Shown: positions 1 through 64,000 of the stretch, in pieces
Position numbering within the stretch: the first letter of the stretch is position 1
How the letters are laid out: the number at the start of each line of letters is the position of its first letter
Assembly: GCA_041649575.1 (NCBI GenBank)
Contig: JBAZMW010000003.1
Span: forward strand, 58,102 to 122,101
Origin: Patescibacteria group bacterium
GTDB taxonomy: Bacteria > Patescibacteriota > Patescibacteriia > 2-01-FULL-39-33
Length of the DNA stretch: 64,000 nt
Direction of reading: 5' to 3'
Translations under genes and position numbers: made by a program
The notes under the pieces: model-generated
Told to the model about the DNA's origin: nothing
Seen by the model: only the letters and a program-made list of their open reading frames with translations
Databases searched by the model: none

Positions 1-11
1 CGATCTGGGCA

Positions 12-1241
12 ATGTTAGGAAAACAGCAAAAGAAATTTTGTTTGATTTTCTGCCAAACACGGACGCAGGCGAAGCAGCACATGATGAATATTCGGGGTGA
101 ACTTGAAGGTAACGACCTCTTAAAGAAAGATTTGGGCCCTTTTCAGGAGCAAAGCGATGAATGGGGTTCATATTCGCTTGTGTTTAACAAAAGCGGCGCC
201 CGTATTACTGTGGCGTCAACTGAACAAAGCATCCGAGGCATTAGGCACAACGAACATCGGCCGGATTTAATAATCTGTGACGACGTTGAAGACGTCCAAT
301 CAACCAAAACTCGCGAGGGCCGGGATAAAACCTACCAATGGCTTTATGGCGAGGTCATGCCCGCTGGAGACCGCAAAACTCGCTTAATAATTGTCGGTAA
401 TCTTTTACATGAAGATTCCCTGCTAATGCGGATTAAAGACGATATCAAAAATAACCGATCAAAAGGTGTCTTTAAACAGTATCCCCTGCTCGACACTAAT
501 GATGTTTGTCTATGGCCCGGGAAATATCCCGAAAAAAAAGACATTGAAGAAGAAAAGCTAAAAATTGCTAGCGAAATATCATGGCAACGTGAATACCTGC
601 TTCGCATTATTCCCAGCGACGATCAGGTTATATACCACGAATGGTTAAATTATTATGACAATTTACCAAGTCAAAAACATATTGCTTATCGGGGCACCTA
701 CGCTGGCGTGGATTTAGCCATTTCAACTGAAGATTCAGCTGATTTTACCACAATCGTTTCAGCGAGAATATATGGCCGGGCGGAAAAATTAAAAATATAT
801 ATTCTTCCAAATCCCATTATGGAAAAATTGAATTTCCCAGCTCAAGTGGAATTAATGAAAAATTTTAAAGCCACGCAAATGCCAAATTATAGTGATACCC
901 TATTTGTCGAAAGTGTCTCATATCAAGAAGCTTTGCCGCAAATGTTAGAGTTAAACGGCGTTGATGCGGAATCAATCAAACCAAAGGGCGATAAACGGAC
1001 ACGGCTTGCCTTAACATCGACATCAATTAAATCCGGCATCATTAAATTTCCACGACATGGTTGTGAGCGGCTAATTGAGCAGTTAGTGGGCTTCGGCGTT
1101 GAAAAGCATGACGATCTGGCCGATGCTTTTTCATTATTAATTAATTCTACTTTAGACAAGCACGCCCATGAATCAACGTGGTATATGGCTTTCCTGGGTG
1201 GTAAAACCTATTATTATCCTGATTACGTTGACGTGGACTAG
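12..1241 (+). CDS. phage terminase large subunit (TerL), N-terminally truncated by window edge
   Basis: Walker-B-like DLIICDDVED followed by an RNase-H-like nuclease region (GVDLAISTEDSADFTTIV ... KHDDLADAF) typical of terminase_6-type TerL; ORF runs off the 5-prime end of the window. Confidence 0.6.
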   Translation: MLGKQQKKFCLIFCQTRTQAKQHMMNIRGELEGNDLLKKDLGPFQEQSDEWGSYSLVFNKSGARITVASTEQSIRGIRHNEHRPDLIICDDVEDVQSTKTREGRDKTYQWLYGEVMPAGDRKTRLIIVGNLLHEDSLLMRIKDDIKNNRSKGVFKQYPLLDTNDVCLWPGKYPEKKDIEEEKLKIASEISWQREYLLRIIPSDDQVIYHEWLNYYDNLPSQKHIAYRGTYAGVDLAISTEDSADFTTIVSARIYGRAEKLKIYILPNPIMEKLNFPAQVELMKNFKATQMPNYSDTLFVESVSYQEALPQMLELNGVDAESIKPKGDKRTRLALTSTSIKSGIIKFPRHGCERLIEQLVGFGVEKHDDLADAFSLLINSTLDKHAHESTWYMAFLGGKTYYYPDYVDVD

Positions 1242-1333
1242 CGAAAAATAGCAAATGCTATGTAAAAAGATGCCAACAAGTTGCCAACAGGTATAGCTTA
1301 GCAAAACCGCTAATCTCTGGCATCAATGTATAC

Positions 1334-2653
1334 ATGGATACCAACCAAATCTCAGCACTTATAGGCAAGCCTGCCATAGTGCCCATAATTAAGGCTAAAT
1401 ACGTCCTGTACGCTCGAAAATCGACCGAACAGGACGAAAGACAAGCCTTATCAATTGAATCTCAGGTCAAAGAAATGCTTGCCATAGCGGAGCGTGAAAA
1501 TCTTGATGTTATCGATATACGGCGTGAAGCCCATTCGGCCAAAGATTCGGGTCAGCGCCCGGTATTTAAAGAAATTTTGGAAGATCTGCGACGAGAGCGA
1601 TTTAACGGCATTTTAGTCTGGCACCCTGATCGCCTAAGCAGAAACGCCGGTGATTTAGGGTCGTTGGTAGATTTAATGGATCAAAGGCTACTAGTCCAAA
1701 TACGTACCTACGGGCAAACTTTCACCAATACGCCAAGCGAGAAATTTTTACTAATGATTTTATGTAGTCAGGCAAAACTGGAAAACGATAATAAAAGCAT
1801 AAACGTAAAGCGTGGCCTAAGGACACGGGTTGAAATGGGGTTATGGCCAGCGACAGCACCGACCGGATATCTCAATGAGAAAAGAATTGACCGAAAAGGT
1901 TATGTTCTCGTTGATCCTGACCGAGCGCCGATTATTAAACAAATGTTTGAAAAAGTCGCCTACGAAAAATGGACTGGCAGAAAATTATACCATTGGCTGA
2001 GATTTGATTTAAATTTCAGAACAGCGGCAGGCGGAAAGCATTTATCGTTGGGCAACATATACGTATTACTACAAAATCATTTTTACTACGGCGTATTTGA
2101 GTACCCGAAAAAAAGTGGCAATTGGTACAATGGCAAACACACTCCAATTATCACCAAGGAGTTATATGACTTGGTTCAAGGACAAGTCAAAAGCCAAATT
2201 ATGAGATCAGAGACTAAGGAGTTTGCGTTTACCAAACTTATAACCTGTGGTTTATGCGGATCAGGGATAACGGCCGATGAAAAATTTAAAAAGCAAAAAG
2301 ATGGCAGCGTCCACCGTCATGTTTATTATAAGTGCACAAAATCAAGAGATAAAGATTGTAAGTGCGGATTTATAAATGAGATTGAATTGTTAAAACAGTT
2401 TGAAAAATTAATCAACAAAGTCAGCATAAATGAAATGGGCATGAAAGAAAAAATTAAATATGAAGTTGAAAGAATTAAAAAATTTCAACAATCCATACTT
2501 GGCGTAAAGCAAGATATTAAAATAAAAGACGTAGACATCCGAGACTACGCCAAATTTATTTTAAAGGATGGATCTGTTGAAGAGAAACGAGAATTACTGA
2601 GTTGTTTTAAAAGCAAAATTACTTTACAAAATAAACAAATTTCCCTTCGCTAA
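1334..2653 (+). CDS. large serine recombinase (phage-type integrase)
   Basis: N-terminal resolvase catalytic domain (YARKSTEQDERQALSIESQ ... HPDRLSRN), recombinase domain and C-terminal Cys-rich zinc ribbon (CGLCGS ... YYKCTKSRDKDCKC). Confidence 0.8.
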   Translation: MDTNQISALIGKPAIVPIIKAKYVLYARKSTEQDERQALSIESQVKEMLAIAERENLDVIDIRREAHSAKDSGQRPVFKEILEDLRRERFNGILVWHPDRLSRNAGDLGSLVDLMDQRLLVQIRTYGQTFTNTPSEKFLLMILCSQAKLENDNKSINVKRGLRTRVEMGLWPATAPTGYLNEKRIDRKGYVLVDPDRAPIIKQMFEKVAYEKWTGRKLYHWLRFDLNFRTAAGGKHLSLGNIYVLLQNHFYYGVFEYPKKSGNWYNGKHTPIITKELYDLVQGQVKSQIMRSETKEFAFTKLITCGLCGSGITADEKFKKQKDGSVHRHVYYKCTKSRDKDCKCGFINEIELLKQFEKLINKVSINEMGMKEKIKYEVERIKKFQQSILGVKQDIKIKDVDIRDYAKFILKDGSVEEKRELLSCFKSKITLQNKQISLR

Positions 2654-2689
2654 ATTAATTCATATTTAAAATATAATATTTCCCACAAA

Positions 2690-3211
2690 TTATCGAAATG
2701 TCCACCCACGTTCTTTTGATAATCCTAATAGATCCAAACATCCAACATTATAAGATGAGTCCTTACAAATATTAGGAATGGTCCATTTTGAGGGTTTAAG
2801 ACTGACCGTATAGCGTTCTTCGGTAATAATTTTTAATCCTTCATGTTTTGCCTGAGCGATTAGCCAAGGATCTGCATGCACTGAACCGATCTTTGCGTTA
2901 ACAAAAGATGAAAATTTTGGTGACATGGTACGTAAAATTTTACCTTCCGCAATTAAATTATAATCCTGAAAAATACTTTTATTTTTTTGTGCCCAATCAT
3001 ACAATTCTATACCTTTCTTACCGTCAGTTTTTATCTCTAATAGAACTTCAACATGAGAAATAATTATTCCCTGTTTAATTAAATCTAAAACATTTGCCCA
3101 AAGTCCCGGAGTAACTTCTTTTGATGACCATCCTGTGCCATTAAAAATATCCATCAATGAACTACTATCGATGGTGTATTCAGCAGGCTTTGAAAAAAGG
3201 TCATTAATCAT
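2690..3211 (-). CDS. PIN-like nuclease-domain protein (DUF4411-like), putative toxin partner
   Basis: N-terminal TIDSSSLMD and C-terminal HADPWLIAQAKHEGLKIITEE fit PIN-domain acidic motifs; about 170 aa; start overlaps the stop of the upstream ImmA/IrrE-HTH gene (3204..3211). Confidence 0.5.
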   Translation of the reverse strand: MINDLFSKPAEYTIDSSSLMDIFNGTGWSSKEVTPGLWANVLDLIKQGIIISHVEVLLEIKTDGKKGIELYDWAQKNKSIFQDYNLIAEGKILRTMSPKFSSFVNAKIGSVHADPWLIAQAKHEGLKIITEERYTVSLKPSKWTIPNICKDSSYNVGCLDLLGLSKERGWTFR

Positions 3212-4394
3212 AGGAATTTAAAACATCTCTAAATCCAGAAATATACCTTCTTTTTAAACCAAGATAATCAGAGACTGTTGAGTAAGAAATTTTATTGTGA
3301 CTATAGGCCTCAATCACTAAAGAGCTAAAAGATTTTCCATTTTTTTGAACAATTGTTTTTAATGAAAAACTGCCACCCGCTTTTCGTTTTGGCATTAATG
3401 ATTTATCCCAAGTTTCAACTTTATCTAAATATATTGATTTTTCAATCAACTTAAAAAATAACATTCTCCTCAATATAACCACTCTACTAACCTTAAAATC
3501 TATGGCTAATTTTCTGACAATCGAATCAAGATCGTCCGAACTAATCTTATTAATATTTCGTAACAAATAATGATTTAAAAAATCATCCTCGGGAACTAAA
3601 AAATTTGCTGCGAATTTATTACAAAATATTTCGACTTTATTAACGTGACCGTCAACATCATCAAATATTTTAAAATTATTACATAATCCAGTCTCACGTA
3701 ATAAAATATGTGCAAACTCATGAGCTAAAGAAAAATTTTTAGCACCCTCATAGTCTTTATTATTTATTAAAATCACATATGGCTTTAAATCAGCGAAAGA
3801 AAAAGCCCTATAGTCCTCCGTGGGGAAAGTATCGTGCAGAACCGCCTTTAAAGTGATCACTCCCGTTGCTTCAATCTTTGACCTAAGGTACTCAAAAAAA
3901 TCTTCATATTTTTTAAACTTAAATTGATCATTTGCGGAAATTGACAATTCGGATCTAATTTTATTGGCTAAGTGCTCGGGATTCTGATCAAGTGTGTATT
4001 TCGGATATTTAAATATTGGTTTTTCTCCCAATTCTTCATAGAGGCTTACTGCTGTCTCCTGTATCTTCCTTGCTTTTCTTATAGCTAGTAAGCCTTTTGG
4101 AGAAATGTCAAAATTATCTTTCGAACCAATAGTTCTGAAATCCGGCAAACTAATCTTCTCTTCAGGTGAATGAGCAAGAAAAAAAACCGCCAATGGGCGT
4201 TTGTATATTTCAGCGAGTTTTTTAATATCTCTAAAAGTGGGCTGAGTCTCACCAGATTCCCACCTTTTTATTGTATCTACTGAGACTTCTTTCCAAGATT
4301 TTCTAAGTTGGGTGGTCAAATTTTCTAAATTAGCACCAAAACTTATTTCTCTTGCCCACTTCAATATTTTTGGTTCAAATATTAAATTTTCCAT
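3204..4394 (-). CDS. HTH (XRE) + ImmA/IrrE family zinc metallopeptidase
   Basis: N-terminal XRE-type HTH (TQLRKSWKEVSVDTIKRWESGETQPTFRDIKKLAEIY) and HEXXH motif (SLAHEFAHILLRE) typical of COG2856/DUF955 peptidases. Confidence 0.75.
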   Translation of the reverse strand: MENLIFEPKILKWAREISFGANLENLTTQLRKSWKEVSVDTIKRWESGETQPTFRDIKKLAEIYKRPLAVFFLAHSPEEKISLPDFRTIGSKDNFDISPKGLLAIRKARKIQETAVSLYEELGEKPIFKYPKYTLDQNPEHLANKIRSELSISANDQFKFKKYEDFFEYLRSKIEATGVITLKAVLHDTFPTEDYRAFSFADLKPYVILINNKDYEGAKNFSLAHEFAHILLRETGLCNNFKIFDDVDGHVNKVEIFCNKFAANFLVPEDDFLNHYLLRNINKISSDDLDSIVRKLAIDFKVSRVVILRRMLFFKLIEKSIYLDKVETWDKSLMPKRKAGGSFSLKTIVQKNGKSFSSLVIEAYSHNKISYSTVSDYLGLKRRYISGFRDVLNSYD

Positions 4395-4454
4395 ATAGAG
4401 TTACTCGAAATAATTTTTTCAGGTATTAATTATCATGTTTAATTTTTGAATAAA

Positions 4455-7400
4455 TTATTTTTCTAGATCCTTAACATAAAATTTACCACCTGAAATATCA
4501 AAAAATCTTTCAAAAAATCTGGTTAGTTTATCTAACACATTATCACGCTTCTGTGTTCTTTCGCCAGTTGGAGAAAATCGAGACACGGGTGGCAGTACTT
4601 TTGAAATTGCCGTTCCCGTTGTTGAGACGCCACCGTCCCTAAAAGCGTTCCTTACAAATGCGTACGTAGCGTCGTGATCAAGATTTTCAGTTTTAATAAT
4701 TTTTTCAAGCTCATCAATCTTTTTTTCTTCGACGAATCGTTGCCAATCTTCATCTACAATCGAGTGAACATCAAGCGACGTAATAAATTGATTAATTAGG
4801 TCTTTTTTATTACGCAGCTCAATACTAGAATCAATCGCCTTATTAATATCAATCAAAAGCTCACGATTTTTTATATGGTCTTCATGATATTTCTTAATAA
4901 GTCCTAACACATAATCGATATTTATTTCTACCTGTTTGATAAGCTCCATTTCAAAAACTACGTCGTCGTTAATGTTCTCTTTTTCTTCATCGGCAATCTT
5001 CCTAAACTCGTTATAAAGATCAATGTACATACTATGATAATCTTGCACGTCTCGCTCAGTCAAAATCTCATTACCCGCAAACTCGTCAAACGTGACAAGA
5101 ATATTACGTACACGCAAAATCGCTCCATATAATTTAATGAATTCTTTTTGATTTTGTTCGCCTACAATTCTTTCTCCAACGGTAAACTTTTCCGTCAATT
5201 CTTTTACCAGACTTTCGTATCCACGTATATCCTTATTTTCATATTTATAGCCATAGTAATAATCCTTATAGGCTTTAAGAAGGACTATTCCACTCGCCTC
5301 TTTATCACCAAAGAGTGAGATGGATTCATTTGTTGCTTTTTCTAGATTACGGAAACAAATAATATTTCCAAATGTTTTTACGCTATTTAGAATTCGGTTC
5401 GTTCTTGAATATGCTTGCAATAAACCATGCAAACGTAAATTTTTATCAACCCAAAGAGTATTAAGAGTAGTCGCATCAAATCCAGTTAAAAACATATTGA
5501 CTACAATAAGAATATCAATTTCTCGATTTTTAACTCGCTCACTTACATCTTTATAGTAATTTTGGAACTTGTCAGAAGATGTATCATAAGAGGTTCCAAA
5601 CATTGCGTTATAATCTATAATTGCACTATCTAAAAAATCTCTTGAGCTAGCGTCAAGCTCGCTTGTATCCTCAGAGTTTTCATCAATCATTCCATCTGCA
5701 TCTTCATCGTTCACTCCAAAACTATAGATAGTGGCTATCTTGAGACGCTTATCACTGGGTACCTCGGCTAACTGTTTTTTAAATTCAGCATAATATTTCT
5801 TTGCCACATCAATAGAGGAAACGGCAAAGATTGAGTTAAATCCTGCTAGCCTCCGGTCTTTAAGTTTATAGAAACTATTACGTTTTGTTTTTTGATCAAA
5901 ATGATCACAAATATATCGAACAATATTCCCTATACGTTCCGGTGCGGCAAGAACTGCCTCACGATCGATATCGCTCACTTTTTTATCTTCAATATTTTCG
6001 GCTTCACGGACAGTAGATACATAGTCCACTTTGAAAGGCAAAACATTCCTATCTGCGATTGCGTCAACAATCGTGTAAGTATGTAATTTATCACCAAAAG
6101 CCTGTTCGGTTGTTTTCAAATCAGGGCGACCACCAGAAGAAGCATTTACGGCAAAAATTGGAGTGCCAGTGAACCCAAAAATGTGGTAATTATTAAATGC
6201 TTTTATAATCGCCGCATGCATGTCGCCAAATTGGGAACGGTGACATTCATCAAAAATCAATACAACGTGGCCGTCAAAAATAGTATGTTCTCCATTACGA
6301 CTAATAAATCGATCCAATTTTTGAATAGTAGTAATAATGATACGTGTATTTGGGTTTTCAAGTTGTTTTTTAAGAACAGAGGTACTCGTGTTACTGTTTG
6401 CGGCACCTTTCTCAAACTTGTCATATTCACGCATAGTCTGATAATCCAAATCTTTACGATCAACAACGAACAAAACTTTGTCTATATAAGATACTTTGCT
6501 TATGAGCTGCGCCGTTTTAAAACTCGTCAGGGTTTTCCCCGATCCTGTTGTGTGCCAAATATATCCACCCGCTTCAACCGTGCCAAGCTTTTTATAGTTT
6601 GTACTTACTTCGATTCGACTCAAAATTCTTTCCGTAGCTACTATTTGATATGGCCGCATCACAAGGAGTAAGCGGTCGGTCGTAAATACACAATACTTAG
6701 TCAGAATATTCAAAAGCGTATGCTTTGCGAAAAAGGTCTTCGCAAAATCCATAAGATCAGTAATGGGACGATTTGTTGCATCTGCCCACCAGCTGGTAAA
6801 TTCAAAACTGTTGCTTGTTCTTTTACCTTTTTTTAATCCGCCCTCGTTTGCTTCTTTAATATGTTCAGAGCGAGTTGTATTGCTGTAGTATTTAGTATGT
6901 GTTCCATTTGAAATAACAAACAGCTGTACATATTCAAAAAGACCAGAAGAAGCCCAAAAACTTTCTTTCTGGTAACGATTAATCTGATTAAAAGCCTCTT
7001 GAATCGCGACACCGCGACGTTTAAGTTCTATGTGAACAATTGGCAAACCATTTACAAGCACCGTTACGTCGTACCGGTTAGCACGCTTACCATTCTCAGT
7101 CGCATATTGATTTATAACTTGAAGATAATTGTCATGAATATTATCTTTTTTTATAAGATAAATATTCTTTGTTGACCCATCGTCACGAGTCAAATTCTTT
7201 ACATGATCTTCTTGAACTGTAGCCGTCTTTTCTTCAATACTTTGATTTGGATTAGCAAGTTCACTCGCAAAAAAATGTTCCCATTCATTGTCAGTAAAAA
7301 TAAATCCATTAAGTTTTTCTAATTGTTTGCGTAAGTTGAGAATGAGATCATTTTCTGAAGTAATCGCAATGTATTCATAAGCCTGAGTTTCTAATTGTTT

Positions 7401-7529
7401 AATAAAGGCCTTTTCAAGTTCTGCCTCGCTTTGATAGTGCGCGACTCTTTTAGCATCAGGAATATACTCCGCGACAACCGTGCTTTGGGTACTCTCCGCA
7501 ACTAAGTTGTATTTTTTCTTAACTAACAT
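4455..7529 (-). CDS. hsdR: type I restriction enzyme R subunit (HsdR)
   Basis: SF2 helicase motifs I (TTGSGKTLT) and II (LIFDECHRS); size 1024 aa; immediately downstream of hsdS/hsdM on the same strand. Confidence 0.9.
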   Translation of the reverse strand: MLVKKKYNLVAESTQSTVVAEYIPDAKRVAHYQSEAELEKAFIKQLETQAYEYIAITSENDLILNLRKQLEKLNGFIFTDNEWEHFFASELANPNQSIEEKTATVQEDHVKNLTRDDGSTKNIYLIKKDNIHDNYLQVINQYATENGKRANRYDVTVLVNGLPIVHIELKRRGVAIQEAFNQINRYQKESFWASSGLFEYVQLFVISNGTHTKYYSNTTRSEHIKEANEGGLKKGKRTSNSFEFTSWWADATNRPITDLMDFAKTFFAKHTLLNILTKYCVFTTDRLLLVMRPYQIVATERILSRIEVSTNYKKLGTVEAGGYIWHTTGSGKTLTSFKTAQLISKVSYIDKVLFVVDRKDLDYQTMREYDKFEKGAANSNTSTSVLKKQLENPNTRIIITTIQKLDRFISRNGEHTIFDGHVVLIFDECHRSQFGDMHAAIIKAFNNYHIFGFTGTPIFAVNASSGGRPDLKTTEQAFGDKLHTYTIVDAIADRNVLPFKVDYVSTVREAENIEDKKVSDIDREAVLAAPERIGNIVRYICDHFDQKTKRNSFYKLKDRRLAGFNSIFAVSSIDVAKKYYAEFKKQLAEVPSDKRLKIATIYSFGVNDEDADGMIDENSEDTSELDASSRDFLDSAIIDYNAMFGTSYDTSSDKFQNYYKDVSERVKNREIDILIVVNMFLTGFDATTLNTLWVDKNLRLHGLLQAYSRTNRILNSVKTFGNIICFRNLEKATNESISLFGDKEASGIVLLKAYKDYYYGYKYENKDIRGYESLVKELTEKFTVGERIVGEQNQKEFIKLYGAILRVRNILVTFDEFAGNEILTERDVQDYHSMYIDLYNEFRKIADEEKENINDDVVFEMELIKQVEINIDYVLGLIKKYHEDHIKNRELLIDINKAIDSSIELRNKKDLINQFITSLDVHSIVDEDWQRFVEEKKIDELEKIIKTENLDHDATYAFVRNAFRDGGVSTTGTAISKVLPPVSRFSPTGERTQKRDNVLDKLTRFFERFFDISGGKFYVKDLEK

Positions 7530-8781
7530 ATTGATTAAAAGTTAAAAGTTTATTTCGGTAGTATTCATATTGACACCTGCGTGCAGAAAGCTCTGCAGGC
7601 AAACCGATTGATATATCGTTCAAAAGTGCGTCAAACTTATCTAAAATTTCCACGATGCGATTTTGTTCCTCAATCGGCGGGGTTGGGATTTTGAATTTTG
7701 TGAATTCCTCTTTTGTAATTGTTTTTATCGTGCTTCCACGAGCCGTTTCTTTTTCAACAGAAAATTTTCTTTCAAGCTGATATGCGAAATACTTCTTATT
7801 GATATTTACCTTAAACCTCTCAAAAATTGCAAGGGTGCGATCAACATAACTGTCATATTGAGTGATAGCGACTCGACCGATACTTCCCTGCAAAGTTACT
7901 ATAACTGTTCCAGCAGGCACAAAAACACTTTTGGGTTGAGCTAATCTTGAAATTTTTTGTTTTGTATTTTCAACAAGTTGCATATTTTTACCAACATCTG
8001 CGACTTGAACAAATGGCATTGCGCCTTCTCCGCCATACCATCTACTTTCACCATAAGGCTGTGGAAAAGAACCGCGACGATAATCTGCTATTTCACCCAA
8101 CGTTTTCCATTGCACCTCATTGCCTTCAAATCCTAAAAGCTGATTACGATAATACCCATATTGCATCTCTCTCGCCTCCAGCTCCGCCTCCAGCTCCGCC
8201 TCCAGCTCCGTAAATCTATTAAGAATTTTAGCAATTTCTTTTTGTATTTCAAGTGGCGGAAGAGGAATTTTAAACTTTTTAAATCCACTCATATCTACAG
8301 AAGAAAAACTTGACGTTGTTGTATTATTTCGACACCACTCATCCAATAAGTAACAGTAATAGTAGACAAATCGCATGTCGAATTTATCTGCATATTCTGG
8401 CTTTAGGACAAGCGAATTAAACCTCTGATTTGCAAGATGTGGAACTGTAATTAGTGCGTGTTCACCAATAGTAGCAGACGTCGTGATAATAATAGAATTT
8501 GCGGGAAATAGTCTACCGCCTTTCACAGCAATTTCAGGAATGTGCTGAACTGAATCATCTAGTATGTGCCCATTCTCTCTAATATCTTCCATGCGGAACC
8601 AAGGAATGTTGCCACCCGCCCAATATTCTGGTTTTGCCTTTGATGGTGTGTAGCCGTTTTTAATATCAAAAATTTCTACTAAGTCCCTAAACTCCACTCC
8701 GTTCGGGCATAACTTGGCAATTAGCTGTTCAATTTTATTTATAGGTTTAGTCATGCTATTTTTTTCTTTCAATATCGGCAA
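7519..8781 (-). CDS. hsdS: type I restriction-modification specificity subunit (HsdS)
   Basis: two target-recognition-domain halves with duplicated conserved regions (LEAREMQYGYYRNQLLGF / LSARRCQYEYYRNKLLTF); central ELEAELEAELEA repeat. Confidence 0.85.
   Translation of the reverse strand: MPILKEKNSMTKPINKIEQLIAKLCPNGVEFRDLVEIFDIKNGYTPSKAKPEYWAGGNIPWFRMEDIRENGHILDDSVQHIPEIAVKGGRLFPANSIIITTSATIGEHALITVPHLANQRFNSLVLKPEYADKFDMRFVYYYCYLLDEWCRNNTTTSSFSSVDMSGFKKFKIPLPPLEIQKEIAKILNRFTELEAELEAELEAREMQYGYYRNQLLGFEGNEVQWKTLGEIADYRRGSFPQPYGESRWYGGEGAMPFVQVADVGKNMQLVENTKQKISRLAQPKSVFVPAGTVIVTLQGSIGRVAITQYDSYVDRTLAIFERFKVNINKKYFAYQLERKFSVEKETARGSTIKTITKEEFTKFKIPTPPIEEQNRIVEILDKFDALLNDISIGLPAELSARRCQYEYYRNKLLTFNQYVS
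8164..8199 (-). repeat. 3 x 12-bp tandem repeat (gcctccagctcc) encoding (ELEA)3 in the HsdS central conserved region
   Basis: three perfect tandem copies seen directly in the sequence. Confidence 0.9.
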
Positions 8782-10345
8782 CTATTTCATCAATAGAGGC
8801 ACGGAGCTCATTCTGTCTTGCGACTATTTTGGTAATCTTTTTATTAAGTTCCACAATGTCCACTACTTCGCGAGTATCTTCTCCTACAACATAGCCTGAT
8901 ACAGCAATATTATAATCATTCTCTGCAATGACTTTATTATCAATGAGTTTTGCAAAATACTTCGTATCTCTACGAGCGCTGAATGCTTCTAAAATCTTTA
9001 AACGATTTGTCTCGCTTAATTTATTTTTATTGCCACCATGAACAAACTCGGCAGAGGCATCTATAAAAAGTGTTTTATTATCTTTCTTGCTCTTTTTAAG
9101 CACGATGATGCAAGTGGCAATAGATGTACCGAAAAAAAGATTGGGCGGTAATTGTATAACAGCATCAACATAATTATTATCTACAAGATATTTTCTAATC
9201 TTCTGTTCTGCACCACTACGATAAAGAACACCAGGAAATTCAACAATCGCCGCAGTTCCATTCGTCGATAACCATGAAAGCATGTGCATAGTGAAGGCAA
9301 GATCAGCATAACTCTTTGGCGCCAATACTCCTGCCGGAGAAAAGCGCGGATCATTTATTAGGATAGGGTTTGCGTCGCCATCCCAGTGAATTGAATACGG
9401 TGGATTAGAAACAATAGCATCAAATGGCTCATCATCCCAATGCTTCGGGTCGACGAGAGTATCACCGTGTGCAATATCAAAATGATTATAATTAATATCA
9501 TGCAGGAACATGTTAATGCGACAAAGGTTGTAGATAGTAAGGTTGATTTCTTGCCCAAAAAACCCTTGCCTAACATTTTCTTTCCCTAAAACCTTAACAA
9601 ATTTAAGAAGCAAAGATCCAGAACCGCAAGCAGGATCGTAAACCTTATTAACTTCCTTTTTGCCAACGGTTGTAATTTCAGCGAGAAGCTCACTGACTTC
9701 CTGTGGTGTAAAAAATTCACCACCTGATTTTCCTGCATTTGCGGCATACATAGTCATCAAAAATTCATATGCGTCACCGAAGGCATCTATAGTGTTATCG
9801 GAGTAATTTCCGAGCTTAAGATCACCGATTGATTCAAAAAGTTTTGTGAGTTTATGGTTTCTTTTTTCTACCGTGTTTCCAAGTTTATTGGAGTTTACAT
9901 CAAGATCATCAAACAAACCCTTAATGTCATCCTCACTGTTTGCGCCTTTCGCAGAATTTTCAATATTACGAAAAACGGCAGTAAGAGTTTCATTAAGGTT
10001 AGCGTCATTTCGAGCATTTTTTCTAACATTTATAAAAAGCTCACTTGGTAAGATGTAAAAACCTTTTTCTTTGACTGTATCAGCTCGACCGAATTCGGCT
10101 TCTTTATTGGAAAGTGTAGCGTAGTCAAAATCCTTATTACCAGCACGGCGTTCATCAGCATTGATATAGTTGGTAAGGTTTTCGCTAATAAAGCGATAAA
10201 AAAGTATCCCAAGCACATACTGCTTGAAATCCCAGCCATCAACACTTCCACGTAAGTCATTTGCAATCTGCCAAATAGCACGGTGCAATTCTGAACGCTC
10301 CTGTTCTTTAGTTGTGTTCAAATTTTTATCTTTGATGTTAGCCAT
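8756..10345 (-). CDS. hsdM: type I R-M N6-adenine DNA methyltransferase (HsdM)
   Basis: motif I DPACGSGSLL and motif IV VSNPPYS; HsdM N-terminal domain; overlaps hsdS start. Confidence 0.9.
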   Translation of the reverse strand: MANIKDKNLNTTKEQERSELHRAIWQIANDLRGSVDGWDFKQYVLGILFYRFISENLTNYINADERRAGNKDFDYATLSNKEAEFGRADTVKEKGFYILPSELFINVRKNARNDANLNETLTAVFRNIENSAKGANSEDDIKGLFDDLDVNSNKLGNTVEKRNHKLTKLFESIGDLKLGNYSDNTIDAFGDAYEFLMTMYAANAGKSGGEFFTPQEVSELLAEITTVGKKEVNKVYDPACGSGSLLLKFVKVLGKENVRQGFFGQEINLTIYNLCRINMFLHDINYNHFDIAHGDTLVDPKHWDDEPFDAIVSNPPYSIHWDGDANPILINDPRFSPAGVLAPKSYADLAFTMHMLSWLSTNGTAAIVEFPGVLYRSGAEQKIRKYLVDNNYVDAVIQLPPNLFFGTSIATCIIVLKKSKKDNKTLFIDASAEFVHGGNKNKLSETNRLKILEAFSARRDTKYFAKLIDNKVIAENDYNIAVSGYVVGEDTREVVDIVELNKKITKIVARQNELRASIDEIVADIERKK

Positions 10346-10349
10346 AAGA

Positions 10350-10556
10350 TTATTTTAATAATTCGTCAACTGATACGTCTAAGGCTTCAGCAATTCGTTC
10401 CATGGTCGCTAAGGTTGGATTCTTCTTACCGCTTTCAACATTACTAAGATAGGCACGATCAAGTCCCAACTTTCTGCATAAGTCGCCTTGTGTCATACCC
10501 TTTTCCTCTCTGATTCTACGGACATTAATGCCTAATTTTCTTGATGAATTTGTCAT
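10350..10556 (-). CDS. XRE-family HTH transcriptional regulator (possible controller protein of the R-M operon)
   Basis: 68-aa HTH_XRE (MTQGDLCRKLGLDRAYLSNVESGKKNPTLATMERIAEAL) 4 bp upstream of hsdM. Confidence 0.7.
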   Translation of the reverse strand: MTNSSRKLGINVRRIREEKGMTQGDLCRKLGLDRAYLSNVESGKKNPTLATMERIAEALDVSVDELLK

Positions 10557-10570
10557 AATACTGCCTTACT

Positions 10571-10601
10571 ATTATATCACATTAATTGTATTTTAGTACA
10601 A
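10571..10601 (-). promoter_or_regulatory. candidate promoter of the XRE-hsdMSR operon (TTGTAC ... extended -10 TGaTATAAT)
   Basis: read on the minus strand: ttgtac, 19-nt spacer, tgatataat about 15 nt upstream of the XRE start; the spacer is longer than optimal. Confidence 0.4.
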
Positions 10602-10617
10602 TAGCCTAAAAAACACA

Positions 10618-10641
10618 AAACCGCCCCTTTGGACGGTTTCA
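10618..10641 (-). terminator. hairpin (aaaccg ... cggttt) followed on the minus strand by a U-run; likely terminator of the tRNA-Trp transcript
   Basis: 6-bp stem with 10-nt loop, then ttttgtgtttttt on the minus strand. Confidence 0.45.
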
Positions 10642-10714
10642 TGGATCGAAGCATTGTCGTATTTGAAGCACGCTTCGATAGCTTCGAAAGTAACGAAGTC
10701 GTGCTAGCACGATT

Positions 10715-10787
10715 TGGCAGGGGATGTAGGAATCGAACCCACGCATGCGGTTTTGGAGACCGCCGTACTACCACTATACGAATCCCC
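10715..10787 (-). tRNA. tRNA-Trp (anticodon CCA)
   Basis: manual fold: acceptor GGGGATT, D arm, anticodon stem GCGGT/ACCGC with loop CTCCAAA, T arm GGTTCGATTCC; 73 nt; 3-prime CCA encoded. Confidence 0.8.
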
Positions 10788-11023
10788 CAAATTAACAGTT
10801 AACTATCAATACTTAATAATTAACTGTTAAAAGATTATTTAGTTTCCTTGTGTGGAGTGTGTTTCTGACAATGCCGGCAGTATTTTTTCATCTCCAATCG
10901 ATTTTTGAGCAGCTTTTTGTTTTTTCTAGAAAAATAATTGACGCGTTTGCAGACAGTGCACTCCATTTTAATCATGTTGTCTTGGGACATAAAAATATCT
11001 TATTATTTTTTAACTAATTTATT

Positions 11024-11096
11024 TAGCCGGCTCTCGGATTCGAACCGAGGACCTACGGTTTACAAAACCGTTGCTCTACCACTGAGCCAAGCCGGC
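11024..11096 (-). tRNA. tRNA-Thr (anticodon TGT)
   Basis: manual fold: acceptor GCCGGCT/AGCCGGC, D arm GCTCAGTGGTAGAGC, anticodon stem ACGGT/ACCGT with loop TTTGTAA, T arm GGTTCGAATCC. Confidence 0.8.
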
Positions 11097-11286
11097 GCGT
11101 CAGGCGGGCGGGCGAAATCGTTGCTCTGTCAGTTGAACTACGTTGGCTCTAGACCAACCCTGGCTGACCCGTTAATTTAACTGGTTTATAAATCAAAATG
11201 CGATTTTATTCTAACATAAAAAACTCGATTTTACAATAATCTTAGCTATTTACAATTTTTATCTAAAATAAGAATGTTTTTAAACC

Positions 11287-11315
11287 TTGACAAAATAAAA
11301 ATTAAATTATATAAT
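11287..11315 (+). promoter_or_regulatory. perfect consensus sigma70-type promoter TTGACA-N17-TATAAT
   Basis: ttgaca (11287-11292), 17-nt spacer, tataat (11310-11315); followed by a leader hairpin caggcttcaaaaagcctg and RBS GGGGAGG before the ATG at 11404. Confidence 0.6.
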
Positions 11316-11403
11316 AATATATGCTCTTTATAATTTGGATTTTGATAGTCTAATCCGAGGACAATAATTCAGGCTTCAAAAAGCCTGGGGGAGGATAAGT
11401 TAG

Positions 11404-13008
11404 ATGCAAGCAATACTGGAAGCGATCGAAACCGGCCTAGTAAGGGGCTGTGGAATATCCCTGACCGAGGCGATGAGTTCGCCACGATTCGTAAAGCTGC
11501 TGGCGAGGCAAAAGACCCTCTTTGAGCGTTACCCTAAGGACACTCACCGAGGAATCGCCCTAAGAGCCGGACATCTGGTCATGGGCCAGTTACTCAACAC
11601 CATGCCGGAATCGAAAGCTTTAGCCCAAGCTCGACGGATCAAAACACCGAAGTTCGGCTGCGGTATTGAGCTGCGCGCGCTGATCCAATTCTTTGGCGAA
11701 GCGCTAATTGTCGAAGCTGGCAAGTGCCTGCCAGACGAAGTGCTTGAATTGGCCAAGGAGTGGAGAGCGGCCACGGCGGAGAGACAGATTGAAATAGTCC
11801 GAGAACTATTCTTCATCTTTCGGTCGAAGAAACAAGGCGATGACCAAGAGATCATGACCCTCGCTCACGCTGAGCAAGATCTTATCCGTAAGGCCATGGA
11901 AAAGTGGAATCGAGGGTCTGACGCGCGAGATGTTTTACCAAGACTCTATGGCAAGTGGGACAGTAATTGTCCGGCTAACTGTCAGGGTAAGACGCAATTG
12001 CTAGTCGCCTTCGCGCACCTCGCCGGAACCAAGGCAATGGTTGTCAACGCTCTAAGCGACGGAGTACATGAGCTGTGGCGGTTAAGGGGTGAGTTGGCCG
12101 ACGCCATCTCTCAAGACATCAGACGGCGCGGCCTAGGCGGAGTCAGCTCGGAATTTGATGACAGCCTGGCTGGTCATCATTTCGCCGAGATTTTCAGGGA
12201 AAAGATTCGGGACTTCCATGTCGGTACGGCTTTGAGGCTAGGCGACGGGCGCTGGATCCTAATCGACCCGCACGCTCTTGCCTGGGGAGTTTTCTCTCCG
12301 CGCTGGCAGATGAACGAAACTCACCGACTGCTCCGAAAATACGCTGAAGTTTTGCCCGGACTGACGTTAACCCGCGATGATGGCGGAGAGGTCACGGACA
12401 AAATCAAGGCTAGGGCCGAAGTGTCTTACGACTTGATCGAGCGGTCGCGAAAGCTCGAGATTTTGCTTCGCGAACAGGTTCACTCCATGTCAGACTTCAT
12501 CGACATCGTTAAGGACTCAGAAGATTTCGATTTGCTGATGCGCCTCAACGCCGAACATGAAAGAACGACTTTTGTCCCATGGACCGATCCGAAGATAAGG
12601 TTTCTCGGCGTCGCTTCTGTGGTAGCCGGTGGAATGGACAAGCTCCATGACTTTCGGGCCATGATAGACCCAAAGTACCTAGAGCAACAAATAAAGTTGT
12701 GGCTATCATTCTACCACTGCGTGGCGGCCAATCACTTAGCGAACCAACTGGGTGACAATGGCGAGTTGGTCCATCTGGTTTGCGAGTTCAACGCCAGCCC
12801 GGAATACTATTTGGCACTGTCGGCGACCAACAGCATCATCGTGCGAGAAGATGAAGAGTCGGAATCGTTCTTCATTGATTACGGTTTCGACCAGCTCACT
12901 CTTTATAACACGATGATCCGGCGAAAGGAAGCGGCGGTCGCGGCGGCGGAGGTCGTCAAAACTCTGCCGTTTGTGCATGAGAATATGCGCACCAGATTTG
13001 GAATCTAA
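11404..13008 (+). CDS. hypothetical protein encoded in a GC-rich island (possible transglutaminase-like Cys-His-Asp core; speculative)
   Basis: 534-aa ORF in a region of about 56% GC with a strong RBS; NCQGKTQLLVAFAHLAG, HHFAEIF and GRWILIDPH loosely resemble the C/H/D motifs of transglutaminase-like cysteine peptidases. Confidence 0.55.
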   Translation: MQAILEAIETGLVRGCGISLTEAMSSPRFVKLLARQKTLFERYPKDTHRGIALRAGHLVMGQLLNTMPESKALAQARRIKTPKFGCGIELRALIQFFGEALIVEAGKCLPDEVLELAKEWRAATAERQIEIVRELFFIFRSKKQGDDQEIMTLAHAEQDLIRKAMEKWNRGSDARDVLPRLYGKWDSNCPANCQGKTQLLVAFAHLAGTKAMVVNALSDGVHELWRLRGELADAISQDIRRRGLGGVSSEFDDSLAGHHFAEIFREKIRDFHVGTALRLGDGRWILIDPHALAWGVFSPRWQMNETHRLLRKYAEVLPGLTLTRDDGGEVTDKIKARAEVSYDLIERSRKLEILLREQVHSMSDFIDIVKDSEDFDLLMRLNAEHERTTFVPWTDPKIRFLGVASVVAGGMDKLHDFRAMIDPKYLEQQIKLWLSFYHCVAANHLANQLGDNGELVHLVCEFNASPEYYLALSATNSIIVREDEESESFFIDYGFDQLTLYNTMIRRKEAAVAAAEVVKTLPFVHENMRTRFGI

Positions 13009-13038
13009 CGGCGGAAAAACAACGAGAGACGAGAGGAG

Positions 13039-13341
13039 GTGCAGACAGATATGATAGACACAAGGAGCTTTTCGCGAGAAGCCAAGGAATTGATGCGCCT
13101 GTGCCCTGTAAGTGAACACAGCGGGGAACCCACTGGTACGGACATCTCCACGGTAATTGCCGAACACCCCGAGCTCGTTTCAGGACTCTCCCAATATGTT
13201 TCCTGGGTCCGGGAGGTGGGCATGGCCATTGCGGAAACAACGACAACTCCGGCGATTGGCCACCCGGTTGCCAAGACTGTCCGGAAGGTACAGGCCCACG
13301 CCAGCGACGGCGACAAACCGAAATCCGAACCCCGCACCTAG
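13039..13341 (+). CDS. hypothetical small protein (100 aa), second gene of the GC-rich island
   Basis: RBS GAGGAGG 8 nt upstream of the ATG; same strand and composition as the upstream gene; a terminator follows. Confidence 0.35.
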   Translation: MQTDMIDTRSFSREAKELMRLCPVSEHSGEPTGTDISTVIAEHPELVSGLSQYVSWVREVGMAIAETTTTPAIGHPVAKTVRKVQAHASDGDKPKSEPRT

Positions 13342-13363
13342 TTGCGGGCGTACACAACACACA

Positions 13364-13406
13364 AAGCCCTGTCCGGCAGTAATGGACAGGGCTTCTTAAT
13401 TTTTAG
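13364..13406 (+). terminator. rho-independent terminator (aagccctgtcc ... ggacagggctt + T-run)
   Basis: 11-bp perfect stem with 10-nt loop followed by cttaattttta. Confidence 0.65.
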
Positions 13407-13431
13407 AAAAACAAATTTGTCAAAAACTAAC

Positions 13432-16194
13432 TTATTCCTTCTCCCCCCTTCTAACATCAACCTTGCCTTTTTCGTCAAAAACAATCACGTCCCGGCGGGA
13501 CAAACGTTTTTGTAAAATATAGTTGGCTAAAACATCATCGACTTTCTCCTGAATCACCCGGCGCAATGGTCGGGCGCCAAAAACCGGGTCGAAGCCGGCG
13601 ACGGACAGCTCTTCAATAAAAGAATCCGTGGCCTCCAGACCCAAACCGCGCTCCTCCAAAGTCTTGGCCACCCTAAGCAGCATCAGCCGGGCAATGCTCT
13701 TTACTTCCTCCCTGGTTAAAGGTTTGAAGATAATAATACCGTCAAAACGGTTAAGAAATTCCGGACGAAAATAAGCCAATAATTTATCATTGACCAAATC
13801 GTCTTTAACCGATTCCACCTCCTTGCCGGCGCGAACCTGCTCTTGAATAAAAGGAGTGCAAGCATTGGAAGTGGCGATAATAATGGTGTTGGTAAAATCA
13901 ATCAGCCGGCCGCGGCCATCGGTCAAACGGCCGTCATCCATCACCTGCAAAAAAATATTTAAGATGTTAAGATCGGCTTTTTCTATCTCGTCCAACAAAA
14001 CCAGGGAAAAGGGATTTTTTCTAACCGCTTCGGTCAAATGGCCCGGAGAATCCTCGGTGCCGATCAACCGATTAAGACTGGCCGTCTCCTGGTATTCTGA
14101 CATATCCAGGCGAATCATGTTTTTCTCATTGCCGAAATAAACTTCGGCCACGGCTTTGGCCAGCTCGGTCTTGCCGACACCAGTCGGACCCAAAAACATC
14201 AGATTGGTAATTGGGCGCTTGGTGCTTCTAAGTTCGGTACGAGCACGGCGCAAAGCGGTGGAGACCATTTTAACCGCTTCGTTCTGGCCAACAATACGCT
14301 CGTGAATACGCGCTTCCAGATTTAATAGTTTTTCGCTTTCTTCCTGGGTGACTTCGGTGGCCGGTATGTTGGTAAGCTGGGAAATTATTTCGGCCACATC
14401 CTCGCCGGTGACCACCGTCCTCTTGCCTCTGGTTTTGCTGGCCATGGTAGCCGCTTCCTCCAAAACGCTAATCGCTTTGCTGGGCAGAAATTTGTCATGA
14501 ATAAAGCGGCTGGACAAATCAACGGCTTTTTCTATAGCTTCGTAGGTCAGAAAAACCCGATTGCTGTATTCGATTATTCCTGATTTTAGTTCCAAAACTT
14601 GAATCGCGCCGTCGCGGCTGACTTCCGGCACCTTAACCAGCTTGAAAACATCGTTTAAAACATTGTTGCCTTCAATGTATCTGCCATAGTCTCCGACCGT
14701 GGCGGTGGTAAAGCACAAAAAGTTGCCATTTAGCAGATATTTGGCGAAAATTTCCGAAAGATCCAGACTCTCTTCTTCGCCGGTGGTGATGCCAATCAAT
14801 TCTCTGATATTCTCCACCACCAAAATGATATTTTTAGCGCGAATAATTTCCTCCATCACTCTGATTAACCGTTCTTGAGCCTTGTCGGGCGTGGTGCCGC
14901 CAATCAAACTGGCGATATTCAAACTCATTAAGCGCTTGTCCTGCATGCTTTGGGGCACCTCCTCGGTCACCATTTTTTGGGCGATGCCCTCTATAATCGC
15001 CGATTTACCCACCCCGGGCTCGCCAACTAAAATGACATTACGCTGGCCGCCGCTCTCAATCGCGCGAAAAATTTCTTCTAGTTCCTTATCGCGGCCAATG
15101 CAAGGGACAAAATAGCCGTATTTGGCCAAAGTGGTCAAATTCTGGCTGAAATGATCCAAAAATGGCGTGGCCAAAGCCGTCATGGCTCGATCGATATCGC
15201 CCCTGGGCTTAAAACGCGAGGCCGACCTGAAATGCAACCAGTTTTCCATTAAAATCTGCTGGAAACCCTGCCACATGACGACATTATTGATTTTATTCAA
15301 ATCGGCTTCAAAATCATACATGATATTAGAGACGGTTTCATCGAGCTGGCAAGCGACATAAAACAAATCTATTACCTCCACTCGATGACGATTTTGTAAA
15401 TAGGCATTTTGATAAGCCCCGAGTAGAATTTTTCTAATCTTTAAAGAAATACCGGTCTTTTGACCGACTGGTAACTTGGCTAAAGCTTTAGCTAGTTTTT
15501 CTTCCAGTAGTTCCCGGCTGATGCCCAGACGACCAATAATCAAGGCGACTTTAGAAAATGACAAGAGCGAGGCCAATAGGTGAACCGGCTCGATCTCATG
15601 ATGTTTTAATTTCCTGGCCAATAAATAAGAACGGTTCACGGCCAGCCAAGCATCGTGGACATAGGAAAAAGAGACGTCGATTTTTCTTTTTTTGTCTAAT
15701 TGTTTGAAAAAAGAAAAATTACCAATCCTTTCACTGGCCAATAAATTGTCATCGGCCGATTGGTATTTTTTTTCTTTGATCTTTTTCTGCCGGTCGGCCT
15801 CGCGGCTCAAACGATAAAAAAGATAGAGGTCGGTTACCAGACTTAGCCAAAAAACAGAAGCCCAAAAACCCTCCAAAAACAACAGATTGGTCTGAGGCGA
15901 CAGCGGGCTAGTTCCCCAAATCAGCCGCAGCTGCCAAATCAGAGAAATAATACCAACAGCTCCAAAAACCCAAAGCAGACTGTTTATAATTATTTTAAAA
16001 ATGTTTCGGATCTGATTTTCTAAAACCGCCGAAGAGTTTATGCTTTTGCCCCAAAACAACAAAACGTCGCCCAGCCACAGGCCAAGCGAGCGTCCTTGGC
16101 AGACAGGACACGGCGCTCCGTTTACTTCTCCCCTGCCTTGGCAAGAAGAGCAAAGTAAATAATCCAATTTTTTTTCGTTTGTTTTAGCCGACAT
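13432..16194 (-). CDS. ClpA/ClpC/ClpE-family double AAA+ ATPase with N-terminal zinc ribbon and predicted transmembrane helices
   Basis: two Walker A boxes (GEPGVGKSAI, GPTGVGKTELAKAVA), the DMSEY ... LVLLDEIEKA ... QVMDDGRLTD signature of AAA-2, and a short middle region with no long ClpB-type coiled coil. The N-terminus has CSSC-x10-CPVC and two or three hydrophobic helices. Confidence 0.85.
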   Translation of the reverse strand: MSAKTNEKKLDYLLCSSCQGRGEVNGAPCPVCQGRSLGLWLGDVLLFWGKSINSSAVLENQIRNIFKIIINSLLWVFGAVGIISLIWQLRLIWGTSPLSPQTNLLFLEGFWASVFWLSLVTDLYLFYRLSREADRQKKIKEKKYQSADDNLLASERIGNFSFFKQLDKKRKIDVSFSYVHDAWLAVNRSYLLARKLKHHEIEPVHLLASLLSFSKVALIIGRLGISRELLEEKLAKALAKLPVGQKTGISLKIRKILLGAYQNAYLQNRHRVEVIDLFYVACQLDETVSNIMYDFEADLNKINNVVMWQGFQQILMENWLHFRSASRFKPRGDIDRAMTALATPFLDHFSQNLTTLAKYGYFVPCIGRDKELEEIFRAIESGGQRNVILVGEPGVGKSAIIEGIAQKMVTEEVPQSMQDKRLMSLNIASLIGGTTPDKAQERLIRVMEEIIRAKNIILVVENIRELIGITTGEEESLDLSEIFAKYLLNGNFLCFTTATVGDYGRYIEGNNVLNDVFKLVKVPEVSRDGAIQVLELKSGIIEYSNRVFLTYEAIEKAVDLSSRFIHDKFLPSKAISVLEEAATMASKTRGKRTVVTGEDVAEIISQLTNIPATEVTQEESEKLLNLEARIHERIVGQNEAVKMVSTALRRARTELRSTKRPITNLMFLGPTGVGKTELAKAVAEVYFGNEKNMIRLDMSEYQETASLNRLIGTEDSPGHLTEAVRKNPFSLVLLDEIEKADLNILNIFLQVMDDGRLTDGRGRLIDFTNTIIIATSNACTPFIQEQVRAGKEVESVKDDLVNDKLLAYFRPEFLNRFDGIIIFKPLTREEVKSIARLMLLRVAKTLEERGLGLEATDSFIEELSVAGFDPVFGARPLRRVIQEKVDDVLANYILQKRLSRRDVIVFDEKGKVDVRRGEKE

Positions 16195-16204
16195 TTAAAA
16201 TAGC

Positions 16205-16570
16205 TTAAAATAATAAAGTTATAAATTTATAGACAACCATCAGAGGCAGGGCTAGCCAGCCCAGAAATAAACAAAAAATTAAAAGCGCCCAAATTGCCAG
16301 CGCCAGGGCGCGAAAAACAATTTGGACCAAACGCATGAAAAAACTGATTAGCCGACCCTGCCAATCGGTTTGGCTGTACATCGGCTGGAAAAGATTGACA
16401 AGCCAAACGCGGACGCCGATAGTTCTTTCACCGTTTAAAAATTTTTGCCAGAAAAACAGACCGGTTTTTTTGGCGCCGACGGTGTACCACCAAAAAGGGA
16501 AATAAACCGCGTCCAAAAACACCTCCAGAAAAACTGATTTAATTGGGCCTAAAACAATGCCTTTGAGCAT
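16205..16570 (-). CDS. hypothetical membrane protein
   Basis: 121-aa ORF with hydrophobic helices; no recognisable motif. Confidence 0.35.
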   Translation of the reverse strand: MLKGIVLGPIKSVFLEVFLDAVYFPFWWYTVGAKKTGLFFWQKFLNGERTIGVRVWLVNLFQPMYSQTDWQGRLISFFMRLVQIVFRALALAIWALLIFCLFLGWLALPLMVVYKFITLLF

Positions 16571-16603
16571 ACAGATGGTTATATTATAACATTTTCGAGA
16601 GAA

Positions 16604-17623
16604 TTAAAAAACCCGTTCTAACTTATATAGCCAATAATAATTTAATAATCTCTCACGCACCTTATGACCATTGCCGTGGCTTAACAGCCCTAAATATGAT
16701 TGCAAAGTCGCGTTAGTCGGACTAATCTTAATTCTATTTATGGACTTTCTCTTGGTGGTATTCCGCAATACCCGATGGTCAGTAAAATGAACCCAACCAA
16801 GATAATCAACTCCCGAGGCCATTGTTCTTATGGATATTTTATTGGGATGAAGAGTGAGCTTTAATTCCTTAGACAAAAATTGACCTATTTCTGGTAATAT
16901 TTTTTCTAGATACTCTTTGTCGTCATTGAGAACCATAAAATCATCGGCATAGCGCAAGTAATATTTCACTTTTAATTTATGTTTTACCCATTGATCAAAA
17001 TCATTCATGTAGACATTGGCCAGTAGTTGCGAAGTGAGATTGCCAAGTGGCAGCCCGATATCCTGGCCGTAAATCTTACTATCATAACTCTCAATTACCT
17101 CGTCGAGCAGACTCATAATATCTCGGTCGGGAATATAGCGGGATAAGCTATCCATAAGGATTTTATGATCGATACTGTCAAAAAATTTCCTGATGTCACA
17201 TTTCAAAACCCAGCAGGTGCGAGAGTGATTTTTGCTTGTTTTGTAGGCCAAAGCACGGAATCTGTTCATCGCTTTATGCATTCCCTTATCATTGCGGCAA
17301 GAGAAAGAATCGGCGATAAAAGTCCTGTCAAAAAAGGGATAAAGAATTCGATAGATAGTATGATGAATCAAGCGGTCGCGGACGCTGGCTTTGTGGATAT
17401 GCCGACGCTTAGGATCGGTTATATAGAAATCAACATAGCCGCCATGACAGTATGTTCGATTGGCCAAATCCTCGTTTAATGATAAAATATTGTCGAGCAG
17501 GTTACGAGAAAATATTTGGACGTCCAGCTTCATTTTTTTGCCAACGATAAATTCTCGCCACGCGGAAAATAAATTTTCTAAATCAATAATCGAATTATAG
17601 TTATGGCTCAGTTGGATTTTCAT
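16604..17623 (-). CDS. DGR-type reverse transcriptase
   Basis: RT motifs including YADD (RYADDFMVL) and the DGR-specific GLPLGNLTSQLLANVY ([IV]GxxxSQ); N-terminal LENLFSAW. The start is chosen at the internal ATG (MKIQLSH...) downstream of the G10 tract; the track ORF extends to 17683. Confidence 0.85.
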   Translation of the reverse strand: MKIQLSHNYNSIIDLENLFSAWREFIVGKKMKLDVQIFSRNLLDNILSLNEDLANRTYCHGGYVDFYITDPKRRHIHKASVRDRLIHHTIYRILYPFFDRTFIADSFSCRNDKGMHKAMNRFRALAYKTSKNHSRTCWVLKCDIRKFFDSIDHKILMDSLSRYIPDRDIMSLLDEVIESYDSKIYGQDIGLPLGNLTSQLLANVYMNDFDQWVKHKLKVKYYLRYADDFMVLNDDKEYLEKILPEIGQFLSKELKLTLHPNKISIRTMASGVDYLGWVHFTDHRVLRNTTKRKSINRIKISPTNATLQSYLGLLSHGNGHKVRERLLNYYWLYKLERVF

Positions 17624-17639
17624 AATAATTCCTTTAAGT

Positions 17640-17649
17640 CCCCCCCCCC
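17640..17649. repeat. homopolymeric C10/G10 tract in the RT 5-prime region / avd-RT divergent intergenic region
   Basis: 10 consecutive C on the plus strand; lies about 17-26 nt upstream of the proposed RT start codon. Confidence 0.9.
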
Positions 17650-17674
17650 AACGGGTTTTGATAATTTTCCAATT

Positions 17675-17995
17675 TTGACGCAATTAAAGGAAGGGTATAA
17701 ATTGTGGCACGGCTTCTTAAATCGCCTGCCTCGCACTACGCGCTATACTCTGGGGACAAAAATCGATAATATCTTTACGGATTTAATTGCCACCGCCTTA
17801 ACCGCCAAGTTTGCCAGACAAGATGAAAAAATTATCAGGCTAAAACAAATCAGCGAGGGTCTTGATCATCTCAAATACTTTCTGACGATACTGTGGGAAA
17901 TAAAAGGGATAGACAGTGGCAAACTCTCCGCTTTGGGCAGTCGTCTGGCTGCCGTCGGAAAAATGGTCGGCGGATTACTCAAGTCAATTTCATAA
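17675..17995 (+). CDS. Avd-like accessory variability determinant (four-helix-bundle / 23S-IVS protein family)
   Basis: LPRTTRYTLGTKIDN and LGSRLAAVGKMVGGLLKSI match the FPKEEKYxLGxQIRR ... LxxLIKSL pattern of the four-helix-bundle family used as DGR Avd. The start is uncertain: TTG at 17675 or 17702 (the track ORF starts at 17603 and would overlap RT). The gene is on the strand opposite to RT, TR and target. Confidence 0.55.
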   Translation: MTQLKEGYKLWHGFLNRLPRTTRYTLGTKIDNIFTDLIATALTAKFARQDEKIIRLKQISEGLDHLKYFLTILWEIKGIDSGKLSALGSRLAAVGKMVGGLLKSIS

Positions 17996-18040
17996 AAAGG
18001 AAAAGAAGGTCTCAAAAACCTTCTTTTCCTTTTTATTTTC
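17996..18040. terminator. perfect 15-bp stem hairpin (aaaggaaaagaaggt / accttcttttccttt, 7-nt loop) + T-run
   Basis: starts 1 nt after the avd stop codon and lies 16 nt 3-prime of the TR on the other strand. Confidence 0.7.
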
Positions 18041-18047
18041 ACATCAT

Positions 18048-18155
18048 CAGGAGCACGAAGCCGATATTGTCGTTGCCATTCTCGTCCCAGTTGTTGCAGT
18101 TGAGCCCGTTGTCGTCGAAGTTGCCAGCAATGAGACGATTGCCGTCGTTCAAGGT
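18048..18155 (-). repeat. DGR template repeat (TR), 108 bp
   Basis: aligns to 18606-18713 with 21 mismatches; 20 of them are adenines on the minus (sense) strand of this copy. Read in the VR frame it encodes TLNDGNRLIAGNFDDNGLNCNNWDENGNDNIGFVL with 10 AAC/AAT codons. Confidence 0.85.
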
Positions 18156-18158
18156 CAA

Positions 18159-18557
18159 TCAATAGTTGTGAATATTGTCTTCCAAAACACCGCCCATTGA
18201 GTTCTCTCTGGGCTGAACCGTATTTGGGGTCATGAGCCCACCAACAATAAACACGGGGTGTGAAAAATGTCCTTGGGATAATTTCCTTGCTCTGGCGCGA
18301 TCCTTAGACAACGCCATTCGGAAGAATAAATTACCTTGTTCTGCGGGCTGGCGTCCGTGGAGACCAGCTAAGTTTAACTTCGCAGTAATGGTAATTATAT
18401 CACAATCGAAAATTTTTATGAAGATAGATATCTGCATTAGCTCCTCGGCTCGAAAATTTAAAAGATTACTTTTACATTTCTCTCGCTCTACGTCGCTTAT
18501 AAAAAAGAGAGGCCTCGGTGCGATGACCAAGGTCTCAAGTGTCCAAGTGTCCAACAA
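18159..18557 (-). CDS. hypothetical ORF between VR and TR (coding status doubtful)
   Basis: 132-aa ORF at the position where avd usually sits, but no four-helix-bundle-like sequence; may be non-coding TR-upstream sequence. Confidence 0.2.
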   Translation of the reverse strand: MLDTWTLETLVIAPRPLFFISDVEREKCKSNLLNFRAEELMQISIFIKIFDCDIITITAKLNLAGLHGRQPAEQGNLFFRMALSKDRARARKLSQGHFSHPVFIVGGLMTPNTVQPRENSMGGVLEDNIHNY

Positions 18558-18581
18558 TCCGAGGCGAGAGCGCCAAGGATC

Positions 18582-19310
18582 CTACTTACCGAGCTTCTCC
18601 ACCCCCAGGAGCACGAAGCCGATCATGCCGTCGCCACCCTCGCCCCAGTCGCGGCAGCGGAGCCCGACGCCGCCGAAGCCGCCAGCAATGAGACGACTGC
18701 CGTCGCGCAAGGTGTCAGACGCCATGTAGAGACGATTCAGCGGTACACGTTCGCCCGTACGCTTGAAATGCGCGAGGATAAGAGCGAACTGAAGCTGAAT
18801 CGAGCCGAATGTTGTGGCGTGATTACCGGGCAATTCGTAGCGCTGTTTGAGTTCGGCGCGGTGCTTTTCCATCGCTTTGATGTTCTTACCCGTGCTGTTT
18901 TCTGCCAGGCGAGGAATCCAGAACACCAAGCAATCGTCGGTGGGGTTGTCGTTGAAATTCCAGCTCTGGAGGTAGCCGAGATTCTCGTAGCAAGGACCGA
19001 CAATCGGGGCGTGCTTCTTCAACGTGAAGCCCTGCTTGATAAGCCATACAACAGGCCCCGTGTAGCCCATCAGAGCCGCCAGTTTACGCCAGGGGGCGAG
19101 ACGGTCTGTGAACTGTGGGAACTGCTCCAGCATCTTACTATCGGATAAGGGAATGGCGAAAGTATTCGCGATTTCTTCTTGCACGAGTGCGGCGAGGAAC
19201 TCTTTCACCTTTCCTGGCTTATCGGCAAAAACCGACATCTCTTCATCGCTGAGGCCATTAAGTGTGGCCAATACCGATACTGCACTTGCCTTACGGTCTG
19301 TCGTCTTCAT
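18582..19310 (-). CDS. DGR target (variable) protein, C-terminal VR; likely C-type-lectin / FGE-like fold
   Basis: 242 aa, about 58% GC; VR occupies the last about 43 codons before the stop (...GFVLLGVEKLGK*); the TR carries AAC codons at the variable sites. Confidence 0.8.
   Translation of the reverse strand: MKTTDRKASAVSVLATLNGLSDEEMSVFADKPGKVKEFLAALVQEEIANTFAIPLSDSKMLEQFPQFTDRLAPWRKLAALMGYTGPVVWLIKQGFTLKKHAPIVGPCYENLGYLQSWNFNDNPTDDCLVFWIPRLAENSTGKNIKAMEKHRAELKQRYELPGNHATTFGSIQLQFALILAHFKRTGERVPLNRLYMASDTLRDGSRLIAGGFGGVGLRCRDWGEGGDGMIGFVLLGVEKLGK
18606..18713 (-). repeat. DGR variable repeat (VR), 108 bp, at the 3-prime end of the target gene
   Basis: TR homolog in which TR adenines are replaced by G/C/T; encodes TLRDGSRLIAGGFGGVGLRCRDWGEGGDGMIGFVLL; followed by GC-rich GGGGTGGAGAAGCTCGG (IMH-like). 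Confidence 0.85.
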
Positions 19311-19512
19311 AACTTGCCTTTCTGCCTACCTGAGGCAGTATTCCCAACCACCATGGCCGAGAAAAAGATGGGGCATTCAGTGGTCCCAACTTTCTTTCTG
19401 CATAATTTACCCTGTAGGAATAGGCACTCAAATTCCACAGGGTTTATCTTAAATTAAACAAAAAGAAAGCTGGAACCTAAAACTTATCAATATATTAATG
19501 AACTAATAATAT

Positions 19513-19541
19513 ATTATACGGCATATGACAAAATTTGTCAA
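19513..19541 (-). promoter_or_regulatory. perfect consensus TTGACA-N17-TATAAT promoter upstream of the DGR target gene
   Basis: on the minus strand: TTGACA (19541-19536), 17-nt spacer, TATAAT (19518-19513); about 200-nt structured leader to the ATG at 19310. Confidence 0.55.
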
Positions 19542-19567
19542 TCAAATAACTATCCTTAATAAATATT

Positions 19568-19649
19568 TGGGCCGGGAGGGATTCGAACCCCCGAAGGCAA
19601 AGCCAAGAGATTTACAGTCTCCCCCATTTGACCGCTTTGGTACCGACCC
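19568..19649 (-). tRNA. tRNA-Tyr (anticodon GTA), class II with long variable arm
   Basis: manual fold: acceptor GGGTCGG/CCGGCCC (one G-U), anticodon stem GGAGA/TCTCT with loop CTGTAAA, long variable arm TGGCTTTGCCTTC, T arm GGGGGTTCGAATCCCTC. Confidence 0.75.
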
Positions 19650-19668
19650 ATACTAACTGTTATACTTG

Positions 19669-19741
19669 AGCCGTTGATCGGATTTGAACCGATGACCTAC
19701 TCCTTACCATGGAGTTGCTCTACCAACTGAGCTACAACGGC
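19669..19741 (-). tRNA. tRNA-Thr (anticodon GGT)
   Basis: manual fold: acceptor GCCGTTG/CAACGGC, D arm TAGCTCAGTTGGTAGAGC, anticodon stem ACTCC/GGAGT with loop ATGGTAA, T arm ATCGGTTCAAATCCGAT. Confidence 0.8.
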
Positions 19742-19770
19742 ATATAGATTGTTTTGATTAATTACAGCTT

Positions 19771-19841
19771 ACAATCAGACTGGATCCAACTGAGCTATCC
19801 GCCTCGGCTCGCCTTGCTCGCCAAGGCGAGACGGGCAACGG
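19771..19841 (-). pseudogene. decayed tRNA paralog (tRNA-Thr-like acceptor GCCGTTG + 38-nt GC hairpin insertion + D arm TAGCTCAGTTGG, no T arm)
   Basis: the 5-prime acceptor and D arm are identical to the adjacent tRNA-Thr(GGT); the anticodon and T arm are not recognisable; flanked by 26-bp direct repeats (19735-19762 / 19836-19862). Confidence 0.35.
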
Positions 19842-19887
19842 CTTATAGATTGTTTTTGATTTAAGTTTTTTTATTCTAACAAATAAT

Positions 19888-20751
19888 TCACATTTTTTCA
19901 ATAGCTTCTCTAAAATCATCTAATTTGCCGTTTTCCGAATTAATCTCGCTAAGCCGGTTGAAAGTCTTCTTGGCCAAGCTCTTCTCCCCCAACTTGATAC
20001 TTAACTCTATTAATTTATCGAGATATTTGGGGTTGTTGGGCACAATGGAAGCCGCTTTCAGATAACAATCCAATGCCTTGTCTGCTTTATCCATTATTTC
20101 ATAAATTTGCCCCAAGTCATCATAATAAACAGCCAGTTGCGGTTCAATGTCTAAAGAACTCAAAAAATCCGTTTCTAATTCTTCGAGACGCTCTCCCTTG
20201 ACCGCCACCGCCTGATTGAATTTTTTGTTGGCCAAGCTTAATTTCAAAAGATACTGGTAAATTTCTTCGGCTTGATTATAATCTTTACGGTAAAAATATA
20301 ACTTGCCCAACAGCTCATAGGCCTCTTTGTTCTTTTTGTCCTTGGCAATGACTTCTATCAGCCTCTTTTCGGCCAAAGAAAAATCCTCCTCGGCGACCAA
20401 TTCTTTGGCTTCGGCAATCAACTCATCGGTTGTAGGAATCTTGATCGGCTCACTGCTTTCTTTAGCCTGGTATTTATGCTCCAAATTGGAAACCCAGGCT
20501 TTTAACTTTTTGAATTGCTCGGCAGCCCTCTGTCCGCGCCCGGAAAAAACACTTCTGATCCTGATCGCCGCCTTGCTGCTATTTCTAAAAAATTTGGCCT
20601 GTAGAATCTTGGCCTTGGCCGAAGCTTGTTTTTCTTCTTTCAGGGAGTTAATATTGATATTTCTCAAGTCGGGCAGATGTTTAAATAATAAATAAAACAA
20701 GCCGGCCAAACTGGCGACGATAATAACGATTAAAATAATTACCAATAACAT
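19888..20751 (-). CDS. membrane-anchored TPR-repeat protein
   Basis: N-terminal TM helix (LLVIILIVIIVASLAGLFYLLF) followed by TPR-like repeats (AYELLGKLYFYRKDYNQAEEIYQYLLKL ... ALDCYLKAASIVPNNPKYL). Confidence 0.65.
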   Translation of the reverse strand: MLLVIILIVIIVASLAGLFYLLFKHLPDLRNININSLKEEKQASAKAKILQAKFFRNSSKAAIRIRSVFSGRGQRAAEQFKKLKAWVSNLEHKYQAKESSEPIKIPTTDELIAEAKELVAEEDFSLAEKRLIEVIAKDKKNKEAYELLGKLYFYRKDYNQAEEIYQYLLKLSLANKKFNQAVAVKGERLEELETDFLSSLDIEPQLAVYYDDLGQIYEIMDKADKALDCYLKAASIVPNNPKYLDKLIELSIKLGEKSLAKKTFNRLSEINSENGKLDDFREAIEKM

Positions 20752-20762
20752 TTCTTGAGTGA

Positions 20763-21629
20763 TTAATTGCCGCTACCAAAAATTTCAATCTTGGCTATAA
20801 CGTCGTCTCTTACCGCCTCGATGGAAGGAGCTAAGATTCTGCGCGGGTCATAAAACTTTTCAAATTCCTTGGCGGCAATGGTTTTTTTCAGGGTTTGCGT
20901 GAAAGCTAGGCGTAAAGTAGTATCGATGTTAATAATCCTTACGCCATTTTTTATTGCCTGCCTGATGTCGTCGGGGTTGGTGCCCGAAGCGCCGTGCAGT
21001 ACCAGTGGTAATTCGACTTCTTTATTAATTTTTACCAACCTCTTTAAATCAATTATTTCCTTGCCCTCAAAAGCGCCGTGCATGGTGCCGACAGAAACCG
21101 CCAAAGTGTCAATCCCTGTCCTGGCCACAAATTCTTTCACCCGACTGGGATCGGTCATAAATTTATTGGGGTCTTTGGGCAGCTCCACTTCAGTCATGCC
21201 TTCTTTGCCAAAAATAGTCCCCAGCTCTCCCTGCGCCCAAGCGCCGAAACGATGAGCATAATCGACCGACTGCTTGGTAATGGTAATATTTTCTTCAAAG
21301 GGCAGGTCGGAGGCATCGATGTGAATGGAAGAAAACCCGGCCCTGATGCATTCTACCACCGAACGAAAACTTTTACCGTGATCCAAATGCAAAGCCACCG
21401 GAATCTCCCGGCCTTCATTGTTGGCAACCGATTCGATTAGGCTGACTATGGTCTTTAAGCCGGCATAATTAATGGTGGACTCGGAAACTTGAACAATCAT
21501 TGGCGATTTTTTGGCCAAAGCGCCACGAAAAATTCCCAAAGTCATCTCCAGATTGGAAGTGTTAAAAGCGCCCAAAGCAAACTCTCCGGCTATGGCCTTT
21601 TTTACTATCTCCTTAATGTGAATAAGCAT
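20763..21629 (-). CDS. fba: class II fructose-/tagatose-bisphosphate aldolase
   Basis: VALHLDHG and GASG motifs of class II ketose-bisphosphate aldolases. Confidence 0.85.
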   Translation of the reverse strand: MLIHIKEIVKKAIAGEFALGAFNTSNLEMTLGIFRGALAKKSPMIVQVSESTINYAGLKTIVSLIESVANNEGREIPVALHLDHGKSFRSVVECIRAGFSSIHIDASDLPFEENITITKQSVDYAHRFGAWAQGELGTIFGKEGMTEVELPKDPNKFMTDPSRVKEFVARTGIDTLAVSVGTMHGAFEGKEIIDLKRLVKINKEVELPLVLHGASGTNPDDIRQAIKNGVRIINIDTTLRLAFTQTLKKTIAAKEFEKFYDPRRILAPSIEAVRDDVIAKIEIFGSGN

Positions 21630-21638
21630 AAATTAAAA

Positions 21639-22448
21639 TTAAATTCTATAATTTTCCACTAATTTAATAAATTCTTCGGCGCTTAAACTGGCCTGGCCGA
21701 CCAAAAAGCCCTCTACTAATTCTTGGCTGGAAAAATCGCCAAGCAAATCGGCCTCCATACTGCCGCCATAGATCAGCCTAATATTATTGTTGATTATTGT
21801 CAACGGGAATAAATCTCTTAGGGACTGCTTGATTATGCTCAAAACCTCCCCAGTTTCTTCGGCGGTAGCGTGCGGTCCCGGGCTGATAGCCCAAACCGGC
21901 TCATAAGCGATCACCAGTTTTTCCTGCTCGACTAAATCAACTCCCGCCAGCGCTCTGGTCAGCTGCCGCAAAATTTTGTTGCCAGTTGATCCCTCTTGCC
22001 GTTCACTAAGATTCTCGCCGACGCAAAGAACGGGTGTGAGGCCATTATCCAGACAAGCTAAAACTTTTTTATTAATCATCTCGTCCGTTTCGCCCAAATT
22101 TTGTCTTCTCTCGGAATGACCAACAATCACGTATTGGCAACCCAAATCTTTTAAATACACTGGCGAAATTTCTCCCGTAAAAGACCCGGCCGTCTCCCAA
22201 AAAACATCTTGGGCGCCCAAAACTAAATTAGTGCCTTTCAGTATTTCTCCTACCGGAAACAAGCTGGTAAAAGCCGGGCAAATGACCACTTCTTTTTCGG
22301 TCGGCATGTCTTTCAGTCGTTGTTTTAAATTTTGAGCCAATTCCAGCGACTCGCTGGAAGCTAAATTCATTTTCCAGTTGGCGATAAAAATCGGCTTTTT
22401 CGGCAAAACCGGAATCGAGGTTTCTTTTGGTTGTTGATTAAAAAACAT
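21639..22448 (-). CDS. tpiA: triosephosphate isomerase
   Basis: ANWKMN, GHSERR and GGS signatures. Confidence 0.9.
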   Translation of the reverse strand: MFFNQQPKETSIPVLPKKPIFIANWKMNLASSESLELAQNLKQRLKDMPTEKEVVICPAFTSLFPVGEILKGTNLVLGAQDVFWETAGSFTGEISPVYLKDLGCQYVIVGHSERRQNLGETDEMINKKVLACLDNGLTPVLCVGENLSERQEGSTGNKILRQLTRALAGVDLVEQEKLVIAYEPVWAISPGPHATAEETGEVLSIIKQSLRDLFPLTIINNNIRLIYGGSMEADLLGDFSSQELVEGFLVGQASLSAEEFIKLVENYRI

Positions 22449-22457
22449 TGGCAGATT

Positions 22458-23378
22458 TTACCATTGATAATTATTAAAAGCCCAATAAGCCAAACTTTTG
22501 GTGTCGGTAAAGCGGCTGGTAATAGTGGGGCTGCCCAAAACAGCGACCAAAACTTGACGATTTCTTTCATCGGCCACCTGACTGACAAAACAATAACCCG
22601 CTTGTTCCAAGTAACCGGTTTTACCAGCTTCGATTTTATAACGACCGTCGCCCAAGCCAAAATCTTGGCCCAATATTTTATCAGTGTTTTGCACTTTCCT
22701 GATAACGCCTTTATCGCCAACGGCAAAACTGTATTCCTTTAGGGCGGTGGCGCGCTTAATTTCCGGCTGGATAAAGGCGGCTCGGGCCAGTTTGATTACA
22801 TCCAGGGCGCTGGCCTTATTCTTATTGTCGAGGCCGCTGGGGTCTGTAAAATTTGCCTCGGTCATCTTTAGTTCTTTGGCTTTTAAATTCATCGCCCTAG
22901 TAAATTCTTCCGCCGACAAGCCGGTAGAACGAGCCAGGGCCAAAGCTCCCTCGTTGGAAGAAGCCACTAAGGTGGAGTAAAACAGATCTTTGACTTTAAT
23001 CTTTTCGCCGGCAAAAAAATAGTTAATACCGCCGTCACGATAATCGGTTTCCGAAATCGTCACCTCTTTTTCCCAGCCGGGATTATGCTCAAGAAAAACC
23101 AAAGCCGTCATCAACTTGGTAATACTGGCGATGGAACGAGCGGTTTGCGAACCAGATTCAAAAAGAATTTTGCCGGTAGTGGGCTCCACCACCACAAAAT
23201 TTCGCGCGCTGATTTTGACCCCCAGACTTTGGCTGGAAAAGTCACGTTGCGGCAAAACACTGGCCAGAGGTTTGTTGTCGGCAGCAGGCAAACGATTGTC
23301 GCCGGTAGGTAGTGGCGCGGCTACTTGCGCCTGAAAAAACAAACTGGCTAAAAGTAAATTAACAACCAACTCCCACAT
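22458..23378 (-). CDS. D-alanyl-D-alanine carboxypeptidase (peptidase S11 / PBP5-like)
   Basis: N-terminal signal-like segment; SITK (SxxK) active-site motif. Confidence 0.75.
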   Translation of the reverse strand: MWELVVNLLLASLFFQAQVAAPLPTGDNRLPAADNKPLASVLPQRDFSSQSLGVKISARNFVVVEPTTGKILFESGSQTARSIASITKLMTALVFLEHNPGWEKEVTISETDYRDGGINYFFAGEKIKVKDLFYSTLVASSNEGALALARSTGLSAEEFTRAMNLKAKELKMTEANFTDPSGLDNKNKASALDVIKLARAAFIQPEIKRATALKEYSFAVGDKGVIRKVQNTDKILGQDFGLGDGRYKIEAGKTGYLEQAGYCFVSQVADERNRQVLVAVLGSPTITSRFTDTKSLAYWAFNNYQW

Positions 23379-23406
23379 TGTTTTAAAAATTTATTTATCT
23401 CAAAGC

Positions 23407-23952
23407 TTAACCGTTATTTTCTAGGCCGGTTAGCAATTTTCCTAAGTTATTATTACGATTTAGCTGCTCATAATCGGGCAACTCCTCCACTTTATTCAAA
23501 CCCAGATAGCTCAAAAAATTAAAAGTGATGCTATAGAGCGTGCCGCGACGGCTGTCTTCCTGGCTCTCTACCAATCCTCGCATCAATAAATTCCTTAAAA
23601 TCAAGCTGCAATTAATGCCACGAATCATTTCCAGTTCTGCTTTAGAAATCGGGCCGCGGTAAGCGACGATAGTCAGGGTTTCCAAAGACGGCCTGGTCAA
23701 TTCGCCAGTCAGCTCGCTTTTGACAAATTTTTTGACCACCTCACTGGAATCGCCGGCAGTCACCATCTGATATTTATCACCTAAAACCGATATTTTTATG
23801 CCCCCTTGCCGCTTTTCATATTCCTGGTTCAGTTCGTTTAAAGCCGACCTGGTTTCTTCCGGGTCAGTCGCCACGAGCTTGGCCAGCTCCTTGACGCTTA
23901 GGGACTTGGCGGCGATAAACAGCAGGCTTTCGAGTTGGTTTTTTATTTTCAT
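23407..23952 (-). CDS. scpB: segregation and condensation protein B
   Basis: ScpB signature SLETLTIVAYRGPISKAELEMIRG; overlaps scpA stop. Confidence 0.85.
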   Translation of the reverse strand: MKIKNQLESLLFIAAKSLSVKELAKLVATDPEETRSALNELNQEYEKRQGGIKISVLGDKYQMVTAGDSSEVVKKFVKSELTGELTRPSLETLTIVAYRGPISKAELEMIRGINCSLILRNLLMRGLVESQEDSRRGTLYSITFNFLSYLGLNKVEELPDYEQLNRNNNLGKLLTGLENNG

Positions 23953-24647
23953 AAATTAATTCCTTCTATAATTATCTCATCAAAAACGCCTTTTTGTTTC
24001 ACAGCCACTTCGCCGTTTTTTATCAACTCTAGAAGCGCAATAAAACAAATAACCGCCTCGGCGCGAGAACTGACTTTGGTCAAAATTTCCTGGAAATTAA
24101 TTTTTTTGATCCGCGCCAAGGAATTTTTGATGTTGGCTACCATTTCTCTAAGGGTCACCGTTCGTTCCAATACTTTTTGCGGCAGATTGACCACGTAGCT
24201 GATACGATTCAAAATCTCGTTAAAAACAGTGGTCAAATCCGCCAGCTTAAGCCGCGCCGGCGGGCTAAAAGTCGGCTCCGGCGACTCGGCAATCTTCTCT
24301 CTAAAAAAAGAAAAACGCTGCCGACTCAAGATGGCTTCGATGTTTTTCGAAGCCGCCAAATAATCCTTATAAATTTTTAATTGGGCTTCAAGCTGCTCGG
24401 CGCTATCTTCTTCGTCATCCGCCACCTCCGGCAAAAGCGTTTTTGATTTGATCACTAGCAGCTTGGTGGCTACCACCAAAAAATCCGCCAGTTCCAGGGC
24501 GCTAATGTCATTATTATCTAAATAGTAAAGATACTGATCGGTGACTTCGGCCAAAGCGACCTGGGAGATATCCAGTTTTTGGTCCTCGATAAGCCCCAAC
24601 AATAAATCCAAAGGGCCGCTGAATTGTTCAAGCTCGATTTGATACAT
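23949..24647 (-). CDS. scpA: segregation and condensation protein A
   Basis: ScpA N-terminal signature FSGPLDLLLGLIEDQKLDISQVALAEVTDQY. Confidence 0.85.
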   Translation of the reverse strand: MYQIELEQFSGPLDLLLGLIEDQKLDISQVALAEVTDQYLYYLDNNDISALELADFLVVATKLLVIKSKTLLPEVADDEEDSAEQLEAQLKIYKDYLAASKNIEAILSRQRFSFFREKIAESPEPTFSPPARLKLADLTTVFNEILNRISYVVNLPQKVLERTVTLREMVANIKNSLARIKKINFQEILTKVSSRAEAVICFIALLELIKNGEVAVKQKGVFDEIIIEGINL

Positions 24648-24697
24648 TAAATAAAATTTTCAAGTAATTCTTAAAGTTCCGGTTTTAGAATTAAAAA

Positions 24698-25294
24698 TTA
24701 TTTATTTCTTCTCTTGGTCGATTTTTTCTTGGCAATTTTTTTGGCTGCCTTTCTGACTGGTTTTTTCTTGGCTATCTTGGCTTTTATTTTCTTCATTTGC
24801 TTTTCAACTTTCTTGGGAATTTTATAACCGCCCTTCATGGCGATGTCGGCCAACTTGGCTTCTTCCAGCTGGACAAAATCTCTGACTTTCATTAAGACGC
24901 TGTCGGTGAAACTACCGGTAGAAAAAACGGCTTTTTTGGTTTTGAGCATGGCTTTGTCAACCAGAGTCTCAAGTTGGTGCAATTTACCGAAAGAAGAAAT
25001 CGCACCCGGCTTGATTTTCAGAATTTTGACCATGATTTGCTCTTTGGGAATAGAAACCTTTTTTACTCTTAGAGCCTTCTTTAATTTATTAAGATCGATC
25101 TTTTTGTCCGCCGGAACAATCACCAAGACAAAAGTTTTATCGGCCTGAATTAATAAATTTTTGGCAATTTCTTTAAGCTCTTTTTTGAGCGTTTGAGCGG
25201 CATCATAGGCGGTAAAAACCGTCTTATGAGCCACCTCCTCGTAGTCGATACCGGTTTTGTCTAAATAACTTTTGATTTTTTGAGGGATAGACAT
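24698..25294 (-). CDS. YbaK/ProX-like aminoacyl-tRNA deacylase domain protein with Lys-rich C-terminal tail
   Basis: YbaK-like core (KNLLIQADKTFVLVIVPADKKIDLNKLKK ... PGAISSFG); C-terminal KKIKAKIAKKKPVRKAAKKIAKKKSTKRRNK. Confidence 0.55.
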   Translation of the reverse strand: MSIPQKIKSYLDKTGIDYEEVAHKTVFTAYDAAQTLKKELKEIAKNLLIQADKTFVLVIVPADKKIDLNKLKKALRVKKVSIPKEQIMVKILKIKPGAISSFGKLHQLETLVDKAMLKTKKAVFSTGSFTDSVLMKVRDFVQLEEAKLADIAMKGGYKIPKKVEKQMKKIKAKIAKKKPVRKAAKKIAKKKSTKRRNK

Positions 25295-25317
25295 ATGATT
25301 TTTTGGTTAATTATTTT

Positions 25318-26247
25318 TTATCTGGGCACAATCGCGCCTGGCTCCCCAACTTGCAAGTTACCACCGCTTAATTTGACATTAAAACACTGATAACCGGCGC
25401 CGTGGCTGTACCATTCTTTGCCGGGAACCGGTTCGTTGGGATTGTTTGAAGCTAGAGAAAAAGTGGCGCACAGGGCATATTCGCCATCGCCAAAAACTTG
25501 ATAGTCGTAGGGCTTCTTGGTTTCGGGGTCGGCCAAGGTTATATTGGCGGCGGCCAAATCACTGGGCAATTTTTTGTCTTTGATATAATAAGAGGCTAGT
25601 TGAGAACTGACAGAAGTCAAATCACTGGCTCTTTGTAAATCAAGGCTCCTCTCTCTGCTCTTTTGGGGAGAATCGATTATAAAAAAGCTGCCCAAAACCG
25701 AGGCTAAGGCGACGATAATGATCGCCACCAGAAAAGCAACCGAGACGGCACTTTTATAATTATAACTTTTTCTTTTCAGGTCATAAAAATAATAACCGAA
25801 AATACCGCCGGCGATCAGCAGAATAACAATAATCTTCAAAAAAACACTCAAGGTGTAATCTCCGTCCAGTAGCCGGAAAACCACGGCAATCAAATCACCG
25901 ATGAGCACGAGCGCGGAAACAAAAAGCATCAAATAAGTCAGCCAGCGATAGATGCCGCTGGTATGGTTGAGCTCTTCTTTGCGATATTTTTTATGAAGCA
26001 AGCTGATGACCGCCAAAAAAACCGGAGTAATAATCAAGGTTGAGGCGACATTGAACTTGAGGGCGGTTTGGGAAAAGTTGCTGACGCTGGAAAAGAGCAG
26101 GTTGGGCGAAAAAAACTTATTGATGATCTGAAATAAAACCCCGCCAAGAGAAAGCGACATCCAGCCCAAGGTAACCAGACTTAGCAAATTAAGAAAAGCG
26201 TCTAAAGCGCCTTTTTCTTTGTATAAATTTTGATTGTTGCCTTCCAT
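25318..26247 (-). CDS. hypothetical integral membrane protein
   Basis: about 5 hydrophobic helices; no catalytic motif recognised. Confidence 0.45.
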   Translation of the reverse strand: MEGNNQNLYKEKGALDAFLNLLSLVTLGWMSLSLGGVLFQIINKFFSPNLLFSSVSNFSQTALKFNVASTLIITPVFLAVISLLHKKYRKEELNHTSGIYRWLTYLMLFVSALVLIGDLIAVVFRLLDGDYTLSVFLKIIVILLIAGGIFGYYFYDLKRKSYNYKSAVSVAFLVAIIIVALASVLGSFFIIDSPQKSRERSLDLQRASDLTSVSSQLASYYIKDKKLPSDLAAANITLADPETKKPYDYQVFGDGEYALCATFSLASNNPNEPVPGKEWYSHGAGYQCFNVKLSGGNLQVGEPGAIVPR

Positions 26248-26255
26248 ATTTTTGA

Positions 26256-26576
26256 TTATTTATTATTTTTTAATTTGTTTTTGAGAGGTAATGCTTGCTG
26301 CTCACCCAGCAGTTTCTTGGCTGTCCTTAAACCGGCAGGAGTAAGAATCACTTCTTTGATAAACCATTTTTGGGCCGTCTTAATGCCCACTCCTTTTATC
26401 AGCCCTCGGCCAATAAGCCGCTCTACACTTTTGGTAATGACGTTTTCTTGATCAATTTTTTTGGGCGGTTGCTTTTGCGACAAATAAAAATTATTCAAAA
26501 CCGTTTTAGAAACAGCGCGCTTCTTGCTCTCCAGCCCTTGACGCAAAACATATTTTTGCAACGAAGAGAGCGCCAT
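26256..26576 (-). CDS. hypothetical small basic protein
   Basis: 106 aa, Lys/Arg-rich; no motif recognised. Confidence 0.35.
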   Translation of the reverse strand: MALSSLQKYVLRQGLESKKRAVSKTVLNNFYLSQKQPPKKIDQENVITKSVERLIGRGLIKGVGIKTAQKWFIKEVILTPAGLRTAKKLLGEQQALPLKNKLKNNK

Positions 26577-26581
26577 AATCT

Positions 26582-27328
26582 TTAAGACAATTTGTAATTA
26601 TTGATCATCAGCACAAACTTATACCCGAGATACTTGGCGGCCAAACGGCAGAAAGTCATGCGGTTGATAAAAATTTCGAAATATTCTATCGGATCGGCCA
26701 ACTTGGTGTCGATGTTAATTTTTAGAATTATTTCTTTTCTCTTGCTGTCGACCGACAGCTGATTGTCGGTAGCGGCCCAGTTGACCCGATCGTGGATGTC
26801 GGTTTTGATACTGCCCTTGCTTTGCACGCGGGTGCGGTGCACGTCGGATTTGTCGGCCAAGATCAAAATGGCCGAGACTTTACTAACTAACTTTAAATCG
26901 TCCTTGTCATGACTGACTATGGCCTGCATTACCGTCGACAGATCTTCAGGCGCAGCTAAACTCATGAAAACTTGCGAAAACAGCATAGCCGCCCAATAAT
27001 GATGCCAGCTGCGGCCCAAAAAATTGCCCATATCGTGACAATAGCCGCTAATTGCCGAAAGCTCCTGCTCCCTTTTGGACAAGCCGACTTTCTTGGCCAG
27101 CGACATGGCGCGGTCGGCCACAATGTTGGTGTGACGAAAGCCGTGATCGGTGTAGCCCAGGGCCTTGAGATACTTCTCTGTTTGTTTGATAAAATCATTG
27201 ACAAACAAATTAGTTTTAACTTGTTTAAAGGTTAATTGCATATTTGTCGCCTTCTTTACCCGCCGTAACTTTATCAAAGACGGGCTAAATAGTAAAAATT
27301 TATTTTGTGAATTTAAAAGTATTTGCAA
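26582..27328 (-). CDS. HD-domain phosphohydrolase family protein
   Basis: H ... HD metal-binding motifs (GFRHTNIVADRA ... GYCHDMGN). Confidence 0.65.
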   Translation of the reverse strand: MQILLNSQNKFLLFSPSLIKLRRVKKATNMQLTFKQVKTNLFVNDFIKQTEKYLKALGYTDHGFRHTNIVADRAMSLAKKVGLSKREQELSAISGYCHDMGNFLGRSWHHYWAAMLFSQVFMSLAAPEDLSTVMQAIVSHDKDDLKLVSKVSAILILADKSDVHRTRVQSKGSIKTDIHDRVNWAATDNQLSVDSKRKEIILKINIDTKLADPIEYFEIFINRMTFCRLAAKYLGYKFVLMINNYKLS

Positions 27329-28259
27329 CTTGTTGTACTATATTTAAATCATCTCCGAAAATTCTAATTGTCCTGGTGCTTCCAAATATATCAACAATAA
27401 GATGCTCTCCACCACATTCTTCGCTTATAATATTAAATGATATGGCATTTTGATTATTTATCTTGGTTACTTTTATATTACTAACTTTATTAAGATCACC
27501 TTCTGCCAAAGTATTATTTCTTGATAAAATCTGATAAGCTGAATTAAAATCGAAGTCTTGAATCTCATTAATCTCAATAGCCTTACAATCGCATTCACAT
27601 AAAGTCGGGGCGTTAATTTGATGAAAAGAAATCGCACTTTTTATCCAAGGAAACAAATAATTATTTATCTGATCCTGTTGTGGCGTATTGTTATTTTCAT
27701 CAATTGTTATAATCGGATCTGTATAATCATTAGGATAATTAAATTCAAACTTATATTTATCATTCTTATAAATCTTCCGGTCGGCAGTTTCTGTATTGTA
27801 ACAATCACCAATCATCTCTGCCGGAAAACTATACTGTTTAACCAAAGCACAATCTATTTGGCCGTTGCCGTCGAAAACCAACTGCCAAACACCATCAACC
27901 TTGGCAGCCAAAAATATACCGCCTTCGCCAACACCACCAACGCCAAATTTTACTTCACCACGAGCATGAGTAGCATCTTCTTGTTTGATGTGCACAGTTA
28001 CTTCATCCGGCTGTTTGTTATACTTATGAATAAACAACTGTTTGATAGCGGCAACAGTATCGACCTGCTCTGCTTTCGGGCAAGGCGTAAATTCGCAATT
28101 GGGACCTTCGCGACCAACAGCCGAACCATCGGGACAACTTTTGGCTTCCTTGGTGCAAACGCCTGCTTCGTTGCTCGTTTTAATAAAAGAAGGAACCATA
28201 GTGCAGCCGGCCAAAGCAACAACTGCTACTAACGACAGTAAAAGTAAAAATTTTTTCAT
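27300..28259 (-). CDS. secreted lipoprotein (hypothetical)
   Basis: signal peptide with lipobox MKKFLLLLSLVAVVALAGC. Confidence 0.65.
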   Translation of the reverse strand: MKKFLLLLSLVAVVALAGCTMVPSFIKTSNEAGVCTKEAKSCPDGSAVGREGPNCEFTPCPKAEQVDTVAAIKQLFIHKYNKQPDEVTVHIKQEDATHARGEVKFGVGGVGEGGIFLAAKVDGVWQLVFDGNGQIDCALVKQYSFPAEMIGDCYNTETADRKIYKNDKYKFEFNYPNDYTDPIITIDENNNTPQQDQINNYLFPWIKSAISFHQINAPTLCECDCKAIEINEIQDFDFNSAYQILSRNNTLAEGDLNKVSNIKVTKINNQNAISFNIISEECGGEHLIVDIFGSTRTIRIFGDDLNIVQQVANTFKFTK

Positions 28260-28275
28260 AAAGTTATTATTTTGA

Positions 28276-28380
28276 TGTCATTGCGAGCGAAGCCCAAAGG
28301 GCGCAGCGAAGCAATCCCACGGGATCGCCACGGTCGTCCAGCCGGTTGTACCGGCTGGATAGCCTTAAGAGCGATGACAA
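28276..28380. repeat. structured intergenic repeat, copy 1 (GTCATTGCGAG ... GCAATCCCACGGGATCGCCACG ... CCGGttgtaCCGG ... GATGACAA)
   Basis: shares terminal and internal blocks with copy 2 at 31991-32076; both lie directly 5-prime of a minus-strand start codon. Confidence 0.6.
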
Positions 28381-28401
28381 CTATTAAACTTTTAACTACC
28401 G

Positions 28402-29856
28402 TTAATCCGCCATTTCGGTTTGCTCGCCAAACAAATCAATTTTTTCTTTTTTAGCTTTGGCAATCACGCTATCGGCGATTTGGATATTAGCATCGCGCAG
28501 AGCCTTCTGGCTGGTAAAATTGGGCGCGTCCATCATCAGGTCGCGGCTATCACCGGTTTTGGGAAAAACAATCACTTCACGGATATTTGGTTCGTTCTGC
28601 AAAATAGCCACAATCCTATCAATGCCGGCGGCAATGCCTCCATGAGGCGGCGCGCCATACTCAAATGCTTCCAGCATATGACCAAAACGCGCCTTAATTT
28701 CTTGTTCACCCACACCCAATAGTTCAAAAACTTTTTTCTGAATATCGCGCCGATGAATTCTGATAGAGCCGCCATAAATTTCAAACCCGTTTAACACCAA
28801 ATCATAACCATAGGCCCTCCATTTTTGCGGCTCCTCTGGATATTTTTTCATATCTTCCAGATTTGGCATGGTAAAAGGATGGTGACTGGCCACTAATTTT
28901 TTTTCAGTTTTGGAATATTTGAACATCAGAGGGTCTATCAGCCACATAAAAGCCAGTTCACTAGGATCGTGTTTGTCAACTCTTAGATCCGGCTTATCGG
29001 TGCCGTATTTTTCCATACATTCTTCGTAAGTCAGGCGCGGAAATGGCTGCGCTGAGATATTCTTTTCCGGATAAAGCGTTTCTACTAACTTAATCATCAT
29101 GGGCTCAATCAGATTAAAAACGTCTTCCTGTTCGATAAAGCTCATTTCCACGTCCAGTTGAGTGAATTCGGCTTGCCGGTCGCCTCTGGTATCTTCGTCC
29201 CTAAAACACCTGGCGATTTGAAAATATTTTTCCGCACCGGCCACCATTAAGAGTTGCTTGAACTGCTGGGGCGACTGTGGCAAGACATAAAATTTGCCCG
29301 GCCAAAGCCTAGAAGGCACTATAAATTCTCTGGCCCCTTCCGGCGTGCCTTTGGTAAGAACCGGCGTTTCGATATCCAGAAATCCCAAATCCGTCAAATA
29401 ATCCCTGATAAACTTCACCACTTTGGAGCGCATAACCATGTTTTTGGTCATCCGCTGGGTGCGTAAATCAAGATAACGGTATTTGAGACGGGTTTCTTCG
29501 TTTACCTCGGCCGTGTTCTGGTCGATGGCAAAAGGCGGCGTCTTGGCTTCGTTTAAAATTTCAAGTTTGGTCACCAATAGCTCCACCGAGCCGGTGGCAA
29601 TTTTATCATTAATCATATTGGCCGGACGCTCATTGACAGTGCCGACAATGGCCACCACATACTCACTGCGCAGTTTCTCGGCCAAAGCGTGCGTTTCCTT
29701 GTTCGAGGGAATAAACACCACCTGCAAAATGCCGCTACGATCACGGACATCAATAAAAATCAATTTGCCATGATCGCGACGAGTGTGTACCCAACCCATG
29801 ATTTTCACCTCCTGACCTATCTTGTTTGTCACCTCCAAAATCGGAGTTCTTTGCAT
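28402..29856 (-). CDS. aspS: aspartyl-tRNA synthetase
   Basis: class II aaRS motifs (FRDEDTRGDRQAEFTQLD, GFEIYGGSIRIH, GGIAAGIDRIVAIL) and N-terminal OB fold. Confidence 0.9.
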   Translation of the reverse strand: MQRTPILEVTNKIGQEVKIMGWVHTRRDHGKLIFIDVRDRSGILQVVFIPSNKETHALAEKLRSEYVVAIVGTVNERPANMINDKIATGSVELLVTKLEILNEAKTPPFAIDQNTAEVNEETRLKYRYLDLRTQRMTKNMVMRSKVVKFIRDYLTDLGFLDIETPVLTKGTPEGAREFIVPSRLWPGKFYVLPQSPQQFKQLLMVAGAEKYFQIARCFRDEDTRGDRQAEFTQLDVEMSFIEQEDVFNLIEPMMIKLVETLYPEKNISAQPFPRLTYEECMEKYGTDKPDLRVDKHDPSELAFMWLIDPLMFKYSKTEKKLVASHHPFTMPNLEDMKKYPEEPQKWRAYGYDLVLNGFEIYGGSIRIHRRDIQKKVFELLGVGEQEIKARFGHMLEAFEYGAPPHGGIAAGIDRIVAILQNEPNIREVIVFPKTGDSRDLMMDAPNFTSQKALRDANIQIADSVIAKAKKEKIDLFGEQTEMAD

Positions 29857-30086
29857 AGACTAAAAAAGAAAATTTGTTAAAATTTGTTAAATTAATTATA
29901 ACAAAAATCGATTTTTTGTTCAATGAAAAAAAGCCACAAATTACCAATGAATCGCGACTTTAAAAATTCTTACCCCAAAAACATAAAAATTCTTAGTTAT
30001 TATGACTTTAAATTTGTTTAATATTTTAATTTTTAATTTTTTAATTTGTTTTTTATTTAAATTTAGCCAAAATAAATAACTAACCA

Positions 30087-30115
30087 TTGACACTAATTTT
30101 CAAAAATGATAGAAT
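30087..30115 (+). promoter_or_regulatory. near-consensus promoter TTGACA-N17-TAGAAT at the boundary of GC-rich island A
   Basis: ttgaca (30087-30092), 17-nt spacer, tagaat (30110-30115); the GC-rich segment starts about 6 nt downstream. Confidence 0.5.
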
Positions 30116-30520
30116 TTTTTATTGAGCGGCACAGTGCTGACTCAAAACCTCGAACATTACAAACAAGAGCGGAGGACAAATCCGTGTATATAAGGAACAT
30201 AGTTCCCGGACAGTTTGTTTAGTTCTTCTCCCAAGAAGACCCGCACGATGCGCGTAATGGCAAGAGACATCGCGTTGACAGCGTTGACGTGAGAGAGAGC
30301 ACTGTGACGCTGGACGTCTCCGAAGATGACGGCTACACGACTGATTTTGAGATAGTGGATTCTGTTAGTTGCTGGAGCCAGCCGGTAGAATTGTGCAGTT
30401 TCTAGTGCAGGAAGAGAAGGCTTGTGAGCGGCGCCGATCCTGGACGCGTCATAGCTTTCGTCCCCGAACCGCCAGCCACGGCCCCGTCCGTACCGGCCAA
30501 ACCATAGAAAGGGCGCGACC

Positions 30521-30860
30521 AATGAGATCAAGAAACGCGGTAGCACTGAAAGCGGGCCAGTTCTTGCTTTTTTCCCGAAGAATCGCTTCCGGGAAAAAGG
30601 TCATGGTAATGGGGCGTGTCAAAGAGATAAGCCCCAAAGGCGACCGTAAGCTGGACTACATCGACCTGGAACTGATGGACGAAGAAAGCCAGATCTGGCC
30701 GGACCACCGTGATTGCCATGACGGCGGCAGAGCAGCGACGCTCTCCCGGCTCCAAGAGCTCTACGGACCAGCGAGAATCACTACGCCCGAAGAAGCCGAG
30801 AGCTTCCAGATGAAAGTGCTGGCGAATCGCGTCGTTGCTATTGTCCGCTTCTTCTGGTGA
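30521..30860 (+). CDS. hypothetical ORF in GC-rich island A (coding status uncertain)
   Basis: 113-aa ORF from the first in-frame ATG; plus-strand direction fits the flanking promoter and terminator; overlapping ORFs of similar length on the minus strand are expected in 60% GC DNA. Confidence 0.25.
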
Positions 30861-30933
30861 CAACGCTGGAGGCGACGCCACAACCGTTGATGCTCTGCCA
30901 TTGCCGCCAGGAGGAAACATGCACATAACACAC

Positions 30934-30975
30934 CCGAGGTTGCGCACGCGCGCGACCCCGGGGTGATTTTTTTAT
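30934..30975 (+). terminator. rho-independent terminator (ggttgcgcacgcgcgcgacc ... ccggggtgattttttta)
   Basis: GC-rich stem plus T7 run; nearly identical to the terminator at 34601-34645. Confidence 0.65.
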
Positions 30976-30985
30976 AACAAAATTT

Positions 30986-31546
30986 CTAAAACAATCTTTC
31001 TACAAAACCGCAACCGCGAGCCGGCTTTTCTGACACCACCTCTATCAGCCGCTTGAGCTCAAAAAAAAGTTGTTTTTGGGTTTGGGCCTGAATTTTCGGC
31101 CGGTAACCCAAGTGCCTCAATAATTCGAAAAGATATTTGTTTAAAGATAATAAATTCTTGGTTTTTTCTTTTTCTTCGCTTAGAGAAAATAAGAATTTCT
31201 CAATAATTTCAAACAAAAAACCGTCAGCCGCCTCATGAATTATCAAACTATCAATCGCCGCCAAAAAATAATTGGCGATAACTATCTTATCCAGATCGGC
31301 TTTAATGGCCGAGTAATTTTTGGCAATGCCGGCGGCGGCCAGACGCTTTGACAGCTGGCCCTCGGCCAGCATTAAATCGCAAATCAAAAACGGCTCCAAA
31401 TGCGAATTGAGCTTGGAAGTGATTTTTTTGGCGCCCTTGGCAATGGCCGTCACCTTGCCAAATAAGCGGGTGTAGAGCGTGTACTGGCAATCATAGTCGC
31501 CGAGAGCGCATTTTTTGAGGACAATGGCTTGAGTGAGATAAGTCAT
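30986..31546 (-). CDS. recO: DNA repair protein RecO (short form)
   Basis: N-terminal OB-fold pattern (AIVLKKCALGDYDCQYTLYTRLFGKVTAIAKGAKK ... LEPF) and 186-aa size typical of compact RecO; moderate confidence. Confidence 0.55.
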   Translation of the reverse strand: MTYLTQAIVLKKCALGDYDCQYTLYTRLFGKVTAIAKGAKKITSKLNSHLEPFLICDLMLAEGQLSKRLAAAGIAKNYSAIKADLDKIVIANYFLAAIDSLIIHEAADGFLFEIIEKFLFSLSEEKEKTKNLLSLNKYLFELLRHLGYRPKIQAQTQKQLFFELKRLIEVVSEKPARGCGFVERLF

Positions 31547-31597
31547 CTTTGAACTAAAGATTTAAAACTAAAAAGGTACAAGAAAAAACAAAGCGGC

Positions 31598-31978
31598 TTA
31601 CTTGCTATCCAAATAACCCTGTAAGGTGAGCATAGCGGCCACATCATCGTCATGGCGGCCGGGCTTTAGCCTTTGTGCCTCCTTGCTGGTAAACCTCTCA
31701 TCATAAAAAACTAATTTTATTTTTAATTCTTGGGCCAAGCGCTCGCCGAAGTCTTTTGTCTTAAAGGTTTGCGGGGATTTTTGGGATTTTTTATTAAGCG
31801 GCAGACCGACAACCACTAGCTGTATTTTTTCCTTGTTAATTATTTCTCTAACTTCCAAGGCCAACCCATTAAAACCAGAATTTTTCAAAATTCCGTACGG
31901 CAAAGCCAGGCCGCTCTCTGTGTCGGCAATAGCCAAACCGATTTTTACTTCACCATAGTCGATGCCAAGTAGTTTCAT
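31598..31978 (-). CDS. ruvX: Holliday-junction resolvase-like YqgF/RuvX
   Basis: MKLLGIDYGEVKIGLAIAD N-terminus and RNase-H-like fold size. Confidence 0.8.
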   Translation of the reverse strand: MKLLGIDYGEVKIGLAIADTESGLALPYGILKNSGFNGLALEVREIINKEKIQLVVVGLPLNKKSQKSPQTFKTKDFGERLAQELKIKLVFYDERFTSKEAQRLKPGRHDDDVAAMLTLQGYLDSK

Positions 31979-31990
31979 GTCTGTTTACAG

Positions 31991-32076
31991 TGTCATTGCG
32001 AGGAGCGAAGCGATGTGGCAATCCCGTGGGATCCCCACGTCGCCCGGCCGAATGGCCGGACTCCTCGGGATGACAA
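31991..32076. repeat. structured intergenic repeat, copy 2
   Basis: TGTCATTGCGAGGAGCGAAGC ... GCAATCCCGTGGGATCCCCACG ... CCGGCCgaatGGCCGG ... GGGATGACAA; see copy 1. Confidence 0.6.
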
Positions 32077-32847
32077 TTAAATAGTAGTTATAATCTCTCC
32101 TCCCCTTTCTGTCACCGCGATCGTATGCTCAAAATGCGCCGAGAGCGAATTGTCTCTAGTGGCCACCGTCCAGCCGTCGTCCAAAGTTTCTACCGGCCAG
32201 TCGCCAAAATTAACCATTGGCTCTAGAGCCAAAGTCATACCAACCGCCAGCTTGATGTCGGCAAACCTCTTGTCCACATAATTGGGAATTTGCGGATCTT
32301 CGTGGGGAGAAAAACCGACTCCATGGCCGCACAATTGCCGCACAACACTAAAACCATTTTTTTCAACGTAATCTTGAATGGCGCGGGAAATGTCCGTCAA
32401 TTTATTGCCAGCTTTGGCCTGCCTAATGCCTTTAGACAAAGATTCTTCCGTGACGGAAATAAGTTTTCGGATTTGCCGGCCAACACTACCAACGGCGACT
32501 GTCTTGGCCATGTCGGTAAAAAGCCCGCGATACTCCAGGCCGCAATCAATACCAACGATGTCGCCGCTTTTAATAATCCTATTGGGAACCGGCAGGCCAT
32601 GCACCACTTCGTTATTTAACGAAAGGCAAAGAGCCGAGGGATAGGCATGCTCGGCCCAAGAAGCCCGATAACCCTTAAAACTTGGCTTGCCGCCGGCTTT
32701 TTTTATTAATTCTTCGGCATAAACACTCAATTCTTCGGTGCCAACGCCGGGTTTTATTTTTTTTATTACCAAAGCCAAAACCTGGGCGAGAATTTTCCCG
32801 CCCTGACGCATGGTGGCTATTTGTTGTTTATTTTTTAATTTAACCAT
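32077..32847 (-). CDS. map: methionine aminopeptidase type I
   Basis: pita-bread fold motifs (HGLPVPN, DIVGIDCG, CGHGVGFSPHEDP, HFEHTIAVT). Confidence 0.9.
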   Translation of the reverse strand: MVKLKNKQQIATMRQGGKILAQVLALVIKKIKPGVGTEELSVYAEELIKKAGGKPSFKGYRASWAEHAYPSALCLSLNNEVVHGLPVPNRIIKSGDIVGIDCGLEYRGLFTDMAKTVAVGSVGRQIRKLISVTEESLSKGIRQAKAGNKLTDISRAIQDYVEKNGFSVVRQLCGHGVGFSPHEDPQIPNYVDKRFADIKLAVGMTLALEPMVNFGDWPVETLDDGWTVATRDNSLSAHFEHTIAVTERGGEIITTI

Positions 32848-32932
32848 GACTTAATATTAACAAAAAAAGAATAAAATCACAAAAAGATAAACTTATTTTT
32901 GCCTAAATTTAAACAAAAAATAACATTATTTA

Positions 32933-32961
32933 TTGACATTTAATTTTGGATATGATATAAT
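32933..32961 (+). promoter_or_regulatory. perfect consensus TTGACA-N17-TATAAT promoter of GC-rich island B
   Basis: ttgaca (32933-32938), 17-nt spacer, tataat (32956-32961); RBS AAGGAG then ATG at 33027. Confidence 0.6.
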
Positions 32962-33026
32962 TATATATTGGGTCGGCATCGCGCTGACTCGAGATTTTGG
33001 ACATTTTCAACCAAGGAGAAAGAGAA

Positions 33027-33380
33027 ATGAAACGATTTTTCAGCTTTTTGGAGCGGCTGTTCGCCGGCCTGAGTGCGATAGCTCTACTGCTCGGCCTGAT
33101 GTTTGTGGCCGGCATCTGTCTATCGCTGCCCTGGTACGGCTGGATTGCCAGCTTCCTGGCCGGCATCTTCACCGCAGGGATAAGAGTGATCCGCTGGCCG
33201 ATCAAAATCGCCTTGCTGGTAATCTGGGGGCCGATGATCATGGCTTTCGGCTACTACATCGTCTTCCCGATGGTCGGGCCGGTGAGTATCGTGCAGGGAG
33301 CGATCTGCTGGGTGATATTCATCACGGCGTTTGTGATGGCTCGCTGCGCCGCCGGCATCAAGGACATGCCAACGGACTGA
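33027..33380 (+). CDS. hypothetical small integral membrane protein (island B gene 1)
   Basis: AAGGAG RBS 7 nt upstream; about 4 TM helices (FAGLSAIALLLGLMFVAGICLSLPWYGWIASFLAGIF ... ). Confidence 0.5.
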   Translation: MKRFFSFLERLFAGLSAIALLLGLMFVAGICLSLPWYGWIASFLAGIFTAGIRVIRWPIKIALLVIWGPMIMAFGYYIVFPMVGPVSIVQGAICWVIFITAFVMARCAAGIKDMPTD

Positions 33381-33437
33381 AAAGGCCTATGAGCGGTGCC
33401 TTTGAAAACCGCTTAAGACAAAGAAGGAGTTGCAACC

Positions 33438-34055
33438 ATGATAGAACCTGTTGGTGTTATATTGTGCGGTATAGTGATCTTGGTCCTTGGGGTTGGGTGG
33501 AGTCTAATCTCAAGGAAGAGTCTGGAATTCTTCAGTTGCGTGACACTGGTGGTGCTGGCTGTCGGCCTGTACTTGTCAGTGTCCGATCACCAAATCCCCA
33601 AGACGTCATGGGGAGCCACCACGCCGGGCGCGATGATGCCCTACGACCAGAAACAAGCCACCGACGCGTTCGACGCATCGGCGAAGCAGGCACAAGGAGC
33701 TACAGGGTGTAGCGCCGGAGCAGAGCAAAGGACCGCTGTGACCGCACTGACCCGCGACGAAGAGACGGCGCTGGCCAGACAACGGAACGCAGCGGCCGCC
33801 CAAGAAAGCGGTGAAACAACCGCCGACAAGTGGCCGATGAAGGAGCTAGCCATCACTCCGCTGAGCAAGTGGTTTAACCAAAGGGAAAGCAAGGGGGGCT
33901 GGTCTTCCGTAAACTATGGCTCGTACCGGTGGGTGCGAGTGGATGATAGGCTGGGACTGCAGTCCCATACGGTATATGGCTGTGTGATTTCCTTCGTGCC
34001 AGAGCCGCCGGCCACGCCAGCGACAACGGCCGAAACAAAGGAGGACAAGCCATGA
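33438..34055 (+). CDS. hypothetical membrane-anchored protein (island B gene 2)
   Basis: AAGGAG RBS; two N-terminal TM helices then an Ala/Thr/Gln-rich soluble region; stop overlaps the next start (ATGA). Confidence 0.5.
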   Translation: MIEPVGVILCGIVILVLGVGWSLISRKSLEFFSCVTLVVLAVGLYLSVSDHQIPKTSWGATTPGAMMPYDQKQATDAFDASAKQAQGATGCSAGAEQRTAVTALTRDEETALARQRNAAAAQESGETTADKWPMKELAITPLSKWFNQRESKGGWSSVNYGSYRWVRVDDRLGLQSHTVYGCVISFVPEPPATPATTAETKEDKP

Positions 34056-34219
34056 CCACGACATGGTGGCAAGAATTGGGACGATATGAGTACGAGATTG
34101 AAGTCGGAGAGAACGGCGGCCAACACTACACCGGCCGCCATCGCTGTGTTGGCGGACAATTGGCAGATGGCCGGTGGCCGATCTTTGGTGACAAGTCTGG
34201 CGAGACGGTTTACGCCTGA
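34052..34219 (+). CDS. hypothetical 55-aa ORF (island B gene 3), translationally coupled
   Basis: ATGA overlap with the upstream stop; MTTTWWQELGRYEYEIEVGENGGQHYTGRHRCVGGQLADGRWPIFGDKSGETVYA. Confidence 0.25.
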   Translation: MTTTWWQELGRYEYEIEVGENGGQHYTGRHRCVGGQLADGRWPIFGDKSGETVYA

Positions 34220-34232
34220 AAGGAGACGCGCC

Positions 34233-34586
34233 ATGCAATTCGTACTGAAAGTTGATGACGGTGTGAAAGAGCCGCCGACGCTGCGGGATGCCATCCTGGC
34301 GGCTAAGAAGCTGGCCCACTATGACGCCTTGGTGGCTTTCCTGGCCACTCAGAAAATGACCGAGCCAGGAAGAAAGCGACTGGCCGCTAACGCGGTAGTG
34401 GAAGCAATTGGCCACCTCTGGGTGCAGCCGCCAGGCAAGTGGGCCCAACAAGTGCGAAGTTTTGTGGCGGTCGAAGTTGGCGTCAATAGCGCCATAACGC
34501 TTGAAGACTCCCCGTGTCTCGACTTCCCTGTCTTCAACGTGGAGCCAGAGCGGCCGCCCTCGGTTCCGCCCGAACCCGAGTCCTAA
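34233..34586 (+). CDS. hypothetical protein (island B gene 4)
   Basis: AAGGAG RBS 8 nt upstream of the ATG at 34233 (the track ORF begins earlier at 34086 in the same frame); ends 15 nt before the terminator. Confidence 0.4.
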   Translation: MQFVLKVDDGVKEPPTLRDAILAAKKLAHYDALVAFLATQKMTEPGRKRLAANAVVEAIGHLWVQPPGKWAQQVRSFVAVEVGVNSAITLEDSPCLDFPVFNVEPERPPSVPPEPES

Positions 34587-34600
34587 CCGTACATTCGATC

Positions 34601-34645
34601 CCCTGGGGTTGCGCACTTGCGCGACCCCGGGGTAATTTTTTTATA
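34601..34645 (+). terminator. rho-independent terminator (ggggttgcgc-actt-gcgcgacccc + T-run)
   Basis: 10-bp GC stem (one G-U), 4-nt loop, then ggggtaattttttta; near-identical to 30934-30975. Confidence 0.7.
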
Positions 34646-34928
34646 AATAATATTTTTTACTATCTTTCTTTTTCTTTTTTAGAATATTTAATTTTATTAG
34701 TTTTAAAAGTTACTTTAGATAAAAATGACCACTAAAAAATTTAGAAACAAAATCAAGTAATTAGAGCGTTCCGCCTTCCGGGCGGAAATTTATAACTGTT
34801 TGAAAACCCCGCCTGTAAGGCGGGGTTTGAGTTTTATAAATTAGCGATAATTGCGCTAGATTTTGTCTAAATTTTTTAATGGTCAGAGTTTTTGCGCTAC
34901 TTTTTGCGGCCAAAAAGTAGCAATGGGC

Positions 34929-35606
34929 CTATTTCCACCCCACTTTGCTTCTTAAATCCTCCACCATCCGCCTGACCAGCTGCTGAAAAACAGCTTCAAT
35001 ATGCTTCTCGCCGTCGATCTCTATCAGCAGCCCTTTGTCTCGATAAAATTTTATAATACCATCCATCTCTCGATGATAAATTTCCAGCCGGTTCGTCACT
35101 ACCTCTTCTTTGTCGTCATCGCGCTGAAACAGCGGTTCGCCGCAATTATCACAAATTCCCTCTGTTTTTGGCGGTGAATATTTGATGTGCCAGGAATGGC
35201 CATTTTTGCACACCCGGCGACCAGACATTCTCTCGACTATTGTCTCATCGGAAACCTTAACCAAGAAAACATAATCCACATCCACATTCTTGTCTAAGAA
35301 ATCCGCCTGATCCAAAGTCCTCGGACAGCCATCCAGGACATAACCGAATTTACAGTCGTCTTTTTTTATTCTTTCGACAACCAAATGATCAACCACTTCT
35401 GTTGGCACCAACTGTCCCTTTTCGATATAAGCCTTGACCTCGGCGGACAAAGGGTGACTGGAATCATTTTTTATGGACGAAAGGATTTGGCCAGAAGAAA
35501 CATGAGGGATATCAAAAGTTTTGGCCAATAGACCGGCCTGGGTGCCTTTGCCGGAAACTGGCGGACCTAAGACAATGATCTCAAATGGTTTTTCGTTTTG
35601 AAACAT
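34929..35606 (-). CDS. adk: adenylate kinase (zinc-lid type)
   Basis: P-loop GPPVSGKGTQ, NMP-binding region, LID with CKNGHSWH ... CDNCGE. Confidence 0.9.
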   Translation of the reverse strand: MFQNEKPFEIIVLGPPVSGKGTQAGLLAKTFDIPHVSSGQILSSIKNDSSHPLSAEVKAYIEKGQLVPTEVVDHLVVERIKKDDCKFGYVLDGCPRTLDQADFLDKNVDVDYVFLVKVSDETIVERMSGRRVCKNGHSWHIKYSPPKTEGICDNCGEPLFQRDDDKEEVVTNRLEIYHREMDGIIKFYRDKGLLIEIDGEKHIEAVFQQLVRRMVEDLRSKVGWK

Positions 35607-35677
35607 ACGAATTGGCTTATAGTTTATAGCGTATGGCTTATGGACTATTATTTGCCATAGGCCATTGACTATTTAAG

Positions 35678-36952
35678 CTAGATTTCCTCGTAATCGCGCA
35701 TGGAGAGTTGCGCGTTGATTTGATTGACCGTCTCAATTACTACCGAAACCACGATTAACAAGGAGGTGCCGCCAACCACCAACGACTGGGTGCCGGTAAC
35801 TTGAGAAGTGGCCAAAGGCAAAACGGCGATGATGCCCAAAAATAGGGCGCCGGTAAAAACAATACGGCTTATGATTTTCTGGATATATTCGGCGGTGTTT
35901 CTGCCCGGACGAATGCCAGGTATGAAGCCGCCCTGCTTCTGCAGATTTTCGGAAATCTGATCAGGATGAAAAATAACCGCTGTATAAAAATAGGTGAAAG
36001 CCACCACCATTATAAAATACAGAGCGCCATAAAATAATTGGTTTTGAAAAATTCTCACCACCCAAAAAGCGGCGGCGGCCACCCAAGCGGTATGGACTTG
36101 AGTGAATAATTGAGCAATCATTGGCGGAAAGAGAATGATAGAGATGGCAAAAATAATTGGAATAACACCGGCCTGATTAACCCTTAAGGGCAAATGAGTG
36201 TTGGTGCCGCCGTACATTTTATTGCCGCGCACTTGGCGCGCATAAGAAATGGGTATGTTTCTTTGGCCTTCGGTAATAAAAACCACGCCCACAATCACCA
36301 CCAGGGCGATTACCGCAAAAACAATCATATTGATAATCTGCGACTGATCATAGGAATATAAAATACTACTGACTGCTTTGGGAATACCAGCAACAATACC
36401 GGCAAAAATCAAAAGCGAGATGCCATTACCAACATGCTTCTCGGAAATCAGCTCTCCTAGCCACATCAGAAAAACCGTGCCCCCGGTGACAGTAATAATT
36501 GTCAGGGCAAACTGCCAGGGAGTAAAGTTGGCGAGGACACCGCCGGCGCTGCGCTGCAAAATAGAAATCATACCAAAGGCCTGGAGCATAGCCAGGGGGA
36601 CGCTCAGCCAACGAGTCCATTGGTTTATTTTTTGCCGGCCGTACTCCCCTTCTTTGGAGAGTTCTTCCAGCTTAGGAACCACCATTACCAATAATTGAAA
36701 AATAATCGAGGCGGTAATATAAGGAGCCACGCCCAACATGACAACGGAAAAATTTTCCATACTGCCGCCGGAAAACACATTCATAAGACCGAGCAGCTGA
36801 TTGTTGGCAAATAAATTTTTTAGAGCCGTAGTATCGATTCCTGGTACCGGTATATGAGCCGCGACCCGAAAAATAACCAGCATCAGAAAGACAAACAAGA
36901 TACTCTTGCGTAAATCGGGAATTTTCCAGATTTGAGTCAGTTTATTGAACAT
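35678..36952 (-). CDS. secY: preprotein translocase SecY
   Basis: 10-TM SecY topology and conserved motifs; position between rplO and adk. Confidence 0.9.
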   Translation of the reverse strand: MFNKLTQIWKIPDLRKSILFVFLMLVIFRVAAHIPVPGIDTTALKNLFANNQLLGLMNVFSGGSMENFSVVMLGVAPYITASIIFQLLVMVVPKLEELSKEGEYGRQKINQWTRWLSVPLAMLQAFGMISILQRSAGGVLANFTPWQFALTIITVTGGTVFLMWLGELISEKHVGNGISLLIFAGIVAGIPKAVSSILYSYDQSQIINMIVFAVIALVVIVGVVFITEGQRNIPISYARQVRGNKMYGGTNTHLPLRVNQAGVIPIIFAISIILFPPMIAQLFTQVHTAWVAAAAFWVVRIFQNQLFYGALYFIMVVAFTYFYTAVIFHPDQISENLQKQGGFIPGIRPGRNTAEYIQKIISRIVFTGALFLGIIAVLPLATSQVTGTQSLVVGGTSLLIVVSVVIETVNQINAQLSMRDYEEI

Positions 36953-36955
36953 AAA

Positions 36956-37405
36956 CTATTTTAATTCCGCTTGGCCGCCGGCTTTGATAATGGCCTCTTT
37001 GGCGCTAGCAGAGAAGGCGCGAGCAACAACGGTTAATTTTTTGGTTAATTTGCCCTCACCCAAAACTTTTACGCCACTAACTTTTTTGGCTATCAAGCCA
37101 TTTTTTTTCATGGCCTTAATGTCTGCCACGGTTCCAGCGTCAAATTTTTCTAAATCCCTTAAATTAACCACGACCAATTTCGGTTTCAAGCTTCTAAAGC
37201 CACGAATTTTGGGAATGCGTTGCAGGGTTTGTTTAAAGCCAAGGGCTTTTAGACCGCCTTTGCCGCCACTTCTGGCTCTCTGGCCTTTCATGCCACGGCC
37301 GGAATAGGTGCCGCGCTTTCCGCCGCGACCAACGCGTTTGGCTTTCTTGGCCGCTCCTTTGGCCGGCTTTAAATTGGATAAAGTCAAAGACATAATTTTA
37401 GTCAA
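36956..37405 (-). CDS. rplO: 50S ribosomal protein L15
   Basis: Gly/Arg-rich L15 N-terminus (RVGRGGKRGTYSGRGMKGQ). Confidence 0.9.
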   Translation of the reverse strand: MTKIMSLTLSNLKPAKGAAKKAKRVGRGGKRGTYSGRGMKGQRARSGGKGGLKALGFKQTLQRIPKIRGFRSLKPKLVVVNLRDLEKFDAGTVADIKAMKKNGLIAKKVSGVKVLGEGKLTKKLTVVARAFSASAKEAIIKAGGQAELK

Positions 37406-37892
37406 TTTTTTCTTTTTTGGGTCGTTTCTTTAAGAGGCCCAGGGCTTTGATGGTCGCCCGAACATTATTAACTTTATTATTGGTGCCTAAAATTTTAGAA
37501 ACAGCGTTTTCTACGCCCGCCAACTCCAAAACAGTGCGCACCGCGCCACCGGAGATAATTCCTGTTCCCGCGGGAGCTGGTTTCAGCAGAATTCTAGCCG
37601 AACCATCTTTAAGAAAAATTTCATGAGGGATAGTGCCATAAACCAAATTTATTCTAATGGCGTTCTTCTCGGCTTTTTTGGCCGCCTTCTGAACAGCCAG
37701 CGGTACGTCGTGGCCCTTGGCCAGGCCAAAACCAATCTTTCCCTTTTTGTCACCCACAACCACACAGGCCCGGAAACGCATTCTTTTACCGCCAGCCATA
37801 ACTCTGGTGACACGAGCGATGTCAACGATCCGCTGATCCATTTCTGACTGTTCTTTTCTGGTTTTGGGAAATCTGTTATTTTTATCTGTCAT
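37398..37892 (-). CDS. rpsE: 30S ribosomal protein S5
   Basis: S5 dsRBD and C-terminal domain motifs; followed directly by rplO with no L30 gene. Confidence 0.9.
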   Translation of the reverse strand: MTDKNNRFPKTRKEQSEMDQRIVDIARVTRVMAGGKRMRFRACVVVGDKKGKIGFGLAKGHDVPLAVQKAAKKAEKNAIRINLVYGTIPHEIFLKDGSARILLKPAPAGTGIISGGAVRTVLELAGVENAVSKILGTNNKVNNVRATIKALGLLKKRPKKEKID

Positions 37893-37900
37893 AAAAAATA

Positions 37901-38254
37901 TTAAATTTTTAAACCGGCTTCTCTGGCGCCATCGGCCAAAGCCTTGACCCGGCCATGATATTTAAAAGCACCTTTATCAAAAACTACCACGGTAATTTTT
38001 TGCCCAGCCGCTTTTTGCGCTACTAACTTTCCTAGTTCATAAGCTTGAGCGGTTTTGGTTTTTCCGCCTTTTACTTCCTTGTCGCTGGCACTAACTAAAG
38101 TCCGCCCCTTGGTGTCATCGACTAACTGAACATACAAATGTTCTAAACTACGATAAACGGAAAGCCGCGGCCGCTCACTGGTGCCTTTGATTTTGGCTCT
38201 AATCCTGGCTTTCCTTCTTATCTTAGTTTGGTTTTTTTGTTTAGTTTTTTTCAT
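37901..38254 (-). CDS. rplR: 50S ribosomal protein L18
   Basis: L18 signature, operon context. Confidence 0.85.
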   Translation of the reverse strand: MKKTKQKNQTKIRRKARIRAKIKGTSERPRLSVYRSLEHLYVQLVDDTKGRTLVSASDKEVKGGKTKTAQAYELGKLVAQKAAGQKITVVVFDKGAFKYHGRVKALADGAREAGLKI

Positions 38255-38266
38255 AAATAATCACCA

Positions 38267-38824
38267 TTATTTGCCAGCGGTTTTGCCGGCTTTGCGCCGC
38301 ACCAATTCGCCGACATATCTGATACCACTACCTTTATAAGGCTCTGGTTTTTTTATTCTTCTGATCTGAGCGGCCACTTCGCCAACCAACTGTTTGTCGA
38401 TACTAGAAACTGTAATAACATTGCCTTCGATTTTGGCCTCGACACCATTAGGGATATTATATTCTACTGGATGAGAAAAGCCAACATTTAGAATTATCTT
38501 TCTGCCACTAAGAGCGGCCTTATAGCCAATGCCGTTAATTTCCAGGCCCTTAGAAAAGCCGACCGTCACACCAAGAATCATATTTTTAATTAAACTGCCG
38601 AACAATCCCCACAAAGCGCGCTGGTTTTTGTCGTTTTCATTTTTAACTTTTAAGCTAATGCCCTCGGCGCCAATCTCAAGACTAACCAAGCGATGCAGTT
38701 CTTGTTTTAATTCGCCCTTAGGGCCTTTCACAGTCAGAACGCCGCTGTCGTTTTTAACCTCAACGCCAACCGGAATTTTTATTAATTGTTTACCAATTCT
38801 GCTCATATTTTTAATAAATTTCAC
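38267..38824 (-). CDS. rplF: 50S ribosomal protein L6
   Basis: duplicated L6 domains, operon context. Confidence 0.85.
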   Translation of the reverse strand: MKFIKNMSRIGKQLIKIPVGVEVKNDSGVLTVKGPKGELKQELHRLVSLEIGAEGISLKVKNENDKNQRALWGLFGSLIKNMILGVTVGFSKGLEINGIGYKAALSGRKIILNVGFSHPVEYNIPNGVEAKIEGNVITVSSIDKQLVGEVAAQIRRIKKPEPYKGSGIRYVGELVRRKAGKTAGK

Positions 38825-39209
38825 AAATTATCTCGCCGCCCAAGCCAGCTTTTTTGGCTTCATCGCCAGTCATCAATCCTCGAGAGGTGGAAATAATTGA
38901 TATTCCTAAACCATTTAAGACTCTGGGCAACTTATCTTTAGCGGCATAAACCCGCTTGCCAGGCTTGGAAATCTTTTTCAGACTGGTAATGGCCGGCTTG
39001 GAATCCTCGTACTTCAAGCTCACCATGAGACCGCCGAATTTGCTGTCAGCCCCCGGCTTGATCTCTTCGAAGCTTTCAATCAGTCCTCGTTTCTTAAAAA
39101 TTTTTATCATTTCCAGCTTGATTTTGGAAAAAGGAATATAGACCTCCGTCTTTTTAACTTTGGAGGCATTCCTGATTCTAGTTAACATGTCAGCTATAGG
39201 ATCGGTCAT
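38811..39209 (-). CDS. rpsH: 30S ribosomal protein S8
   Basis: S8 motifs (MTDPIADMLTRIRNA), operon context. Confidence 0.9.
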   Translation of the reverse strand: MTDPIADMLTRIRNASKVKKTEVYIPFSKIKLEMIKIFKKRGLIESFEEIKPGADSKFGGLMVSLKYEDSKPAITSLKKISKPGKRVYAAKDKLPRVLNGLGISIISTSRGLMTGDEAKKAGLGGEIICEIY

Positions 39210-39232
39210 ATAAAATTAAAATTAAATTTATT

Positions 39233-39418
39233 TTACCAGGAAGACTTACTTACCCCGGGAATCTGGCCATTATTGGCTAATTCGCGAAAACAAATACGGC
39301 AGAGTTTAAACTTCCTCATATAACCGTGTCTACGGCCGCAACGCCAGCAACGGTTAACAATACGGGTGGAAAATTTCCTTTTTTTATTCGATTTTGCTCT
39401 TTGCGCTTGTGTCGCCAT
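39233..39418 (-). CDS. rpsN: 30S ribosomal protein S14 type Z (zinc-binding)
   Basis: 61 aa with CRRC ... CRIC zinc motif. Confidence 0.85.
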
Positions 39419-39429
39419 ATAAAAAATTA

Positions 39430-39978
39430 TTAACTTTTCTTCTGGAAGGGAAACCCTAATAACCTAAACAATTCCACGCCCTCGGCCTGAGTCTGGGCGG
39501 TAGTAGTGACGGCGATTTCCAATCCGTGTATTTTTTCGACCTCATCAGACTTAATTTCCGGAAAAACATTATGCTCTTTAAAGCCCAAATTTAAATTGCC
39601 ACGCTGATCGACATTCTTAAGCGGCAAGCCGCGAAAATCACGAATTCTGGGAATGGCGATATTGATCAGCTTATCCAAAAAATCGTACATTCTATTGCCT
39701 CTTAAGGTAACTTTTACTCCCACCACCATGTTTTCTCTTATTTTAAAGGCGGAGATGGCTTGGCGGGCCTTGGTACGGACTGGTTTTTGGCCTGTAATTC
39801 GTATGATGTTTTTCTCGACATTTTCCAAATAACCACTGTCGGTGTTTCGAGAATTAATGCCCACATTAATAGTGACCTTTTCGATTCTGGGTACGGCCAG
39901 TTTATTTTTAAAACCAAACTTTTCCTGCATGGCCGGAATTACTTCGGTTTGATATTTTTTGGCTAATCTGGTTTTCAT
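39430..39978 (-). CDS. rplE: 50S ribosomal protein L5
   Basis: L5 motifs, operon context. Confidence 0.9.
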
Positions 39979-39982
39979 ATTT

Positions 39983-40321
39983 TTAGATAACTTCTTTGCA
40001 CTTTTGACAAACTCTGCTTTTTATAATTTTTTGATTGTTGTTGTCCGGCGCCGCTTCCACTTTTGTTAATTTGAAACCAACACGAGTCGGACGGCCGCAT
40101 TTGGTACAAATCAAGGCGACATTGGAAACATCCAAAGGAGCGGGAAACTGAATTCTTTGGCCTTTTTCGCCTTGTCTTTTGGCTCGTTGATGCTTAATCA
40201 TCAGATTTAGGCCTTCGATCACTATCTTTTTTTCTTCAACTAAAACCTGCAAGACCTTGCCAGTTTTGCCCTTATCCTTGCCAGTTAGAATTTTAACTTT
40301 ATCGCCAGCTTTTATTTTCAT
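39983..40321 (-). CDS. rplX: 50S ribosomal protein L24 (with zinc-ribbon insert)
   Basis: KOW motif KIKAGDKVKILTGKDKGKTGKV; extra CTKCGRP ... CQKCKEVI. Confidence 0.85.
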   Translation of the reverse strand: MKIKAGDKVKILTGKDKGKTGKVLQVLVEEKKIVIEGLNLMIKHQRAKRQGEKGQRIQFPAPLDVSNVALICTKCGRPTRVGFKLTKVEAAPDNNNQKIIKSRVCQKCKEVI

Positions 40322-40332
40322 ATAATTATTAT

Positions 40333-40704
40333 TTATAAAACCTCCGGGGCCAAAGAAATAATTTTTTGGTAGCCCAAGTTTCTCAATTCTCTGGCTACTG
40401 GTCCAAAAATCCGAGTGCCTTTCATATCTTTGTTTTTGGTATCAATAATTACAGCGGCATTATCATCAAAACGGATATAAGAACCATCGGATCGTCTAAC
40501 TTCTTTTTTGGTCCGCACCAACACCGCGTGAACCACATCGCCCTTTTTGACCATACTGTGAGGCGTAGCTTCCTTGATAGAGGCAGTGACCACTTCGCCT
40601 AAACGGGCATAACGTTTTCTATAACCGCCTAAAACCTTGATCACCATTAACTTTTTTGCGCCCGTATTATCAGCCGATTTTAAAATTGATCTAGTTTGAA
40701 CCAT
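40333..40704 (-). CDS. rplN: 50S ribosomal protein L14
   Basis: L14 signature ([18 protein letters not shown]). Confidence 0.9.
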
Positions 40705-40705
40705 A

Positions 40706-40960
40706 TTATTTGTAAATTACCCTAAACTTTTTATCTTTGCTTAGGGGGCGGCACTGAACAAACTCGACAGTATTACCAACCTGATACTGGCCTTTCGGGT
40801 CATGCACTTTGTACTTTTTACTGACTCGATATCTCTTTTGATAGCGGGGATGCAACTTGAAACGATCAACTCTCACCACGATAGTTTTGGCCATCTTGGC
40901 AGAAACCACTTCTCCGGAAAATTTTCTCTTCATTGACTTTTTTTCAGATTCTAAAGACAT
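40706..40960 (-). CDS. rpsQ: 30S ribosomal protein S17
   Basis: S17 OB-fold signature, operon context. Confidence 0.85.
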
Positions 40961-40973
40961 ATAATTAACTTTA

Positions 40974-41159
40974 TTACTTTTTTTCTCTTAAAACCGTGAG
41001 AACCTTGGCGATATTGCGCCTGGTCGCCCTAATCTCTCGGATATTTTTTATTTGCTTCTGTTTAACCTTGAAATTTAAATCGTCAAACTTATGACGCAAC
41101 TCTTTAAGCAGCTGGTCAAGCTCACTAACCGATTTAGTTCTAATTTCTTTTATTTTCAT
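40974..41159 (-). CDS. rpmC: 50S ribosomal protein L29
   Basis: 61 aa, L29 helical pattern, operon context. Confidence 0.8.
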   Translation of the reverse strand: MKIKEIRTKSVSELDQLLKELRHKFDDLNFKVKQKQIKNIREIRATRRNIAKVLTVLREKK

Positions 41160-41161
41160 GG

Positions 41162-41569
41162 CTAATTTTTGACGATAAATTTAGTTTTAATAGGAAATTT
41201 GTAGGCTGCCAACTCCAAGGCCTCTTTGGCCTTAGCTTCAGGGAGACCGTCCATCTCCAATATCACTGTTCCAGGCCTAACTACGGCCACATAATATTCC
41301 GGCACCCCCTTGCCGCCACCCATGGTTGCCTGGGTGCCTTTGGCAGAAATCGAGCGATGTGGGAAAATTCTGATCCATAATTTACCGCCTTTTTTGACCG
41401 AACGGGAAATCACCCTTCTGGCCGCTTCTATTTGCGTGGCTTTGATCCAGCCACCCGTAACCGCCTTCAGGCCATAATCGCCAAAAGCCAGTTCCTTATT
41501 ACCACTAGCCAAACCGCGAACATCGGGTCGGTGATATTTTCTTCTTTTTAACTTTTTGGGGGCTAACAT
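41162..41569 (-). CDS. rplP: 50S ribosomal protein L16
   Basis: L16 motifs, operon context. Confidence 0.9.
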   Translation of the reverse strand: MLAPKKLKRRKYHRPDVRGLASGNKELAFGDYGLKAVTGGWIKATQIEAARRVISRSVKKGGKLWIRIFPHRSISAKGTQATMGGGKGVPEYYVAVVRPGTVILEMDGLPEAKAKEALELAAYKFPIKTKFIVKN

Positions 41570-41579
41570 ATATTAAAAT

Positions 41580-42281
41580 TTATTTTTTTGTTTTAGCGAC
41601 TTTGTTTTTATTGTCTAAAGCTTCCTGGTCGAAAATTTCACCTTTATAAATCCAAACTTTGACACCAATCTTACCATAAATGGTCTGGGCGGCGCCGCGA
41701 CAATAATCGATATCGGCACGCAAAGTGTGCAAAGGAATTTTTCCAGAAAAAAGAGTTTCTCTACGGGCGATTTCCGCACCGTTCAAGCGACCCGAAACTA
41801 TAATCTTAATGCCTTTGGCACCAGCCTTTTCCACTCGGCCGATAGCCTGCTTTACGGCTCGACGAAAAGGAATTCTTTTTTCCAAATCAGCAATAACTTG
41901 TTGCATAACCACTGAAGAATCCAAGGCCGGACGTTCTATTTCTAAAATATTGATATTAATGGTTTTGATTCCTCTTTTCCGGCTAAAACTATCTTTCAAA
42001 AATTTATTATGAATTTCTTTTTTTAACTCTTCTGCTCCTTGACCGCCACGACCGATAACCAAGCCCGGCTTGGCACAATAAATATTGATACCAAGACCAT
42101 TAGCTGAACGCTCCATATCAACCCTGGAAACACCGGCTGTTTTAAGCTTGTTTATAATAAATTTTCTAACCAAAATATCCTGCCGTAAAAATTCGGAAAA
42201 ATTTTTATCAGCAAACCATCTGGAATCCCAGGTTTTATTGATTTTAAGACGGAAAGCTTTTGGATGAACTTTTTGACCCAT
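41580..42281 (-). CDS. rpsC: 30S ribosomal protein S3
   Basis: KH domain plus S3 C-terminal domain. Confidence 0.9.
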   Translation of the reverse strand: MGQKVHPKAFRLKINKTWDSRWFADKNFSEFLRQDILVRKFIINKLKTAGVSRVDMERSANGLGINIYCAKPGLVIGRGGQGAEELKKEIHNKFLKDSFSRKRGIKTININILEIERPALDSSVVMQQVIADLEKRIPFRRAVKQAIGRVEKAGAKGIKIIVSGRLNGAEIARRETLFSGKIPLHTLRADIDYCRGAAQTIYGKIGVKVWIYKGEIFDQEALDNKNKVAKTKK

Positions 42282-42287
42282 AATATT

Positions 42288-42824
42288 TTATTTTTGGCCC
42301 GATCTTCTATTAAGTATTCTTTTGACAAATCCTTTTGAGGATTTGGAAGAAGTGCTTTTGTCGGCTAAACCGGCCGATTTTTCTTCTTTGGCTTTATCGG
42401 ACTTTTTTAATTCTTCCCAATCGTCAACTTTTATTATATCATCATTTTTACTTTCTTTTTTCTTTATTTCTTCTTTTTTAACCTCGGTGGGTACCCGTTC
42501 TGACAAGGTTAGAATAATATGCGAAGAACCCTTTCTTATCGGCGTAGCGCGGCCAAAGGCCCTGGGAGCCCAACGCTTTAAGACTGGGCCTTCATCAACC
42601 TTAATCTCTTTAATAAACAAATTATTTCTTTTTAATTTATTATTTTCTTCGGCATTACTGATGGCCGACTTGAGCAATTTAGCAATCGGCTCGGCTGCCG
42701 CTTTGGTGCTAAACTTTAATTGTACCAGAGCCGCTTCCACGTCCAAACCCCTAATCAGATTGGCAACCAGCCTGATCTTTTTGGGTGACCTGCGAATAAA
42801 TCTTGCCTTGGCTCGTGTTTCCAT
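42288..42824 (-). CDS. rplV: 50S ribosomal protein L22 (with long basic/acidic C-terminal extension)
   Basis: L22 core (METRAKARFIRRSPKKIRLVANLIRGLDVEAA) plus about 60-aa Lys/Glu-rich tail. Confidence 0.85.
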   Translation of the reverse strand: METRAKARFIRRSPKKIRLVANLIRGLDVEAALVQLKFSTKAAAEPIAKLLKSAISNAEENNKLKRNNLFIKEIKVDEGPVLKRWAPRAFGRATPIRKGSSHIILTLSERVPTEVKKEEIKKKESKNDDIIKVDDWEELKKSDKAKEEKSAGLADKSTSSKSSKGFVKRILNRRSGQK

Positions 42825-42833
42825 AAATTATAA

Positions 42834-43133
42834 TTATTTAGCAGCTTCTTTTTTATCTTGATCAATCGCCTTTTGAATCTTACCGCCATGTTTGATAAAT
42901 TTCCTGGTTGGTGAAAATTCGCCGAGCTTATGTCCAACCATATTTTCCAGAACAAAAACGTTAAGATGCTCTCTGCCGTTATGAACACCAAAAGTAAAGC
43001 CTACCATTTCAGGAGTAATAGTACAGTCGCGCGCCCAGGTTTTTATCACTGTTTTATCCCCTTTTTTGAGCTGGCTCAATTTTTTCAGAATCTTCTGATC
43101 GATATAGGGACCCTTTTTAAGACTTCGGGACAT
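42834..43133 (-). CDS. rpsS: 30S ribosomal protein S19
   Basis: [12 protein letters not shown] signature; start set at the internal ATG (the track ORF is extended upstream). Confidence 0.85.
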
Positions 43134-43137
43134 AAAT

Positions 43138-43989
43138 TTAATTACTTTTACGATTTTTATTTTTTCTGCGAACCAGAATAAAGCGATCTGATTTTTTGCC
43201 ATCTTTTCTGGTCTTAACACCTAAAGCGGGTTTGCCCCACGGAGTTTTAGGATGAGTTAAGCCGATAGGATTATGACCTTCGCCACCGCCGTGCGGATGA
43301 TCAACCGGATTCATGGCTTTGCCGCGAACTGTTGGCTTAATGCCACGATGTCTCATGCGACCAGCCTTGCCCCAACGGATATTTTTGAAATCCTGATTGC
43401 TGACCGATCCGATAGTAGCCAATGACTTACCCGAAACTAAGCGAACTTCTCCAGAAGGCAGCTTCAGCTGGGCATAACCGTTGTCGATACCCATCAAATA
43501 AACGCTATTGCCGGCGCTTCTGGCCAGCTGACCGCCCTTGCCCGGTACCAGCTCTACATTATAAACAAACATACCCGGAGGAATCAACTCTAACGGCATT
43601 GAATTACCCGGCTGGAAATCAACGATTTTTTGAGAGCTGACAACCAAATCGCCTATTTTTAATTCTTGTGGCGCTACGATGTAAGACTTTTGACCGTCTC
43701 GATAATACAACAAAGCAATACGACAGTTTCTATTAGGATCATATTCAATGGCCGCCACTTGGGCCGGGATATCAAATTTATCTCTTTTATAATCAATGAT
43801 TCTGATTTTTTTCTTGGCCCCACCGCCCTGATGACGAACAGTGATCTTGCCCTGATGGTTACGACCAGCTCGATTTTTACCGGAAACAATTAGTCGCTTC
43901 TCTGGCTTTTTTTTGACAAGGTCATGACTGGTCAGAACCGAAGTTTGACGTCTGGCGGGGGTGGTTGGTTTATAAATTCTTATTGCCAT
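43138..43989 (-). CDS. rplB: 50S ribosomal protein L2
   Basis: L2 motifs ([22 protein letters not shown]). Confidence 0.9.
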
Positions 43990-43997
43990 AAAATTAT

Positions 43998-44516
43998 TTA
44001 GACTCCTTCCTGAATTTCTATTGATTTACCGGCTGGAAAAGTAATAATTGCTTTCTTCCAATTCTTGGTCTGCCCTGAAGTTCTGCCATAACGGACCTTT
44101 TTGCCTTTGTTATTTAAGATATTAATACTTAAGGGTTTAACGCCATAGCGCGACTCGATTGCCTGAGCTACCTGAATCTTATTGGCCGAAACTTCTACTT
44201 TAAAAACATACTGATTGGAACCGGTTAAATAATTGGCTTTCTCGGTGATTAGGGGTTTGACTAAAACGCCGTGCAAGTCTTTGTTTGCCCAAGTCTTTGC
44301 TTCTTTGGGTTTATCTTCCTTTTTTGTCAAGACTAATTCTTTCTTTTGATCTTTTTCTTTTTTGTCCTTAGGCGCCAATGGCTTTTCTAAACGCACAACT
44401 CGATCAGCCTCACTGCCTTTAACGGCTTTGGCGACTGTTGCTTCTTTTTCGTCTTTCTGAGTCTTTAATTTTTTTAATTTATTGAAAATTCCCATATGAA
44501 CATTATTTAATTGCAT
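43998..44516 (-). CDS. rplW: 50S ribosomal protein L23 (with about 75-aa Lys-rich N-terminal extension)
   Basis: L23 core at the C-terminus ([13 protein letters not shown] ... [17 protein letters not shown]). Confidence 0.8.
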
Positions 44517-45183
44517 CGGCTGATTTCAAAGCCACCTGGCGATAATGCTTGTCTATCCTGCTAACAGCTTCTTCTGAAAGCAATAAGGTATCGTATTTTA
44601 AAACATCGACACAATTTAAACTATCGGCTAAAATCGTGTTGACATTCTTCAGATTTAGAGCGGCTTTAATGCTTTTTTGATCGTTATTGTTTAAAATCAA
44701 GAGAAATTTTTTGCTGTCTTTTAATTCACTAATTTTATTTTTTAACTGTTTGAGCTGGTTGGCCAAATCTTTGGTCTTGCCCGATTCTACAGCCAATTTA
44801 TCAAAGACTAAAAAGCTACCGCTACCAATTTTATCCGAAAGACACATAGCCAAGGCCAACTGCTTCTGTTTCTTATTGATTTTCTGGGAAAAATTTCGAT
44901 CTTTCCGAGGGCCAAAGGTTATGCCGCCACCCTTCCATAAGGGCGAACGAATGGAGCCGTGACGAGCCCGTCCCGTCCCCTTTTGGCGCCAAGGTTTTTT
45001 GCCACCACCCTTAACTTCGCCTCGAGTCTTAGTGTGAGCCAAAACCTGACGAGCATTGGCTAACTGCGCCACTACAACCTGATGCACCACTTCCGGCTTA
45101 ACTTTGACGCCAAAAATCCTGGAGCTTAATTCTAGCTCTTTGATTTTTTCACCGCTTGAGTTGTAAACCGGAACCTTTATCAT
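44503..45183 (-). CDS. rplD: 50S ribosomal protein L4
   Basis: L4 motifs, operon context. Confidence 0.9.
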   Translation of the reverse strand: MIKVPVYNSSGEKIKELELSSRIFGVKVKPEVVHQVVVAQLANARQVLAHTKTRGEVKGGGKKPWRQKGTGRARHGSIRSPLWKGGGITFGPRKDRNFSQKINKKQKQLALAMCLSDKIGSGSFLVFDKLAVESGKTKDLANQLKQLKNKISELKDSKKFLLILNNNDQKSIKAALNLKNVNTILADSLNCVDVLKYDTLLLSEEAVSRIDKHYRQVALKSADAIK

Positions 45184-45200
45184 AATTATTAAAACAAATT

Positions 45201-45944
45201 TTATTCTGTTTTGATTGTCTCTTCTTCGGTGGTTTTATTGTTTTCGACCGCCGGTTCTTTGATTTCTTCAATAGGCGCGGATTCTTTTGGGACAACTTCT
45301 TGTGGGATAACTTCTTGATCCAATTCTATTTTCCCAGGCCCGCTGATCAAAAGCAGGCTATTTCTGGTTCCCGGTACCGCCCCTTTTATATATAAAATAT
45401 TTTTTGATTCGTCGGTTTCTATAATCTCCAAACCCTTGACCGTCACTTGGTTTCCCCCCAGCCGCCCAGGCATACGCATATCCTTGAAAACCCGCTGTAC
45501 GCCGCCGGCGCCAATGGAACCAGGCATCCTCAACTGATCCTTGTGGCCGTGAGTGGCCGGACTGCCATGAAAACCATGACGTTTGACTACCCCCTGAAAA
45601 CCGCGTCCCTTGGAAACACCTGAGACCTGGACTTTATCGCCAGCTTTAAAAAGATTTACTGTTAGTCTATCGCCACGTTTCAATTCTCCAACTTCATCGC
45701 CAGTCATTGCAAACTCCCTAATGGTCTTGACCGATTCAATACCTTTTAAGTGGCCGGCTTGCGGTTTCTTGGGCTTTTTGCTAGCGCCAAAACCAACCTG
45801 AACAGCGCTATAACCGTCTTTAGAGAGCATCTTTATCTGAGTAATAATATTGGGTTGAGCCAACACCGCAGTAACCGGAACGACATTGCCGTCGGCCCGG
45901 AAAACCTGGGTCATCTCTAATTTTTTGCCTAAGATAAATTTCAT
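45201..45944 (-). CDS. rplC: 50S ribosomal protein L3
   Basis: L3 motifs, operon context. Confidence 0.9.
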   Translation of the reverse strand: MKFILGKKLEMTQVFRADGNVVPVTAVLAQPNIITQIKMLSKDGYSAVQVGFGASKKPKKPQAGHLKGIESVKTIREFAMTGDEVGELKRGDRLTVNLFKAGDKVQVSGVSKGRGFQGVVKRHGFHGSPATHGHKDQLRMPGSIGAGGVQRVFKDMRMPGRLGGNQVTVKGLEIIETDESKNILYIKGAVPGTRNSLLLISGPGKIELDQEVIPQEVVPKESAPIEEIKEPAVENNKTTEEETIKTE

Positions 45945-46212
45945 TTTCTAAAAAATAAAAATCTGGTTATATCTTAAAAACCAGACCTAGAAATTTAACG
46001 CCACTCGACGTTAAGTAGAAATCTAATTTTTTAAGATATTTGGTCGCTGTTGTTCCTTTATTAATCTACGCCACTGATGGAGGTTTTCCCCAGAAGATCA
46101 TCAGAAACATCTTAGGATCTTTCTCCATTTTTAGTATAGATTTTTAGCTGAAAAAATTTCCAGCCCAGTTTTTGTTCCGAATTTGATTCAGAACAAAAAC
46201 TGGAATAGAAAA
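45945..46212 (-). promoter_or_regulatory. structured 268-nt spacer between rpsJ and rplC containing a perfect 13-bp hairpin + U-tract (46165-46203) and further hairpins
   Basis: ccagtttttgttc / gaacaaaaactgg stem with 13-nt loop, 9 nt after the rpsJ stop, followed on the minus strand by UUUUUU. Confidence 0.4.
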
Positions 46213-46557
46213 CTACATTTTTATCTCAATGTTCACTCCGGCCGGCAAACTCAAACTCATTAAAGCGTCTACTGTTTTGCTATCAGGATCAACAATATCT
46301 AAGAGGCGTTTGTGAATCCTCATTTCAAACTGCTCCCGGCTATCCTTATGGACAAAGGTCGAACGATTAACTGTGTATTTTTTATTCTCCGTCGGCAAAG
46401 GAATTGGCCCAACCACCTGAGCGCCACTGCGCTGGCAGGTCTCCATAATTTTTTTAACAGAACTGTCGATGATCTTGTGGTCGTAAGCCTTGATCTTTAT
46501 CCTAATCCTCTGATGAGCCTTGTCATTCTCTTGAGTTGCAGTATTTTTAGTTACCAT
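46213..46557 (-). CDS. rpsJ: 30S ribosomal protein S10
   Basis: S10 signature ([18 protein letters not shown]). Confidence 0.9.
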
Positions 46558-46638
46558 TTTTAATTAACAATTATTCTAAATTCGACCGCTTAGTAGAGGC
46601 AAGCCCGCCAGGGATTGCCTCTACCGGTCTTTATTGAT

Positions 46639-47829
46639 TTATTTGATAATTTTAGTCACCACGCCAGCGCCGACCGTATGACCGCCTTCACGAATAGAGA
46701 ATTTCATCTTTTCTTCCATGGCCACCGATTTGCCTAACTTAATTTTTAAATTATTAACTGTATCGCCTGGCATCACCATCTCGGTGCCTTCCGGTAACTC
46801 GATTTCGCCAGTAACATCGGTTGTCCGAATATAGAATTGCGGTTTGTAGCCTTTGAAGAAAGGCTTGTGCCGGCCACCCTCTTCTTTGCTTAAAATATAA
46901 ACCTCGGCTTCGAATTCGGTGTGCGGAGTGATTGATCCTGGTTTGCCTAAGACCTGACCCCTCTCTACCTGATCTTTTCTAGTACCGCGCAAGAGTATGC
47001 CGGCGTTATCACCAGCCATTCCTTCGTTTAGAGATTTATTAAACATTTCTATTCCAGTCACGACTGTTTTTTGAGTATCGGTTAAGCCGACGATCTCCAC
47101 TTCTTCATTTAATTTGATTATACCCCGCTCGATTCTGCCGGTCACTACCGTACCACGGCCTTCAATGGAAAAAACATCTTCTATAGGCATTAAAAAGTCT
47201 CTGTCGGTTGAACGCTGGGGTTGCGGTATATAAGTGTCCAAAGCCTCCATTAACTTCATAATTGGTTCGGCATCAGGACCGTTGGGATTTTCGAGGGCCT
47301 TTAAAGCGGAGCCGCGAATTATCGGAATTTCATCTCCGGGAAATTCATATTTTTTGAGCAAATCTCTAACCTCTTCTTCGACTAAATCAACCAGTGAGGG
47401 ATCGTCAACCTGATCAACTTTGTTGATAAAAACAATGATATATGGCACCCCGACTTGCCTGGCCAAAAGAATGTGTTCTCTGGTTTGAGGCATCGGACCG
47501 TCGGTGGCGGCAACAACCAGGATCGCGCCATCCATTTGGGCGGCGCCAGTAATCATGTTCTTTATGTAGTCGGCATGACCCGGACAGTCAACGTGAGCAT
47601 AATGACGTTTTTCTGTTTCATACTCAACATGAGCGGTAGCAATAGTAATACCGCGCGCTTTTTCTTCGGGAGCAGCGTCGATCTGGTCGACACTTTTATT
47701 TTGGGCCCTTAAGCCCTTGGCGGTTAAAACCTGCAAAATAGCCGCTGTTAAAGTGGTTTTGCCATGATCAACGTGGCCAATAGTACCGACGTTTACATGT
47801 GGTTTGCTTCTGTCAAATTGTTCTGCCAT
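46639..47829 (-). CDS. tuf: elongation factor Tu
   Basis: [23 protein letters not shown]-motifs. Confidence 0.95.
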
Positions 47830-47961
47830 TGTTGTTATCCTTGTTATTGAGACCCTCCGCCCTTGGGAGTTTTAGCCAGGCCTCGCTCTTAATTTATTTA
47901 TTAAAATGTTTAGTTATTATAACACAATATATAAATTTTGCAAGTCTTTATTTATCTACAA

Positions 47962-48363
47962 CTATTCCACTGGTTCAAAATAATAATGATCTTCTTCCTG
48001 CTTTTTATTTAAACTCTGTAATTCTGACATACGATCATAGACATCAGCTAGAGAAAAGTTCTGATCATTAATAACAACCCCTAAATCGTAATAATCCCTC
48101 AATTTTTCCGAGAAATCTTGTTCTTCAATCGGCAAATGATTGTTATTGGTTTCTTGGCTGTCTTTCCAGAGAGCAATTTCTCGGTTTATCTTATCTAAAA
48201 GTTCGTCCTCTGTCAAGCCAACCACCTCTGATTTACCTAAAATTAGCCGTTCATAATCAAAAATAGTCATTAAAACGTAAGCCGGATCACCATTTTGGTC
48301 TAAAATTATAGCTTTATCCCCAGTTTTTTTTATTAAATTAACGATTTTTTTAAGACCTTCCAT
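47962..48363 (-). CDS. hypothetical protein with Phd/YefM-antitoxin-like N-terminal domain and acidic C-terminal half
   Basis: DKAIILDQNGDPAYVLMTIFDYERLIL resembles the Phd/YefM beta-strand/helix motif; no toxin gene adjacent. Confidence 0.4.
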   Translation of the reverse strand: MEGLKKIVNLIKKTGDKAIILDQNGDPAYVLMTIFDYERLILGKSEVVGLTEDELLDKINREIALWKDSQETNNNHLPIEEQDFSEKLRDYYDLGVVINDQNFSLADVYDRMSELQSLNKKQEEDHYYFEPVE

Positions 48364-48422
48364 TGTTATAAATTATTAAATATTAATAATTTTTTATCTA
48401 AATTTAGATAAATTTTATAAAC

Positions 48423-50549
48423 TTACCTCTTTTTTTCGCCTGAACGGCCTTCTTTTATCTTTTCTTCGACATTTTTGGGAACCTCGGCATATTTCAAAAA
48501 TTCCATAGTGTAAGACGCTCGGCCTTGGGTAATAGAACGAAGCTGGGTGGCATAGCCAAACATTTCGGCTAGTGGCACTTCGGCACCGATTACTTTGACA
48601 GAGGAAGCTCCCTCTCCGCGATCTTCCATCGAGCCGATAATGGCTCGGCGGGAATTCAAATCGCCAATAGCGTCACCCATGAATTGTTCCGGAGTGACGA
48701 CTTCCACTTTCATAATTGGTTCTAGAATTATCGGGCTAGCCTTTTTGACGCCTTCTTGCAAAGCCAGAGAGCCGGCGATTTTAAAAGCCGCCTCCGAGGA
48801 ATCAACCTCATGAAAAGAACCATCATAAACCGAGGCCTTGATACCAATTAAATGATAACCGGCGATAACCCCCCTGTCCATGGCTTCGCGTACACCTTTT
48901 TCTATCGGTTTGATATATTCTTTGGGAATAATGCCTCCCTTAATTTCATCGACAAATTCAAAAATCTGGCCATCGGTTAAGGGCTCTATTTTTAACCAAC
49001 AGTGACCATATTGGCCACGACCGCCCGATTGGCGGATGTATTTACCTTCGGCTTCAGCCTTGCCTTTGATGGTTTCTTTATAAGCCACCTGTGGCGCGCC
49101 AATATTGGCCTCCACTTTAAACTCACGTTTCATGCGATCAATAATAATATCCAAATGCAACTCACCCATACCGGAAATAATCGTCTGCATCGTTTCTTCA
49201 TCAGTATGCACTCGAAAAGTGGGATCTTCCTCGGCCAGCTTAGCCAAAGCAACACCCATCTTTTCCTGGTCGGCCTTGGTTTTTGGTTCGACGGCAATAT
49301 CAATAACCGGGTCAGGGAAAGTAATTTTTTCGAGCAGAACATCATAACCGGCTTCGGAAAGAGTGTCGCCGGTGGTAGTTCCTTTGAGACCGACAATGGC
49401 GGCAATTTCACCGGAATAAACCTCGGTGATTTCTTCTCTAGAATTAGCGTGCATGCGTAAAATACGTCCAACTCTCTCTTTGTCGCCGCTGGAATTGTTT
49501 TGGATATAAGAACCGGATTTGAGAACGCCACTATAAACCCGGAAGAAAATCAGTTTGCCGACAAAAGGATCGGTAGCTACCTTGAAAGCCAGGCCAATCA
49601 AAGGAGCATCGTCTTTAACATCAACTTTGATCTCTTTGGTTTCATCTTGAGAGTGATGACCAATTGGCGCGGCCACCTCCAGTGGCGACGGCAAAAACTC
49701 ATCAACGGCATTAAGTAAGAACTGCACACCTTTATTTTTCAAAGCCGAACCGCAAAGAATAGGGACGATTTTATTGCTAACGGTGGCTTTTCTCAATCCT
49801 CTTTTTAGTTCTTCGATTGATAGTTCCTGGCCGGCAAGATATTTCTCCATTAAAATTTCATCGTTTTCAGCGATCGCTTCCACTAATTTAGAGCGATATT
49901 CTTTGGCACGTTCTAGTTCGTCGGCAGGGACATCAACAATTTCCCATTTGGTGCCCAAATCGTCCAAATAAATTTCCGCCTTCATCTCAAATAAATCAAT
50001 AATGCCCTTGAAGGTTTCGGCGGCACCAATCGGCAACTGAATGGGATGGGCGTGAGAGGTTAGGCGATTGTGAATAGTTTTTAAATCATGGTAGAAGTCG
50101 GCGCCCATTCGGTCCATTTTATTGACAAAACCGATTTTTGGCACATGATATTTCTCGCTTTGACGCCAAACGGTTTCTGATTGGGGTTCGACTCCGGCAA
50201 CACCATCGAAAACAATTACTCCGCCATCTAAAACGCGCAGGGAACGCTCTACTTCGGCAGTAAAATCAACGTGGCCAGGAGTGTCGATGATATTAATTTG
50301 AATTTCACCACCGCCAAGCCATTCGGCATTAGGCCAGAAGCAAGTGGTGGCGGCGCTGGTTATGGTTATGCCCCGCTCTCTTTCTTGTTCCATCCAATCC
50401 ATGGTGGCTTCGCCATCATGCACTTCGCCAATCTTGTGTTTCTTTCCGGTGTAAAACAAAATGCGCTCGGAGACCGTGGTCTTGCCGGCGTCGATATGAG
50501 CAATGATTCCTATATTTCTGACCTTTTCCAGTGGTTGTTGTCGTGGCAT
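48423..50549 (-). CDS. fusA: elongation factor G
   Basis: [23 protein letters not shown]-motifs; 708 aa. Confidence 0.95.
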
Positions 50550-50586
50550 AATTATTGACTGTCCTTAAATGTTAAGTTGTTTATAA

Positions 50587-51054
50587 TTAATAACTAAAAT
50601 GGGCAAAAGCGCGGTTGGCTTCGGCCATACGATAAGTGTCCTGTTTTTTCTTAATGGCGGCACCCTCATTATTGGCGGCAACCATAATCTCATCGGCCAA
50701 TTTTTCGGCCATCTTTTTACCTCGACGATCATGAGCCGCCTTAATCAACCAGCGACAACCCAAAGTAAAGCTGCGTTCTGGACGGACTGCCACCGGCACC
50801 TGATAATTGGCGCCACCAACACGACGGCCACGAATTTCTACCGTTGGCGAGATATTTTTGATAGCGATACCAAATAAGTCTAGCGGATCTTGTTTGGTTT
50901 TTTCGGAAATAATTGACAGGGCGTCATAAACCACCTTTTCCGCCGTTGATCTTTTGCCACCGTGCATAATATAATTGATGAATTTAGCCAGATCTTCACG
51001 ATTAAATTTGGCGTCAGGTTTGATTTTTCTCTTAGTTGCCGATTTTCCACGCAT
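50587..51054 (-). CDS. rpsG: 30S ribosomal protein S7
   Basis: S7 signature, str-operon context. Confidence 0.9.
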   Translation of the reverse strand: MRGKSATKRKIKPDAKFNREDLAKFINYIMHGGKRSTAEKVVYDALSIISEKTKQDPLDLFGIAIKNISPTVEIRGRRVGGANYQVPVAVRPERSFTLGCRWLIKAAHDRRGKKMAEKLADEIMVAANNEGAAIKKKQDTYRMAEANRAFAHFSY

Positions 51055-51083
51055 ATTGGTTAAATAGACAGTAATTAATTTAA

Positions 51084-51512
51084 TTATTTGGAGGCCTGCT
51101 TCTCTTTTTTAGCTCCATAAAGACTACGCCCCCGTTTGCGGCCAGAAACCCCAGCGCTATCATAAACGCCACGCACCAAATGGTAACGGACGCCAGGCAG
51201 GTCCTTGACCCTGCCGCCACGCACTAAAACAATAGAATGCTCTTGTAAATTATGGCCAACTCCTGGGATGTAAGCGGTGACTTCCTGACCATTAGACAAG
51301 CGAACTCTGGCGATCTTACGCAAAGCAGAGTTTGGCTTCTTGGGTGTAGTCGTCCTGACCTGCAAACAAACCCCACGCTTAAAAGAATTGCCTTTGGGCA
51401 TAGAATGCCGCCGGCGATGCAGGCTGTCTAAAGTCAGCTGTAAATCCGGGGTTTTAGACTTTGTCTTTTTTGATTTACGGCCTTTTCTTAGTAATTGACT
51501 AACGGTAGGCAT
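51084..51512 (-). CDS. rpsL: 30S ribosomal protein S12
   Basis: [14 protein letters not shown]-terminus (start at the internal ATG; the track ORF is extended) and [10 protein letters not shown] motif. Confidence 0.9.
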
Positions 51513-51701
51513 AATTGTGGTTATAAAAAATCCCGTTTTGGGATTCCCTGAATCGAATTTTGTTTTTACCCAGTCAAATCCTGCTTTGATTAGGATCGCT
51601 GACGGGCGAATCAAGGAAACTTTAGTTTATTAACAGACAATAGATATATTAAACAATTAGGCTGAAAAAGTCAAGGATTTGCCCAGCGAACCCAACTGGC
51701 T

Positions 51702-52343
51702 CTACAAATTCAGCAGTCTTTGCAAAAGCTGAAGAATAAAATCAAAAATAATATTAAGAACGCCCCGATTGAAAAAGCTATCAATGATAATTAACACTAA
51801 TAAAACCCAGGGACCATTGAAAGAAAGCCAATTTTTGAAATTATTGTATTTATCTGGCAATAGACTGAATAAAACCCGAGAGCCATCAAGCGGCGGAATC
51901 GGTATTAAATTAAAAACCATTAAAACCACATTAACCACAAATAAGGAATACAAAAAATAGACCAATAAATTCTGTACGCCCAAATAGGGCGAAATTAATT
52001 TCAATAAAATTGCCGAGATAATAAGCAGAATTAAATTGGCAATGGGCCCGGCTGCCGAAACTAAGCCAGAGGAAATTTTGGGATTTCTTAGATTATAGGG
52101 ATTGACCGGCACCGGTTTGGCCCAGCCAAAAGCCGGCAAACCCATAAAGACTAGAGCTAGAGGCAAAAGAACCGTACCAAACCAATCAATATGAGCCAGC
52201 GGGTTTAGAGTCAACCGGCCCATGGCTTCGGCAGTGTTATCACCAAAATATTTAGCTGAAGCGGCATGAGCAAATTCATGAATGGTCAAAGAGACAATCA
52301 CCCCAACAAAAGAGAGAATGAGAATTAAGATATTATTATCCAT
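51702..52343 (-). CDS. peptidase M50-family (site-2-protease-like) membrane metalloprotease
   Basis: HEFAHA HExxH motif inside a TM helix, multiple TM segments; start at the internal ATG (MDNNILIL ...). Confidence 0.6.
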   Translation of the reverse strand: MDNNILILILSFVGVIVSLTIHEFAHAASAKYFGDNTAEAMGRLTLNPLAHIDWFGTVLLPLALVFMGLPAFGWAKPVPVNPYNLRNPKISSGLVSAAGPIANLILLIISAILLKLISPYLGVQNLLVYFLYSLFVVNVVLMVFNLIPIPPLDGSRVLFSLLPDKYNNFKNWLSFNGPWVLLVLIIIDSFFNRGVLNIIFDFILQLLQRLLNL

Positions 52344-52606
52344 ATAAATTTCGTTTATTTCGGAGTCAGATAAATAATAACATGGCCGTAATATTTTTAC
52401 AATTTCCAATAAATCCGCTTGGCTATTGAAAAAAATATAGAAATATGTTAATTTTAATGAACCCAGGCGTTGCAAAACAAGAGGCTGGTCGGGCGCGTTC
52501 TATAATCTTAAACAAATCAAATACCGCTTTCACCGACTAAAGCCAGAAGTAGACAAAACGTTTTTAGAAGACGTTTCTAAATAAAATCTAATAAATAACA
52601 AAATTC

Positions 52607-52798
52607 ATGGCAAAAACTTGCGCTATTTGCGGCCGAGGTACGACTACGGCTTTTAATGTCAGCCACTCCAAAGTCAAAACCAAAAGAACGCAAAAAATAA
52701 ATTTACAAAACAAAACAGTTGACGGAAAAAAAATCAGAATTTGCACCAGTTGCATTAAAACACAGAATAAGAACAAGAAACAAAAAACGGCGAAATAA
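52607..52798 (+). CDS. rpmB: 50S ribosomal protein L28
   Basis: MAKTCAICGRGTTTAFNVSHSKVKTKRTQKINLQ matches the L28 N-terminal consensus. Confidence 0.8.
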   Translation: MAKTCAICGRGTTTAFNVSHSKVKTKRTQKINLQNKTVDGKKIRICTSCIKTQNKNKKQKTAK

Positions 52799-52850
52799 AC
52801 GCCGCTTTTTTGTAGAAAAATTAATTTTGGAAGCTGGTATTAAAAAATAA

Positions 52851-53924
52851 TTAAAGTCCCAGTACCTCTACTAACCTCTTTATCATTGCTACCACTACCG
52901 GCGGAGCCAACAGGCTGTAGGAATCGACACTATTGTCGTCTTTAACAATCCAGGGCTTCTCTTTAACTTGAGGTTGGCCGCTTTCATCTAATTCATAATA
53001 ATACTCGGGGGTGATTTCATAATCATCAACATATTCAGCGGCCTGATCGACAGGAATGGCATTTCTCAATAAAACTTTTGGTAAGCCGTGTAATTCTAAA
53101 ATTTTATTAATTAACTTGTCATCCAATTCCAATCGGTCACGAATCGCCTCCACGCCCAAATCATCCCCCTCTTTAGGCACCATTCTCGACCGACCACAGG
53201 CAGAGTTGTCACAAATTAAATAAAATTGTTTTTGTTCCTGGTCGTAGCCAACTTCTTTGGTTGCCAAAGTCTTCAAACTGCGAGGTGTTTTACAAACCGG
53301 GCAAACTACTCTTGATTTCATGCGCTGATCAATGACTGTCTCCGGAATACTAATAGCCACAAAGACATCGGGGTCCTGACGGTAATTAATCAAGTCTCTA
53401 AAAAACAGGGAGTAAGAAATCTGGTCCAGGTCGCGAGGAAAGCCATCAATAAAAAGAGTTTTCTTGGGCAATTTATCAATCTCTCTTTTTAAGAGCGTCA
53501 AAATAAACTCTGTTGGTAGCAGTGTTTTGGTGTTACGGCCCAACAGCGCGTCCAAGGCTTCTTCAACTGAAATATAGCCTCGATAATTATTTTTTAAGAA
53601 ATCTATTAACTCCTGTTTTTTGTCTTTGTCTTCCATGTCCGCATGCACCGCTCGCACCACGTCGCCAACGGAAATGTGGCTAATTTTGTCGGCGCCAAAA
53701 ATTTCTACCATTAACTTGGTATAAGTGCCTTTACCGGAATTTTTTTTGCCCAGGAGATAGGCAATAAAAGTATTTTCGGAAAAAAAACTTTTTAACTTTT
53801 TTACCTCTTCGCCGGCCTTGGCCATAAAGTATTCCAGCCTGATTTGTGGGTCTGCTAAATCAAATTTTTTGTCTAAGCCGGAAATCTTGATCTTGGTTAG
53901 AGGAAATTCAAACTTTTGCTCCAT
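52851..53924 (-). CDS. nucleoside-monophosphate-kinase-family protein (adenylate-kinase-like paralog with zinc LID), function unknown
   Basis: P-loop GKKNSGKGT, NMP-kinase motif LFIDGFPRDLDQ, LID-like CPVC ... CDNSAC; 357 aa, longer than Adk. Confidence 0.5.
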   Translation of the reverse strand: MEQKFEFPLTKIKISGLDKKFDLADPQIRLEYFMAKAGEEVKKLKSFFSENTFIAYLLGKKNSGKGTYTKLMVEIFGADKISHISVGDVVRAVHADMEDKDKKQELIDFLKNNYRGYISVEEALDALLGRNTKTLLPTEFILTLLKREIDKLPKKTLFIDGFPRDLDQISYSLFFRDLINYRQDPDVFVAISIPETVIDQRMKSRVVCPVCKTPRSLKTLATKEVGYDQEQKQFYLICDNSACGRSRMVPKEGDDLGVEAIRDRLELDDKLINKILELHGLPKVLLRNAIPVDQAAEYVDDYEITPEYYYELDESGQPQVKEKPWIVKDDNSVDSYSLLAPPVVVAMIKRLVEVLGL

Positions 53925-53946
53925 AACTTAAATTTTAATTTATTAA

Positions 53947-54324
53947 TTATAAAAGTAATTCTTTGATTTTTTGAATGACTTCTGCGGGAGTATGCTGGGA
54001 TTTAACAAAATAATCAGCCGCACCGGCTTGCATTCCTTTGTCTCTATCTGATTCCTGGCCCAAATTGGTCAGAAGCAGCACGGGTATATCTTTGGTGCTG
54101 TCATCGCTCTTAAGGCTATCCAGTATTGTAAAACCATCTGTTTCTGGTAAAATCACGTCCAAAAGGATAATGGCAAATTTATTTTCTTTAGCCAGCTCCA
54201 GAACTTCGCTCCCCTTTTCGGTCACCATAACCTCATAACCCTCCTCTTCTAAACGCAATTTATACATCTCGACAATCATTGGATCGTCTTCAACCAACAA
54301 AACTTTATTCTTTGTTTCTTCCAT
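53947..54324 (-). CDS. single-domain response regulator (CheY-like receiver)
   Basis: KVLLVEDDP ... phospho-acceptor Asp in ILLDVILPETDG ... conserved K near the C-terminus. Confidence 0.8.
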   Translation of the reverse strand: MEETKNKVLLVEDDPMIVEMYKLRLEEEGYEVMVTEKGSEVLELAKENKFAIILLDVILPETDGFTILDSLKSDDSTKDIPVLLLTNLGQESDRDKGMQAGAADYFVKSQHTPAEVIQKIKELLL

Positions 54325-54387
54325 AAAATTTAAATTATTTCTAAAGTAAGGTTATCTTACCAAAATAAAAGACTGGTGGCAACCCTA

Positions 54388-55290
54388 TCAAAAAGCGGTG
54401 ATTGTCTGGCCATCGCTGAAAAAACGAATATCGCCTAATTGATCGGTGCGAAGAATTCTTGTTCCGATCTTTTTTAAATTGTATAAAGCTCTGTAATGCG
54501 GATGGCCAAAGCTATTTTTGCCGACAGAAATGACCGCGGCGACAGGGCTAACCGCCCGCAAGAAATCTAAATCATTGGCATTATTAGAACCATGATGACC
54601 AATTTTCAAAATATCGCTTTTAAGCGGCACCCCCGATTGCAAAAGTAATTCTTCTTCTGCCTCGTAATCACCCATCAGTAAAACAGAGGTACTGGCATAA
54701 ACTAATTTGGCTACCAAAGAAGAGTTGTTTAAATTTTCCAGCCGCTTGGAAGATGGTTCTCGTCCAGGACTTAGGATTTTTAGTTCTAAACCAGGCTCTA
54801 AATTAATTATTTCCGGCTCGAAAGCCTGTTCCAGGGGAATATTTTTTTTATTAATTAAATCAGTAAACGTCAGTTGGGCTGGGTCGCTAGTAGTGACGGC
54901 GGTAATCAGGACTCGATTCACTTTATACCTTCTTAAAACCTCTACCAGACCAACCAGGTGATCTGCGTGAGGGTGGGTCAAAATCACTAATTCCAGCTGA
55001 CGGTCAAAGAAAGGCAGATATCGGCCCAGCTTTTCCAAAACTTTATTGTCGGGACCACCGTCAATAAGAACATCCTCACCGCCTGGCGTACGAATCAAAA
55101 TAGCATCTCCCTGACCAACGTTTAGAAAACTGATCACCAATTTTCCTTTTAAAGCTGGCGCTAGTAAACTATTAGGATAGCCCGTGAATTTGAAAACAAA
55201 AAAAACCAAGAGTAAAAACGCTGCCAACAAAATTAGAAAAATAATTTTTAAATTCTTTTTAAGATAGCTAATTGCGTTTTCAAATTTCAT
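54388..55290 (-). CDS. membrane-anchored metallo-beta-lactamase-fold protein (ComEC C-terminal-domain-like)
   Basis: N-terminal TM helix; MBL motifs (GQGDAILIRTP ... LTHPHADHLVGL ... GHHGS). Confidence 0.7.
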   Translation of the reverse strand: MKFENAISYLKKNLKIIFLILLAAFLLLVFFVFKFTGYPNSLLAPALKGKLVISFLNVGQGDAILIRTPGGEDVLIDGGPDNKVLEKLGRYLPFFDRQLELVILTHPHADHLVGLVEVLRRYKVNRVLITAVTTSDPAQLTFTDLINKKNIPLEQAFEPEIINLEPGLELKILSPGREPSSKRLENLNNSSLVAKLVYASTSVLLMGDYEAEEELLLQSGVPLKSDILKIGHHGSNNANDLDFLRAVSPVAAVISVGKNSFGHPHYRALYNLKKIGTRILRTDQLGDIRFFSDGQTITAF

Positions 55291-56782
55291 AATGTTTCTT
55301 CTTTATTTTATAGTAAAAAATAATCAACAAAAAATAAAGTAAAGCTAGAAACGGCCAGCTCAAATAATTTATTTCCAGAGCAGCGAAGGGCAGGCGCGAC
55401 AAACCGTCAGTTATCACCAAAAAATAACTGGCGACCAGCCAGCTAATATAGCCAGCCAGCTGGCCTAAAGCCAGGCTGAAAACAGCAACCAAAGAATTAA
55501 TAAACCCCCAAACCATCAAAAAAGGAACTACAGGTAAAAGCAAGATGTTGGCTAAAAAAGAGACTAGCGATAATTTGTGAAAATAAAAAATTATTAGCGG
55601 CAAAGTGGTGAGTTGGGCGGCTAGTGTAAGGATAAACATTTCTTTGAGTCGCCAAGGATCTGGTATTTTTTGGAAAAGAGACATTAATAGAGGCGAAAAA
55701 TGGATCAGGCCAATGACTGCCAGGAAAGATAACTGAAAGCCAATATCATTTAATAAAACCAGCGGGTTGACTAAAAGTATCGCCGAGGCCGAGAAAAAAA
55801 TCAGGTTAGTCGCCTGGCTAAGACGTCCGATTTTCTGGGCATACAAAACCATAATACCCATTACTGCCGACCTGACCGCAGAGGCCGGCGAACCAATCAT
55901 TAAAACATAAAGAATTATAATTACTAAGGAGAACCAAAAAGATTTTTGACGAGAAATTCCCAAACTAATAGCTAAAACAGACAATAAGGAAGCAATAATT
56001 GCTATATGTGAGCCGGAAACGGCTATGATGTGGGTGATGCCGGTTTGAGAAAATCTAGCCAGCCATTCCTGACTCAAACCTTCACGTCTGTTTAAAATCA
56101 GGGCTTGTAAAAAAGCATTCTGTGGTTCGCCCAGACTGCGACTTAGGCCAGAAGACAGCCGATCGCCAACCTTGAGCAATAAGGAATTAGCTCTGACTAA
56201 ATAATTGCTACTAAAGCCGGCTTTTTGGATCTCTTGCGGCCAGCAAAGTGAATAAATATTATAACTAGATAAATATTTGCCATAATCAAAGTCATTGATT
56301 GTGCCAGGACTCTCTAGTCGGCAACCAACCCTTAAAACCTCACCATAAGTATATTGGGGATAAAGTCCGGTTGTGATAAGCACCTTGCCAGAAACCGGCA
56401 CACGCTGGCCGCCAGCAGAAACAGACTCGACAATCAGGGTCATTTTTTGTTTATCAATTCTTCTGTCGATGTTGGCAAGACGACCAGTTAACTCCGGTTG
56501 GCTACCGTTATAAAAATAAATTTGTTGGGGGTTGGAAAAATCTGGCAAGGCCACTTGATAACGCCAGAAACCAAGCAAACAAAAAATTAGCAACAAAAAA
56601 ACCAGTCTCAAATAGGTATTGGAAAAACAAAAAATCAGTCCCAGGACTGAAAAGAGGGCCCCTAAAAAAATCAGAAAGTGGCTAAAAGAAAAAAAATTAC
56701 CGATCAAGATTCCTAAAATCAAAGCCGCCTGACAAGACAAAAAAAATTTAGCCTTTGATTGCGTCAACCTCCTTAAACGCAT
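55280..56782 (-). CDS. comEC: ComEC/Rec2 DNA-internalisation competence membrane protein (competence domain only)
   Basis: N-terminal DUF4131-like region plus polytopic competence domain; stop overlaps the start of the downstream MBL gene. Confidence 0.7.
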   Translation of the reverse strand: MRLRRLTQSKAKFFLSCQAALILGILIGNFFSFSHFLIFLGALFSVLGLIFCFSNTYLRLVFLLLIFCLLGFWRYQVALPDFSNPQQIYFYNGSQPELTGRLANIDRRIDKQKMTLIVESVSAGGQRVPVSGKVLITTGLYPQYTYGEVLRVGCRLESPGTINDFDYGKYLSSYNIYSLCWPQEIQKAGFSSNYLVRANSLLLKVGDRLSSGLSRSLGEPQNAFLQALILNRREGLSQEWLARFSQTGITHIIAVSGSHIAIIASLLSVLAISLGISRQKSFWFSLVIIILYVLMIGSPASAVRSAVMGIMVLYAQKIGRLSQATNLIFFSASAILLVNPLVLLNDIGFQLSFLAVIGLIHFSPLLMSLFQKIPDPWRLKEMFILTLAAQLTTLPLIIFYFHKLSLVSFLANILLLPVVPFLMVWGFINSLVAVFSLALGQLAGYISWLVASYFLVITDGLSRLPFAALEINYLSWPFLALLYFLLIIFYYKIKKKHYEI

Positions 56783-56791
56783 TAAAACAAA

Positions 56792-57884
56792 TTATTTTTT
56801 AATTTTCTGCCGCAGGTAGCTTTCGACCAGTTCATTAATTTTGCCGGCCAAAACACCATCCACGTCGGCTGTTTCATAAGTGCTGCGGTGGTCTTTGACC
56901 AGCTTATAGGGCTGTAAAACATAGGATCGCGCTTGATTACCCCATTGCGCTCGTAAATATTCGCCCTTTATTTCTTTAAGCTTGTCACTTTCCTGTTCGG
57001 TATAATATTTGAGCAACTTGGCCTTTAAAAGCTTGAGAGCATTATTTTTATTTTGAAGCTGCGAACGCTCGTTCTGACATTTTACGCTGAGGCCACTGGG
57101 CAAATGTGTAAGACGCACCGCCGAATCGGTGGTATTAACCGATTGGCCGCCGTGGCCAGAAGAACGCATCACCTCTACTTTTAAATCATCGTCCCTAAGG
57201 GGGATCTCTTTTATCTCTTCTATTTCCGGCAGAACTTCAACCAAGGCAAAAGAGGTGTGTCGCATCTTTTCGGCGTCAAAAGGAGAAATGCGCACCAGGC
57301 GGTGAACCCCGTTTTCGCTCTTCAGCCAACCATAGGCATAACGGCCAGCTACCTCCAAAACCACATTTTTTAAACCAGCTTCTGAACCAGCGACCTCGTC
57401 AATAATCTTGGCCGAAAAATTATGTCGCTCGCAAAATCTTAAATACATCCTTAGTAACATTTGAGCCCAATCTTGGGCGTCAACACCACCAGTGCCGGCA
57501 TGAATTGATAAAATAGCGTTATTTTTGTCGTACTGGCCGGCGAATAAAACCAAAAATTCCAGCTGCTTAAAATTATTTTCCAACTTCTCCAACTTAAGTC
57601 TAATCTCTTCCAGTAAAGCTTCGTCTTGTTTGGCTAATTTAACTAACTCTAAAAGCTCGTCTAACTCTTTTTTTAAGTCATGCCACTGATTAAATTCCGT
57701 TTTGGCATTATCGTAATCTTTGGTTAAGGCTTTGGCTTTGACTGATTCCAGCCAAAAATCCGGCCGGGCGATTTCTTTGTCCCAGGACAATAACTGTTGC
57801 TTTAAGCCATCCAAGTCAAAGCAACCTCCAAGACCCAGAGACCTGTTTTTGCAAATCTTTAATTTGAGAAATTAGCTCTTTCAT
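56792..57884 (-). CDS. prfB: peptide chain release factor 2, with programmed +1 ribosomal frameshift
   Basis: SPF and GGQ motifs. The upstream 22-codon frame (MKELISQIKDLQKQVSGSWRLL) ends at in-frame UGA 57818-57816 within GGAGG-ttg-CUU UGA C; a +1 shift continues into the main frame (track ORF 56792..57814). Confidence 0.85.
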
Positions 57885-57885
57885 T

Positions 57886-58272
57886 TTAGCGTAATTGTTT
57901 TAATTGGCTAAGTAGATCTAGGGTTCCCTGACCGCCACCTAAAAGTTCCTGATAGCTTTGATAAAAATTTTTAAATAGCGGCGGCAACCAAATGGCAGCA
58001 GCAATAATTGGTAAAATAACCACCATTATCCAAACAACGGAAATGACCGTCCGCCAAAACAGATAACGTCTGATTTTCTGAGTATCGGCATAAATCGCCT
58101 GGGAATATTTTAGATTATCTTTCAATAATTTTTCCAAGCTACTCTCCTGCTGTTTGACAAGGTATTCGGTGGCCTTGGCGTATTGAATGTCTTCTTCTAG
58201 CCGATTAAGAATATCCTGTTCTGGCATACTATTTAAATTATTCATTATACCTTTATCATAACAAATTATCAA
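57886..58272 (-). CDS. hypothetical membrane protein
   Basis: one clear TM helix (VISVVWIMVVILPIIAAAIWL); no motif. Confidence 0.35.
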   Translation of the reverse strand: MIICYDKGIMNNLNSMPEQDILNRLEEDIQYAKATEYLVKQQESSLEKLLKDNLKYSQAIYADTQKIRRYLFWRTVISVVWIMVVILPIIAAAIWLPPLFKNFYQSYQELLGGGQGTLDLLSQLKQLR

Positions 58273-58279
58273 CTCTTTG

Positions 58280-58981
58280 TTAATTCGACCGTAAATAACA
58301 ACTTTTGACCTGCTGGCCGGCTAAACGCAAAAAATTATTTAATTCCTTGGGACTGAAGCTTTTTCCTTTAAAATCAGAGCCGACCAGCTTGTCCCGAAAA
58401 ATAAAATTTTGTAAGTAGTATTTCTCTGCGCCTTTTATAGTCTTGAGCATTTTTTTAAAATCGCTCACCCGGTGCAGGCCTTTAACCAGTGTGCTACGAA
58501 ACTCGTAGGGCAAACCGCTGGTTTTGATAATTTTAATACTGGCCGCTAGCTTAGTCGAGTCAACCTTTACGCCACAAAATCTTTCATAATCATCTAAAGG
58601 GCCCTTGATGTCCATGGCTAAATAATTAACTAATTTTTTGTCAATTAATTTTTTTAAGACTGCCGGCAAAAGCCCATTAGTATCAATTTTTATTTCATAA
58701 CCATCTTTTTTCAAACGACGACAAAAACCAAACAGGCCCCTCTGCATTAACGGTTCACCTCCCGTAATCACCACGCCGTCAAGATATTTTTTTCGATCGG
58801 ATAAAAAATTAATCGTTTTTTTGACTGATCGCCTAGAATCTGCCTTGGCCAGCTCGGGCAAAACCAGCTCGGGATTATGACAAAAAGAGCAGCGCATATT
58901 ACAACCACTGGTAAATATAATCGCTGCCACTTTTTGCGGATAATCCAGTAGGGTGACTGGTTGTAACCCGCCAATAATCAT
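58280..58981 (-). CDS. nrdG: anaerobic ribonucleoside-triphosphate reductase activating protein (radical SAM)
   Basis: CNMRCSFC (CxxxCxxC) radical-SAM motif; adjacent to nrdD. Confidence 0.85.
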   Translation of the reverse strand: MIIGGLQPVTLLDYPQKVAAIIFTSGCNMRCSFCHNPELVLPELAKADSRRSVKKTINFLSDRKKYLDGVVITGGEPLMQRGLFGFCRRLKKDGYEIKIDTNGLLPAVLKKLIDKKLVNYLAMDIKGPLDDYERFCGVKVDSTKLAASIKIIKTSGLPYEFRSTLVKGLHRVSDFKKMLKTIKGAEKYYLQNFIFRDKLVGSDFKGKSFSPKELNNFLRLAGQQVKSCYLRSN

Positions 58982-58986
58982 AAATC

Positions 58987-59136
58987 TTAAATTTCGGAAC
59001 TGACCGCCCTAAACGGTTTGCGATCATCGTATTCCGATTGCTTGCCGGCATTCCAAGAATCAACCGGCCGCAAATAACCGACGACCCGGGAGTAAACCTC
59101 ACAAGGCTGACGCCTTACCTTTTTGTCATCTTCCAT
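58987..59136 (-). CDS. free-standing 49-aa glycyl-radical peptide (NrdD C-terminal domain encoded as a separate ORF)
   Basis: MEDDKKVRRQPCEVYSRVVGYLRPVDSWNAGKQSEYDDRKPFRAVSSEI contains the class III RNR glycyl-radical signature R-V-x-G-Y. It fits exactly between the nrdD stop (59165) and the nrdG start (58981), in a different frame from nrdD. Confidence 0.55.
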   Translation of the reverse strand: MEDDKKVRRQPCEVYSRVVGYLRPVDSWNAGKQSEYDDRKPFRAVSSEI

Positions 59137-59164
59137 ATTAAAAAGTTATTTTTATTAATATATC

Positions 59165-61210
59165 TTACAGAGGTAATTTTTCTTCTTGTTCCCGGATAAA
59201 ACCGATTTCCTCATCACAAACAGGACAAAAACGATGTTCACCGGAAAGATAACCGTGTTTGGGACAAATAGAAAAAGTCGGTGTTAACGTGTAATAAGGC
59301 AAACGAAAATTTTCGGCGATTTTCCTCACCAGCTTTTTGGTACTTTCGATGTTTGGCATTTTTTCCGCCAAAAAACCGTGCACCACGGTGCCGCCAGTAT
59401 ATTTGACCTGCAACGGGTCTTGTTTTTCCATCACTTCAAAAATGTCTTCGGAAAAATTAACGGGGAGGTGGGAGGAGTTGGTATAATAAGGCGCTGCTCC
59501 TTTTTCTCGATAAGCGTCTTCATTGGCCACCACTATATCTGGGTATAACTCTTTATCCTTCTTGGCAAAACGATAAGTGGCGCCTTCGGCTGGAGTGGCC
59601 TCCAAATTATACAGCTGGCCGTCTTCCTCTTGATATTTTGCTAAACGTTGCAGCATAAAATCCATGACTTTCAAGGCGAAGTCCTGGCCTTCAGGAGTGG
59701 AAAGCGGCCGATTTAAAAAGTTAATCATGGCTTCGTTCATACCGTTGATGCCGATGGTATTGAAATGGTTTTTCCAATACTCGCCAAACCTTTCCTTAAT
59801 CTCCTTAAGATAAAATTTACTATAAGGATAAAGCCCCTGCTCTGTAAAAGTTTCTAAAATATCGCGTTTTAATTTCAGGCTCTGACGCGCCAAATCCATA
59901 GTCTGGCCGAGCCGGCTGAAAAAAGCGTCTTTGGTTTTTGATAAATAACCGATCCGCGGCAAATTAATAGTCACCACTCCTATTGAACCGGTCAAGGGAT
60001 TAGCGGCAAAAATTCCGCCGCCACGCTTTTTTAATTCACGATTATCCAATCGCAGGCGACAGCACATGCTGCGGGCATCTTCGGCTTTCATGTCAGAATT
60101 CACAAAATTGGCAAAATAAGGTATGCCATACTTGGCGGTCATTTCCCAAACCGGATCCAGAACTTTATTTTCCCAGTTAAAATCTGCGGAAATATTATAA
60201 GTGGGAATCGGGAAAGTAAAAACACGGCCGTTAGCATCGCCTTCCAACATTACCTCGGCAAAAGCCTTATTAAGCATATCCATTTCCGGCTGGAACTCTT
60301 TGTAAGCTTCTCTTTGCGGCAAGCCACCAATAACTACCGACTCATTGGCCAGAGTGGTAGGACAAATTAAATCAAAAGTTAAATTAGTAAACGGCGTTTG
60401 AAAGCCAACCCGGGTGGGAACGCTCATATTAAAAACAAACTCCTGCATGGCTTGCTTAACCGCTTTTTCATCTAGATTGTCATAACGAATAAAAGGAGCG
60501 AGCAGAGTGTCAAAATTGGCCAAAGCCTGGGCCCCGGCAGCCTCGCCTTGTAAGGTATAAAAAAAGTTAACAATCTGACCCAGAGCAACCCTTAAGTGTT
60601 TAGCCGGCTTACTGTTTACCTTGCCATCAACACCGCCGAAACCCAACCGCAAGACGGCTTGCAAATCCCAACCACAGCAATAAACCGCTAAAATCTGCAA
60701 GTCATGAAGATGAATGCTGCCGTCAATGTGCGCTTCGCGAATCTCTTGAGGATAGATTTTATTAAGCCAATAGTGAGAGCTGACCGCCGAAGCCACGTGA
60801 TTATTCAATCCTTGCAAAGAATAGCTCATGTTGGCATTCTCTTTGACTCGCCAATCCAATTGTTTCAAATAGCCGTCGATAATATCATTGGAATCCAGCA
60901 TTTTTTTCATGTCTCTGAGCTGGGCATGCTGGGCTCGATAGATAATATAGGCTTTGGCAGCCTTGACCAGACCTTCTTTAATCAAAGTTTCCTCGACTAT
61001 ATCCTGGATTTCCTCAATCGCCGGAATAGAACGGGGGTGAAACTTACTATTAAGAATTTGAACGGCTTTATCGGATAACTCAAGGGCTAGTTTTTCGTCG
61101 TCCCGACCAACTGCTTTCAGGGCCTTGTAAATCGCCTGGACGATTTTGTTCTGGTCAAAGTCAACAATACTGCCGTCTCGCTTTTTAACCTGTTTGATTT
61201 GGGTATCCAT
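59165..61210 (-). CDS. nrdD: anaerobic ribonucleoside-triphosphate reductase (class III RNR) large polypeptide, lacking the glycyl-radical loop
   Basis: ATP-cone N-terminus, class III core, C-terminal Zn site CPKHG-x9-CPVC; the ORF ends 16 aa after the Zn site with no RVxGY motif. Confidence 0.9.
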   Translation of the reverse strand: MDTQIKQVKKRDGSIVDFDQNKIVQAIYKALKAVGRDDEKLALELSDKAVQILNSKFHPRSIPAIEEIQDIVEETLIKEGLVKAAKAYIIYRAQHAQLRDMKKMLDSNDIIDGYLKQLDWRVKENANMSYSLQGLNNHVASAVSSHYWLNKIYPQEIREAHIDGSIHLHDLQILAVYCCGWDLQAVLRLGFGGVDGKVNSKPAKHLRVALGQIVNFFYTLQGEAAGAQALANFDTLLAPFIRYDNLDEKAVKQAMQEFVFNMSVPTRVGFQTPFTNLTFDLICPTTLANESVVIGGLPQREAYKEFQPEMDMLNKAFAEVMLEGDANGRVFTFPIPTYNISADFNWENKVLDPVWEMTAKYGIPYFANFVNSDMKAEDARSMCCRLRLDNRELKKRGGGIFAANPLTGSIGVVTINLPRIGYLSKTKDAFFSRLGQTMDLARQSLKLKRDILETFTEQGLYPYSKFYLKEIKERFGEYWKNHFNTIGINGMNEAMINFLNRPLSTPEGQDFALKVMDFMLQRLAKYQEEDGQLYNLEATPAEGATYRFAKKDKELYPDIVVANEDAYREKGAAPYYTNSSHLPVNFSEDIFEVMEKQDPLQVKYTGGTVVHGFLAEKMPNIESTKKLVRKIAENFRLPYYTLTPTFSICPKHGYLSGEHRFCPVCDEEIGFIREQEEKLPL

Positions 61211-61436
61211 GATAATTTAAAGCTATTTTAACCCTTAAATTACTTAAATTTAAAGAAAATAAAAATAGACCTAGAAACTTGGTTGTCACAAACTGTTAAA
61301 ATTCAAGTCTTAGCTAGATCTATCGGAATCTACGGTTATTATTAATTATAGCACTCCCAAAATGGCTGTCAAAAAATTAATTTTATTAAACTTTTTAGAG
61401 ATTTTTTCTAAGCAGCCGGGGGTTTTGTGGATAAAT

Positions 61437-62627
61437 TTATTTCATCTTTTTTCTGATAAAGGCCGGGATCTCCAGATCCTCCTCTTCCGAGGATAATTTG
61501 GGGCTGATTTTAACCGGTTGAGGGATTATTTTTGACTCCTCTTCTTTTTCTTTTTTGATATTTTGACTACCGCTCCGGCTTTTATCGATTGAAGCGTCTT
61601 CAATGTTTCTTTTAGAAAAAAGACGATTGACAGAGTAACGCGGCTCACTTAAAGAGATCTTTTTCGACTCTCTCGTTTCGCCAAAACCGGTAGCTACGAC
61701 AGTAATTTTTATCCGATCCTTTAGGGTTTCGTCAATTACCGAGCCAAAAATTATTTTTGCATTGGGATCGGCGCTTTCTGTAATAGTATTAGCAGCTTCA
61801 TTCACCTCACTCATGGTCAAACTGGGCCCGCCCATAATGATAAACAACACTCCTCTGGCGCCATCAATGGAGATGTCCAGAAGCGGCGACGAGATGGCCG
61901 ACTTGGCCGCCGTGACTGCTCGATTTTCGCCGCTAGCCTCACCAATGCCCATCAGAGCCGAGCCAGCATCTTCCATAATGGCTTTGACATCCGCAAAATC
62001 CACATTAATCAATCCTGGGATAGTAATCAGCTCCGAGATGCCCTGAACGCCTTGTCGCAAGACATCATCAGCCGCCTTAAAGGCGTCAAGCAAAGAGGTT
62101 TTTTTATCAATAATGTGAAGAATTTTATCGTTAGGAATAGTAATGATGGTGTCGACTTTATCCTTTAACTCCTGAAAGCCTCTTTCGGCAATTTCCGACC
62201 TCTGAGCGCCTTCAAAAGAAAAGGGTTTGGTTACCACTGCCACCACTAAAGCACCCAATTCTCCGGCCACGCTGGCAATTATGGGCGAAGCGCCGGTGCC
62301 AGTGCCGCCGCCCAAACCACAGGTGATAAAAACCATGTCCGCGCCCTTGAGCAAATCACGAATATCGTTGATGCTTTCCTGGGCTGACTGCAAACCGACA
62401 TCGGGGTTCATGCCGGCACCCAACCCTCTGGTGGTGGTTTGGCCGATGTGCAATTTATGTTTGGCGCTATTATGATGCAAAGCCTGGACATCGGTGTTGA
62501 CAGCTATAAACTCCACGCCCTTAATTTTAGAATCGATCATGCGATTAATCGCCGATCCACCAGATCCGCCAACTCCTATGACTTTGATTTTGGCAAAAGT
62601 TTCTATTTCTGGTCTTATCTCTGGCAT
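61437..62627 (-). CDS. ftsZ: cell division protein FtsZ
   Basis: tubulin signature GGGTGTG; Glu/Lys-rich C-terminal tail. Confidence 0.95.
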
Positions 62628-62672
62628 ATTTTTAAATTATTTGATTAAAAAAATTAATTTATTAAAACCTTC

Positions 62673-63917
62673 TTAAGGTAATAACGATTTAAACCATTCC
62701 CTTAAGTGGCTGCTGGCTTTATCCACGCTTTTGAAAGGGAAATGCGGCAGACTAAATTTGCCACTCTTTTGTAACTGGCTACCCCAGATAACCAAGCCCA
62801 CCGCTGTGGTAAAAGAAAGATCGCCAACTTTATCTAAATTAGAGATAATCCCTTGAGGATAGCCCAGCGAAGCCGGCAGCCGCAAAGCCTTTTTTGCCAA
62901 CTCCACCAAACCGTCTAATTTGGCGCCGCCGCCAGTCAAGACCACACCAGCTGGTAACATACCGGATTTACCTATTTTTTTTAGCTCTTTGTCTACCTTT
63001 TCCATAATCTCTTCAACTCGAGCCTCAATAACTTCGGCTACGTGCTTTTTGGAAAAGGCCCCCTCTTCAACCCCGCCGACATCCGAATATCTAGTCTCAT
63101 CTTGTTTGCGAAAGTTTTCTGGCAGACAGCTGCCCTCGCGAACTTTTATCCTCTCGGCTGTGTCAATAGAAATCCGCCGCTCAATGGCAATATCGCTGGT
63201 TATATATTCGGAACCGACCGGCAAAATCACCGTGTGTAAAACATCACCCTCTTCAAAAACCGCCAGGCTGGTGGTAGCACCGCCAATATTTACCACCGCC
63301 ACCCCTAATTCTTTTTGACGATTGGTTAAAACGCTTTCCGAGTTGGCTAAAACCGCCAGGACCAGATCGTCGATATCTAAACCGGTGCGATAGATACATT
63401 TGGTCAAATTTTTAATTTGAGCCGAAAGTCCTTGAATAATTTGAGCGTCAACCTCCAAACGAATTCCTGTCATGCCGATCGGATCTTTAATTCCAGTCTG
63501 CGAATCAACCGTAAAACTTCTGGGAATGACGTGTAGTATCTCATAATTTGGTGGCGTCGCCACAGCACGGGCCGCTTCTATTACCCGCTCTACGTCTTCG
63601 GGCCTTATTTCGCCATCGGTTTTAGAAACAGCCACCACTCCCTTGCTTTCCTGAGCAATAATATGGCTACCCGAAATACCCACCCAAGCATGCTCAACCG
63701 GCTGACCCACCATTCTCTCTATCCTTTCTAAAGACGAAGAAATGGAAGACACCGCATCCTCAACACTAACCACCACGCCCTTACTGATGCCTTGGGCCGG
63801 TATTTCAATAGCTCCGACTATTTTTATCTTATCGTTTTCTTTGGATTTTTGACCCACTGCTATTCTAATAGCCGTTGAGCCAATATCCAAGCCAGTTATT
63901 AAGCTAATTTTAGGCAT
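62673..63917 (-). CDS. ftsA: cell division protein FtsA
   Basis: actin-like ATPase fold motifs; immediately upstream of ftsZ. Confidence 0.9.
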   Translation of the reverse strand: MPKISLITGLDIGSTAIRIAVGQKSKENDKIKIVGAIEIPAQGISKGVVVSVEDAVSSISSSLERIERMVGQPVEHAWVGISGSHIIAQESKGVVAVSKTDGEIRPEDVERVIEAARAVATPPNYEILHVIPRSFTVDSQTGIKDPIGMTGIRLEVDAQIIQGLSAQIKNLTKCIYRTGLDIDDLVLAVLANSESVLTNRQKELGVAVVNIGGATTSLAVFEEGDVLHTVILPVGSEYITSDIAIERRISIDTAERIKVREGSCLPENFRKQDETRYSDVGGVEEGAFSKKHVAEVIEARVEEIMEKVDKELKKIGKSGMLPAGVVLTGGGAKLDGLVELAKKALRLPASLGYPQGIISNLDKVGDLSFTTAVGLVIWGSQLQKSGKFSLPHFPFKSVDKASSHLREWFKSLLP

Positions 63918-64000
63918 GGGTTAAATCACTAGAACTTAATTTATGAGTTTATTATAATAAAAAAATGCCTTAAAAGCAAATTGTTAATAAATAATAAAAT

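Follow-up and report, generated by a model that had tools for sequence, protein, structure and literature searches.

Three-component systems, and gene pairs that encode a fused HTH-DUF955 (COG2856) protein and a PIN-domain protein, have been predicted computationally, with a subfamily, DUF4411.1, defined for some of the PIN proteins (Makarova et al., 2009, PMC2701414; Matelska et al., 2017, PMC5499597); the same studies proposed a self-cleaving protease model, and noted that PIN toxins are occasionally coupled with type I R-M subunits. A direct homologue of such pairs, VapBC52 of Mycobacterium tuberculosis (Rv2515c/Rv2514c; PDB 9VZY and 9VZZ), has been described by Singh et al. (NAR 2026, PMC13273310). 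The DUF4411 protein, VapC52, is a growth-inhibitory toxin that is neutralised by the peptidase protein, VapB52, in a 1:2 VapB52-VapC52 complex in which the N-terminal domain of VapB52 binds the toxin (PMC13273310). VapC52 with mutations in the PIN domain (D6, E48, D99 and E117) loses tRNA cleavage, and ssDNA induces self-cleavage of VapB52, which is abolished by H216A/H220A (PMC13273310). VapC52 cleaves phage tRNAs and its overexpression protects against phage D29; this protection was seen with VapC52 as the only over-expressed protein, and co-expression of the antitoxin removed it (PMC13273310). A second group of related systems, RosmerTA (RmrT/RmrA), is also anti-phage (Millman et al., 2022; Ernits et al., 2023, PMC10440598). 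The toxin of the original RosmerTA has no assigned function, and RmrT (D5) of Gordonia phage Kita is membrane-depolarising, with no detectable similarity to other families (Ernits et al., PMC10440598). Links between ImmA and PIN proteins have also been noted by NetFlax.

We analysed a 64,000-nucleotide stretch of DNA from a member of the Patescibacteria (hereafter, the window), in which two overlapping genes lie downstream of hsdR on the same strand (Table 1). Together they are an intact VapBC52-type toxin-antitoxin and an autonomous module of two genes; they represent a novel member of a family that is already known, rather than a novel system. Gene anatomy, protein folds, homology to VapBC52, conservation of the pairing and of every residue described as functional in VapBC52, and a mobile context are all established for this pair. 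The matches of the two genes to the HTH plus M78 and DUF4411 families are not chance similarities, since both ORFs are intact and the family scores are significant. The initial annotation of this DNA had described an XRE HTH, a zinc peptidase and a PIN-like domain, encoded by genes whose start and stop overlap; the position of the overlap is right to the base, and all three domain calls are correct (Pfam HTH_3, Peptidase_M78 and DUF4411). The 8-nt overlap indicates translational coupling of the toxin to the antitoxin. We also considered whether two other 396-aa ORFs within the window are duplicates of the antitoxin; they are unrelated to it.

Table 1. Features of the gene pair and its surroundings, with positions numbered from the first letter of the window.
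Feature	Position	Strand	Evidence
Phage terminase large subunit, C-terminal part	3..1241	+	PHROG phrog_38 E 5e-56, profile 331-707 of 760
Large serine recombinase, 439 aa	1334..2653	+	Pfam Resolvase + Recombinase + Zn_ribbon_recom; PHROG integrase E 1.9e-60
Toxin gene, VapC52-like DUF4411 PIN-domain toxin	2690..3211	-	ORF of 173 aa; Pfam, AF2, Foldseek, PDB
Predicted catalytic acid E132 of toxin	2816-2818	-	Conservation + VapC52 alignment
Predicted catalytic acid D114 of toxin	2870-2872	-	Conservation + VapC52 alignment
Predicted catalytic acid E59 of toxin	3035-3037	-	Conservation + VapC52 alignment
Predicted catalytic acid D15 of toxin	3167-3169	-	Conservation + VapC52 alignment
Overlap of antitoxin stop with toxin start, ATGATTAA	3204..3211	-	8 nt, read off sequence
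Antitoxin gene, VapB52-like antitoxin/sensor	3204..4394	-	ORF of 396 aa; Pfam, AF2, Foldseek, PDB matches
Peptidase zinc site, whole	3630..3722	-	Conservation + VapB52 alignment
Third zinc ligand E255	3630-3632	-	Conservation + VapB52 alignment
Cysteine-switch C238	3681-3683	-	Conservation + VapB52 alignment
Zinc-site motif H225-E226-x-x-H229	3708-3722	-	HEFAH at aa 225-229
FR motif, codons F86-R87, predicted self-cleavage site in linker from N-terminal domain to peptidase	4134..4139	-	VapB52 alignment
Spacer from hsdR stop to antitoxin start, 60 nt	4395..4454	-	Sequence inspection
Weak promoter-like site TTGATA-17-TATGTT, inside hsdR end	4501-4473		Promoter scan
hsdR, type I restriction subunit, 1024 aa	4455..7529	-	Pfam HSDR_N, SWI2_SNF2/ResIII, T1R_D3-like, EcoR124_C; PADLOC REase_I 1156 bits
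hsdS, specificity subunit, 420 aa	7519..8781	-	PADLOC Specificity_I E 1.8e-117, full length
hsdM, methyltransferase subunit, 529 aa	8756..10345	-	PADLOC MTase_I E 3.5e-125
XRE-family HTH gene, 68 aa	10350..10556	-	Pfam HTH_3 E 4.2e-19; 4 nt upstream of hsdM
tRNA-Trp	10715..10788	-	ARAGORN
rpmG	10835-10990		Ribosomal_L33 E 3.4e-17
tRNA-Thr	11025-11096		ARAGORN

DUF4411 (PF14367) covers aa 12-172 of the 173-aa protein, with a match to positions 1-159 of the 159 in the Pfam profile (E = 6.7e-20). The AF2 model of this protein has a pLDDT of 89.6, and when it was compared with the PDB using Foldseek, the top ~45 matches were all VapC/PIN toxins. The initial annotation had named the lack of a PIN-like fold as the finding that would count against its proposal; the protein has this fold. 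The similarity extends to VapC52 itself (PDB 9vzy_D/9vzz_A; profile E = 2.9e-15; 27% identity across 172 aa). The four predicted catalytic acids, D15, E59, D114 and E132, align with D6, E48, D99 and E117 of VapC52, and are invariant in 25 homologues. The toxin family is large, with ~3,000 clusters at 50% identity.

The 396-aa antitoxin matches VapB52 (PDB 9vzy_A) over its full length (profile E = 1.2e-67; single-sequence E = 1.5e-27), with aa 7-383 aligning to residues 3-378 and 28% identity across 390 aa. Pfam identifies HTH_3 at aa 37-70 (E = 6.4e-8) and Peptidase_M78 at aa 189-311 (E = 1.2e-15). In the AF2 model (pLDDT 88.4, pTM 0.88), an XRE-type five-helix N-terminal domain (aa ~5-72) is followed by a flexible linker that carries the FR motif, then by an alpha/beta M78 zinc peptidase of the ImmA/IrrE/CapP type with a helical middle domain, and finally by a helical C-terminal domain; the C-terminal third of the protein is all helical, and there is no GAF domain. 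The best Foldseek matches are CapP (7t5t), IrrE (3dti), PprI (8sln) and PrpR (6cz6). F86-R87, in the linker, aligns with the DFR sequence of VapB52 (F75-R76 in PMC13273310), and this linker is the least confident stretch of the model (pLDDT 62-68, falling below 50 at aa 89-92). Among 38 homologues, D85 and R87 are invariant, as are H225, E226, H229 and E255 of the peptidase, and C238 is conserved in at least 90%. H225, H229, C238 and E255 align with H216, H220, C229 and E245 of VapB52; the +4/+9 spacing within the zinc site is the same in the two proteins, with the glutamate at +26 here and at +25 in VapB52.

Upstream of the pair is a complete type I R-M system, with HsdM, HsdS and HsdR all full length as judged by Pfam and PADLOC. 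Co-transcription of the pair with hsdR is plausible, since the genes are on the same strand and are separated by only a short, hairpin-free spacer; we found no terminator-like hairpin in this spacer, and no convincing -10 box or Shine-Dalgarno sequence. A scan of positions 2400-11500 for promoters and terminators returned 34 promoter-like sites, compared to 32 expected by shuffling, with one weak site inside the end of hsdR (Table 1). The small XRE gene is the first of the co-oriented array and is a possible controller of the operon. A three-component model, in which the small XRE protein is the substrate of the peptidase, is unsupported because no small XRE gene accompanies the pair in related loci. 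On its other side, the pair faces a convergent gene across a 36-nt gap. This gene was at first described as a prophage integrase 40 bp further on; the distance is close to that observed and the gene encodes a large serine recombinase, but it is encoded on the other strand, and is therefore a neighbour of the pair without being co-transcribed with it. The partial terminase gene beyond it has a reading frame that is open from base 3 and runs to the window edge. GC content is 0.30-0.39 over positions 2500-11000 and 0.38-0.45 over positions 1-2000, and rises to 0.42-0.58 beyond position 11500, except for a single 500-nt dip to 0.35 at 16.5-17 kb. Given that tRNA-Trp, rpmG and tRNA-Thr constitute a housekeeping flank, we place the right edge of the low-GC island at ~10560-10714.

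Related loci were used to assess which features of this arrangement are conserved. A DUF4411 gene is directly downstream of the antitoxin gene in 35 of 41 loci by script, and in ~38 of 40 when contig ends are allowed for. Gene order is the same, and the gap between antitoxin and toxin genes ranges from -35 to +11 nt in 35/35 pairs. Antitoxin and toxin also co-diverge (r = 0.93; Mantel 0/2000). Scanning IMG/VR with the antitoxin alignment identified 56 viral loci, 15 of which have a DUF4411 gene downstream; a scan with the toxin alignment gave no matches for the chosen peptide patterns. The genes that neighbour the pair are often defence genes, including those for R-M systems, AbiEii, a Cap15-like protein, a PycTM-domain protein and Mrr. 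In four loci, diverged versions of the pair are embedded in non-orthologous R-M operons or come last in them. The pair follows hsdR in both the window and locus L006; in L030 it separates hsdM from hsdS, and in L024 it separates the type III genes mod and res. Nonetheless, type I R-M genes and the pair do not form a generally conserved operon, since R-M neighbours on the same strand are present in only 4 of ~33 distinct loci. A large serine recombinase is encoded within 8 kb of the pair in 10 of the 10 close relatives that could be assessed, at a distance and in an orientation that vary among loci; near-orthologues of the recombinase in the window (E ~1e-170) adjoin the pair in three Patescibacteria loci (L001, L002 and L006). 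The placement in R-M operons (four loci) and the proximity of a serine recombinase (all ten assessable close relatives) go beyond the literature that we found. Lastly, the only element seen in the regions upstream of the antitoxin gene (19 regions) is a -10-like box, which is present in many of them, and most relatives' pairs appear to carry their own promoter.

We propose, with a probability of roughly 80%, that these two genes form a type II toxin-antitoxin module of the VapBC52 type, able to act as an abortive-infection defence. The 1:2 binding, the ssDNA-triggered self-cleavage, the tRNA targets, the toxicity and the phage defence are features that we infer by homology. The DUF4411 protein would be a metal-dependent PIN endoribonuclease and, by homology, a tRNase that cuts at anticodon or variable loops. 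The XRE-like N-terminal domain and the helical C-terminal domain of the antitoxin would clamp a toxin dimer, with one antitoxin for two toxins, thereby blocking the active site, and the M78 peptidase would be kept inactive by C238 bound to the catalytic zinc. ssDNA from DNA damage or phage replication would then displace the cysteine loop, and the activated peptidase would sever its own N-terminal domain at F86-R87, such that the complex dissociates and the released nuclease arrests translation. The module is likely to be cargo of the low-GC island, which also carries the complete type I R-M system and is flanked by tRNA-Trp on one side and by the recombinase and terminase genes on the other; the combination of module and type I R-M may provide two layers of defence and/or self-stabilisation. 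An earlier description of the pair as an uncharacterised abortive-infection module was thus apt with respect to type, given the homology to VapBC52. The word "uncharacterised" is outdated, since VapBC52 was described in June 2026, following predictions of the architecture in 2009 and 2017.

A similar mechanism could serve a different end. The pair might be an addiction (post-segregational killing) module that stabilises the island and its R-M cargo, without a real anti-phage role; the mechanism overlaps with that of the VapBC52-type explanation, and only the biological role differs. We regard this as possible, although somewhat improbable. Indeed, the pair is almost always on mobile DNA, having been found on 59 plasmids, in prophages, and on integrative elements that also carry genes for a relaxase or coupling protein. 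The recombinase close to the pair in every assessable close relative is in keeping with such a role, and a compositionally foreign island in a small genome would gain from stabilisation. However, an ssDNA-sensing, self-cleaving antitoxin would be an odd device for merely sensing loss, defence genes are common neighbours of the pair, and VapC52 cuts phage tRNAs and protects against D29 (PMC13273310).

It is unlikely, in our judgement, that the 396-aa protein acts mainly as CapH/CapP or ImmR/ImmA do, switching transcription of the R-M genes or the recombinase, or prophage induction, when DNA is damaged, and that the PIN protein is an accessory to this switch. Besides VapB52, the nearest solved folds are those of the regulators CapP, IrrE and PprI, and the protein carries an XRE-type HTH at its N-terminus; a phage terminase gene and an integrase-type gene are nearby, the R-M operon begins with a separate 68-aa XRE gene, and a CapH-CapP fusion with a vapC-like gene has been described heading a DISARM operon. 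By contrast, the DUF4411 partner is constant while other neighbours differ among loci, the antitoxin model lacks the GAF domain of CapP, and the N-terminal domain of VapB52 binds toxin (PMC13273310). Moreover, the recombinase is on the other strand in the window and at variable distance and orientation elsewhere, and no common operator-like inverted repeat was found upstream of the antitoxin gene in 19 regions (18 from related loci and that of the window). In two phage contigs (L029 and L026), the pair is between tail chaperone/tape measure genes and tail-fibre genes, outside the lysogeny module; given this position and the insertions into R-M operons, we reject a lysogeny switch. The tail-gene position, the plasmids and the R-M operons, along with the growth-inhibitory homologue of the toxin in M. 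tuberculosis, also disfavour an alternative raised in the initial annotation, that the pair acts only in prophage induction in the manner of ImmA. Lastly, it is highly improbable that the roles are reversed, with a toxic peptidase and a neutralising DUF4411 protein as in PD-lambda-2, or that the pair is a decaying remnant: PD-lambda-2B, an Xre-peptidase fusion, is toxic on its own, but here neither ORF is disrupted and every catalytic and regulatory residue is kept, and in VapBC52, a direct homologue, toxicity belongs to the DUF4411 protein and is neutralised by the peptidase protein (PMC13273310).

It is now possible to interpret pairs labelled "DUF4411 + XRE/ImmA" as tRNase toxin-antitoxin modules of the VapBC52 type. 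Many such pairs in RefSeq carry only these labels, and since PADLOC 2.0 has no model for the toxin, it is likely that these modules are missed. The window shows an ultra-small Patescibacteria genome in which a mobile low-GC island combines a type I R-M system with a predicted ssDNA-sensing suicide module. Neither the pair nor its context overturns current understanding. We suggest, very tentatively, that placement in R-M operons reflects functional coupling: DNA ends or single strands made by restriction, or phage replication past an overwhelmed enzyme, might trip the ssDNA-sensing antitoxin, with the tRNase as a second line of defence that follows PrrC-like logic using unrelated parts, and the recombinase-linked close clade might consist of defence cassettes moving together across phyla, Patescibacteria included. 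We consider this rather doubtful; nonetheless, the four independent R-M-embedded examples would be convenient cases in which to test whether restriction and abortive infection cooperate.

Of the known systems, RosmerTA resembles the pair in having an HTH plus ImmA-type zinc peptidase antitoxin alongside a toxin gene. Indeed, the antitoxin matches 13 RmrA models in PADLOC (E = 5.9e-15 to 3.3e-8, with a weak 14th match at E = 0.003), with coverage that ranges from partial to near-full. The toxin differs in that no PADLOC family, RmrT models included, matches it at E <= 0.01, such that the earlier label "Rosmer-like" fits the antitoxin and not the toxin. CapH/CapP, IrrE/DdrO and ImmR/ImmA share the M78 peptidase fold, and CapP also shares the cysteine-switch loop and activation by ssDNA. 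In those systems, however, the protease cuts a separate repressor and genes turn on, whereas in the window pair protease and substrate would be one chain and the output would be the release of a bound nuclease. The pair is distinct from CapH/CapP in that its HTH is fused to the protease and GAF is absent, the only separate XRE gene being 6 kb away and unconserved elsewhere; it is distinct from ImmR/ImmA in that, in the phage contigs L029 and L026 and in the R-M operons, it is not in an element regulatory module beside int/xis with a separate repressor. PrrC is a latent tRNA-cutting suicide nuclease within the EcoprrI type I R-M cluster, where it constitutes a second line of defence; it is an ABC-ATPase-like anticodon nuclease that is silenced by the R-M complex itself. 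In the window, L006, L030 and L024, our pair follows R-M subunit genes or separates them, which is reminiscent of PrrC, although the proteins are unrelated, a dedicated antitoxin would silence the toxin here, and nothing points to physical contact with the R-M enzyme. A DUF4411 gene downstream of a fused HTH-DUF955 gene had already been catalogued (PMC2701414, PMC5499597); those studies are predictions only, and the Patescibacteria case and the recombinase association are absent from them. VapBC52 differs from the pair in its host, an actinobacterium rather than a Patescibacteria MAG, and in its context, since the window pair comes at the end of a type I R-M operon, in an island that is associated with a recombinase and with phage; in a term search of the VapBC52 paper, "genomic island" was absent, and "restriction" and "prophage" were incidental only (PMC13273310). 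The two systems share only 27-28% identity and may therefore differ in trigger, stoichiometry and choice of substrate. Nonetheless, gene order and the two-gene architecture are the same, the antitoxins are homologous end to end, through the XRE-like NTD, the M78 peptidase/HTH middle domain and the helical CTD, and the toxin is a DUF4411 PIN protein in both. Both systems also retain the HExxH+E zinc site, with a cysteine-switch Cys at +9, the FR motif of the linker and all four acids of the PIN domain.

The antitoxin and toxin genes form an intact pair on one strand, sharing 8 nt (ATGATTAA) in which the antitoxin stop and the toxin start can be read. The initial annotation had described such an overlapping 396-aa and 173-aa pair directly after hsdR on the same strand, with an XRE helix-turn-helix (HTH) and a zinc-peptidase domain in the first protein and a PIN-like, DUF4411-type domain in the second; all of this stands, with matches to the corresponding Pfam profiles and a spacer of 60 nt. 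An identical toxin sequence is recorded on a 191-kb contig of a Patescibacteria MAG. The PIN-like fold that had been set beforehand as the test for the 173-aa protein was also found: the AlphaFold2 model, built with 25 homologues, is confident (pLDDT 89.6, pTM 0.85), and a Foldseek comparison with the PDB gives VapC/PIN toxins for all of the first ~45 matches, mostly with target-normalised TM-scores of 0.53-0.68. In the antitoxin model (pLDDT 88.4 over 396 aa) five helices make up the N-terminal domain, which a poorly ordered linker (aa ~75-98) joins to a peptidase core of alpha/beta fold; the C-terminal third is helical.

The module had also been called possibly uncharacterised, which no longer applies, since the family to which we assign it was solved and characterised in 2026 (PMC13273310). 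A sequence search of the PDB led to 9VZY, a complex of a 393-aa 'HTH cro/C1-type domain protein' (three chains) and a 162-aa 'DUF4411 family protein' (six chains); 9VZZ holds the DUF4411 protein alone. These entries are Mycobacterium tuberculosis VapBC52 (Rv2515c/Rv2514c), reported in NAR in June 2026 (PMC13273310). VapC52 is a PIN tRNase that cuts at anticodon or variable loops; VapB52 binds the toxin dimer in a 1:2 ratio, using its N- and C-terminal domains, has the zinc ligands H216, H220 and E245 together with a 'cysteine switch', C229, and loses its N-terminal domain by self-cleavage on a single-stranded DNA (ssDNA) trigger, whereas an H216A/H220A mutant does not cleave (PMC13273310). An 'FR' motif in the VapB52 linker is the proposed, though not mapped, cleavage site; VapC52 also cuts tRNAs of phage D29, and M. 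smegmatis over-expressing it is protected (PMC13273310).

The window antitoxin is 28% identical to VapB52 over 390 aa (aligned aa 7-383; E 1.5e-27 with a single sequence, 1.2e-67 with a profile), and the toxin is 27% identical to VapC52 over 172 aa (2.2e-4 and 2.9e-15, respectively). Counting positions through these alignments, toxin D15, E59, D114 and E132, all acidic and invariant among homologues, correspond to VapC52 D6, E48, D99 and E117, which are the four acids of the PIN domain that the study mutated (PMC13273310). Antitoxin H225, H229 and E255 correspond, in that order, to the three zinc ligands of VapB52, C238 to its cysteine switch, and F86-R87 to F75-R76 of its FR motif. Among 38 antitoxin homologues H225, E226, H229, E255, D85 and R87 do not vary, while at least 90% keep C238. 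The zinc-site residues of the window antitoxin and of VapB52 are spaced almost alike. Given the overall similarity, the residue correspondences and this spacing, the pair is a distant yet complete member of the VapBC52 family. A PIN tRNase toxin with an ssDNA-triggered, self-cleaving antitoxin is the best-supported reading of its mechanism, with a probability of about 0.8 for this molecular class. Confidence is lower for the role in the cell: the data fit abortive infection as well as stabilisation of the island or R-M system, and neither excludes the other.

Features of the window and of related loci carrying homologues of the pair (E values from profile searches)
Locus	Feature	Position	Strand	Remarks
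Window	large serine recombinase	1334-2653		Pfam Resolvase, Recombinase, Zn_ribbon_recom
Window	toxin gene	2690-3211	minus	173 aa; DUF4411, entire profile covered, E 6.7e-20
Window	antitoxin gene	3204-4394	minus	396 aa; HTH_3 E 6.4e-8, Peptidase_M78 E 1.2e-15
Window	hsdR	4455-7529	minus	type I R-M
Window	hsdS	7519-8781	minus	type I R-M
Window	hsdM	8756-10345	minus	type I R-M
Window	XRE-family HTH gene	10350-10556	minus	68 aa; HTH_3 E 4e-19; 4 nt upstream of hsdM
Window	tRNA-Trp, rpmG, tRNA-Thr	10715-11096		
Window	534-aa ORF	11404-13008	plus	51-56% GC
Window	ClpB-like gene and 121-aa ORF	13432-16570	minus	AAA_2, ClpB_D2-small (ClpB-like)
Window	DGR reverse transcriptase	16604-17683	minus	RVT_1 E 1.3e-27; phrog_1423 E 2e-104
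Window	DGR template repeat	18048-18155	minus	108 nt
Window	DGR 132-aa ORF	18159-18557	minus	accessory-gene position; no Pfam match
Window	DGR target ORF	18582-19310	minus	242 aa
Window	DGR variable repeat	18606-18713	minus	108 nt; 3' end of target ORF
L006	hsdM-hsdS-hsdR-pair	2479-10498		hsdR of a different type I family
L030	hsdM-pair-hsdS-hsdR	5635-13891		then tyrosine integrase; terminase upstream
L024	mod-pair-res	7301-13194		type III
L021	defence-type gene	11080-11685		
L022	defence-type gene	7716-8252		
L014	defence-type gene	5187-5819		

The pair is an autonomous, mobile unit. DUF4411 lies directly downstream of the antitoxin gene in 35 of 41 loci with a strong antitoxin match, taken from genomes, metagenomes and viral contigs (scripted count; gap -35 to +11 nt), and in ~38 of 40 once contig ends and a single ORF-start artefact are taken into account. 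Pairwise identities of antitoxins and toxins correlate (r = 0.93, 31 loci; reached in 0 of 2000 permutations). The toxin family has about 3,000 clusters at 50% identity, and 59 plasmids carry full-length antitoxin homologues, labelled 'ImmA/IrrE' or 'XRE' by RefSeq and adjoining a 'DUF4411 family protein' on the plasmids inspected. In two phage contigs the pair lies between tail chaperone and tape measure (L029) or between tape measure and tail fibre (L026); these are moron positions, and a lysogeny-switch position was rejected for both. The solved folds closest to the antitoxin model within the Foldseek library are CapP, IrrE, PprI and PrpR, and the PADLOC run that the initial annotation had proposed matched the antitoxin to its RmrA (Rosmerta antitoxin) and capP models at ~1e-15 and the toxin to no model. 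It is unlikely that the antitoxin is a pure regulator of the CapP or ImmA kind, because the DUF4411 partner stays the same among changing neighbours, and because there is neither a separate conserved repressor nor a GAF domain.

In several relatives (L002, L004, L014, L015, L016, L021, L022) a -10-like box, TATAAT or TATACT, ends 6-7 nt before the antitoxin ATG, preceded by TGC in four loci, and its closeness to the ATG suggests a leaderless transcript from a putative promoter of the pair's own. Where the pair lies inside a type III operon (L024), AGGAGG (Shine-Dalgarno) takes the place of this box, and upstream of the window antitoxin gene we saw neither a good -10 box nor a Shine-Dalgarno sequence. 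Co-transcription with hsdR is possible in the window, because no terminator-like hairpin was found in the spacer between hsdR and the pair.

A large serine recombinase is encoded within 8 kb of the pair, at 12 bp to about 7.3 kb, in 10 of 10 close relatives (antitoxin identity to the window's of 49% or more) with enough flanking DNA, as against only 2 of ~21 distant relatives. The linked loci of the close group are L001, L002, L003, L014, L015, L016, L021, L022, L023 and the window, where the 'integrase 40 bp further on' of the initial annotation proved to be such a recombinase, convergent with the pair and separated from it by 36 nt. The linked recombinases vary in orientation and relatedness (E 1e-26 to 1e-174), and the linked pairs occupy at least four kinds of element, including phage-like, relaxase/coupling-protein and primase-bearing ones. 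This linkage, for which a non-systematic literature search found no earlier report, suggests recombinase-borne cassettes that cross phyla (Patescibacteria, Acidobacteriota and others). L021, L022 and L014 carry defence-type genes (a Cap15-like effector, a PycTM-domain protein and an AbiEii toxin) at most a few kb from the pair, consistent with defence-island cargo.

In the window, a complete type I R-M system precedes the pair in a co-oriented array, xre(68 aa)-hsdM-hsdS-hsdR-antitoxin-toxin (10556 down to 2690). The 68-aa XRE protein might act as controller protein for the R-M operon; no small XRE gene adjoins the pair in the related loci examined. A TTGTAC...TATAAT promoter-like site and a short TTGTA/TACAA palindrome were seen by eye just upstream of this gene. 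Ahead of the recombinase, a reading frame that runs beyond the window edge encodes a phage terminase large subunit, of which the C-terminal part lies in the window. GC content is 0.30-0.39 in the R-M and toxin-antitoxin block (2500-11400), 0.38-0.45 at the terminase/recombinase end and mostly 0.42-0.58 on the housekeeping side, which opens with the tRNA-rpmG cluster that bounds the low-GC block. The block looks like recently acquired cargo within or beside a prophage-like element, and we infer that the array is carried by a prophage-like integrative element inserted next to tRNA-Trp, as cargo at the end nearer the recombinase; the far end of this element would lie outside the window. Right after the tRNA cluster is a 534-aa ORF with no match in Pfam or PHROG, and further on is a complete diversity-generating retroelement (DGR; 16604-19310, minus), in which the two repeats show 21 mismatches, 20 of which fall where the template copy has an adenine. 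Directly downstream of its reverse transcriptase, on the same strand, are a gene for a ClpB-like protein of 920 aa, of the double-AAA+ type, and a 121-aa ORF that has no annotation.

Four loci have a diverged version of the pair within an R-M operon or at its end, the operons being non-orthologous: the window, an Adlerbacteria MAG (L006), a viral contig (L030) and a Thermodesulfobacteriota MAG (L024). Compared with the window's, the pairs of the latter three are only 31-36% identical in the antitoxin and 27-42% in the toxin, which makes their R-M embeddings look like independent insertions. Two further loci have methyltransferase or Mrr-type genes as immediate divergent neighbours of the pair. 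Matelska et al. 2017 (PMC5499597) had already noted that PIN toxins are occasionally coupled to subunits of type I R-M systems. We think it improbable that the embedding reflects restriction-triggered activation of the pair through ssDNA.

Reversed roles of the two proteins, as in PD-lambda-2, are unlikely given the direct homologue VapBC52. The architecture was predicted in 2009 (PMC2701414) and 2017 (PMC5499597), and work of 2022-2023 linked the class to defence against phages (Millman 2022; Ernits 2023, PMC10440598); to these the window adds a VapBC52 family member from Patescibacteria and a clear example of a pair appended to an R-M operon.

What the first reader, a model, noticed from the sequence alone, without database searches (positions are those of the whole stretch)
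16604..19541. Complete diversity-generating retroelement: RT, Avd, TR, VR and a C-terminally diversified target gene
The RT (16604-17623, minus) carries YADD plus the DGR-specific GLPLGNLTSQ motif. Two 108-bp repeats (18048-18155 and 18606-18713) differ at 21 positions, 20 of which are adenines in the first copy when read on the minus (coding) strand. Read in frame, that copy (TR) is full of AAC codons (TLNDGNRLIAGNFDDNGLNCNNWDENGNDNIGFVL). The second copy (VR) is the last about 43 codons of a 242-aa GC-rich ORF (TLRDGSRLIAGGFGGVGLRCRDWGEGGDGMIGFVLL). This is the textbook signature of adenine-directed mutagenic retrohoming. CPR genomes are known to be DGR-rich, but this cassette is complete, with its own consensus promoter on the target. 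The target has no recognisable signal peptide, so its function is open.
Basis: partly seen in the sequence, partly recalled or inferred. Interest (0 to 1): 0.9.

Follow-up and report, generated by a model that had tools for sequence, protein, structure and literature searches.

The report
Complete CPR-type diversity-generating retroelement
This is a complete and apparently working diversity-generating retroelement of the kind already known to be common in Patescibacteria (CPR), ordinary as a class. However, its lineage carries two features I could not find described: a slippery repeat inside the accessory gene avd, and a conserved structured RNA in front of the template repeat (TR).

Summary
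TR (18048-18155) and VR (18606-18713), both on the minus strand, are 108-nt repeats with 21 mismatches. Twenty of these lie at TR adenines (p = 6e-14). All 29 TR adenines sit at codon positions 1 or 2.

- The RT's best solved relative is Bordetella phage BPP-1 Brt.
- An Avd gene is present.
- In 85 homologues the variable residues fall exactly on the TR AAC/AAT codons.

One correction: avd is on the opposite strand, head-to-head with the RT. This is architecture B3, TR-(avd)-RT, which was already reported for 90% of CPR DGRs. The element is therefore a new member of a known kind.

Two lineage-wide features emerged beyond the finding.
- A C/G homopolymer, or in four relatives a (CA)n or (GA)n repeat, lies in the 5' coding part of avd in 63 of 73 related loci. 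Its length differs between otherwise identical elements and sets the avd reading frame. The window's copy (C10) is in frame.
- A roughly 108-nt RNA domain with strong covariation lies immediately 5' of TR and is absent from Rfam.

The parts
19513..19541 (-). Promoter-like site of the target gene (TTGACA-17-TATAAT, 12/12). It is followed by a ~200-nt conserved, structured 5' leader (19311-19512).
   Evidence: The leader is 81-89% identical in L001, L002, L003, L006 and L106 and contains a ~28-bp stem.
18582..19310 (-). Target gene, 242 aa. It has an N-terminal helical domain (~1-80) and a divergent C-type-lectin/FGE-like domain that carries the VR at its C-terminus. There is no signal peptide or TM segment.
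18606..18713 (-). Variable repeat (VR), codons 200-235 of the target.
18596..18605 (-). G-rich VR 3' flank (GGGGTGGAGA). It differs from the TR 3' flank (ATGATGTGAA). This makes it an IMH versus IMH*-like boundary, conserved in L005, L007 and L009.
   Evidence: The assignment as IMH is an inference.
18513..18532 (-). Terminator-like hairpin plus T-run downstream of the target gene.
18394..18422 (-). Promoter-like site (TTCATA-17-TATAAT with TG, 10/12), candidate promoter of the TR RNA.
   Evidence: This is a consensus match only.
18164..18271 (-). Conserved structured RNA domain immediately 5' of TR: a 12-bp closing helix enclosing two hairpins.
   Evidence: Covariance model R1 was built without the window's own sequence. 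It scores 62.3 bits, E 8e-12, and this is its only hit in the window. Covariation is shown.
18048..18155 (-). Template repeat (TR): 29 adenines, all at codon positions 1-2.
17992..18036 (.). Perfect 19-bp hairpin with flanking A and T runs, lying between the TR 3' end and the convergent avd stop. It is a candidate bidirectional terminator or DGR-RNA 3' element.
17603..17995 (+). avd (130 aa), inverted relative to RT, TR and VR. Its ATG is the antisense of RT codon 7 (CAT).
   Evidence: Pfam bAvd 46 bits (cut-off 40). NCBIfam DivGenRetAVD 55 bits (cut-off 80). The arrangement is conserved in all related loci that hold enough upstream sequence.
17640..17649 (+). C10 homopolymer (G10 on the RT strand). 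It lies inside the 5' coding part of avd (codons 13-16, SPPP) and 16 nt upstream of the RT ATG. In the window it keeps avd in frame.
16604..17623 (-). DGR-type reverse transcriptase, 339 aa (motifs LGNLTSQ and YADD).

Best explanation
The region is a complete cellular diversity-generating retroelement of the Patescibacteria (CPR) lineage, with the architecture target/VR - TR - (avd) - RT.

Most likely mechanism.
- A non-coding TR RNA is made on the minus strand, probably from the promoter-like site at about 18400. It consists of a conserved structured 5' domain (18271-18164), the 108-nt TR and a 3' hairpin.
- The RT, together with Avd, copies TR into cDNA and misincorporates opposite the 29 template adenines.
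- The cDNA replaces the VR, the last 36 variable-scaffold codons of a 242-aa protein.
- This randomises up to 21 residues (those whose TR codon carries an adenine) on a C-type-lectin-like ligand-binding domain, while the scaffold residues (G, L, F, C, W, R) stay fixed.
- The target has no export signal. It is therefore most likely a cytoplasmic, or unconventionally displayed, variable binding protein of unknown ligand.

What is shown: the TR/VR adenine pattern, the homology of RT and Avd, the fold, and family-wide variability at the TR-adenine codons.

What is inferred: the transcript ends, the role of the 5' RNA domain, current activity in this strain, and the biological ligand.
For: - TR/VR: 20 of 21 mismatches are at TR adenines, p 6e-14. 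All adenines are at codon positions 1-2.
- RT: full-length best match is BPP-1 Brt, 8ub7_A E 9e-38. The group II intron model scores 154 bits, far below its 300-bit cut-off.
- Avd: Pfam bAvd is above its cut-off.
- Family: in 85 homologues, column entropy is 2-3.5 bits at residues whose TR codon carries an adenine at position 1 or 2 (3.0-3.5 bits at the AAC/AAT codons), except T200 (0.94 bits). It is below 1 bit at most scaffold positions.
- Architecture: identical in L005, L007, L009 and L106, and in all of the ~70 related RT loci with enough upstream sequence. Across 56 loci, 1009 of 1100 TR/VR mismatches are at TR adenines.
- Activity in relatives: near-identical elements from different samples differ almost only in the VR at TR-adenine positions. 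L047 vs L049 show 17 such differences, and L112, L113 and L114 carry three VR alleles on one TR/RT.
- Integrity in the window: all ORFs are intact and avd is in frame.
[quoted passage not shown] A Patescibacteria-restricted DGR clade has targets without TM or known domains (PMC8144416).
Against: - There are no read-level or multi-assembly data for this strain. The only other assembly found is identical. A degenerate VR/TR pattern scan of metagenome contigs found nothing.
- One internal non-adenine mismatch exists (T>G). This is common in CPR DGRs according to PMC5758913.
- NCBIfam's Avd model scores below its cut-off (55 vs 80 bits).
- The inverted repeat downstream of the VR is weak (z -1.2).
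- Ten of 14 genomic target homologues have no RT and no TR RNA domain within 6 kb, so the protein family does not always travel with a DGR.
Confidence: 0.9

Rival explanations
1. It is a genuine DGR but a fossil. The parts are still recognisable, but retrohoming no longer happens in this strain, and the VR differences date from past activity.
For: There are no population data for this strain. One non-adenine TR/VR mismatch exists. In many relatives avd is out of frame at the repeat tract. Many target homologues exist without a nearby DGR.
Against: RT, avd and the target are all intact, and avd is in frame here. The catalytic YADD and LGNLTSQ motifs are intact. All TR adenines remain at codon positions 1-2 and the TR has no decay. 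Close relatives diversify in situ.
Confidence: 0.2
2. It is not a DGR. The 'TR' would be a decaying partial duplicate of the target's 3' end that happens to lie next to an unrelated RT (group II intron, retron, Abi or DRT defence RT).
For: NCBIfam's best-scoring models for the RT are group II intron RT, Drt3a, Drt2 and retron RT. NCBIfam returned no DGR RT family in this scan.
Against: All those NCBIfam hits are far below their cut-offs (154 vs 300 bits, 84 vs 200, and so on). The best solved homologue is BPP-1 Brt over its full length. The adenine bias has p 6e-14. Avd is present. The same cassette with adenine-biased TR/VR pairs recurs in 56 related loci.
Confidence: 0.02
3. This concerns the repeat tract in avd. 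The C/G run would have no switching role. It would be only a poly-proline linker, an element of the RT 5' UTR, or homopolymer assembly noise. Avd would then be translated independently of run length, from a start downstream of the run or via constitutive RNA-polymerase slippage.
For: Only 26 of 63 tract-bearing loci have an upstream ATG in frame, close to the one-third expected by chance. In the P0166 element both observed lengths (G10, G11) are out of frame, yet three VR alleles exist on the G10 background. Length calls of 9-14-nt homopolymers in short-read assemblies are error-prone (general knowledge).
Against: - In four loci the tract is replaced at the same position by (CA)n or (GA)n, which code for different peptides.
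- 62 of the 65 G/C runs of 8 nt or longer in 603 kb of related loci lie at this one site.
- In all 8 loci with no repeat at all, the RT-overlapping ATG is in frame with the Avd core. The chance of that is about 1.5e-4.
- Run length is the only difference in 1.4-4.1 kb between otherwise identical elements in two independent cases.
Confidence: 0.45

Closest known systems
CPR/Patescibacteria DGRs: architecture B3 TR-(avd)-RT (Wu et al. 2018, PMC5758913) and DGR clade 2 (Roux et al. 2021, PMC8144416); first described by Paul et al. 2017, which I could not read
   Same: - Order and orientation of VR, TR, inverted avd and RT.
- Patescibacterial host.
- Target with a C-terminal VR and no TM segment or known domain.
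- Occasional non-adenine substitutions.
   Different: Nothing substantive: this is a further member. The papers I could search do not mention the repeat tract in avd or the RNA domain 5' of TR. They also do not name this ~240-aa target family. It may fall among their unclassified CPR VR groups, but I did not check that.
Bordetella phage BPP-1 DGR (mtd-avd-TR-brt), the prototype
   Same: - Homologous RT (E 9e-38, full length) and Avd.
- Adenine-specific TR-to-VR mutagenesis.
- AAC-rich TR.
- VR at the C-terminus of a C-type-lectin-fold protein.
- A G-rich VR 3' boundary that differs from the TR 3' boundary.
   Different: - This element is cellular, not phage-borne. No relative of the target was found in viral contigs, and the RT is at most 38% identical to any phage RT.
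- avd is inverted and overlaps the RT start head-to-head.
- The conserved structured RNA lies 5' of TR. In BPP-1 it lies in the 3' spacer between TR and brt (RT-10 motif, PMC5737381).
- The target is a small soluble protein rather than a tail-fibre tip.
Treponema denticola TvpA (PDB 2y3c) and FGE-type C-type-lectin DGR variable proteins
   Different: Sequence identity is 11% and there is no Pfam FGE-sulfatase hit. Foldseek is not significant. There is no lipoprotein or signal sequence. The target also has a distinct N-terminal helical domain of unknown function.
Phase-variable contingency genes with poly-G/C tracts (Neisseria, Campylobacter, Haemophilus, Bordetella)
   Same: - A homopolymer of 8-14 nt in the 5' coding region that sets the reading frame.
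- Length polymorphism between otherwise identical sequences.
- Substitution by other simple repeats at the same site.
   Different: The gated gene here is an accessory factor of a mutagenesis machine, not a surface antigen or a restriction-modification gene. Switching has not been demonstrated. Out-of-frame lengths predominate in assemblies.

Membership tests
Diversity-generating retroelement (DGR) | Near-identical TR/VR pair whose mismatches fall almost only at TR adenines | tested here: met
   20 of 21 mismatches are at TR adenines. 20 of 29 adenines are changed. Hypergeometric p 6.5e-14.
Diversity-generating retroelement (DGR) | RT of the DGR clade rather than group II intron, retron, Abi or DRT | tested here: met
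   The best PDB relative is 8ub7_A, which is BPP-1 Brt, at E 9e-38 over residues 11-312. Group II RTs score 2e-21 and retron RTs 1e-4 to 1e-20. The LGNLTSQ and YADD motifs align with the bRT motifs IGSLTSQ and YMDD. All NCBIfam non-DGR RT models score well below their cut-offs. No formal phylogeny was run.
Diversity-generating retroelement (DGR) | VR inside the coding sequence of a target gene, with TR adenines placed at codon positions 1-2 (AAC/AAT codons) | tested here: met
   The VR covers codons 200-235 of 242. Adenines by codon position are 13/16/0. There are 10 AAY codons.
Diversity-generating retroelement (DGR) | Accessory variability determinant (Avd) gene next to the RT | tested here: met
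   Pfam bAvd scores 46 bits (cut-off 40). NCBIfam DivGenRetAVD scores 55 bits, below its 80-bit cut-off. The gene is conserved head-to-head with the RT in related loci.
Diversity-generating retroelement (DGR) | IMH at the VR 3' end, IMH* at the TR 3' end, and a GC-rich inverted repeat downstream | tested here: inconclusive
   The VR flank is CTGGGGGTGGAG and the TR flank is CTGATGATGTGA. This contrast is conserved in 4 relatives. The downstream DNA hairpin is small and not better than shuffled sequence (z -1.2). Only 34% of DGRs have such a repeat (PMC5758913).
Diversity-generating retroelement (DGR) | Ongoing VR diversification in the population | not testable with these tools
   No reads are available. 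The only other assembly is identical and the pattern scan found nothing. Relatives do show it: L047 vs L049 and L112/L113/L114.
CPR DGR, architecture B3 / DGR clade 2 | Core order TR-(avd)-RT with avd on the reverse strand, in a Patescibacteria genome | tested here: met
   TR 18048-18155(-), avd 17603-17995(+), RT 16604-17623(-). The identical target protein is annotated as Patescibacteria group bacterium. The definition comes from PMC5758913 and the clade from PMC8144416.
C-type-lectin-fold DGR variable proteins (Mtd/TvpA/TaqVP type) | VR embedded in a CLec/FGE-like fold, with invariant scaffold residues and hypervariable ligand-face residues | tested here: met
SSR-mediated phase-variable gene (for avd) | Simple repeat in the 5' coding region whose length sets the frame, with length polymorphism within a clone or population | tested here: inconclusive
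   - The tract is present in 63 of 73 loci at one site.
- The frame depends on its length.
- Length is the only difference between identical elements in 2 cases.
- Reversible switching, the true Avd start codon and read-level heterogeneity could not be tested.

The most novel reading that the evidence does not exclude
In this very large Patescibacteria DGR lineage, production of full-length Avd, and hence mutagenic retrohoming, is gated by a hypermutable or slippery simple repeat. The repeat is C7-14, or (CA)n or (GA)n in four relatives. It lies between the avd start codon, which overlaps the RT start on the opposite strand, and the Avd core. The diversity generator itself would then be stochastically switchable between on and off, which would let a useful VR variant be locked in. 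Separately, the DGR RNA of this lineage carries its conserved protein-binding structure 5' of TR rather than in a 3' spacer as in BPP-1. The window's copy (C10, in frame) would be in the ON state.
Probability: 0.4. Interest if true: 0.7.

Novelty: new member of a known kind. Interest (0 to 1): 0.45.

Why it matters
As a DGR, this is one more example of a class already known to be abundant in CPR bacteria. It adds a well-defined, confidently modelled 240-aa target family: a C-type-lectin-like fold, no export signal, and about 110 homologues, all from CPR MAGs or metagenomes.

The two lineage-level features are more useful.
- How DGR activity is restrained, so that a good variant is not overwritten, is an open question. 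A frame-setting repeat in avd is a concrete mechanism that can be tested with reads or reporter constructs.
- The conserved 5' RNA domain (23 pairs, 19 with compensatory changes) gives a defined RNA partner for structural and biochemical work on a non-phage DGR. Its layout differs from the only system studied in depth.

Tried and rejected
- **VR variants of the same element.** I scanned metagenome contigs with a degenerate pattern that had N at every TR adenine. It found no hits, not even the source contig.
- **Exact-protein look-up of the window RT.** This returned only one other assembly, which is identical to the window.
- **P0191 look-up.** Ten assemblies all carried G9. The result is uninformative, because that RT ORF was called through the run, so other lengths could not be retrieved. 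Their VRs were also identical. The P0224 group was likewise invariant.
- **Phage origin.** Viral contigs hold no relative of the target. The best phage RT is only 38% identical.
- **Spacer ORF 18159-18557(-), 132 aa.** This is not a conserved protein. The tblastn hits cover only its last ~30 codons, which coincide with the conserved RNA domain. There is no Pfam hit.
- **Rfam.** At gathering thresholds and at E up to 10, only tRNAs and spurious hairpin matches appear. None of the RT-1 to RT-19 motifs matches.
- **Foldseek against the PDB.** Nothing significant.
- **Cruciform downstream of the VR.** Weak.
- **TR 3' hairpin as a universal element.** Rejected. In many relatives TR abuts the avd stop codon with no hairpin.
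- **Adenine depletion as the cause of the target's high GC.** Rejected. A and T are equally low on the coding strand.
Full report
**1. The observation**

Read on the minus strand, they differ at 21 positions.
- Twenty differences are adenines in the first copy (15 A>G, 3 A>C, 2 A>T).
- The remaining one is a T>G immediately next to an A>T.
- Twenty of the 29 adenines in that copy are changed. The probability that at least 20 of 21 mismatches fall on adenines by chance is 6.5e-14.
- All 29 adenines are at codon positions 1 or 2 of the frame shared with the second copy, and ten codons are AAC or AAT.
- The second copy is codons 200-235 of the 242-codon ORF 18582-19310(-).
- No other copy and no target paralogue exists in the 64 kb window.

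The RT ORF 16604-17623(-) carries IGLPLGNLTSQ and RYADDF. A perfect TTGACA-17-TATAAT match lies at 19541-19513(-).

**2. The components**

*RT.* It hits Pfam RVT_1. Among solved structures its best match, over the full length, is 8ub7_A (E 9e-38). Group II intron RTs score 2e-21 and retron RTs 1e-4 to 1e-20. The aligned part of that chain (291 residues) is 100% identical to brt of Bordetella phage BPP-1. All NCBIfam RT models (group II, Drt2-5, retron, AbiA) score far below their cut-offs. The protein has no maturase or endonuclease extension.

*Avd.* The ORF 17603-17995 matches Pfam bAvd above its cut-off. It matches NCBIfam DivGenRetAVD below cut-off. It lies on the plus strand, opposite to RT, TR and VR. 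Its ATG is the antisense of RT codon 7 (CAT), so the two genes overlap head-to-head by 21 nt.

*Architecture.* Wu et al. 2018 define architecture B3 as TR-(avd)-RT. [quoted passage not shown] The inversion is therefore the known hallmark of CPR DGRs, not an oddity.

*Host.* An identical target protein is recorded as a hypothetical protein of a Patescibacteria group bacterium MAG.

**3. The target**

The 242-aa protein has no Pfam, NCBIfam or PDB sequence match. It has no hydrophobic segment (maximum Kyte-Doolittle 19-residue mean 1.07).

It has 112 homologues. All that carry a name come from Patescibacteria MAGs (Buchananbacteria, Magasanikbacteria, Uhrbacteria), and most are about 240 aa long.

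In an 85-sequence alignment:
- Residues whose TR codon carries an adenine at position 1 or 2 have entropies of 2-3.5 bits (3.0-3.5 at the AAC/AAT codons), with D/G/S/N/Y/R/H spectra. The one exception is T200 (0.94 bits).
- The intervening G, R, L, F, C and W residues are at least 90% conserved.

- Then FGE-like proteins: PvdO, CarF, OvoA, EgtB, SUMF2.

Residues 1-80 form a separate helical domain of unknown function. Roux et al. 2021 already noted that targets of the Patescibacteria-restricted DGR clade 2 typically lack TM or other known domains (PMC8144416).

**4. Relatives and activity**

Fourteen genome loci encode target homologues.
- L005, L007 (two target genes sharing one TR) and L009 carry the same cassette with adenine-biased TR/VR pairs.
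- The other ten have no RT within 6 kb and no TR-associated RNA.

The closest relative is L106 (RT 85% identical). It has the same layout and 14 TR/VR mismatches, all at adenines.

The RT lineage is very large.
- At least 7980 proteins score E <= 1e-60.
- More than 566 metagenome loci match. Among the best 80, every locus with enough upstream sequence has avd inverted against the RT.
- In 56 loci I could pair TR with VR. In these, 1009 of 1100 mismatches are at TR adenines.

Activity in nature is visible in relatives.
- L047 and L049 are near-identical over 6.1 kb, yet differ at 17 VR positions, all of them TR adenines.
- L112, L113 and L114 share an identical RT, avd and TR but carry three different VR alleles.

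For the window's own strain I found only one other assembly, and it is identical. A degenerate pattern scan found nothing. Current activity here is therefore inferred, not shown.

**5. A repeat tract in avd (not part of the finding)**

The window's only G/C run of 7 nt or longer is C10 at 17640-17649. It lies in avd codons 13-16, between the ATG and the Avd core, and 16 nt upstream of the RT ATG.

*Conservation of the site.*
- The same site carries a C run of 7-14 nt (mode 9-10) in 59 related loci.
- It carries a (CA)n or (GA)n repeat in four more, giving 63 of 73 loci.
- Across 603 kb of related loci, 62 of the 65 G/C runs of 8 nt or longer are at this junction.

*Reading frame.*
- In all eight loci with no repeat at all, the RT-overlapping ATG ('M.QL.FH') is in frame with the Avd core. 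The chance of that is about 1.5e-4.
- With a tract present, an upstream ATG is in frame in only 26 of 63 loci.

*Length polymorphism.* Tract length is the only difference between otherwise identical elements in two independent cases.
- L087 (G11) vs L093 (G10): over 4.1 kb there is one substitution elsewhere.
- The P0166 element: G11 in two assemblies and G10 in four, and this is the only variable column in about 1.4 kb.

The window's closest relative L106 is out of frame. The window itself is in frame.

*Reading.* This is the signature of a contingency locus. A hypermutable or slippery tract gates Avd, and so gates the DGR.

*Caveats.*
- Out-of-frame lengths predominate.
- In the P0166 element both observed lengths are out of frame, yet VRs have diversified on that background.
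- The true Avd start codon is unknown.
- RNA-polymerase slippage or a downstream start could make DNA length irrelevant.
- Homopolymer lengths in assemblies are error-prone.

*Literature.* I found no mention of such a tract in the DGR papers I could search. Paul et al. 2017 was not available.

**6. A structured RNA 5' of TR (not part of the finding)**

The ~110 nt immediately upstream of TR are conserved across the lineage.

On a 41-sequence alignment, RNAalifold predicts a 12-bp closing helix around two hairpins.
- There are 23 pairs, and 19 of them have compensatory double changes.
- 95.7% of cells are paired, against 74.6% in shuffles.
- The covariation score is 0.73, against 0.29 in shuffles and at most 0.24 with slid partners.
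- Many G-U pairs place the structure on the TR-sense strand.

A covariance model built without the window and its three closest relatives finds the window at 18164-18271(-). It scores 62.3 bits (E 8e-12), and this is its only hit in 64 kb. It also finds L005, L007 and L009 just 5' of their TRs.

Rfam 15 has no match. It includes the RT-1 to RT-19 motifs, of which RT-10 is the BPP-1 TR-brt spacer (PMC5737381).

I infer that this domain is the lineage's equivalent of the BPP-1 spacer RNA, placed on the other side of the template.

The 19-bp hairpin after TR (17992-18036) is strong in the window. It is absent in many relatives, where TR abuts the avd stop codon.

**7. Verdict**

It is a new member of a known kind: a CPR-type B3 DGR with a divergent C-type-lectin-fold target. 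On its own it deserves much less than 0.9.

The avd repeat tract and the 5' RNA domain are, as far as I could check, undescribed. Both are directly testable, and they raise the overall interest to moderate.

Noticed in passing
window 17640-17649 (+); same site in L007, L009, L015-L094, L106, L111-L116: There is a C/G homopolymer of 7-14 nt, or a (CA)n or (GA)n repeat in L045, L056, L066 and L069. It lies in the 5' coding part of avd, just upstream of the RT ribosome-binding site. It is present in 63 of 73 related loci. Its length sets the avd frame, and it differs between otherwise identical elements.
   Followed up: yes
window 18164-18271 (-): A conserved three-helix RNA domain lies directly 5' of TR. 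It has 23 pairs, 19 with compensatory changes. It is not in Rfam.
   Followed up: yes
window 18582-19310; L001-L014, L106 target genes: The target gene is much more GC-rich than its genome in 12 of 13 loci (window 56% vs 42%, L012 61% vs 33%). This holds outside the VR too. A and T are equally depleted on the coding strand. The pattern is unexplained; possible causes are repeated transfer or a compositional constraint.
   Followed up: partly
window 19311-19541 (-): The target's promoter and ~200-nt leader are 81-89% identical in L001, L002, L003, L006 and L106. The leader contains a ~28-bp stem. The window has a 37-nt insertion in the apical loop of that stem, forming its own hairpin (CCCTGTGG...CCTACAGGG). 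Its function is unknown.
   Followed up: partly
window 19567-19741 and about 19784-19856 (-): tRNA-Tyr and tRNA-Thr lie directly upstream of the target promoter. Further upstream, a 21-nt stretch ending in the first 7 nt of tRNA-Thr is duplicated (19735-19755 and 19836-19856). It is followed by a tRNA-like 5' fragment (GCGGATAGCTCAGTTGGAT) that ARAGORN does not call. This may be a remnant of an insertion at a tRNA gene.
   Followed up: no
L001-L004, L006, L008, L010-L014: Ten of 14 genomic homologues of the target have no RT, no Avd and no TR RNA domain within 6 kb. L004 has two tandem paralogues. Either a distant DGR acts on them in trans, or the family persists without one.
   Followed up: partly
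L115 vs L111-L114, L116: L115 has the same avd and RT as the others (only the G-run length varies among these assemblies) but a different TR and 5' RNA domain. This is either a swap of the TR module or a chimeric assembly.
   Followed up: no
L099 (columns about 1160-1285 of the alignment): One assembly of the P0191 element has runs of N upstream of avd, where the other assemblies agree. I did not check whether the gaps coincide with its VR. If they do, they could reflect population heterogeneity that broke the assembly.
   Followed up: no
L007 2271-2828 and 6001-6696: Two target genes 3.7 kb apart both match one TR, with 15 and 17 adenine mismatches. This is a one-TR, two-VR member of the same target family.
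   Followed up: partly

Follow-up and report, generated by a model that had tools for sequence, protein, structure and literature searches.

The window analysed here, a 64,000-nt stretch of DNA from a Patescibacteria group bacterium, carries a complete minus-strand DGR at 16.6–19.3 kb, consisting of a target gene with its VR, a TR and a reverse transcriptase (RT), and the sole Avd-like open reading frame (ORF) of the element lies on the plus strand between TR and RT (Table 1). The repeats show the nearly adenine-confined differences, and the VR the location inside a protein-coding target, by which a DGR is recognised: of the 21 mismatches between TR and VR, 20 lie at TR adenines, each of them in a first or second codon position. 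Both repeats end in a shared CTCCTG, followed by GGGGGTGGAG after VR and ATGATGTGA after TR, which at the sequence level is the IMH/IMH*-like pair expected of a DGR. The target protein returned no match in Pfam, NCBIfam or PDB sequence searches; its gene has a GC content of 56%, compared with 42% for the window, and a search for a second VR in the window found none. The RT matches Pfam RVT_1 (1.2e-27), and its translation contains LGNLTSQ, an instance of the [LIV]GxxxSQ motif of DGR-type RTs; its best NCBIfam match is a group II RT model, below threshold. We place the RT start at the ATG at 17623, not 17626, and the first 21 nt of the gene overlap the opposite-strand avd ORF.

Table 1. Features of the DGR locus, in window coordinates
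Feature	Position	Strand	Remarks
DGR reverse transcriptase, 339 aa	16604–17623	minus	contains LGNLTSQ; Pfam RVT_1
avd, longest ORF, 130 aa	17603–17995	plus	Pfam bAvd match
C10 tract (G10 on RT strand)	17640–17649	plus	inside the 130-aa avd ORF
Perfect 19-bp palindrome	17992–18036	both	putative 3'-terminal stem-loop of the DGR RNA (minus); terminator-like for avd (plus)
Closing helix, 3' strand, UGUGAAAA	18036–18043	minus	between TR and hairpin; IMH*-like region
TR	18048–18155	minus	108 nt; repeat comparison with VR
Structured leader of the proposed DGR RNA	18156–18387	minus	covariation
Leader stem C	18254–18243 with 18179–18168	minus	encloses P1 (18242→18226) and P2 (18215→18190)
Closing helix, 5' strand, UUUUCACA	18259–18266	minus	directly 5' of stem C
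Leader stem B region	18324→18286	minus	
Leader stem A region	18386→18341	minus	
Candidate DGR RNA promoter	18394–18422	minus	TTCATA, 17 nt, TG-TATAAT; 10/12 matches plus upstream TG
Target-gene 3' region	18503–18581	minus	CTTGG-like repeats, then terminator-like hairpin (18532→18513) and T-run
DGR target gene, 242 aa	18582–19310	minus	VR at C-terminus; GC-rich IMH-like GGGGGTGGAG after VR
VR	18606–18713	minus	108 nt; C-terminus of target ORF

The sequence-only reading had called this architecture atypical and had proposed a comparison with catalogued CPR DGRs. That comparison shows the opposite, since the order and orientation are those of Architecture B3, written TR-(avd)-RT (parentheses denote the reverse strand), to which 90% of CPR DGRs belong according to the text of Wu et al. 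(NAR 2018, PMC5758913) consulted here. To see how the layout is distributed, we used Avd homologues to fetch 103 related loci from GTDB genomes and JGI/ENA metagenomes, giving 104 with the window. A minus-strand RT adjoins the start of a plus-strand avd in 88 of the 104, and a minus-sense TR lies immediately past avd in 73, the contigs outside these counts being mostly too short to hold a VR. The canonical order appears in one distant locus (22% identity), and all other fetched loci that could be judged have the B3 layout. A protein near-identical to the window's Avd, from a Patescibacteria MAG, is labelled a four-helix-bundle protein at NCBI. As judged from its sequence, the cassette in the window is an ordinary CPR-type (Architecture B3) DGR. 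The relatives also speak to its activity: in two close relatives (L032 and L033) the TRs are only two substitutions apart, yet the VRs differ at about 19 internal positions, so that the lineage, on the sequences of these relatives and not of the window's own population, is actively diversifying.

The assignment of the plus-strand ORF to Avd stood when profiles were compared on both strands. The ORF scores 46.7 bits against Pfam bAvd (PF22296), above the gathering score of 40, and 55 bits against NCBIfam DivGenRetAVD (NF033474), under the equivalog cutoff of 80, and the minus-strand ORF at 18159–18557, considered as an Avd or other accessory gene, has no match in Pfam or NCBIfam. We regard this minus-strand ORF as spurious, as it overlaps the conserved promoter, terminator and covarying structured RNA described below; a plus-strand ORF at 18232–18729 was likewise rejected as a gene, with no Pfam or NCBIfam profile match. 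PDB searches for Avd, including a profile search, gave nothing useful. Candidate starts for avd are the start of the 130-aa ORF, a TTG at 17675 (giving 106 aa, as in the near-identical NCBI protein) and a TTG at 17702 that is preceded by the Shine-Dalgarno-like AAGGAAGG.

Within the longest form of this ORF, the C10 tract separates the RT start codon from the conserved N-terminal motif of Avd. A contingency locus is recognised by a homopolymer of at least 7 nt in a 5' coding region whose length differs among relatives and shifts the frame. Tracts of C7–C14 occur in 54 of 73 distinct loci, 24 of those 54 being in frame with an upstream start codon, and downstream of the tract the sequence varies as coding DNA does. 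If truly phase-variable, such a tract would be an on/off switch for targeted hypermutation.

At the other end of avd, the perfect hairpin reported at the stop codon is real and does abut the stop, with arms of 19 nt and not the 15 first described. The arms span 17992–18010 and 18018–18036 around a 7-nt loop, and the first of them includes the avd stop TAA (17993–17995). The stem is A/U-rich, with 5 G-C pairs in 19, and as RNA it folds at −23.8 kcal/mol on the plus strand (z −9.4) and −26.1 kcal/mol on the minus strand (z −8.8), where the minimum-energy fold has 21 pairs and a 3-nt loop; none of 200 shuffles folds as well. The stem begins 11 nt from the TR/VR homology boundary, or 15 nt if the 15-bp core is taken, which makes it a stem-loop just downstream of TR on the TR strand, as is characteristic of Avd-binding stem-loops. 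T-runs follow it on both strands (TTTTTATTTT on plus, UUUUUAU on minus), and the sequence fits the intrinsic terminator pattern of a stable stem-loop and U-run in either direction. A consensus terminator scan did not list the hairpin in the window, probably because the maximal stem takes in its T-run. A dispersed repeat or REP-like element was rejected, as the window holds no further copy of the arm sequence.

Among relatives, the hairpin is conserved in position and not in sequence. Surveying 56 non-redundant loci under a core-stem definition, we delineated it in 53, about 45 of them convincing, and its position is conserved in about 45 of the 56 with unrelated stem sequences: GGAAAAGAAGG in the window, and CTCCCTCG/CGGGGGAG, CTCTTTCCG/CGGAAAGAG and GAAGGCC/GGCCTTC elsewhere. 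About 10 of the 56 lack one, so it is not indispensable. Many of the relatives' hairpins have 9–10 bp, including a U·G pair, and loops of 4–5 nt. The distance from the end of TR/VR homology to the stem is most commonly 9 nt (17 of 53 loci), and the avd stop may lie before, inside or after the stem. The first 55 nt past TR have a median folding z of −3.3, with z below −2 in 38 of 56 loci.

Comparison of the two strands of these hairpins reveals a consistent asymmetry. Of the 53 hairpins, 41 are more stable on the TR strand and 6 on the avd strand, the other 6 being equally stable on both (Wilcoxon p = 7.6e-6). G·U pairs on one strand are C·A mismatches on the other, and there are 54 of them on the TR strand versus 9 on the avd strand. 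With a U-rich tail taken as at least 6 U within 12 nt, 34 of 53 loci have one after the hairpin on the TR strand alone, 11 have it on both strands, 8 on neither and none on the avd strand alone; the 11 loci with tails on both strands are the window's subgroup, the window included. For 22 loci of the other subgroup, to which the window does not belong, a sequence-anchored alignment of the stem has 86.5% of positions paired, compared with 40–69% in slid registers, and 8 of 9 stem pairs are compensatory. The asymmetry in stability, G·U pairs and U-tails, together with the compensatory pairs, indicates that the hairpin has been selected as RNA on the TR strand. By its sequence it resembles an intrinsic terminator that would end the TR transcript. 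The earlier proposals that the hairpin lies inside the TR transcript and that it defines the 3' end of the TR-RNA are thus both favoured by the comparative data, through the RNA signature and U-tail of the TR strand in relatives.

On the other side of TR, the interval between the target-gene stop and TR (300–470 nt) is conserved and non-coding in all loci. It holds, in order, CTTGG-like repeats, a hairpin and T-run terminator (18532–18503 in the window, located there by the terminator scan), a TGnTATAAT box and a leader of about 230 nt. The CTTGG-like motifs and the hairpin/T-run past the target gene are kept in 24 loci, and the TGnTATAAT or TGnTATACT box occupies the same alignment position across relatives; from this box we infer a transcription start near 18387. 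For the leader, RNAalifold on 23 loci gave a consensus fold of 44 pairs, 39 of them compensatory, in which 94.2% of cells are paired versus 32–47% in slid registers. The covariation score is 0.71 against 0.29 in shuffles, and none of 500 shuffles reaches the observed value. The fold has stems A and B on its 5' side and the long stem C around two hairpins; in the window, stem C ends about 12 nt before TR. Applied to the same 23 loci, RNAalifold found 0 conserved pairs in the 160 nt past the hairpin, antisense to avd; a Bordetella-type layout would have some 100 nt of further conserved structure there, after the first stem-loop, and these loci do not show it. Rfam 15 had no match at E≤1 in the DGR region of the window other than tRNAs and chance palindrome matches, and none at E≤0.01 in 12 related loci.

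The segment between TR and hairpin is no free spacer but pairs with the leader over a long distance, in a covarying helix hereafter called the closing helix. The last TR bases and the linker are complementary to a conserved leader motif about 95–105 nt upstream of TR, with compensatory changes such as UUCUUUUCGCAC:GGUGCGAGAAGAA (L007) and AUGAAAAUACUCGG:GCGAGUCUUUUCAU (L026), and L020 has a 19-bp version. Mean duplex energies are −12.4 kcal/mol for cognate partners, −7.8 for non-cognate partners and −8.2 for shuffled leaders, and permuting partners within subgroups gave p = 0.0003 for the window's subgroup and p < 5e-5 for the other. With the stated structure imposed on 34 loci from the other subgroup, 79% of cells pair (40–51% in slid registers), 10 of the 13 pairs show compensatory change, and none of 500 shuffles attains these values. 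The constructs of this last test are artificial, two real segments concatenated via GAAA; as RNAalifold gave no consensus structure on such synthetic leader-motif/TR-flank constructs, we relied on the stated-structure and partner-permutation tests. Support for the closing helix in the window is comparative, because it has just 8 bp there and is missing from the single-sequence minimum-energy fold. A pairing noticed by eye, of GGGCGGTGG upstream of TR with CCAGCCGCC antisense to the Avd GGW codons, showed no covariation and was rejected.

On this evidence we consider it probable that the locus produces a discrete DGR RNA of about 400 nt with its own promoter, a 5' accessory domain, a closing helix and a terminal hairpin. 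The computed sequence features, their conservation and covariation, and the asymmetry of the strands point to such a molecule; its ends, its termination, the proteins it would bind and the way it would be primed are predictions. TR would lie inside its own minus-strand non-coding RNA, running roughly from 18387 to 17986, and would not be co-transcribed with avd and RT. Transcription would start from the TGnTATAAT promoter (18422–18394) and pass through the structured leader, with stems A and B followed by a three-way junction of stem C, P1 and P2, and then through TR (18155–18048). The 8 nt at 18043–18036 would pair back to the leader at 18266–18259, looping out both the junction and TR, and the RNA would end with the 19-bp hairpin (18036–17992) and its U-run. 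As a 3'-terminal, intrinsic-terminator-like stem-loop, the hairpin would keep TR transcription from running antisense into avd, and with a T-run present on the plus strand it could in the window also terminate the convergent avd mRNA. It may double as a handle for Avd; in position it is the counterpart of the Bordetella Avd-binding stem-loop.

One alternative is that the palindrome is a mere bidirectional intrinsic terminator for the convergent avd and TR units and has no role in the DGR reaction. The T-runs on both strands in the window and in 10 close relatives would suit such an element, as would the hairpin-plus-T terminators found elsewhere in the window, the lack of conservation in the stem sequence and the relatives that manage without a hairpin. 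Against it, the U-tail stands on the TR strand alone in 34 of 53 loci and on the avd strand alone in none, and the hairpin keeps a preferred spacing from TR (9 nt in 17 of the 53) while the avd stop falls before, inside or after the stem. The hairpin also directly adjoins the covarying closing helix, and its position matches that of the Bordetella Avd-binding stem-loop; we therefore judge a purely bidirectional terminator unlikely.

A different objection accepts the hairpin as an Avd-binding stem-loop and places it within a long Bordetella-like RNA, in which transcription would read through the antisense avd, there supplying Sp and the priming site, and on into RT as a TR-RT co-transcript. Stem-loops and upstream:downstream duplexes of the required kind have been predicted in 207 of 278 Avd-containing DGRs from phyla including CPR (Handa et al., bioRxiv 10.1101/2023.10.23.563531). 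The expression of RT bears on the same question: starting 21 nt inside the avd ORF, RT has no intergenic promoter, so a discrete TR RNA would require RT to have a promoter of its own. A candidate is a recurrent promoter-like site antisense within the avd 5' end (TTTATA-18-TAAAAT), above threshold in only 16 of 47 loci, and its counterpart in the window (TTTATA-18-CAAAAT, 17701→17672) is weaker at the −10 element, which leaves room for read-through from TR to RT. Yet on the TR strand 45 of 53 hairpins are followed by a U-tract, the 160 nt past the hairpin have no conserved structure where the leader of the same loci has 44 covarying pairs, and the co-transcript would be fully antisense to the avd mRNA, all of which make this arrangement decidedly improbable. 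The version put forward in the sequence-only reading, that the 3'-terminal hairpin primes cDNA synthesis by folding back from the RNA 3' end, draws on the location of the hairpin 11–15 nt past TR, on the side (3') from which cDNA synthesis has to start. It agrees poorly with the rest: the 3' U-tail has no conserved complementary partner within TR, the TR-adjacent segment pairs with the leader instead, some relatives have no hairpin, and in the one DGR characterised so far priming starts at an internal adenosine 2'-OH within a template:primer duplex and does not use an RNA 3' end. We give self-priming almost no weight.

The discrete RNA with a terminal hairpin accordingly stays our preferred reading, and its possible importance lies in the organisation of the RNA, since the gene layout that had been flagged is already catalogued and adds nothing new. 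To our knowledge, the sole mechanistic model of DGR reverse transcription is that of the Bordetella phage. CPR bacteria account for a large share of known DGRs. In Bordetella, a 140-nt RNA domain downstream of TR puts the primer in place, restricts the length of the cDNA and binds both RT and Avd (Handa et al.). In the CPR layout avd fills this downstream space, and the data suggest a substitute in the form of a covarying 5' domain, a closing helix and a terminal hairpin; because avd occupies the space 3' of TR, what the Sp domain provides in Bordetella appears here to be supplied from the 5' side. More tentatively, we propose a two-part scheme in which the accessory RNA has moved to the 5' side of TR, as a permuted, independent RNA of about 400 nt that is closed by a helix and ended by a hairpin, and in which the C7–C14 tract gates Avd, and with it hypermutation, through slipped-strand or slippage-dependent frame switching. 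An RNA so delimited, about 400 nt long, would lend itself to in vitro assays with its own RT and Avd, and a covariance model started from leader, helix and hairpin could help to annotate TRs in CPR genomes.

Within the literature searched, the combination of 5' leader, closing helix and terminator-like hairpin appears to be an undescribed variant of DGR RNA, parts of which may be on record. In gene order there is no difference between the window and the B3 DGRs of Wu et al.: in both, target/VR, TR and RT share a strand and avd lies inverted between TR and RT, with one adjacent target gene and a CPR/Patescibacteria host. The word "hairpin" occurs 0 times in that paper (PMC5758913), and the text of it consulted here describes no TR-proximal stem-loop, leader RNA or poly-C tract. 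Among structured RNAs, the Rfam motifs RT-1 to RT-19 (Weinberg et al. 2017) resemble the proposed RNA in lying beside reverse transcriptase genes, and at least one of them comes from a DGR, RT-10 being the BPP-1 TR-RT spacer, but none matches the DGR region of the window or the 12 related loci. Independent transcription of TR has a precedent in Trichodesmium, where TR has a distinct promoter and yields an abundant discrete RNA with a main transcript of 265 nt, according to the portion of Pfreundt et al. (2014, PMC4143802) consulted; there the RNA is transcribed, whereas here it is predicted from sequence alone. The Trichodesmium element differs in lineage and architecture, and that portion of the paper describes neither a covarying leader nor a terminal hairpin.

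The closest comparison is with the DGR RNA of Bordetella phage BPP-1, which consists of the avd 3' end, TR and the 140-nt Sp (Handa et al. 2018 NAR; bioRxiv 10.1101/2023.10.23.563531), and in which cDNA synthesis requires 20 nt upstream of TR as well as the downstream Sp. Sp 3–33 forms the Avd-binding stem-loop, Sp 47–56 pairs with the TR 3' end and bears the priming adenosine, Sp 59–70 pairs with an upstream segment ("cPRT Stop"), and the rest of Sp grips bRT (Handa et al.). Both systems place a stem-loop directly 3' of TR, Avd-binding in BPP-1, both loop out the template with a duplex of TR-upstream and TR-downstream sequence, and both surround the template with structured accessory RNA; by eye, the helix next to the TR 3' end in the larger subgroup also closes with a G opposite a G, like Sp G57:TR G117 of BPP-1. 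The stem-loops themselves differ in form, that of BPP-1 having 11 bp, a UNCG tetraloop and flipped-out bases and that of the window being a perfect 19-bp A/U-rich stem; Avd-binding stem-loops have stems of about 9–11 bp and are contacted by the Avd pentamer (Handa et al.). Our loci have their large domain of about 230 nt on the 5' side of TR and nothing conserved past the hairpin, and the upstream strand of their closing helix lies about 100 nt before TR, beyond the range of 40 nt upstream and 100 nt downstream of TR analysed by Handa et al. (bioRxiv 10.1101/2023.10.23.563531). Whereas the BPP-1 RNA is part of an avd-TR-brt transcript, the RNA proposed here apparently has its own promoter and a terminator-like end.

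Directly upstream of the TR (18156-18422, minus strand) lies a covarying structured leader of ~230 nt, and a conserved TGnTATAAT promoter box is also found upstream of the TR; homologous regions of the related DGR loci fetched for comparison (L002-L103) hold both. The leader folds into a three-way junction plus two 5' stems, with 39 of its 44 pairs compensatory, and has no match in Rfam. ORF 18159-18557, which the promoter box and covarying leader overlie, was rejected as spurious.

The hairpin that follows the TR is absent from about 10 of 56 related DGRs (L020, L024, L073 and L075; also L011, L028, L058, L074, L076 and L079), indicating that it can be lost. In L020 and L024, the TR is only 6-7 nt from the avd stop codon, and the avd 3' end is overlapped by a strand of the closing helix, the long-range pairing between leader and TR flank.

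At their 5' ends, RT and the longest avd ORF overlap head-to-head on opposite strands by 21 nt (17603-17623). The avd ATG lies opposite RT codon His7, as its reverse complement, so the Avd N-terminus (MAQLDFH) only seems conserved, mirroring the conserved N-terminus of RT (MKIQLSH). Candidate avd starts are 17603, 17675 and 17702. The avd 5' region also carries a C10 tract, the sole C/G run of at least 8 nt within the 64-kb window, and 54 of 73 distinct related loci have a poly-C tract at the equivalent position (7-14 nt, most commonly 10). The stretch from the tract to the downstream Avd motif holds no canonical start codon, and this motif shows variation of the coding type, so the tract seems to be read through during Avd translation. 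An in-frame upstream start exists at only 24 of the 54 poly-C loci, and L032, whose Avd is 94% identical to that of the window, is frameshifted at the tract. Possible explanations are a transcriptional slippage site, phase variation or an assembly error.

Features at the DGR locus and upstream of the target gene
Feature	Position	Strand	Location
C10 tract	17640-17649		between RT start codon and conserved Avd N-terminal motif
CTTGG/CTCGG/CTTGA motifs and small GC-rich hairpin	18520-18581	minus	downstream of target stop codon
tRNA-Tyr	19567-19650	minus	just upstream of target gene
tRNA-Thr	19668-19741	minus	just upstream of target gene

The target gene (18582-19310) has a GC content of 56% (GC3 69%), against 38% for RT, 43% for avd and 42% for the whole window. 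A second GC-rich island (11404-13400, 53-58% GC) contains ORFs of 534 and 100 aa. Ahead of these ORFs lies a perfect TTGACA-17-TATAAT promoter (11287-11315), and after them comes a strong terminator (13364-13394). Beyond the two tRNA genes, 19758-19845 (minus strand) resembles an interrupted or partial tRNA copy. A 21-nt repeat, 95% identical, links 19735-19755, comprising the tRNA-Thr 5' end and upstream flank, with 19836-19856; this arrangement may be the scar of an integration event.

Downstream of the target stop codon, the CTTGG-type motifs occur in four to six copies spaced ~8-11 nt apart, and both they and the small GC-rich hairpin are kept in all related loci. In most relatives the leader motif contains the hexamer ACTTGG as well. 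The repeated motifs and the hairpin may be the counterpart of the Bordetella element downstream of VR, which is required for efficient homing.

Follow-up and report, generated by a model that had tools for sequence, protein, structure and literature searches.

A GC-rich island with its own promoter and terminator motifs in a housekeeping gene block of a Patescibacteria genome, and its longer protein-coding paralogue

Introduction

The phage moron is an independent transcription unit inserted between phage genes (as summarised in PMC2920897). The locus described here—island A, a GC-rich segment among housekeeping genes of a Patescibacteria (CPR) genome—resembles this arrangement in several respects. 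On the level of motifs, it bears its own promoter (11 of 12 consensus matches) and its own intrinsic terminator (dG −26.9 kcal/mol); with 55.7% GC against 43–47% in its flanks, it is wedged into a conserved gene block; and the function of its cargo is unassigned and probably accessory. In contrast to phage morons, its flanks are cellular housekeeping genes (aspS, recO, ruvX, map, and adk), no island product matches a PHROG or a phage protein, and the unit is found in no other genome or phage scanned. As these surroundings are not those of a phage, island A works like a moron but does not belong to the class.

Three further types of loci invite comparison. The large noncoding RNAs of Rfam (OLE, GOLLD, HEARO, and ROOL) share with island A the GC-rich promoter-to-terminator unit, the poverty in long ORFs, and the AT-rich genome. 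Island A differs from them in having no covariance-model match, no excess stability in its ORF-poor half, and codon-position signals in its sequence. ORFan islets and laterally acquired genes resemble it in their atypical composition, their lack of homologues, their absence from syntenic relatives, and their partial decay, whereas the regulatory shell of island A has a duplicate in its own genome and is much more conserved than the cargo. Lastly, targets of diversity-generating retroelements (DGRs) come to mind, since island A is a GC-rich, strongly promoted small gene in a CPR genome with a DGR 11 kb away; unlike such targets, it bears no repeat of the template region (18048–18155), and no sequence resembling a variable repeat precedes its terminator hairpin.

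Genomic setting and synteny

The window—the whole stretch of DNA that was analyzed—comprises 64 kb of a Patescibacteria metagenome-assembled genome (locus tags WC518_) with 42.3% GC and nearly all genes on the minus strand. This strand carries aspS (28402–29856), recO (30986–31546), ruvX (31598–31978), map (32077–32847), and adk (34929–35606), the last followed by secY and the ribosomal protein operon. Island A occupies the 1129-nt gap between recO and aspS. A second GC-rich segment, island B (32933–34645, plus strand), lies about 2 kb away between adk and map. An independent Logan assembly of 13.6 kb (L001) contains both islands at 100% identity and with the same junctions, so that island A is no assembly chimera.

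Two palindromic elements were noticed in the same gene block. One, GC-rich and intergenic (TGTCATTGCGAGCGAAGC...AAGAGCGATGACA, 28275–28380), lies downstream of aspS and has a perfect 25-nt inverted match in a response-regulator-like ORF 25.7 kb away (54099–54123); a similar, “VIARSEA”-type element seemingly sits between ruvX and map (about 31985–32075).

The gene order around the islands is conserved beyond this genome. The gap between adk and map ranges from −4 to 255 nt in the 56 metagenomic loci that carry both genes on the same strand, as compared with 2081 nt here, where island B fills the gap on the opposite strand. The nearest available relatives are distant—Map is about 50% identical in the two contigs L002 and L003—and a RecO-based search of GTDB genomes yielded no close ones. 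Both contigs share the order map–ruvX–recO–aspS and bear a small AT-rich ORF on the same strand between recO and aspS, with no GC-rich island. The initial annotation had suggested a comparison with other CPR genomes; by blastn and tblastx, 80 Map-centred metagenome loci contain nothing resembling islands A–D. Given this synteny without islands in the relatives, A and B look like lineage-specific insertions.

Promoter, composition, and 5′ leader

The island opens with a sigma-70-type promoter on the plus strand (TTGACA-17-TAGAAT, 30087–30115) that matches the consensus at 11 of 12 positions, carries a TG-extended −10 element, and is homologous to the promoter of island B (32933–32961). This is where the initial annotation had placed it, at the start of the GC-rich segment. 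Six sites with at least 11 of 12 matches occur in the 64-kb window, whereas Markov simulations produce 1.6 on average and at most 4, and four of these six lie at the 5′ edge of a GC-rich island. Within the first 58 kb, the starts of the four GC-rich islands (11287, 19541, 30087, and 32933) are in fact the only sigma-70 promoters with 11 or 12 matches. The foreign-looking GC-rich genes own the best promoters of this genome.

Near the predicted transcript start at about 30122, the composition switches sharply from a spacer of 17.8% GC to 55.7% GC (30122–30965; 56.4% if counted from 30190), a value reached by just 1.5% of 845-nt windows. The GC-rich segment is therefore real, although the 60% originally given for it is slightly high.

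The leader opens, at the predicted +1 of the transcript, with a hairpin (UUGAGCGGCACAGUGCUGACUCAA, 30122–30145, plus strand) of the form UUGAG-CGGC...GCUG-A-CUCAA. Its counterpart in island B (32968–32992) differs by pair-preserving changes only: an A-U pair becomes G-U, a U-A pair becomes U-G, and an inserted U pairs with the A that is bulged in island A. The leader can be described by the motif ATTGNG(N)CGGCANNGNGCTGACTC. The conserved hairpin is most plausibly an mRNA-stabilising stem-loop or the operator of a repressor, or of another regulator binding there.

Terminator

The island ends in an intrinsic terminator on the plus strand (30929–30973), which consists of a GC-rich hairpin (30929–30965) and a run of seven T (30967–30973), with a folding energy of −26.9 kcal/mol and a z-score of −5.8. 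The GC-hairpin/T7 terminator of the initial annotation is thereby borne out, and with it the whole original observation of promoter, GC-rich island, terminator, and ORFs. Only 12 nt separate the end of the terminator from the stop codon of the convergent recO. On the minus strand, a run of A precedes the terminator, which may hence also end the convergent map–ruvX–recO transcript.

The terminator of island B (34602–34645) is 82–89% identical. The window contains the hairpin twice, neither leader nor terminator recurs in the 10 kb that adjoin its right end, and a scan of public genome, viral, and metagenome collections for the terminator motif (GGTTGCGCACNNGCGCGACCCCGGGGT) found it absent. With two copies in the window and none in the extra 10 kb, the hairpin was rejected as a REP-like repeat.

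Island B and its relation to island A

Island B is plainly protein-coding. Downstream of a perfect TTGACA-17-TATAAT promoter, it encodes four ORFs of 117, 205, 55, and 117 aa, two of which overlap as ATGA. They show codon-position periodicity with a GC3 of 0.61–0.79, and each is preceded by an AAGGAG or AGGAGG site 7–8 nt upstream. All four products are orphans, and two have predicted transmembrane N-termini.

The comparison with island B that the initial annotation had proposed revealed a common shell. Three alignments connect the islands: about 110 nt of AT-rich upstream DNA together with the promoter and the 5′ leader at 70–77% identity, 45–63 nt of the terminator at 82–89% identity, and one internal segment of 39 nt. 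This internal segment encodes a 13-codon motif, GRVIAFVPEPPAT in island A (30442–30480) and GCVISFVPEPPAT in island B, where it forms the C-terminal tail of the 205-aa protein. The Smith-Waterman score of the VIxFVPEPPAT motif is 58 as compared with 26.9 ± 4.2 in shuffles, and none of 1000 shuffles reaches 58. Eleven nucleotide differences separate the two versions over the 13 codons, nine in third and none in second codon positions, a pattern characteristic of a translated sequence under selection. Island A is hence a shortened sister, i.e. a paralogue, of island B. A further relation, between the island A product a4 and the proteins of island B, was considered and not established: b4 comes nearest, with a score of 35 as compared with 25 ± 4 (p about 0.03).

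The disparity between ends and interior might also be described as a mobile or recombining expression shell, in which cargo is swapped at conserved ends and the interiors differ by cassette exchange instead of divergence. Consistent with this reading, the ends are 70–89% identical while the interiors share only 39 nt, both islands interrupt conserved housekeeping synteny, share one orientation, and lie 2 kb from each other, and all four GC-rich islands of the window begin at consensus promoters. However, 64 kb plus 10 kb contain only two copies, the terminator motif is missing from the scanned genome, viral, and metagenome collections, the Pfam listings for 10.8–19.6 kb and 28.3–41.9 kb of the window include no integrase or transposase, and neither target-site duplications nor terminal inverted repeats can be seen. 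In addition, the shared internal motif makes the cargoes at least partly homologous. We therefore regard such a shell as quite unlikely.

ORFs and coding signal of island A

All tiny ORFs of 12, 14, and 15 aa in the initial annotation are present in island A, on the plus strand. The 12-codon ORF (30184–30222) starts with GTG, is preceded by GGAGG 8 nt upstream (ORF and site together span 30171–30222), ends with TAG 30220–30222, and corresponds in position to the start of the first gene of island B. The 15-codon ORF (30919–30966; 30909–30966 with its AGGAGG 4 nt upstream) starts with ATG, runs into the terminator hairpin, and is without counterpart in island B. Between them, frame 1 contains a stretch (30223–30405) with coding-like codon usage and GC periodicity, bordered by TAG 30220 upstream and by TAG 30403 at its end. 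Its first available start is GTG 30289, which opens a 38-aa ORF (30289–30405), so that the coding-like part begins 66 nt ahead of the first possible start codon. The 14-aa ATG ORF (30248–30292) overlaps this stretch in another frame and shares GTGA (30289–30292) with the 38-codon ORF. Further downstream in frame 1 follows a 27-codon ORF (30424–30507) that contains the shared motif. Taken as a whole, frame 1 is interrupted only by the in-frame TAGs at 30220 and 30403 between the Shine-Dalgarno-led GTG 30184 and TAG 30507.

The sole intact ORF of sizeable length (30522–30860, plus strand) encodes 112 aa from ATG 30522 or 83 aa from ATG 30609. GenBank/NCBI lists the long version as a hypothetical protein (WC518_02750), while the JGI, Logan, and ENA calls give 83 aa. 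A 13-bp hairpin (30566–30601, plus strand; dG −18 kcal/mol, z-score −2.7) lies within the 5′ extension, and its 3′ arm holds the ribosome-binding site GGGAAAAAGG for the ATGs at 30603 and 30609. The ribosome-binding sites of the intact ORF are weak; the two strong ones of island A precede the 12- and 15-codon ORFs.

Coding potential was scored by a codon log-likelihood model trained on seven ORFs of other GC-rich islands and applied to island A. The segment 30609–30857 reaches 26.2, which is above 98% of true-frame windows and is attained by none of 493 wrong-frame windows; its GC contents of 0.63, 0.40, and 0.69 at the three codon positions show a bias typical of genes of the same composition. 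Frame 1 from 30223 to 30402 scores 10.8, a value typical of true frames and reached by 2% of wrong-frame windows. The 29-codon 5′ extension of the long ORF (30522–30608) scores −1.4 and is not coding-like, and neither the 12- nor the 15-codon ORF shows a codon signal. GC by codon position is concordant with these scores across the segments of island A. The equally long opposite-strand ORFs of the initial annotation exist as well (129 and 139 aa), but with a log-likelihood of about 0 per codon they bear no coding signal.

What had been described as a weakly supported 113-aa ORF (112 aa plus the stop codon) thus falls into two parts: the doubt holds for the first 29 codons, which are non-coding-like and contain the hairpin, but not for the sequence from 30609 on, which is strongly coding. 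Frame 1 is read as a gene remnant, in which nonsense mutations cut short one gene or two. By our own estimate, a random frame of this GC content would have a chance of about 24% of containing two stops in 107 codons; as two stops are thus not improbable, the pseudogene reading of frame 1 hangs on codon usage and on the motif. Read-through or recoding of TAG was rejected: recO itself ends in TAG, the window contains no suppressor tRNA, and in the alignment with island B, the terminal TAG of the motif ORF falls on the TGA that ends the 205-aa gene.

Alternatively, island A could be a functional operon of microproteins, in which the 12-, 14-, 15-, and 38-codon ORFs, the 27-aa motif peptide, and the 83-aa ORF are all translated and selected. 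The strong GGAGG and AGGAGG sites ahead of the 12- and 15-codon ORFs and the GTGA overlap that couples the 14- and 38-codon ORFs fit such an operon. So does the VIxFVPEPPAT motif, which was kept with synonymous-type changes while the rest of the interior diverged beyond recognition and hence speaks for persistent selection on the peptide in island A. However, the coding-like stretch of frame 1 begins well before any possible start codon, the homologous motif of island B belongs to the end of a 205-aa protein instead of forming a free peptide, the 12- and 15-codon ORFs bear no codon signal, and nothing in island B corresponds to the 15-codon ORF. On balance, we consider a microprotein operon unlikely and prefer to read island A as a coding cassette that is partly decayed.

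Search for homologues

The long ORF product is an orphan. The homology check foreseen by the initial annotation returned no protein homologue: a search with the 112-aa product against 5.8 billion proteins found only the self-match, and an exhaustive search of 1.84 billion representatives gave no homologue and a single extra match (P0052). This match was rejected as a repeat or low-complexity artefact, being a match over a low-complexity stretch of 44 residues to a eukaryote-like protein of five repeats. A PDB sequence search and a tblastn search of phages with the 112-aa product were likewise negative. No ORF of the islands has a significant match in Pfam, PHROGs, PADLOC, or NCBIfam, the 205-aa protein of island B is without detectable homologues, the back-translated peptide motif is absent from viral contigs, and island A has no blastn match among plasmid records. 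An AlphaFold single-sequence model reached a pLDDT of 49 and was unusable.

Conservation on the protein level is hence confined to the 13-codon motif shared with island B. Since no tested product of either island has a homologue, the designation “protein-coding” is built on statistics and on one paralogue.

Is island A a structured RNA?

GC-rich islands of AT-rich genomes sometimes encode large structured or regulatory noncoding RNAs, and the initial annotation had named such an RNA as one candidate for the island. Some properties agree with this notion for the entire transcript or for its ORF-poor 5′ 400 nt: the latter contain no intact, well-initiated ORF, the island is GC-rich within an AT-rich genome, and the whole 854-nt transcript folds with a z-score of −3.3 (20 shuffles). 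This stability is largely due to the terminator and to the hairpin at the ribosome-binding site. The ORF-poor 5′ half itself (404 nt) has a z-score of only −1.5, with 5 of 100 shuffles folding as well.

The Rfam search proposed along with this candidate was negative. At the gathering thresholds of Rfam 15, the window yields four tRNAs and nothing else, and covariance scans at E ≤ 1 find no match in 29900–31100 nor in island B. Moreover, the GC periodicity and codon usage of frame 1 together with the third-position substitutions of the motif point to constraint on the protein level, and paralogue B is packed with Shine-Dalgarno-led ORFs. A large structured RNA is therefore highly improbable. 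The other two candidates of the initial annotation—a degraded cargo gene and a small-protein locus—fare better, in that island A is paralogous to a coding island, contains a motif with synonymous-type changes, shows a codon signal in two frames, and retains one intact ORF.

Other GC-rich islands and the diversity-generating retroelement

Two further loci of the window combine GC-rich genes with strong promoters. Island C (11287–13400) extends from a perfect consensus promoter (11287–11315) to a terminator (13364–13394) and encodes proteins of 534 aa (11404–13008) and 96 aa (13051–13341). The former belongs to a CPR-specific family of 40 clusters without a Pfam domain, and an ORF of about 90 aa again follows the family member in the two other contigs that were read (L082 as DNA and P0012 as gene calls only). 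In L082, the pair has 45–49% GC as compared with about 30% in the flanks and is preceded by a TTGACA promoter.

The second locus is a complete DGR (16604–19541). It comprises a reverse transcriptase of the RVT_1 type (16604–17683, minus strand), the accessory gene bAvd (within 17603–17995, plus strand), a template repeat (18048–18155), and a variable repeat (18606–18713) at the 3′ end of the GC-rich 242-aa gene WC518_02675 (18582–19310, minus strand), whose promoter is a perfect TTGACA-17-TATAAT (19541–19513). In the core of the repeats, 20 of 21 mismatches fall on template adenines. These two repeats form the sole template–variable pair and have no copy in island A, which was hence rejected as a remote DGR target.

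Integron attC sites follow the pattern RYYYAAC ... GTTRRRY and come with a nearby integron integrase. The 3′ hairpin of island A (GTTGCGC...GCGCGAC) shows neither the required order of these elements nor the AAC/GTT cores, and the Pfam listings for 10.8–19.6 kb and 28.3–41.9 kb of the window contain no integrase; an attC site and an integron cassette were thus both rejected.

Discussion

We consider it reasonably probable that island A represents a self-contained, moron-like cassette of protein-coding DNA in a CPR chromosome—a shortened, partly decayed paralogue of island B that was acquired laterally or duplicated. Judged from its motifs, the island would be transcribed as follows. The near-consensus sigma-70 promoter would fire divergently from aspS and produce an mRNA of about 850 nt from about 30122, whose 5′-end stem-loop is probably a stabilising element or an operator. 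Transcription would then stop at the strong hairpin and the T7 run, shortly before the convergent recO.

The cargo is most likely a lineage-specific coding sequence of foreign composition (about 56% GC) and probably of foreign origin. Its upstream part might represent one or more decayed genes, with frame 1 from GTG 30184 to TAG 30507 broken by two TAGs and still keeping the C-terminal VIxFVPEPPAT tail of the 205-aa membrane protein of island B; decay, as opposed to a set of functional micro-ORFs, is what we infer from this arrangement. One small, soluble orphan protein (83–112 aa, 30522/30609–30860) would have remained intact, with translation of the 83-aa ORF probably gated or limited by the hairpin in which its ribosome-binding site is sequestered.

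A more far-reaching proposal takes islands A and B as two copies of an undescribed chromosomal “moron” of CPR bacteria, whose shell from promoter and leader to terminator is copied or recombined into housekeeping operons, with fast-evolving small-protein cargo and with the 5′ stem-loop as a common regulatory handle. We regard this as a long shot.

At present, island A amounts to another orphan gene, listed in GenBank as hypothetical and flanked by decayed genes, and not to a new class of RNA. CPR bacteria have small genomes in which proteins of unknown function abound. Self-promoted cassettes of foreign composition within conserved operons, like the one between adk and map, show how these genomes gain and lose accessory genes, and such cassettes likely encode factors for the interaction with hosts or phages. 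If the shared shell were a reusable mobile module, it would constitute a new route of gene delivery in the CPR radiation.
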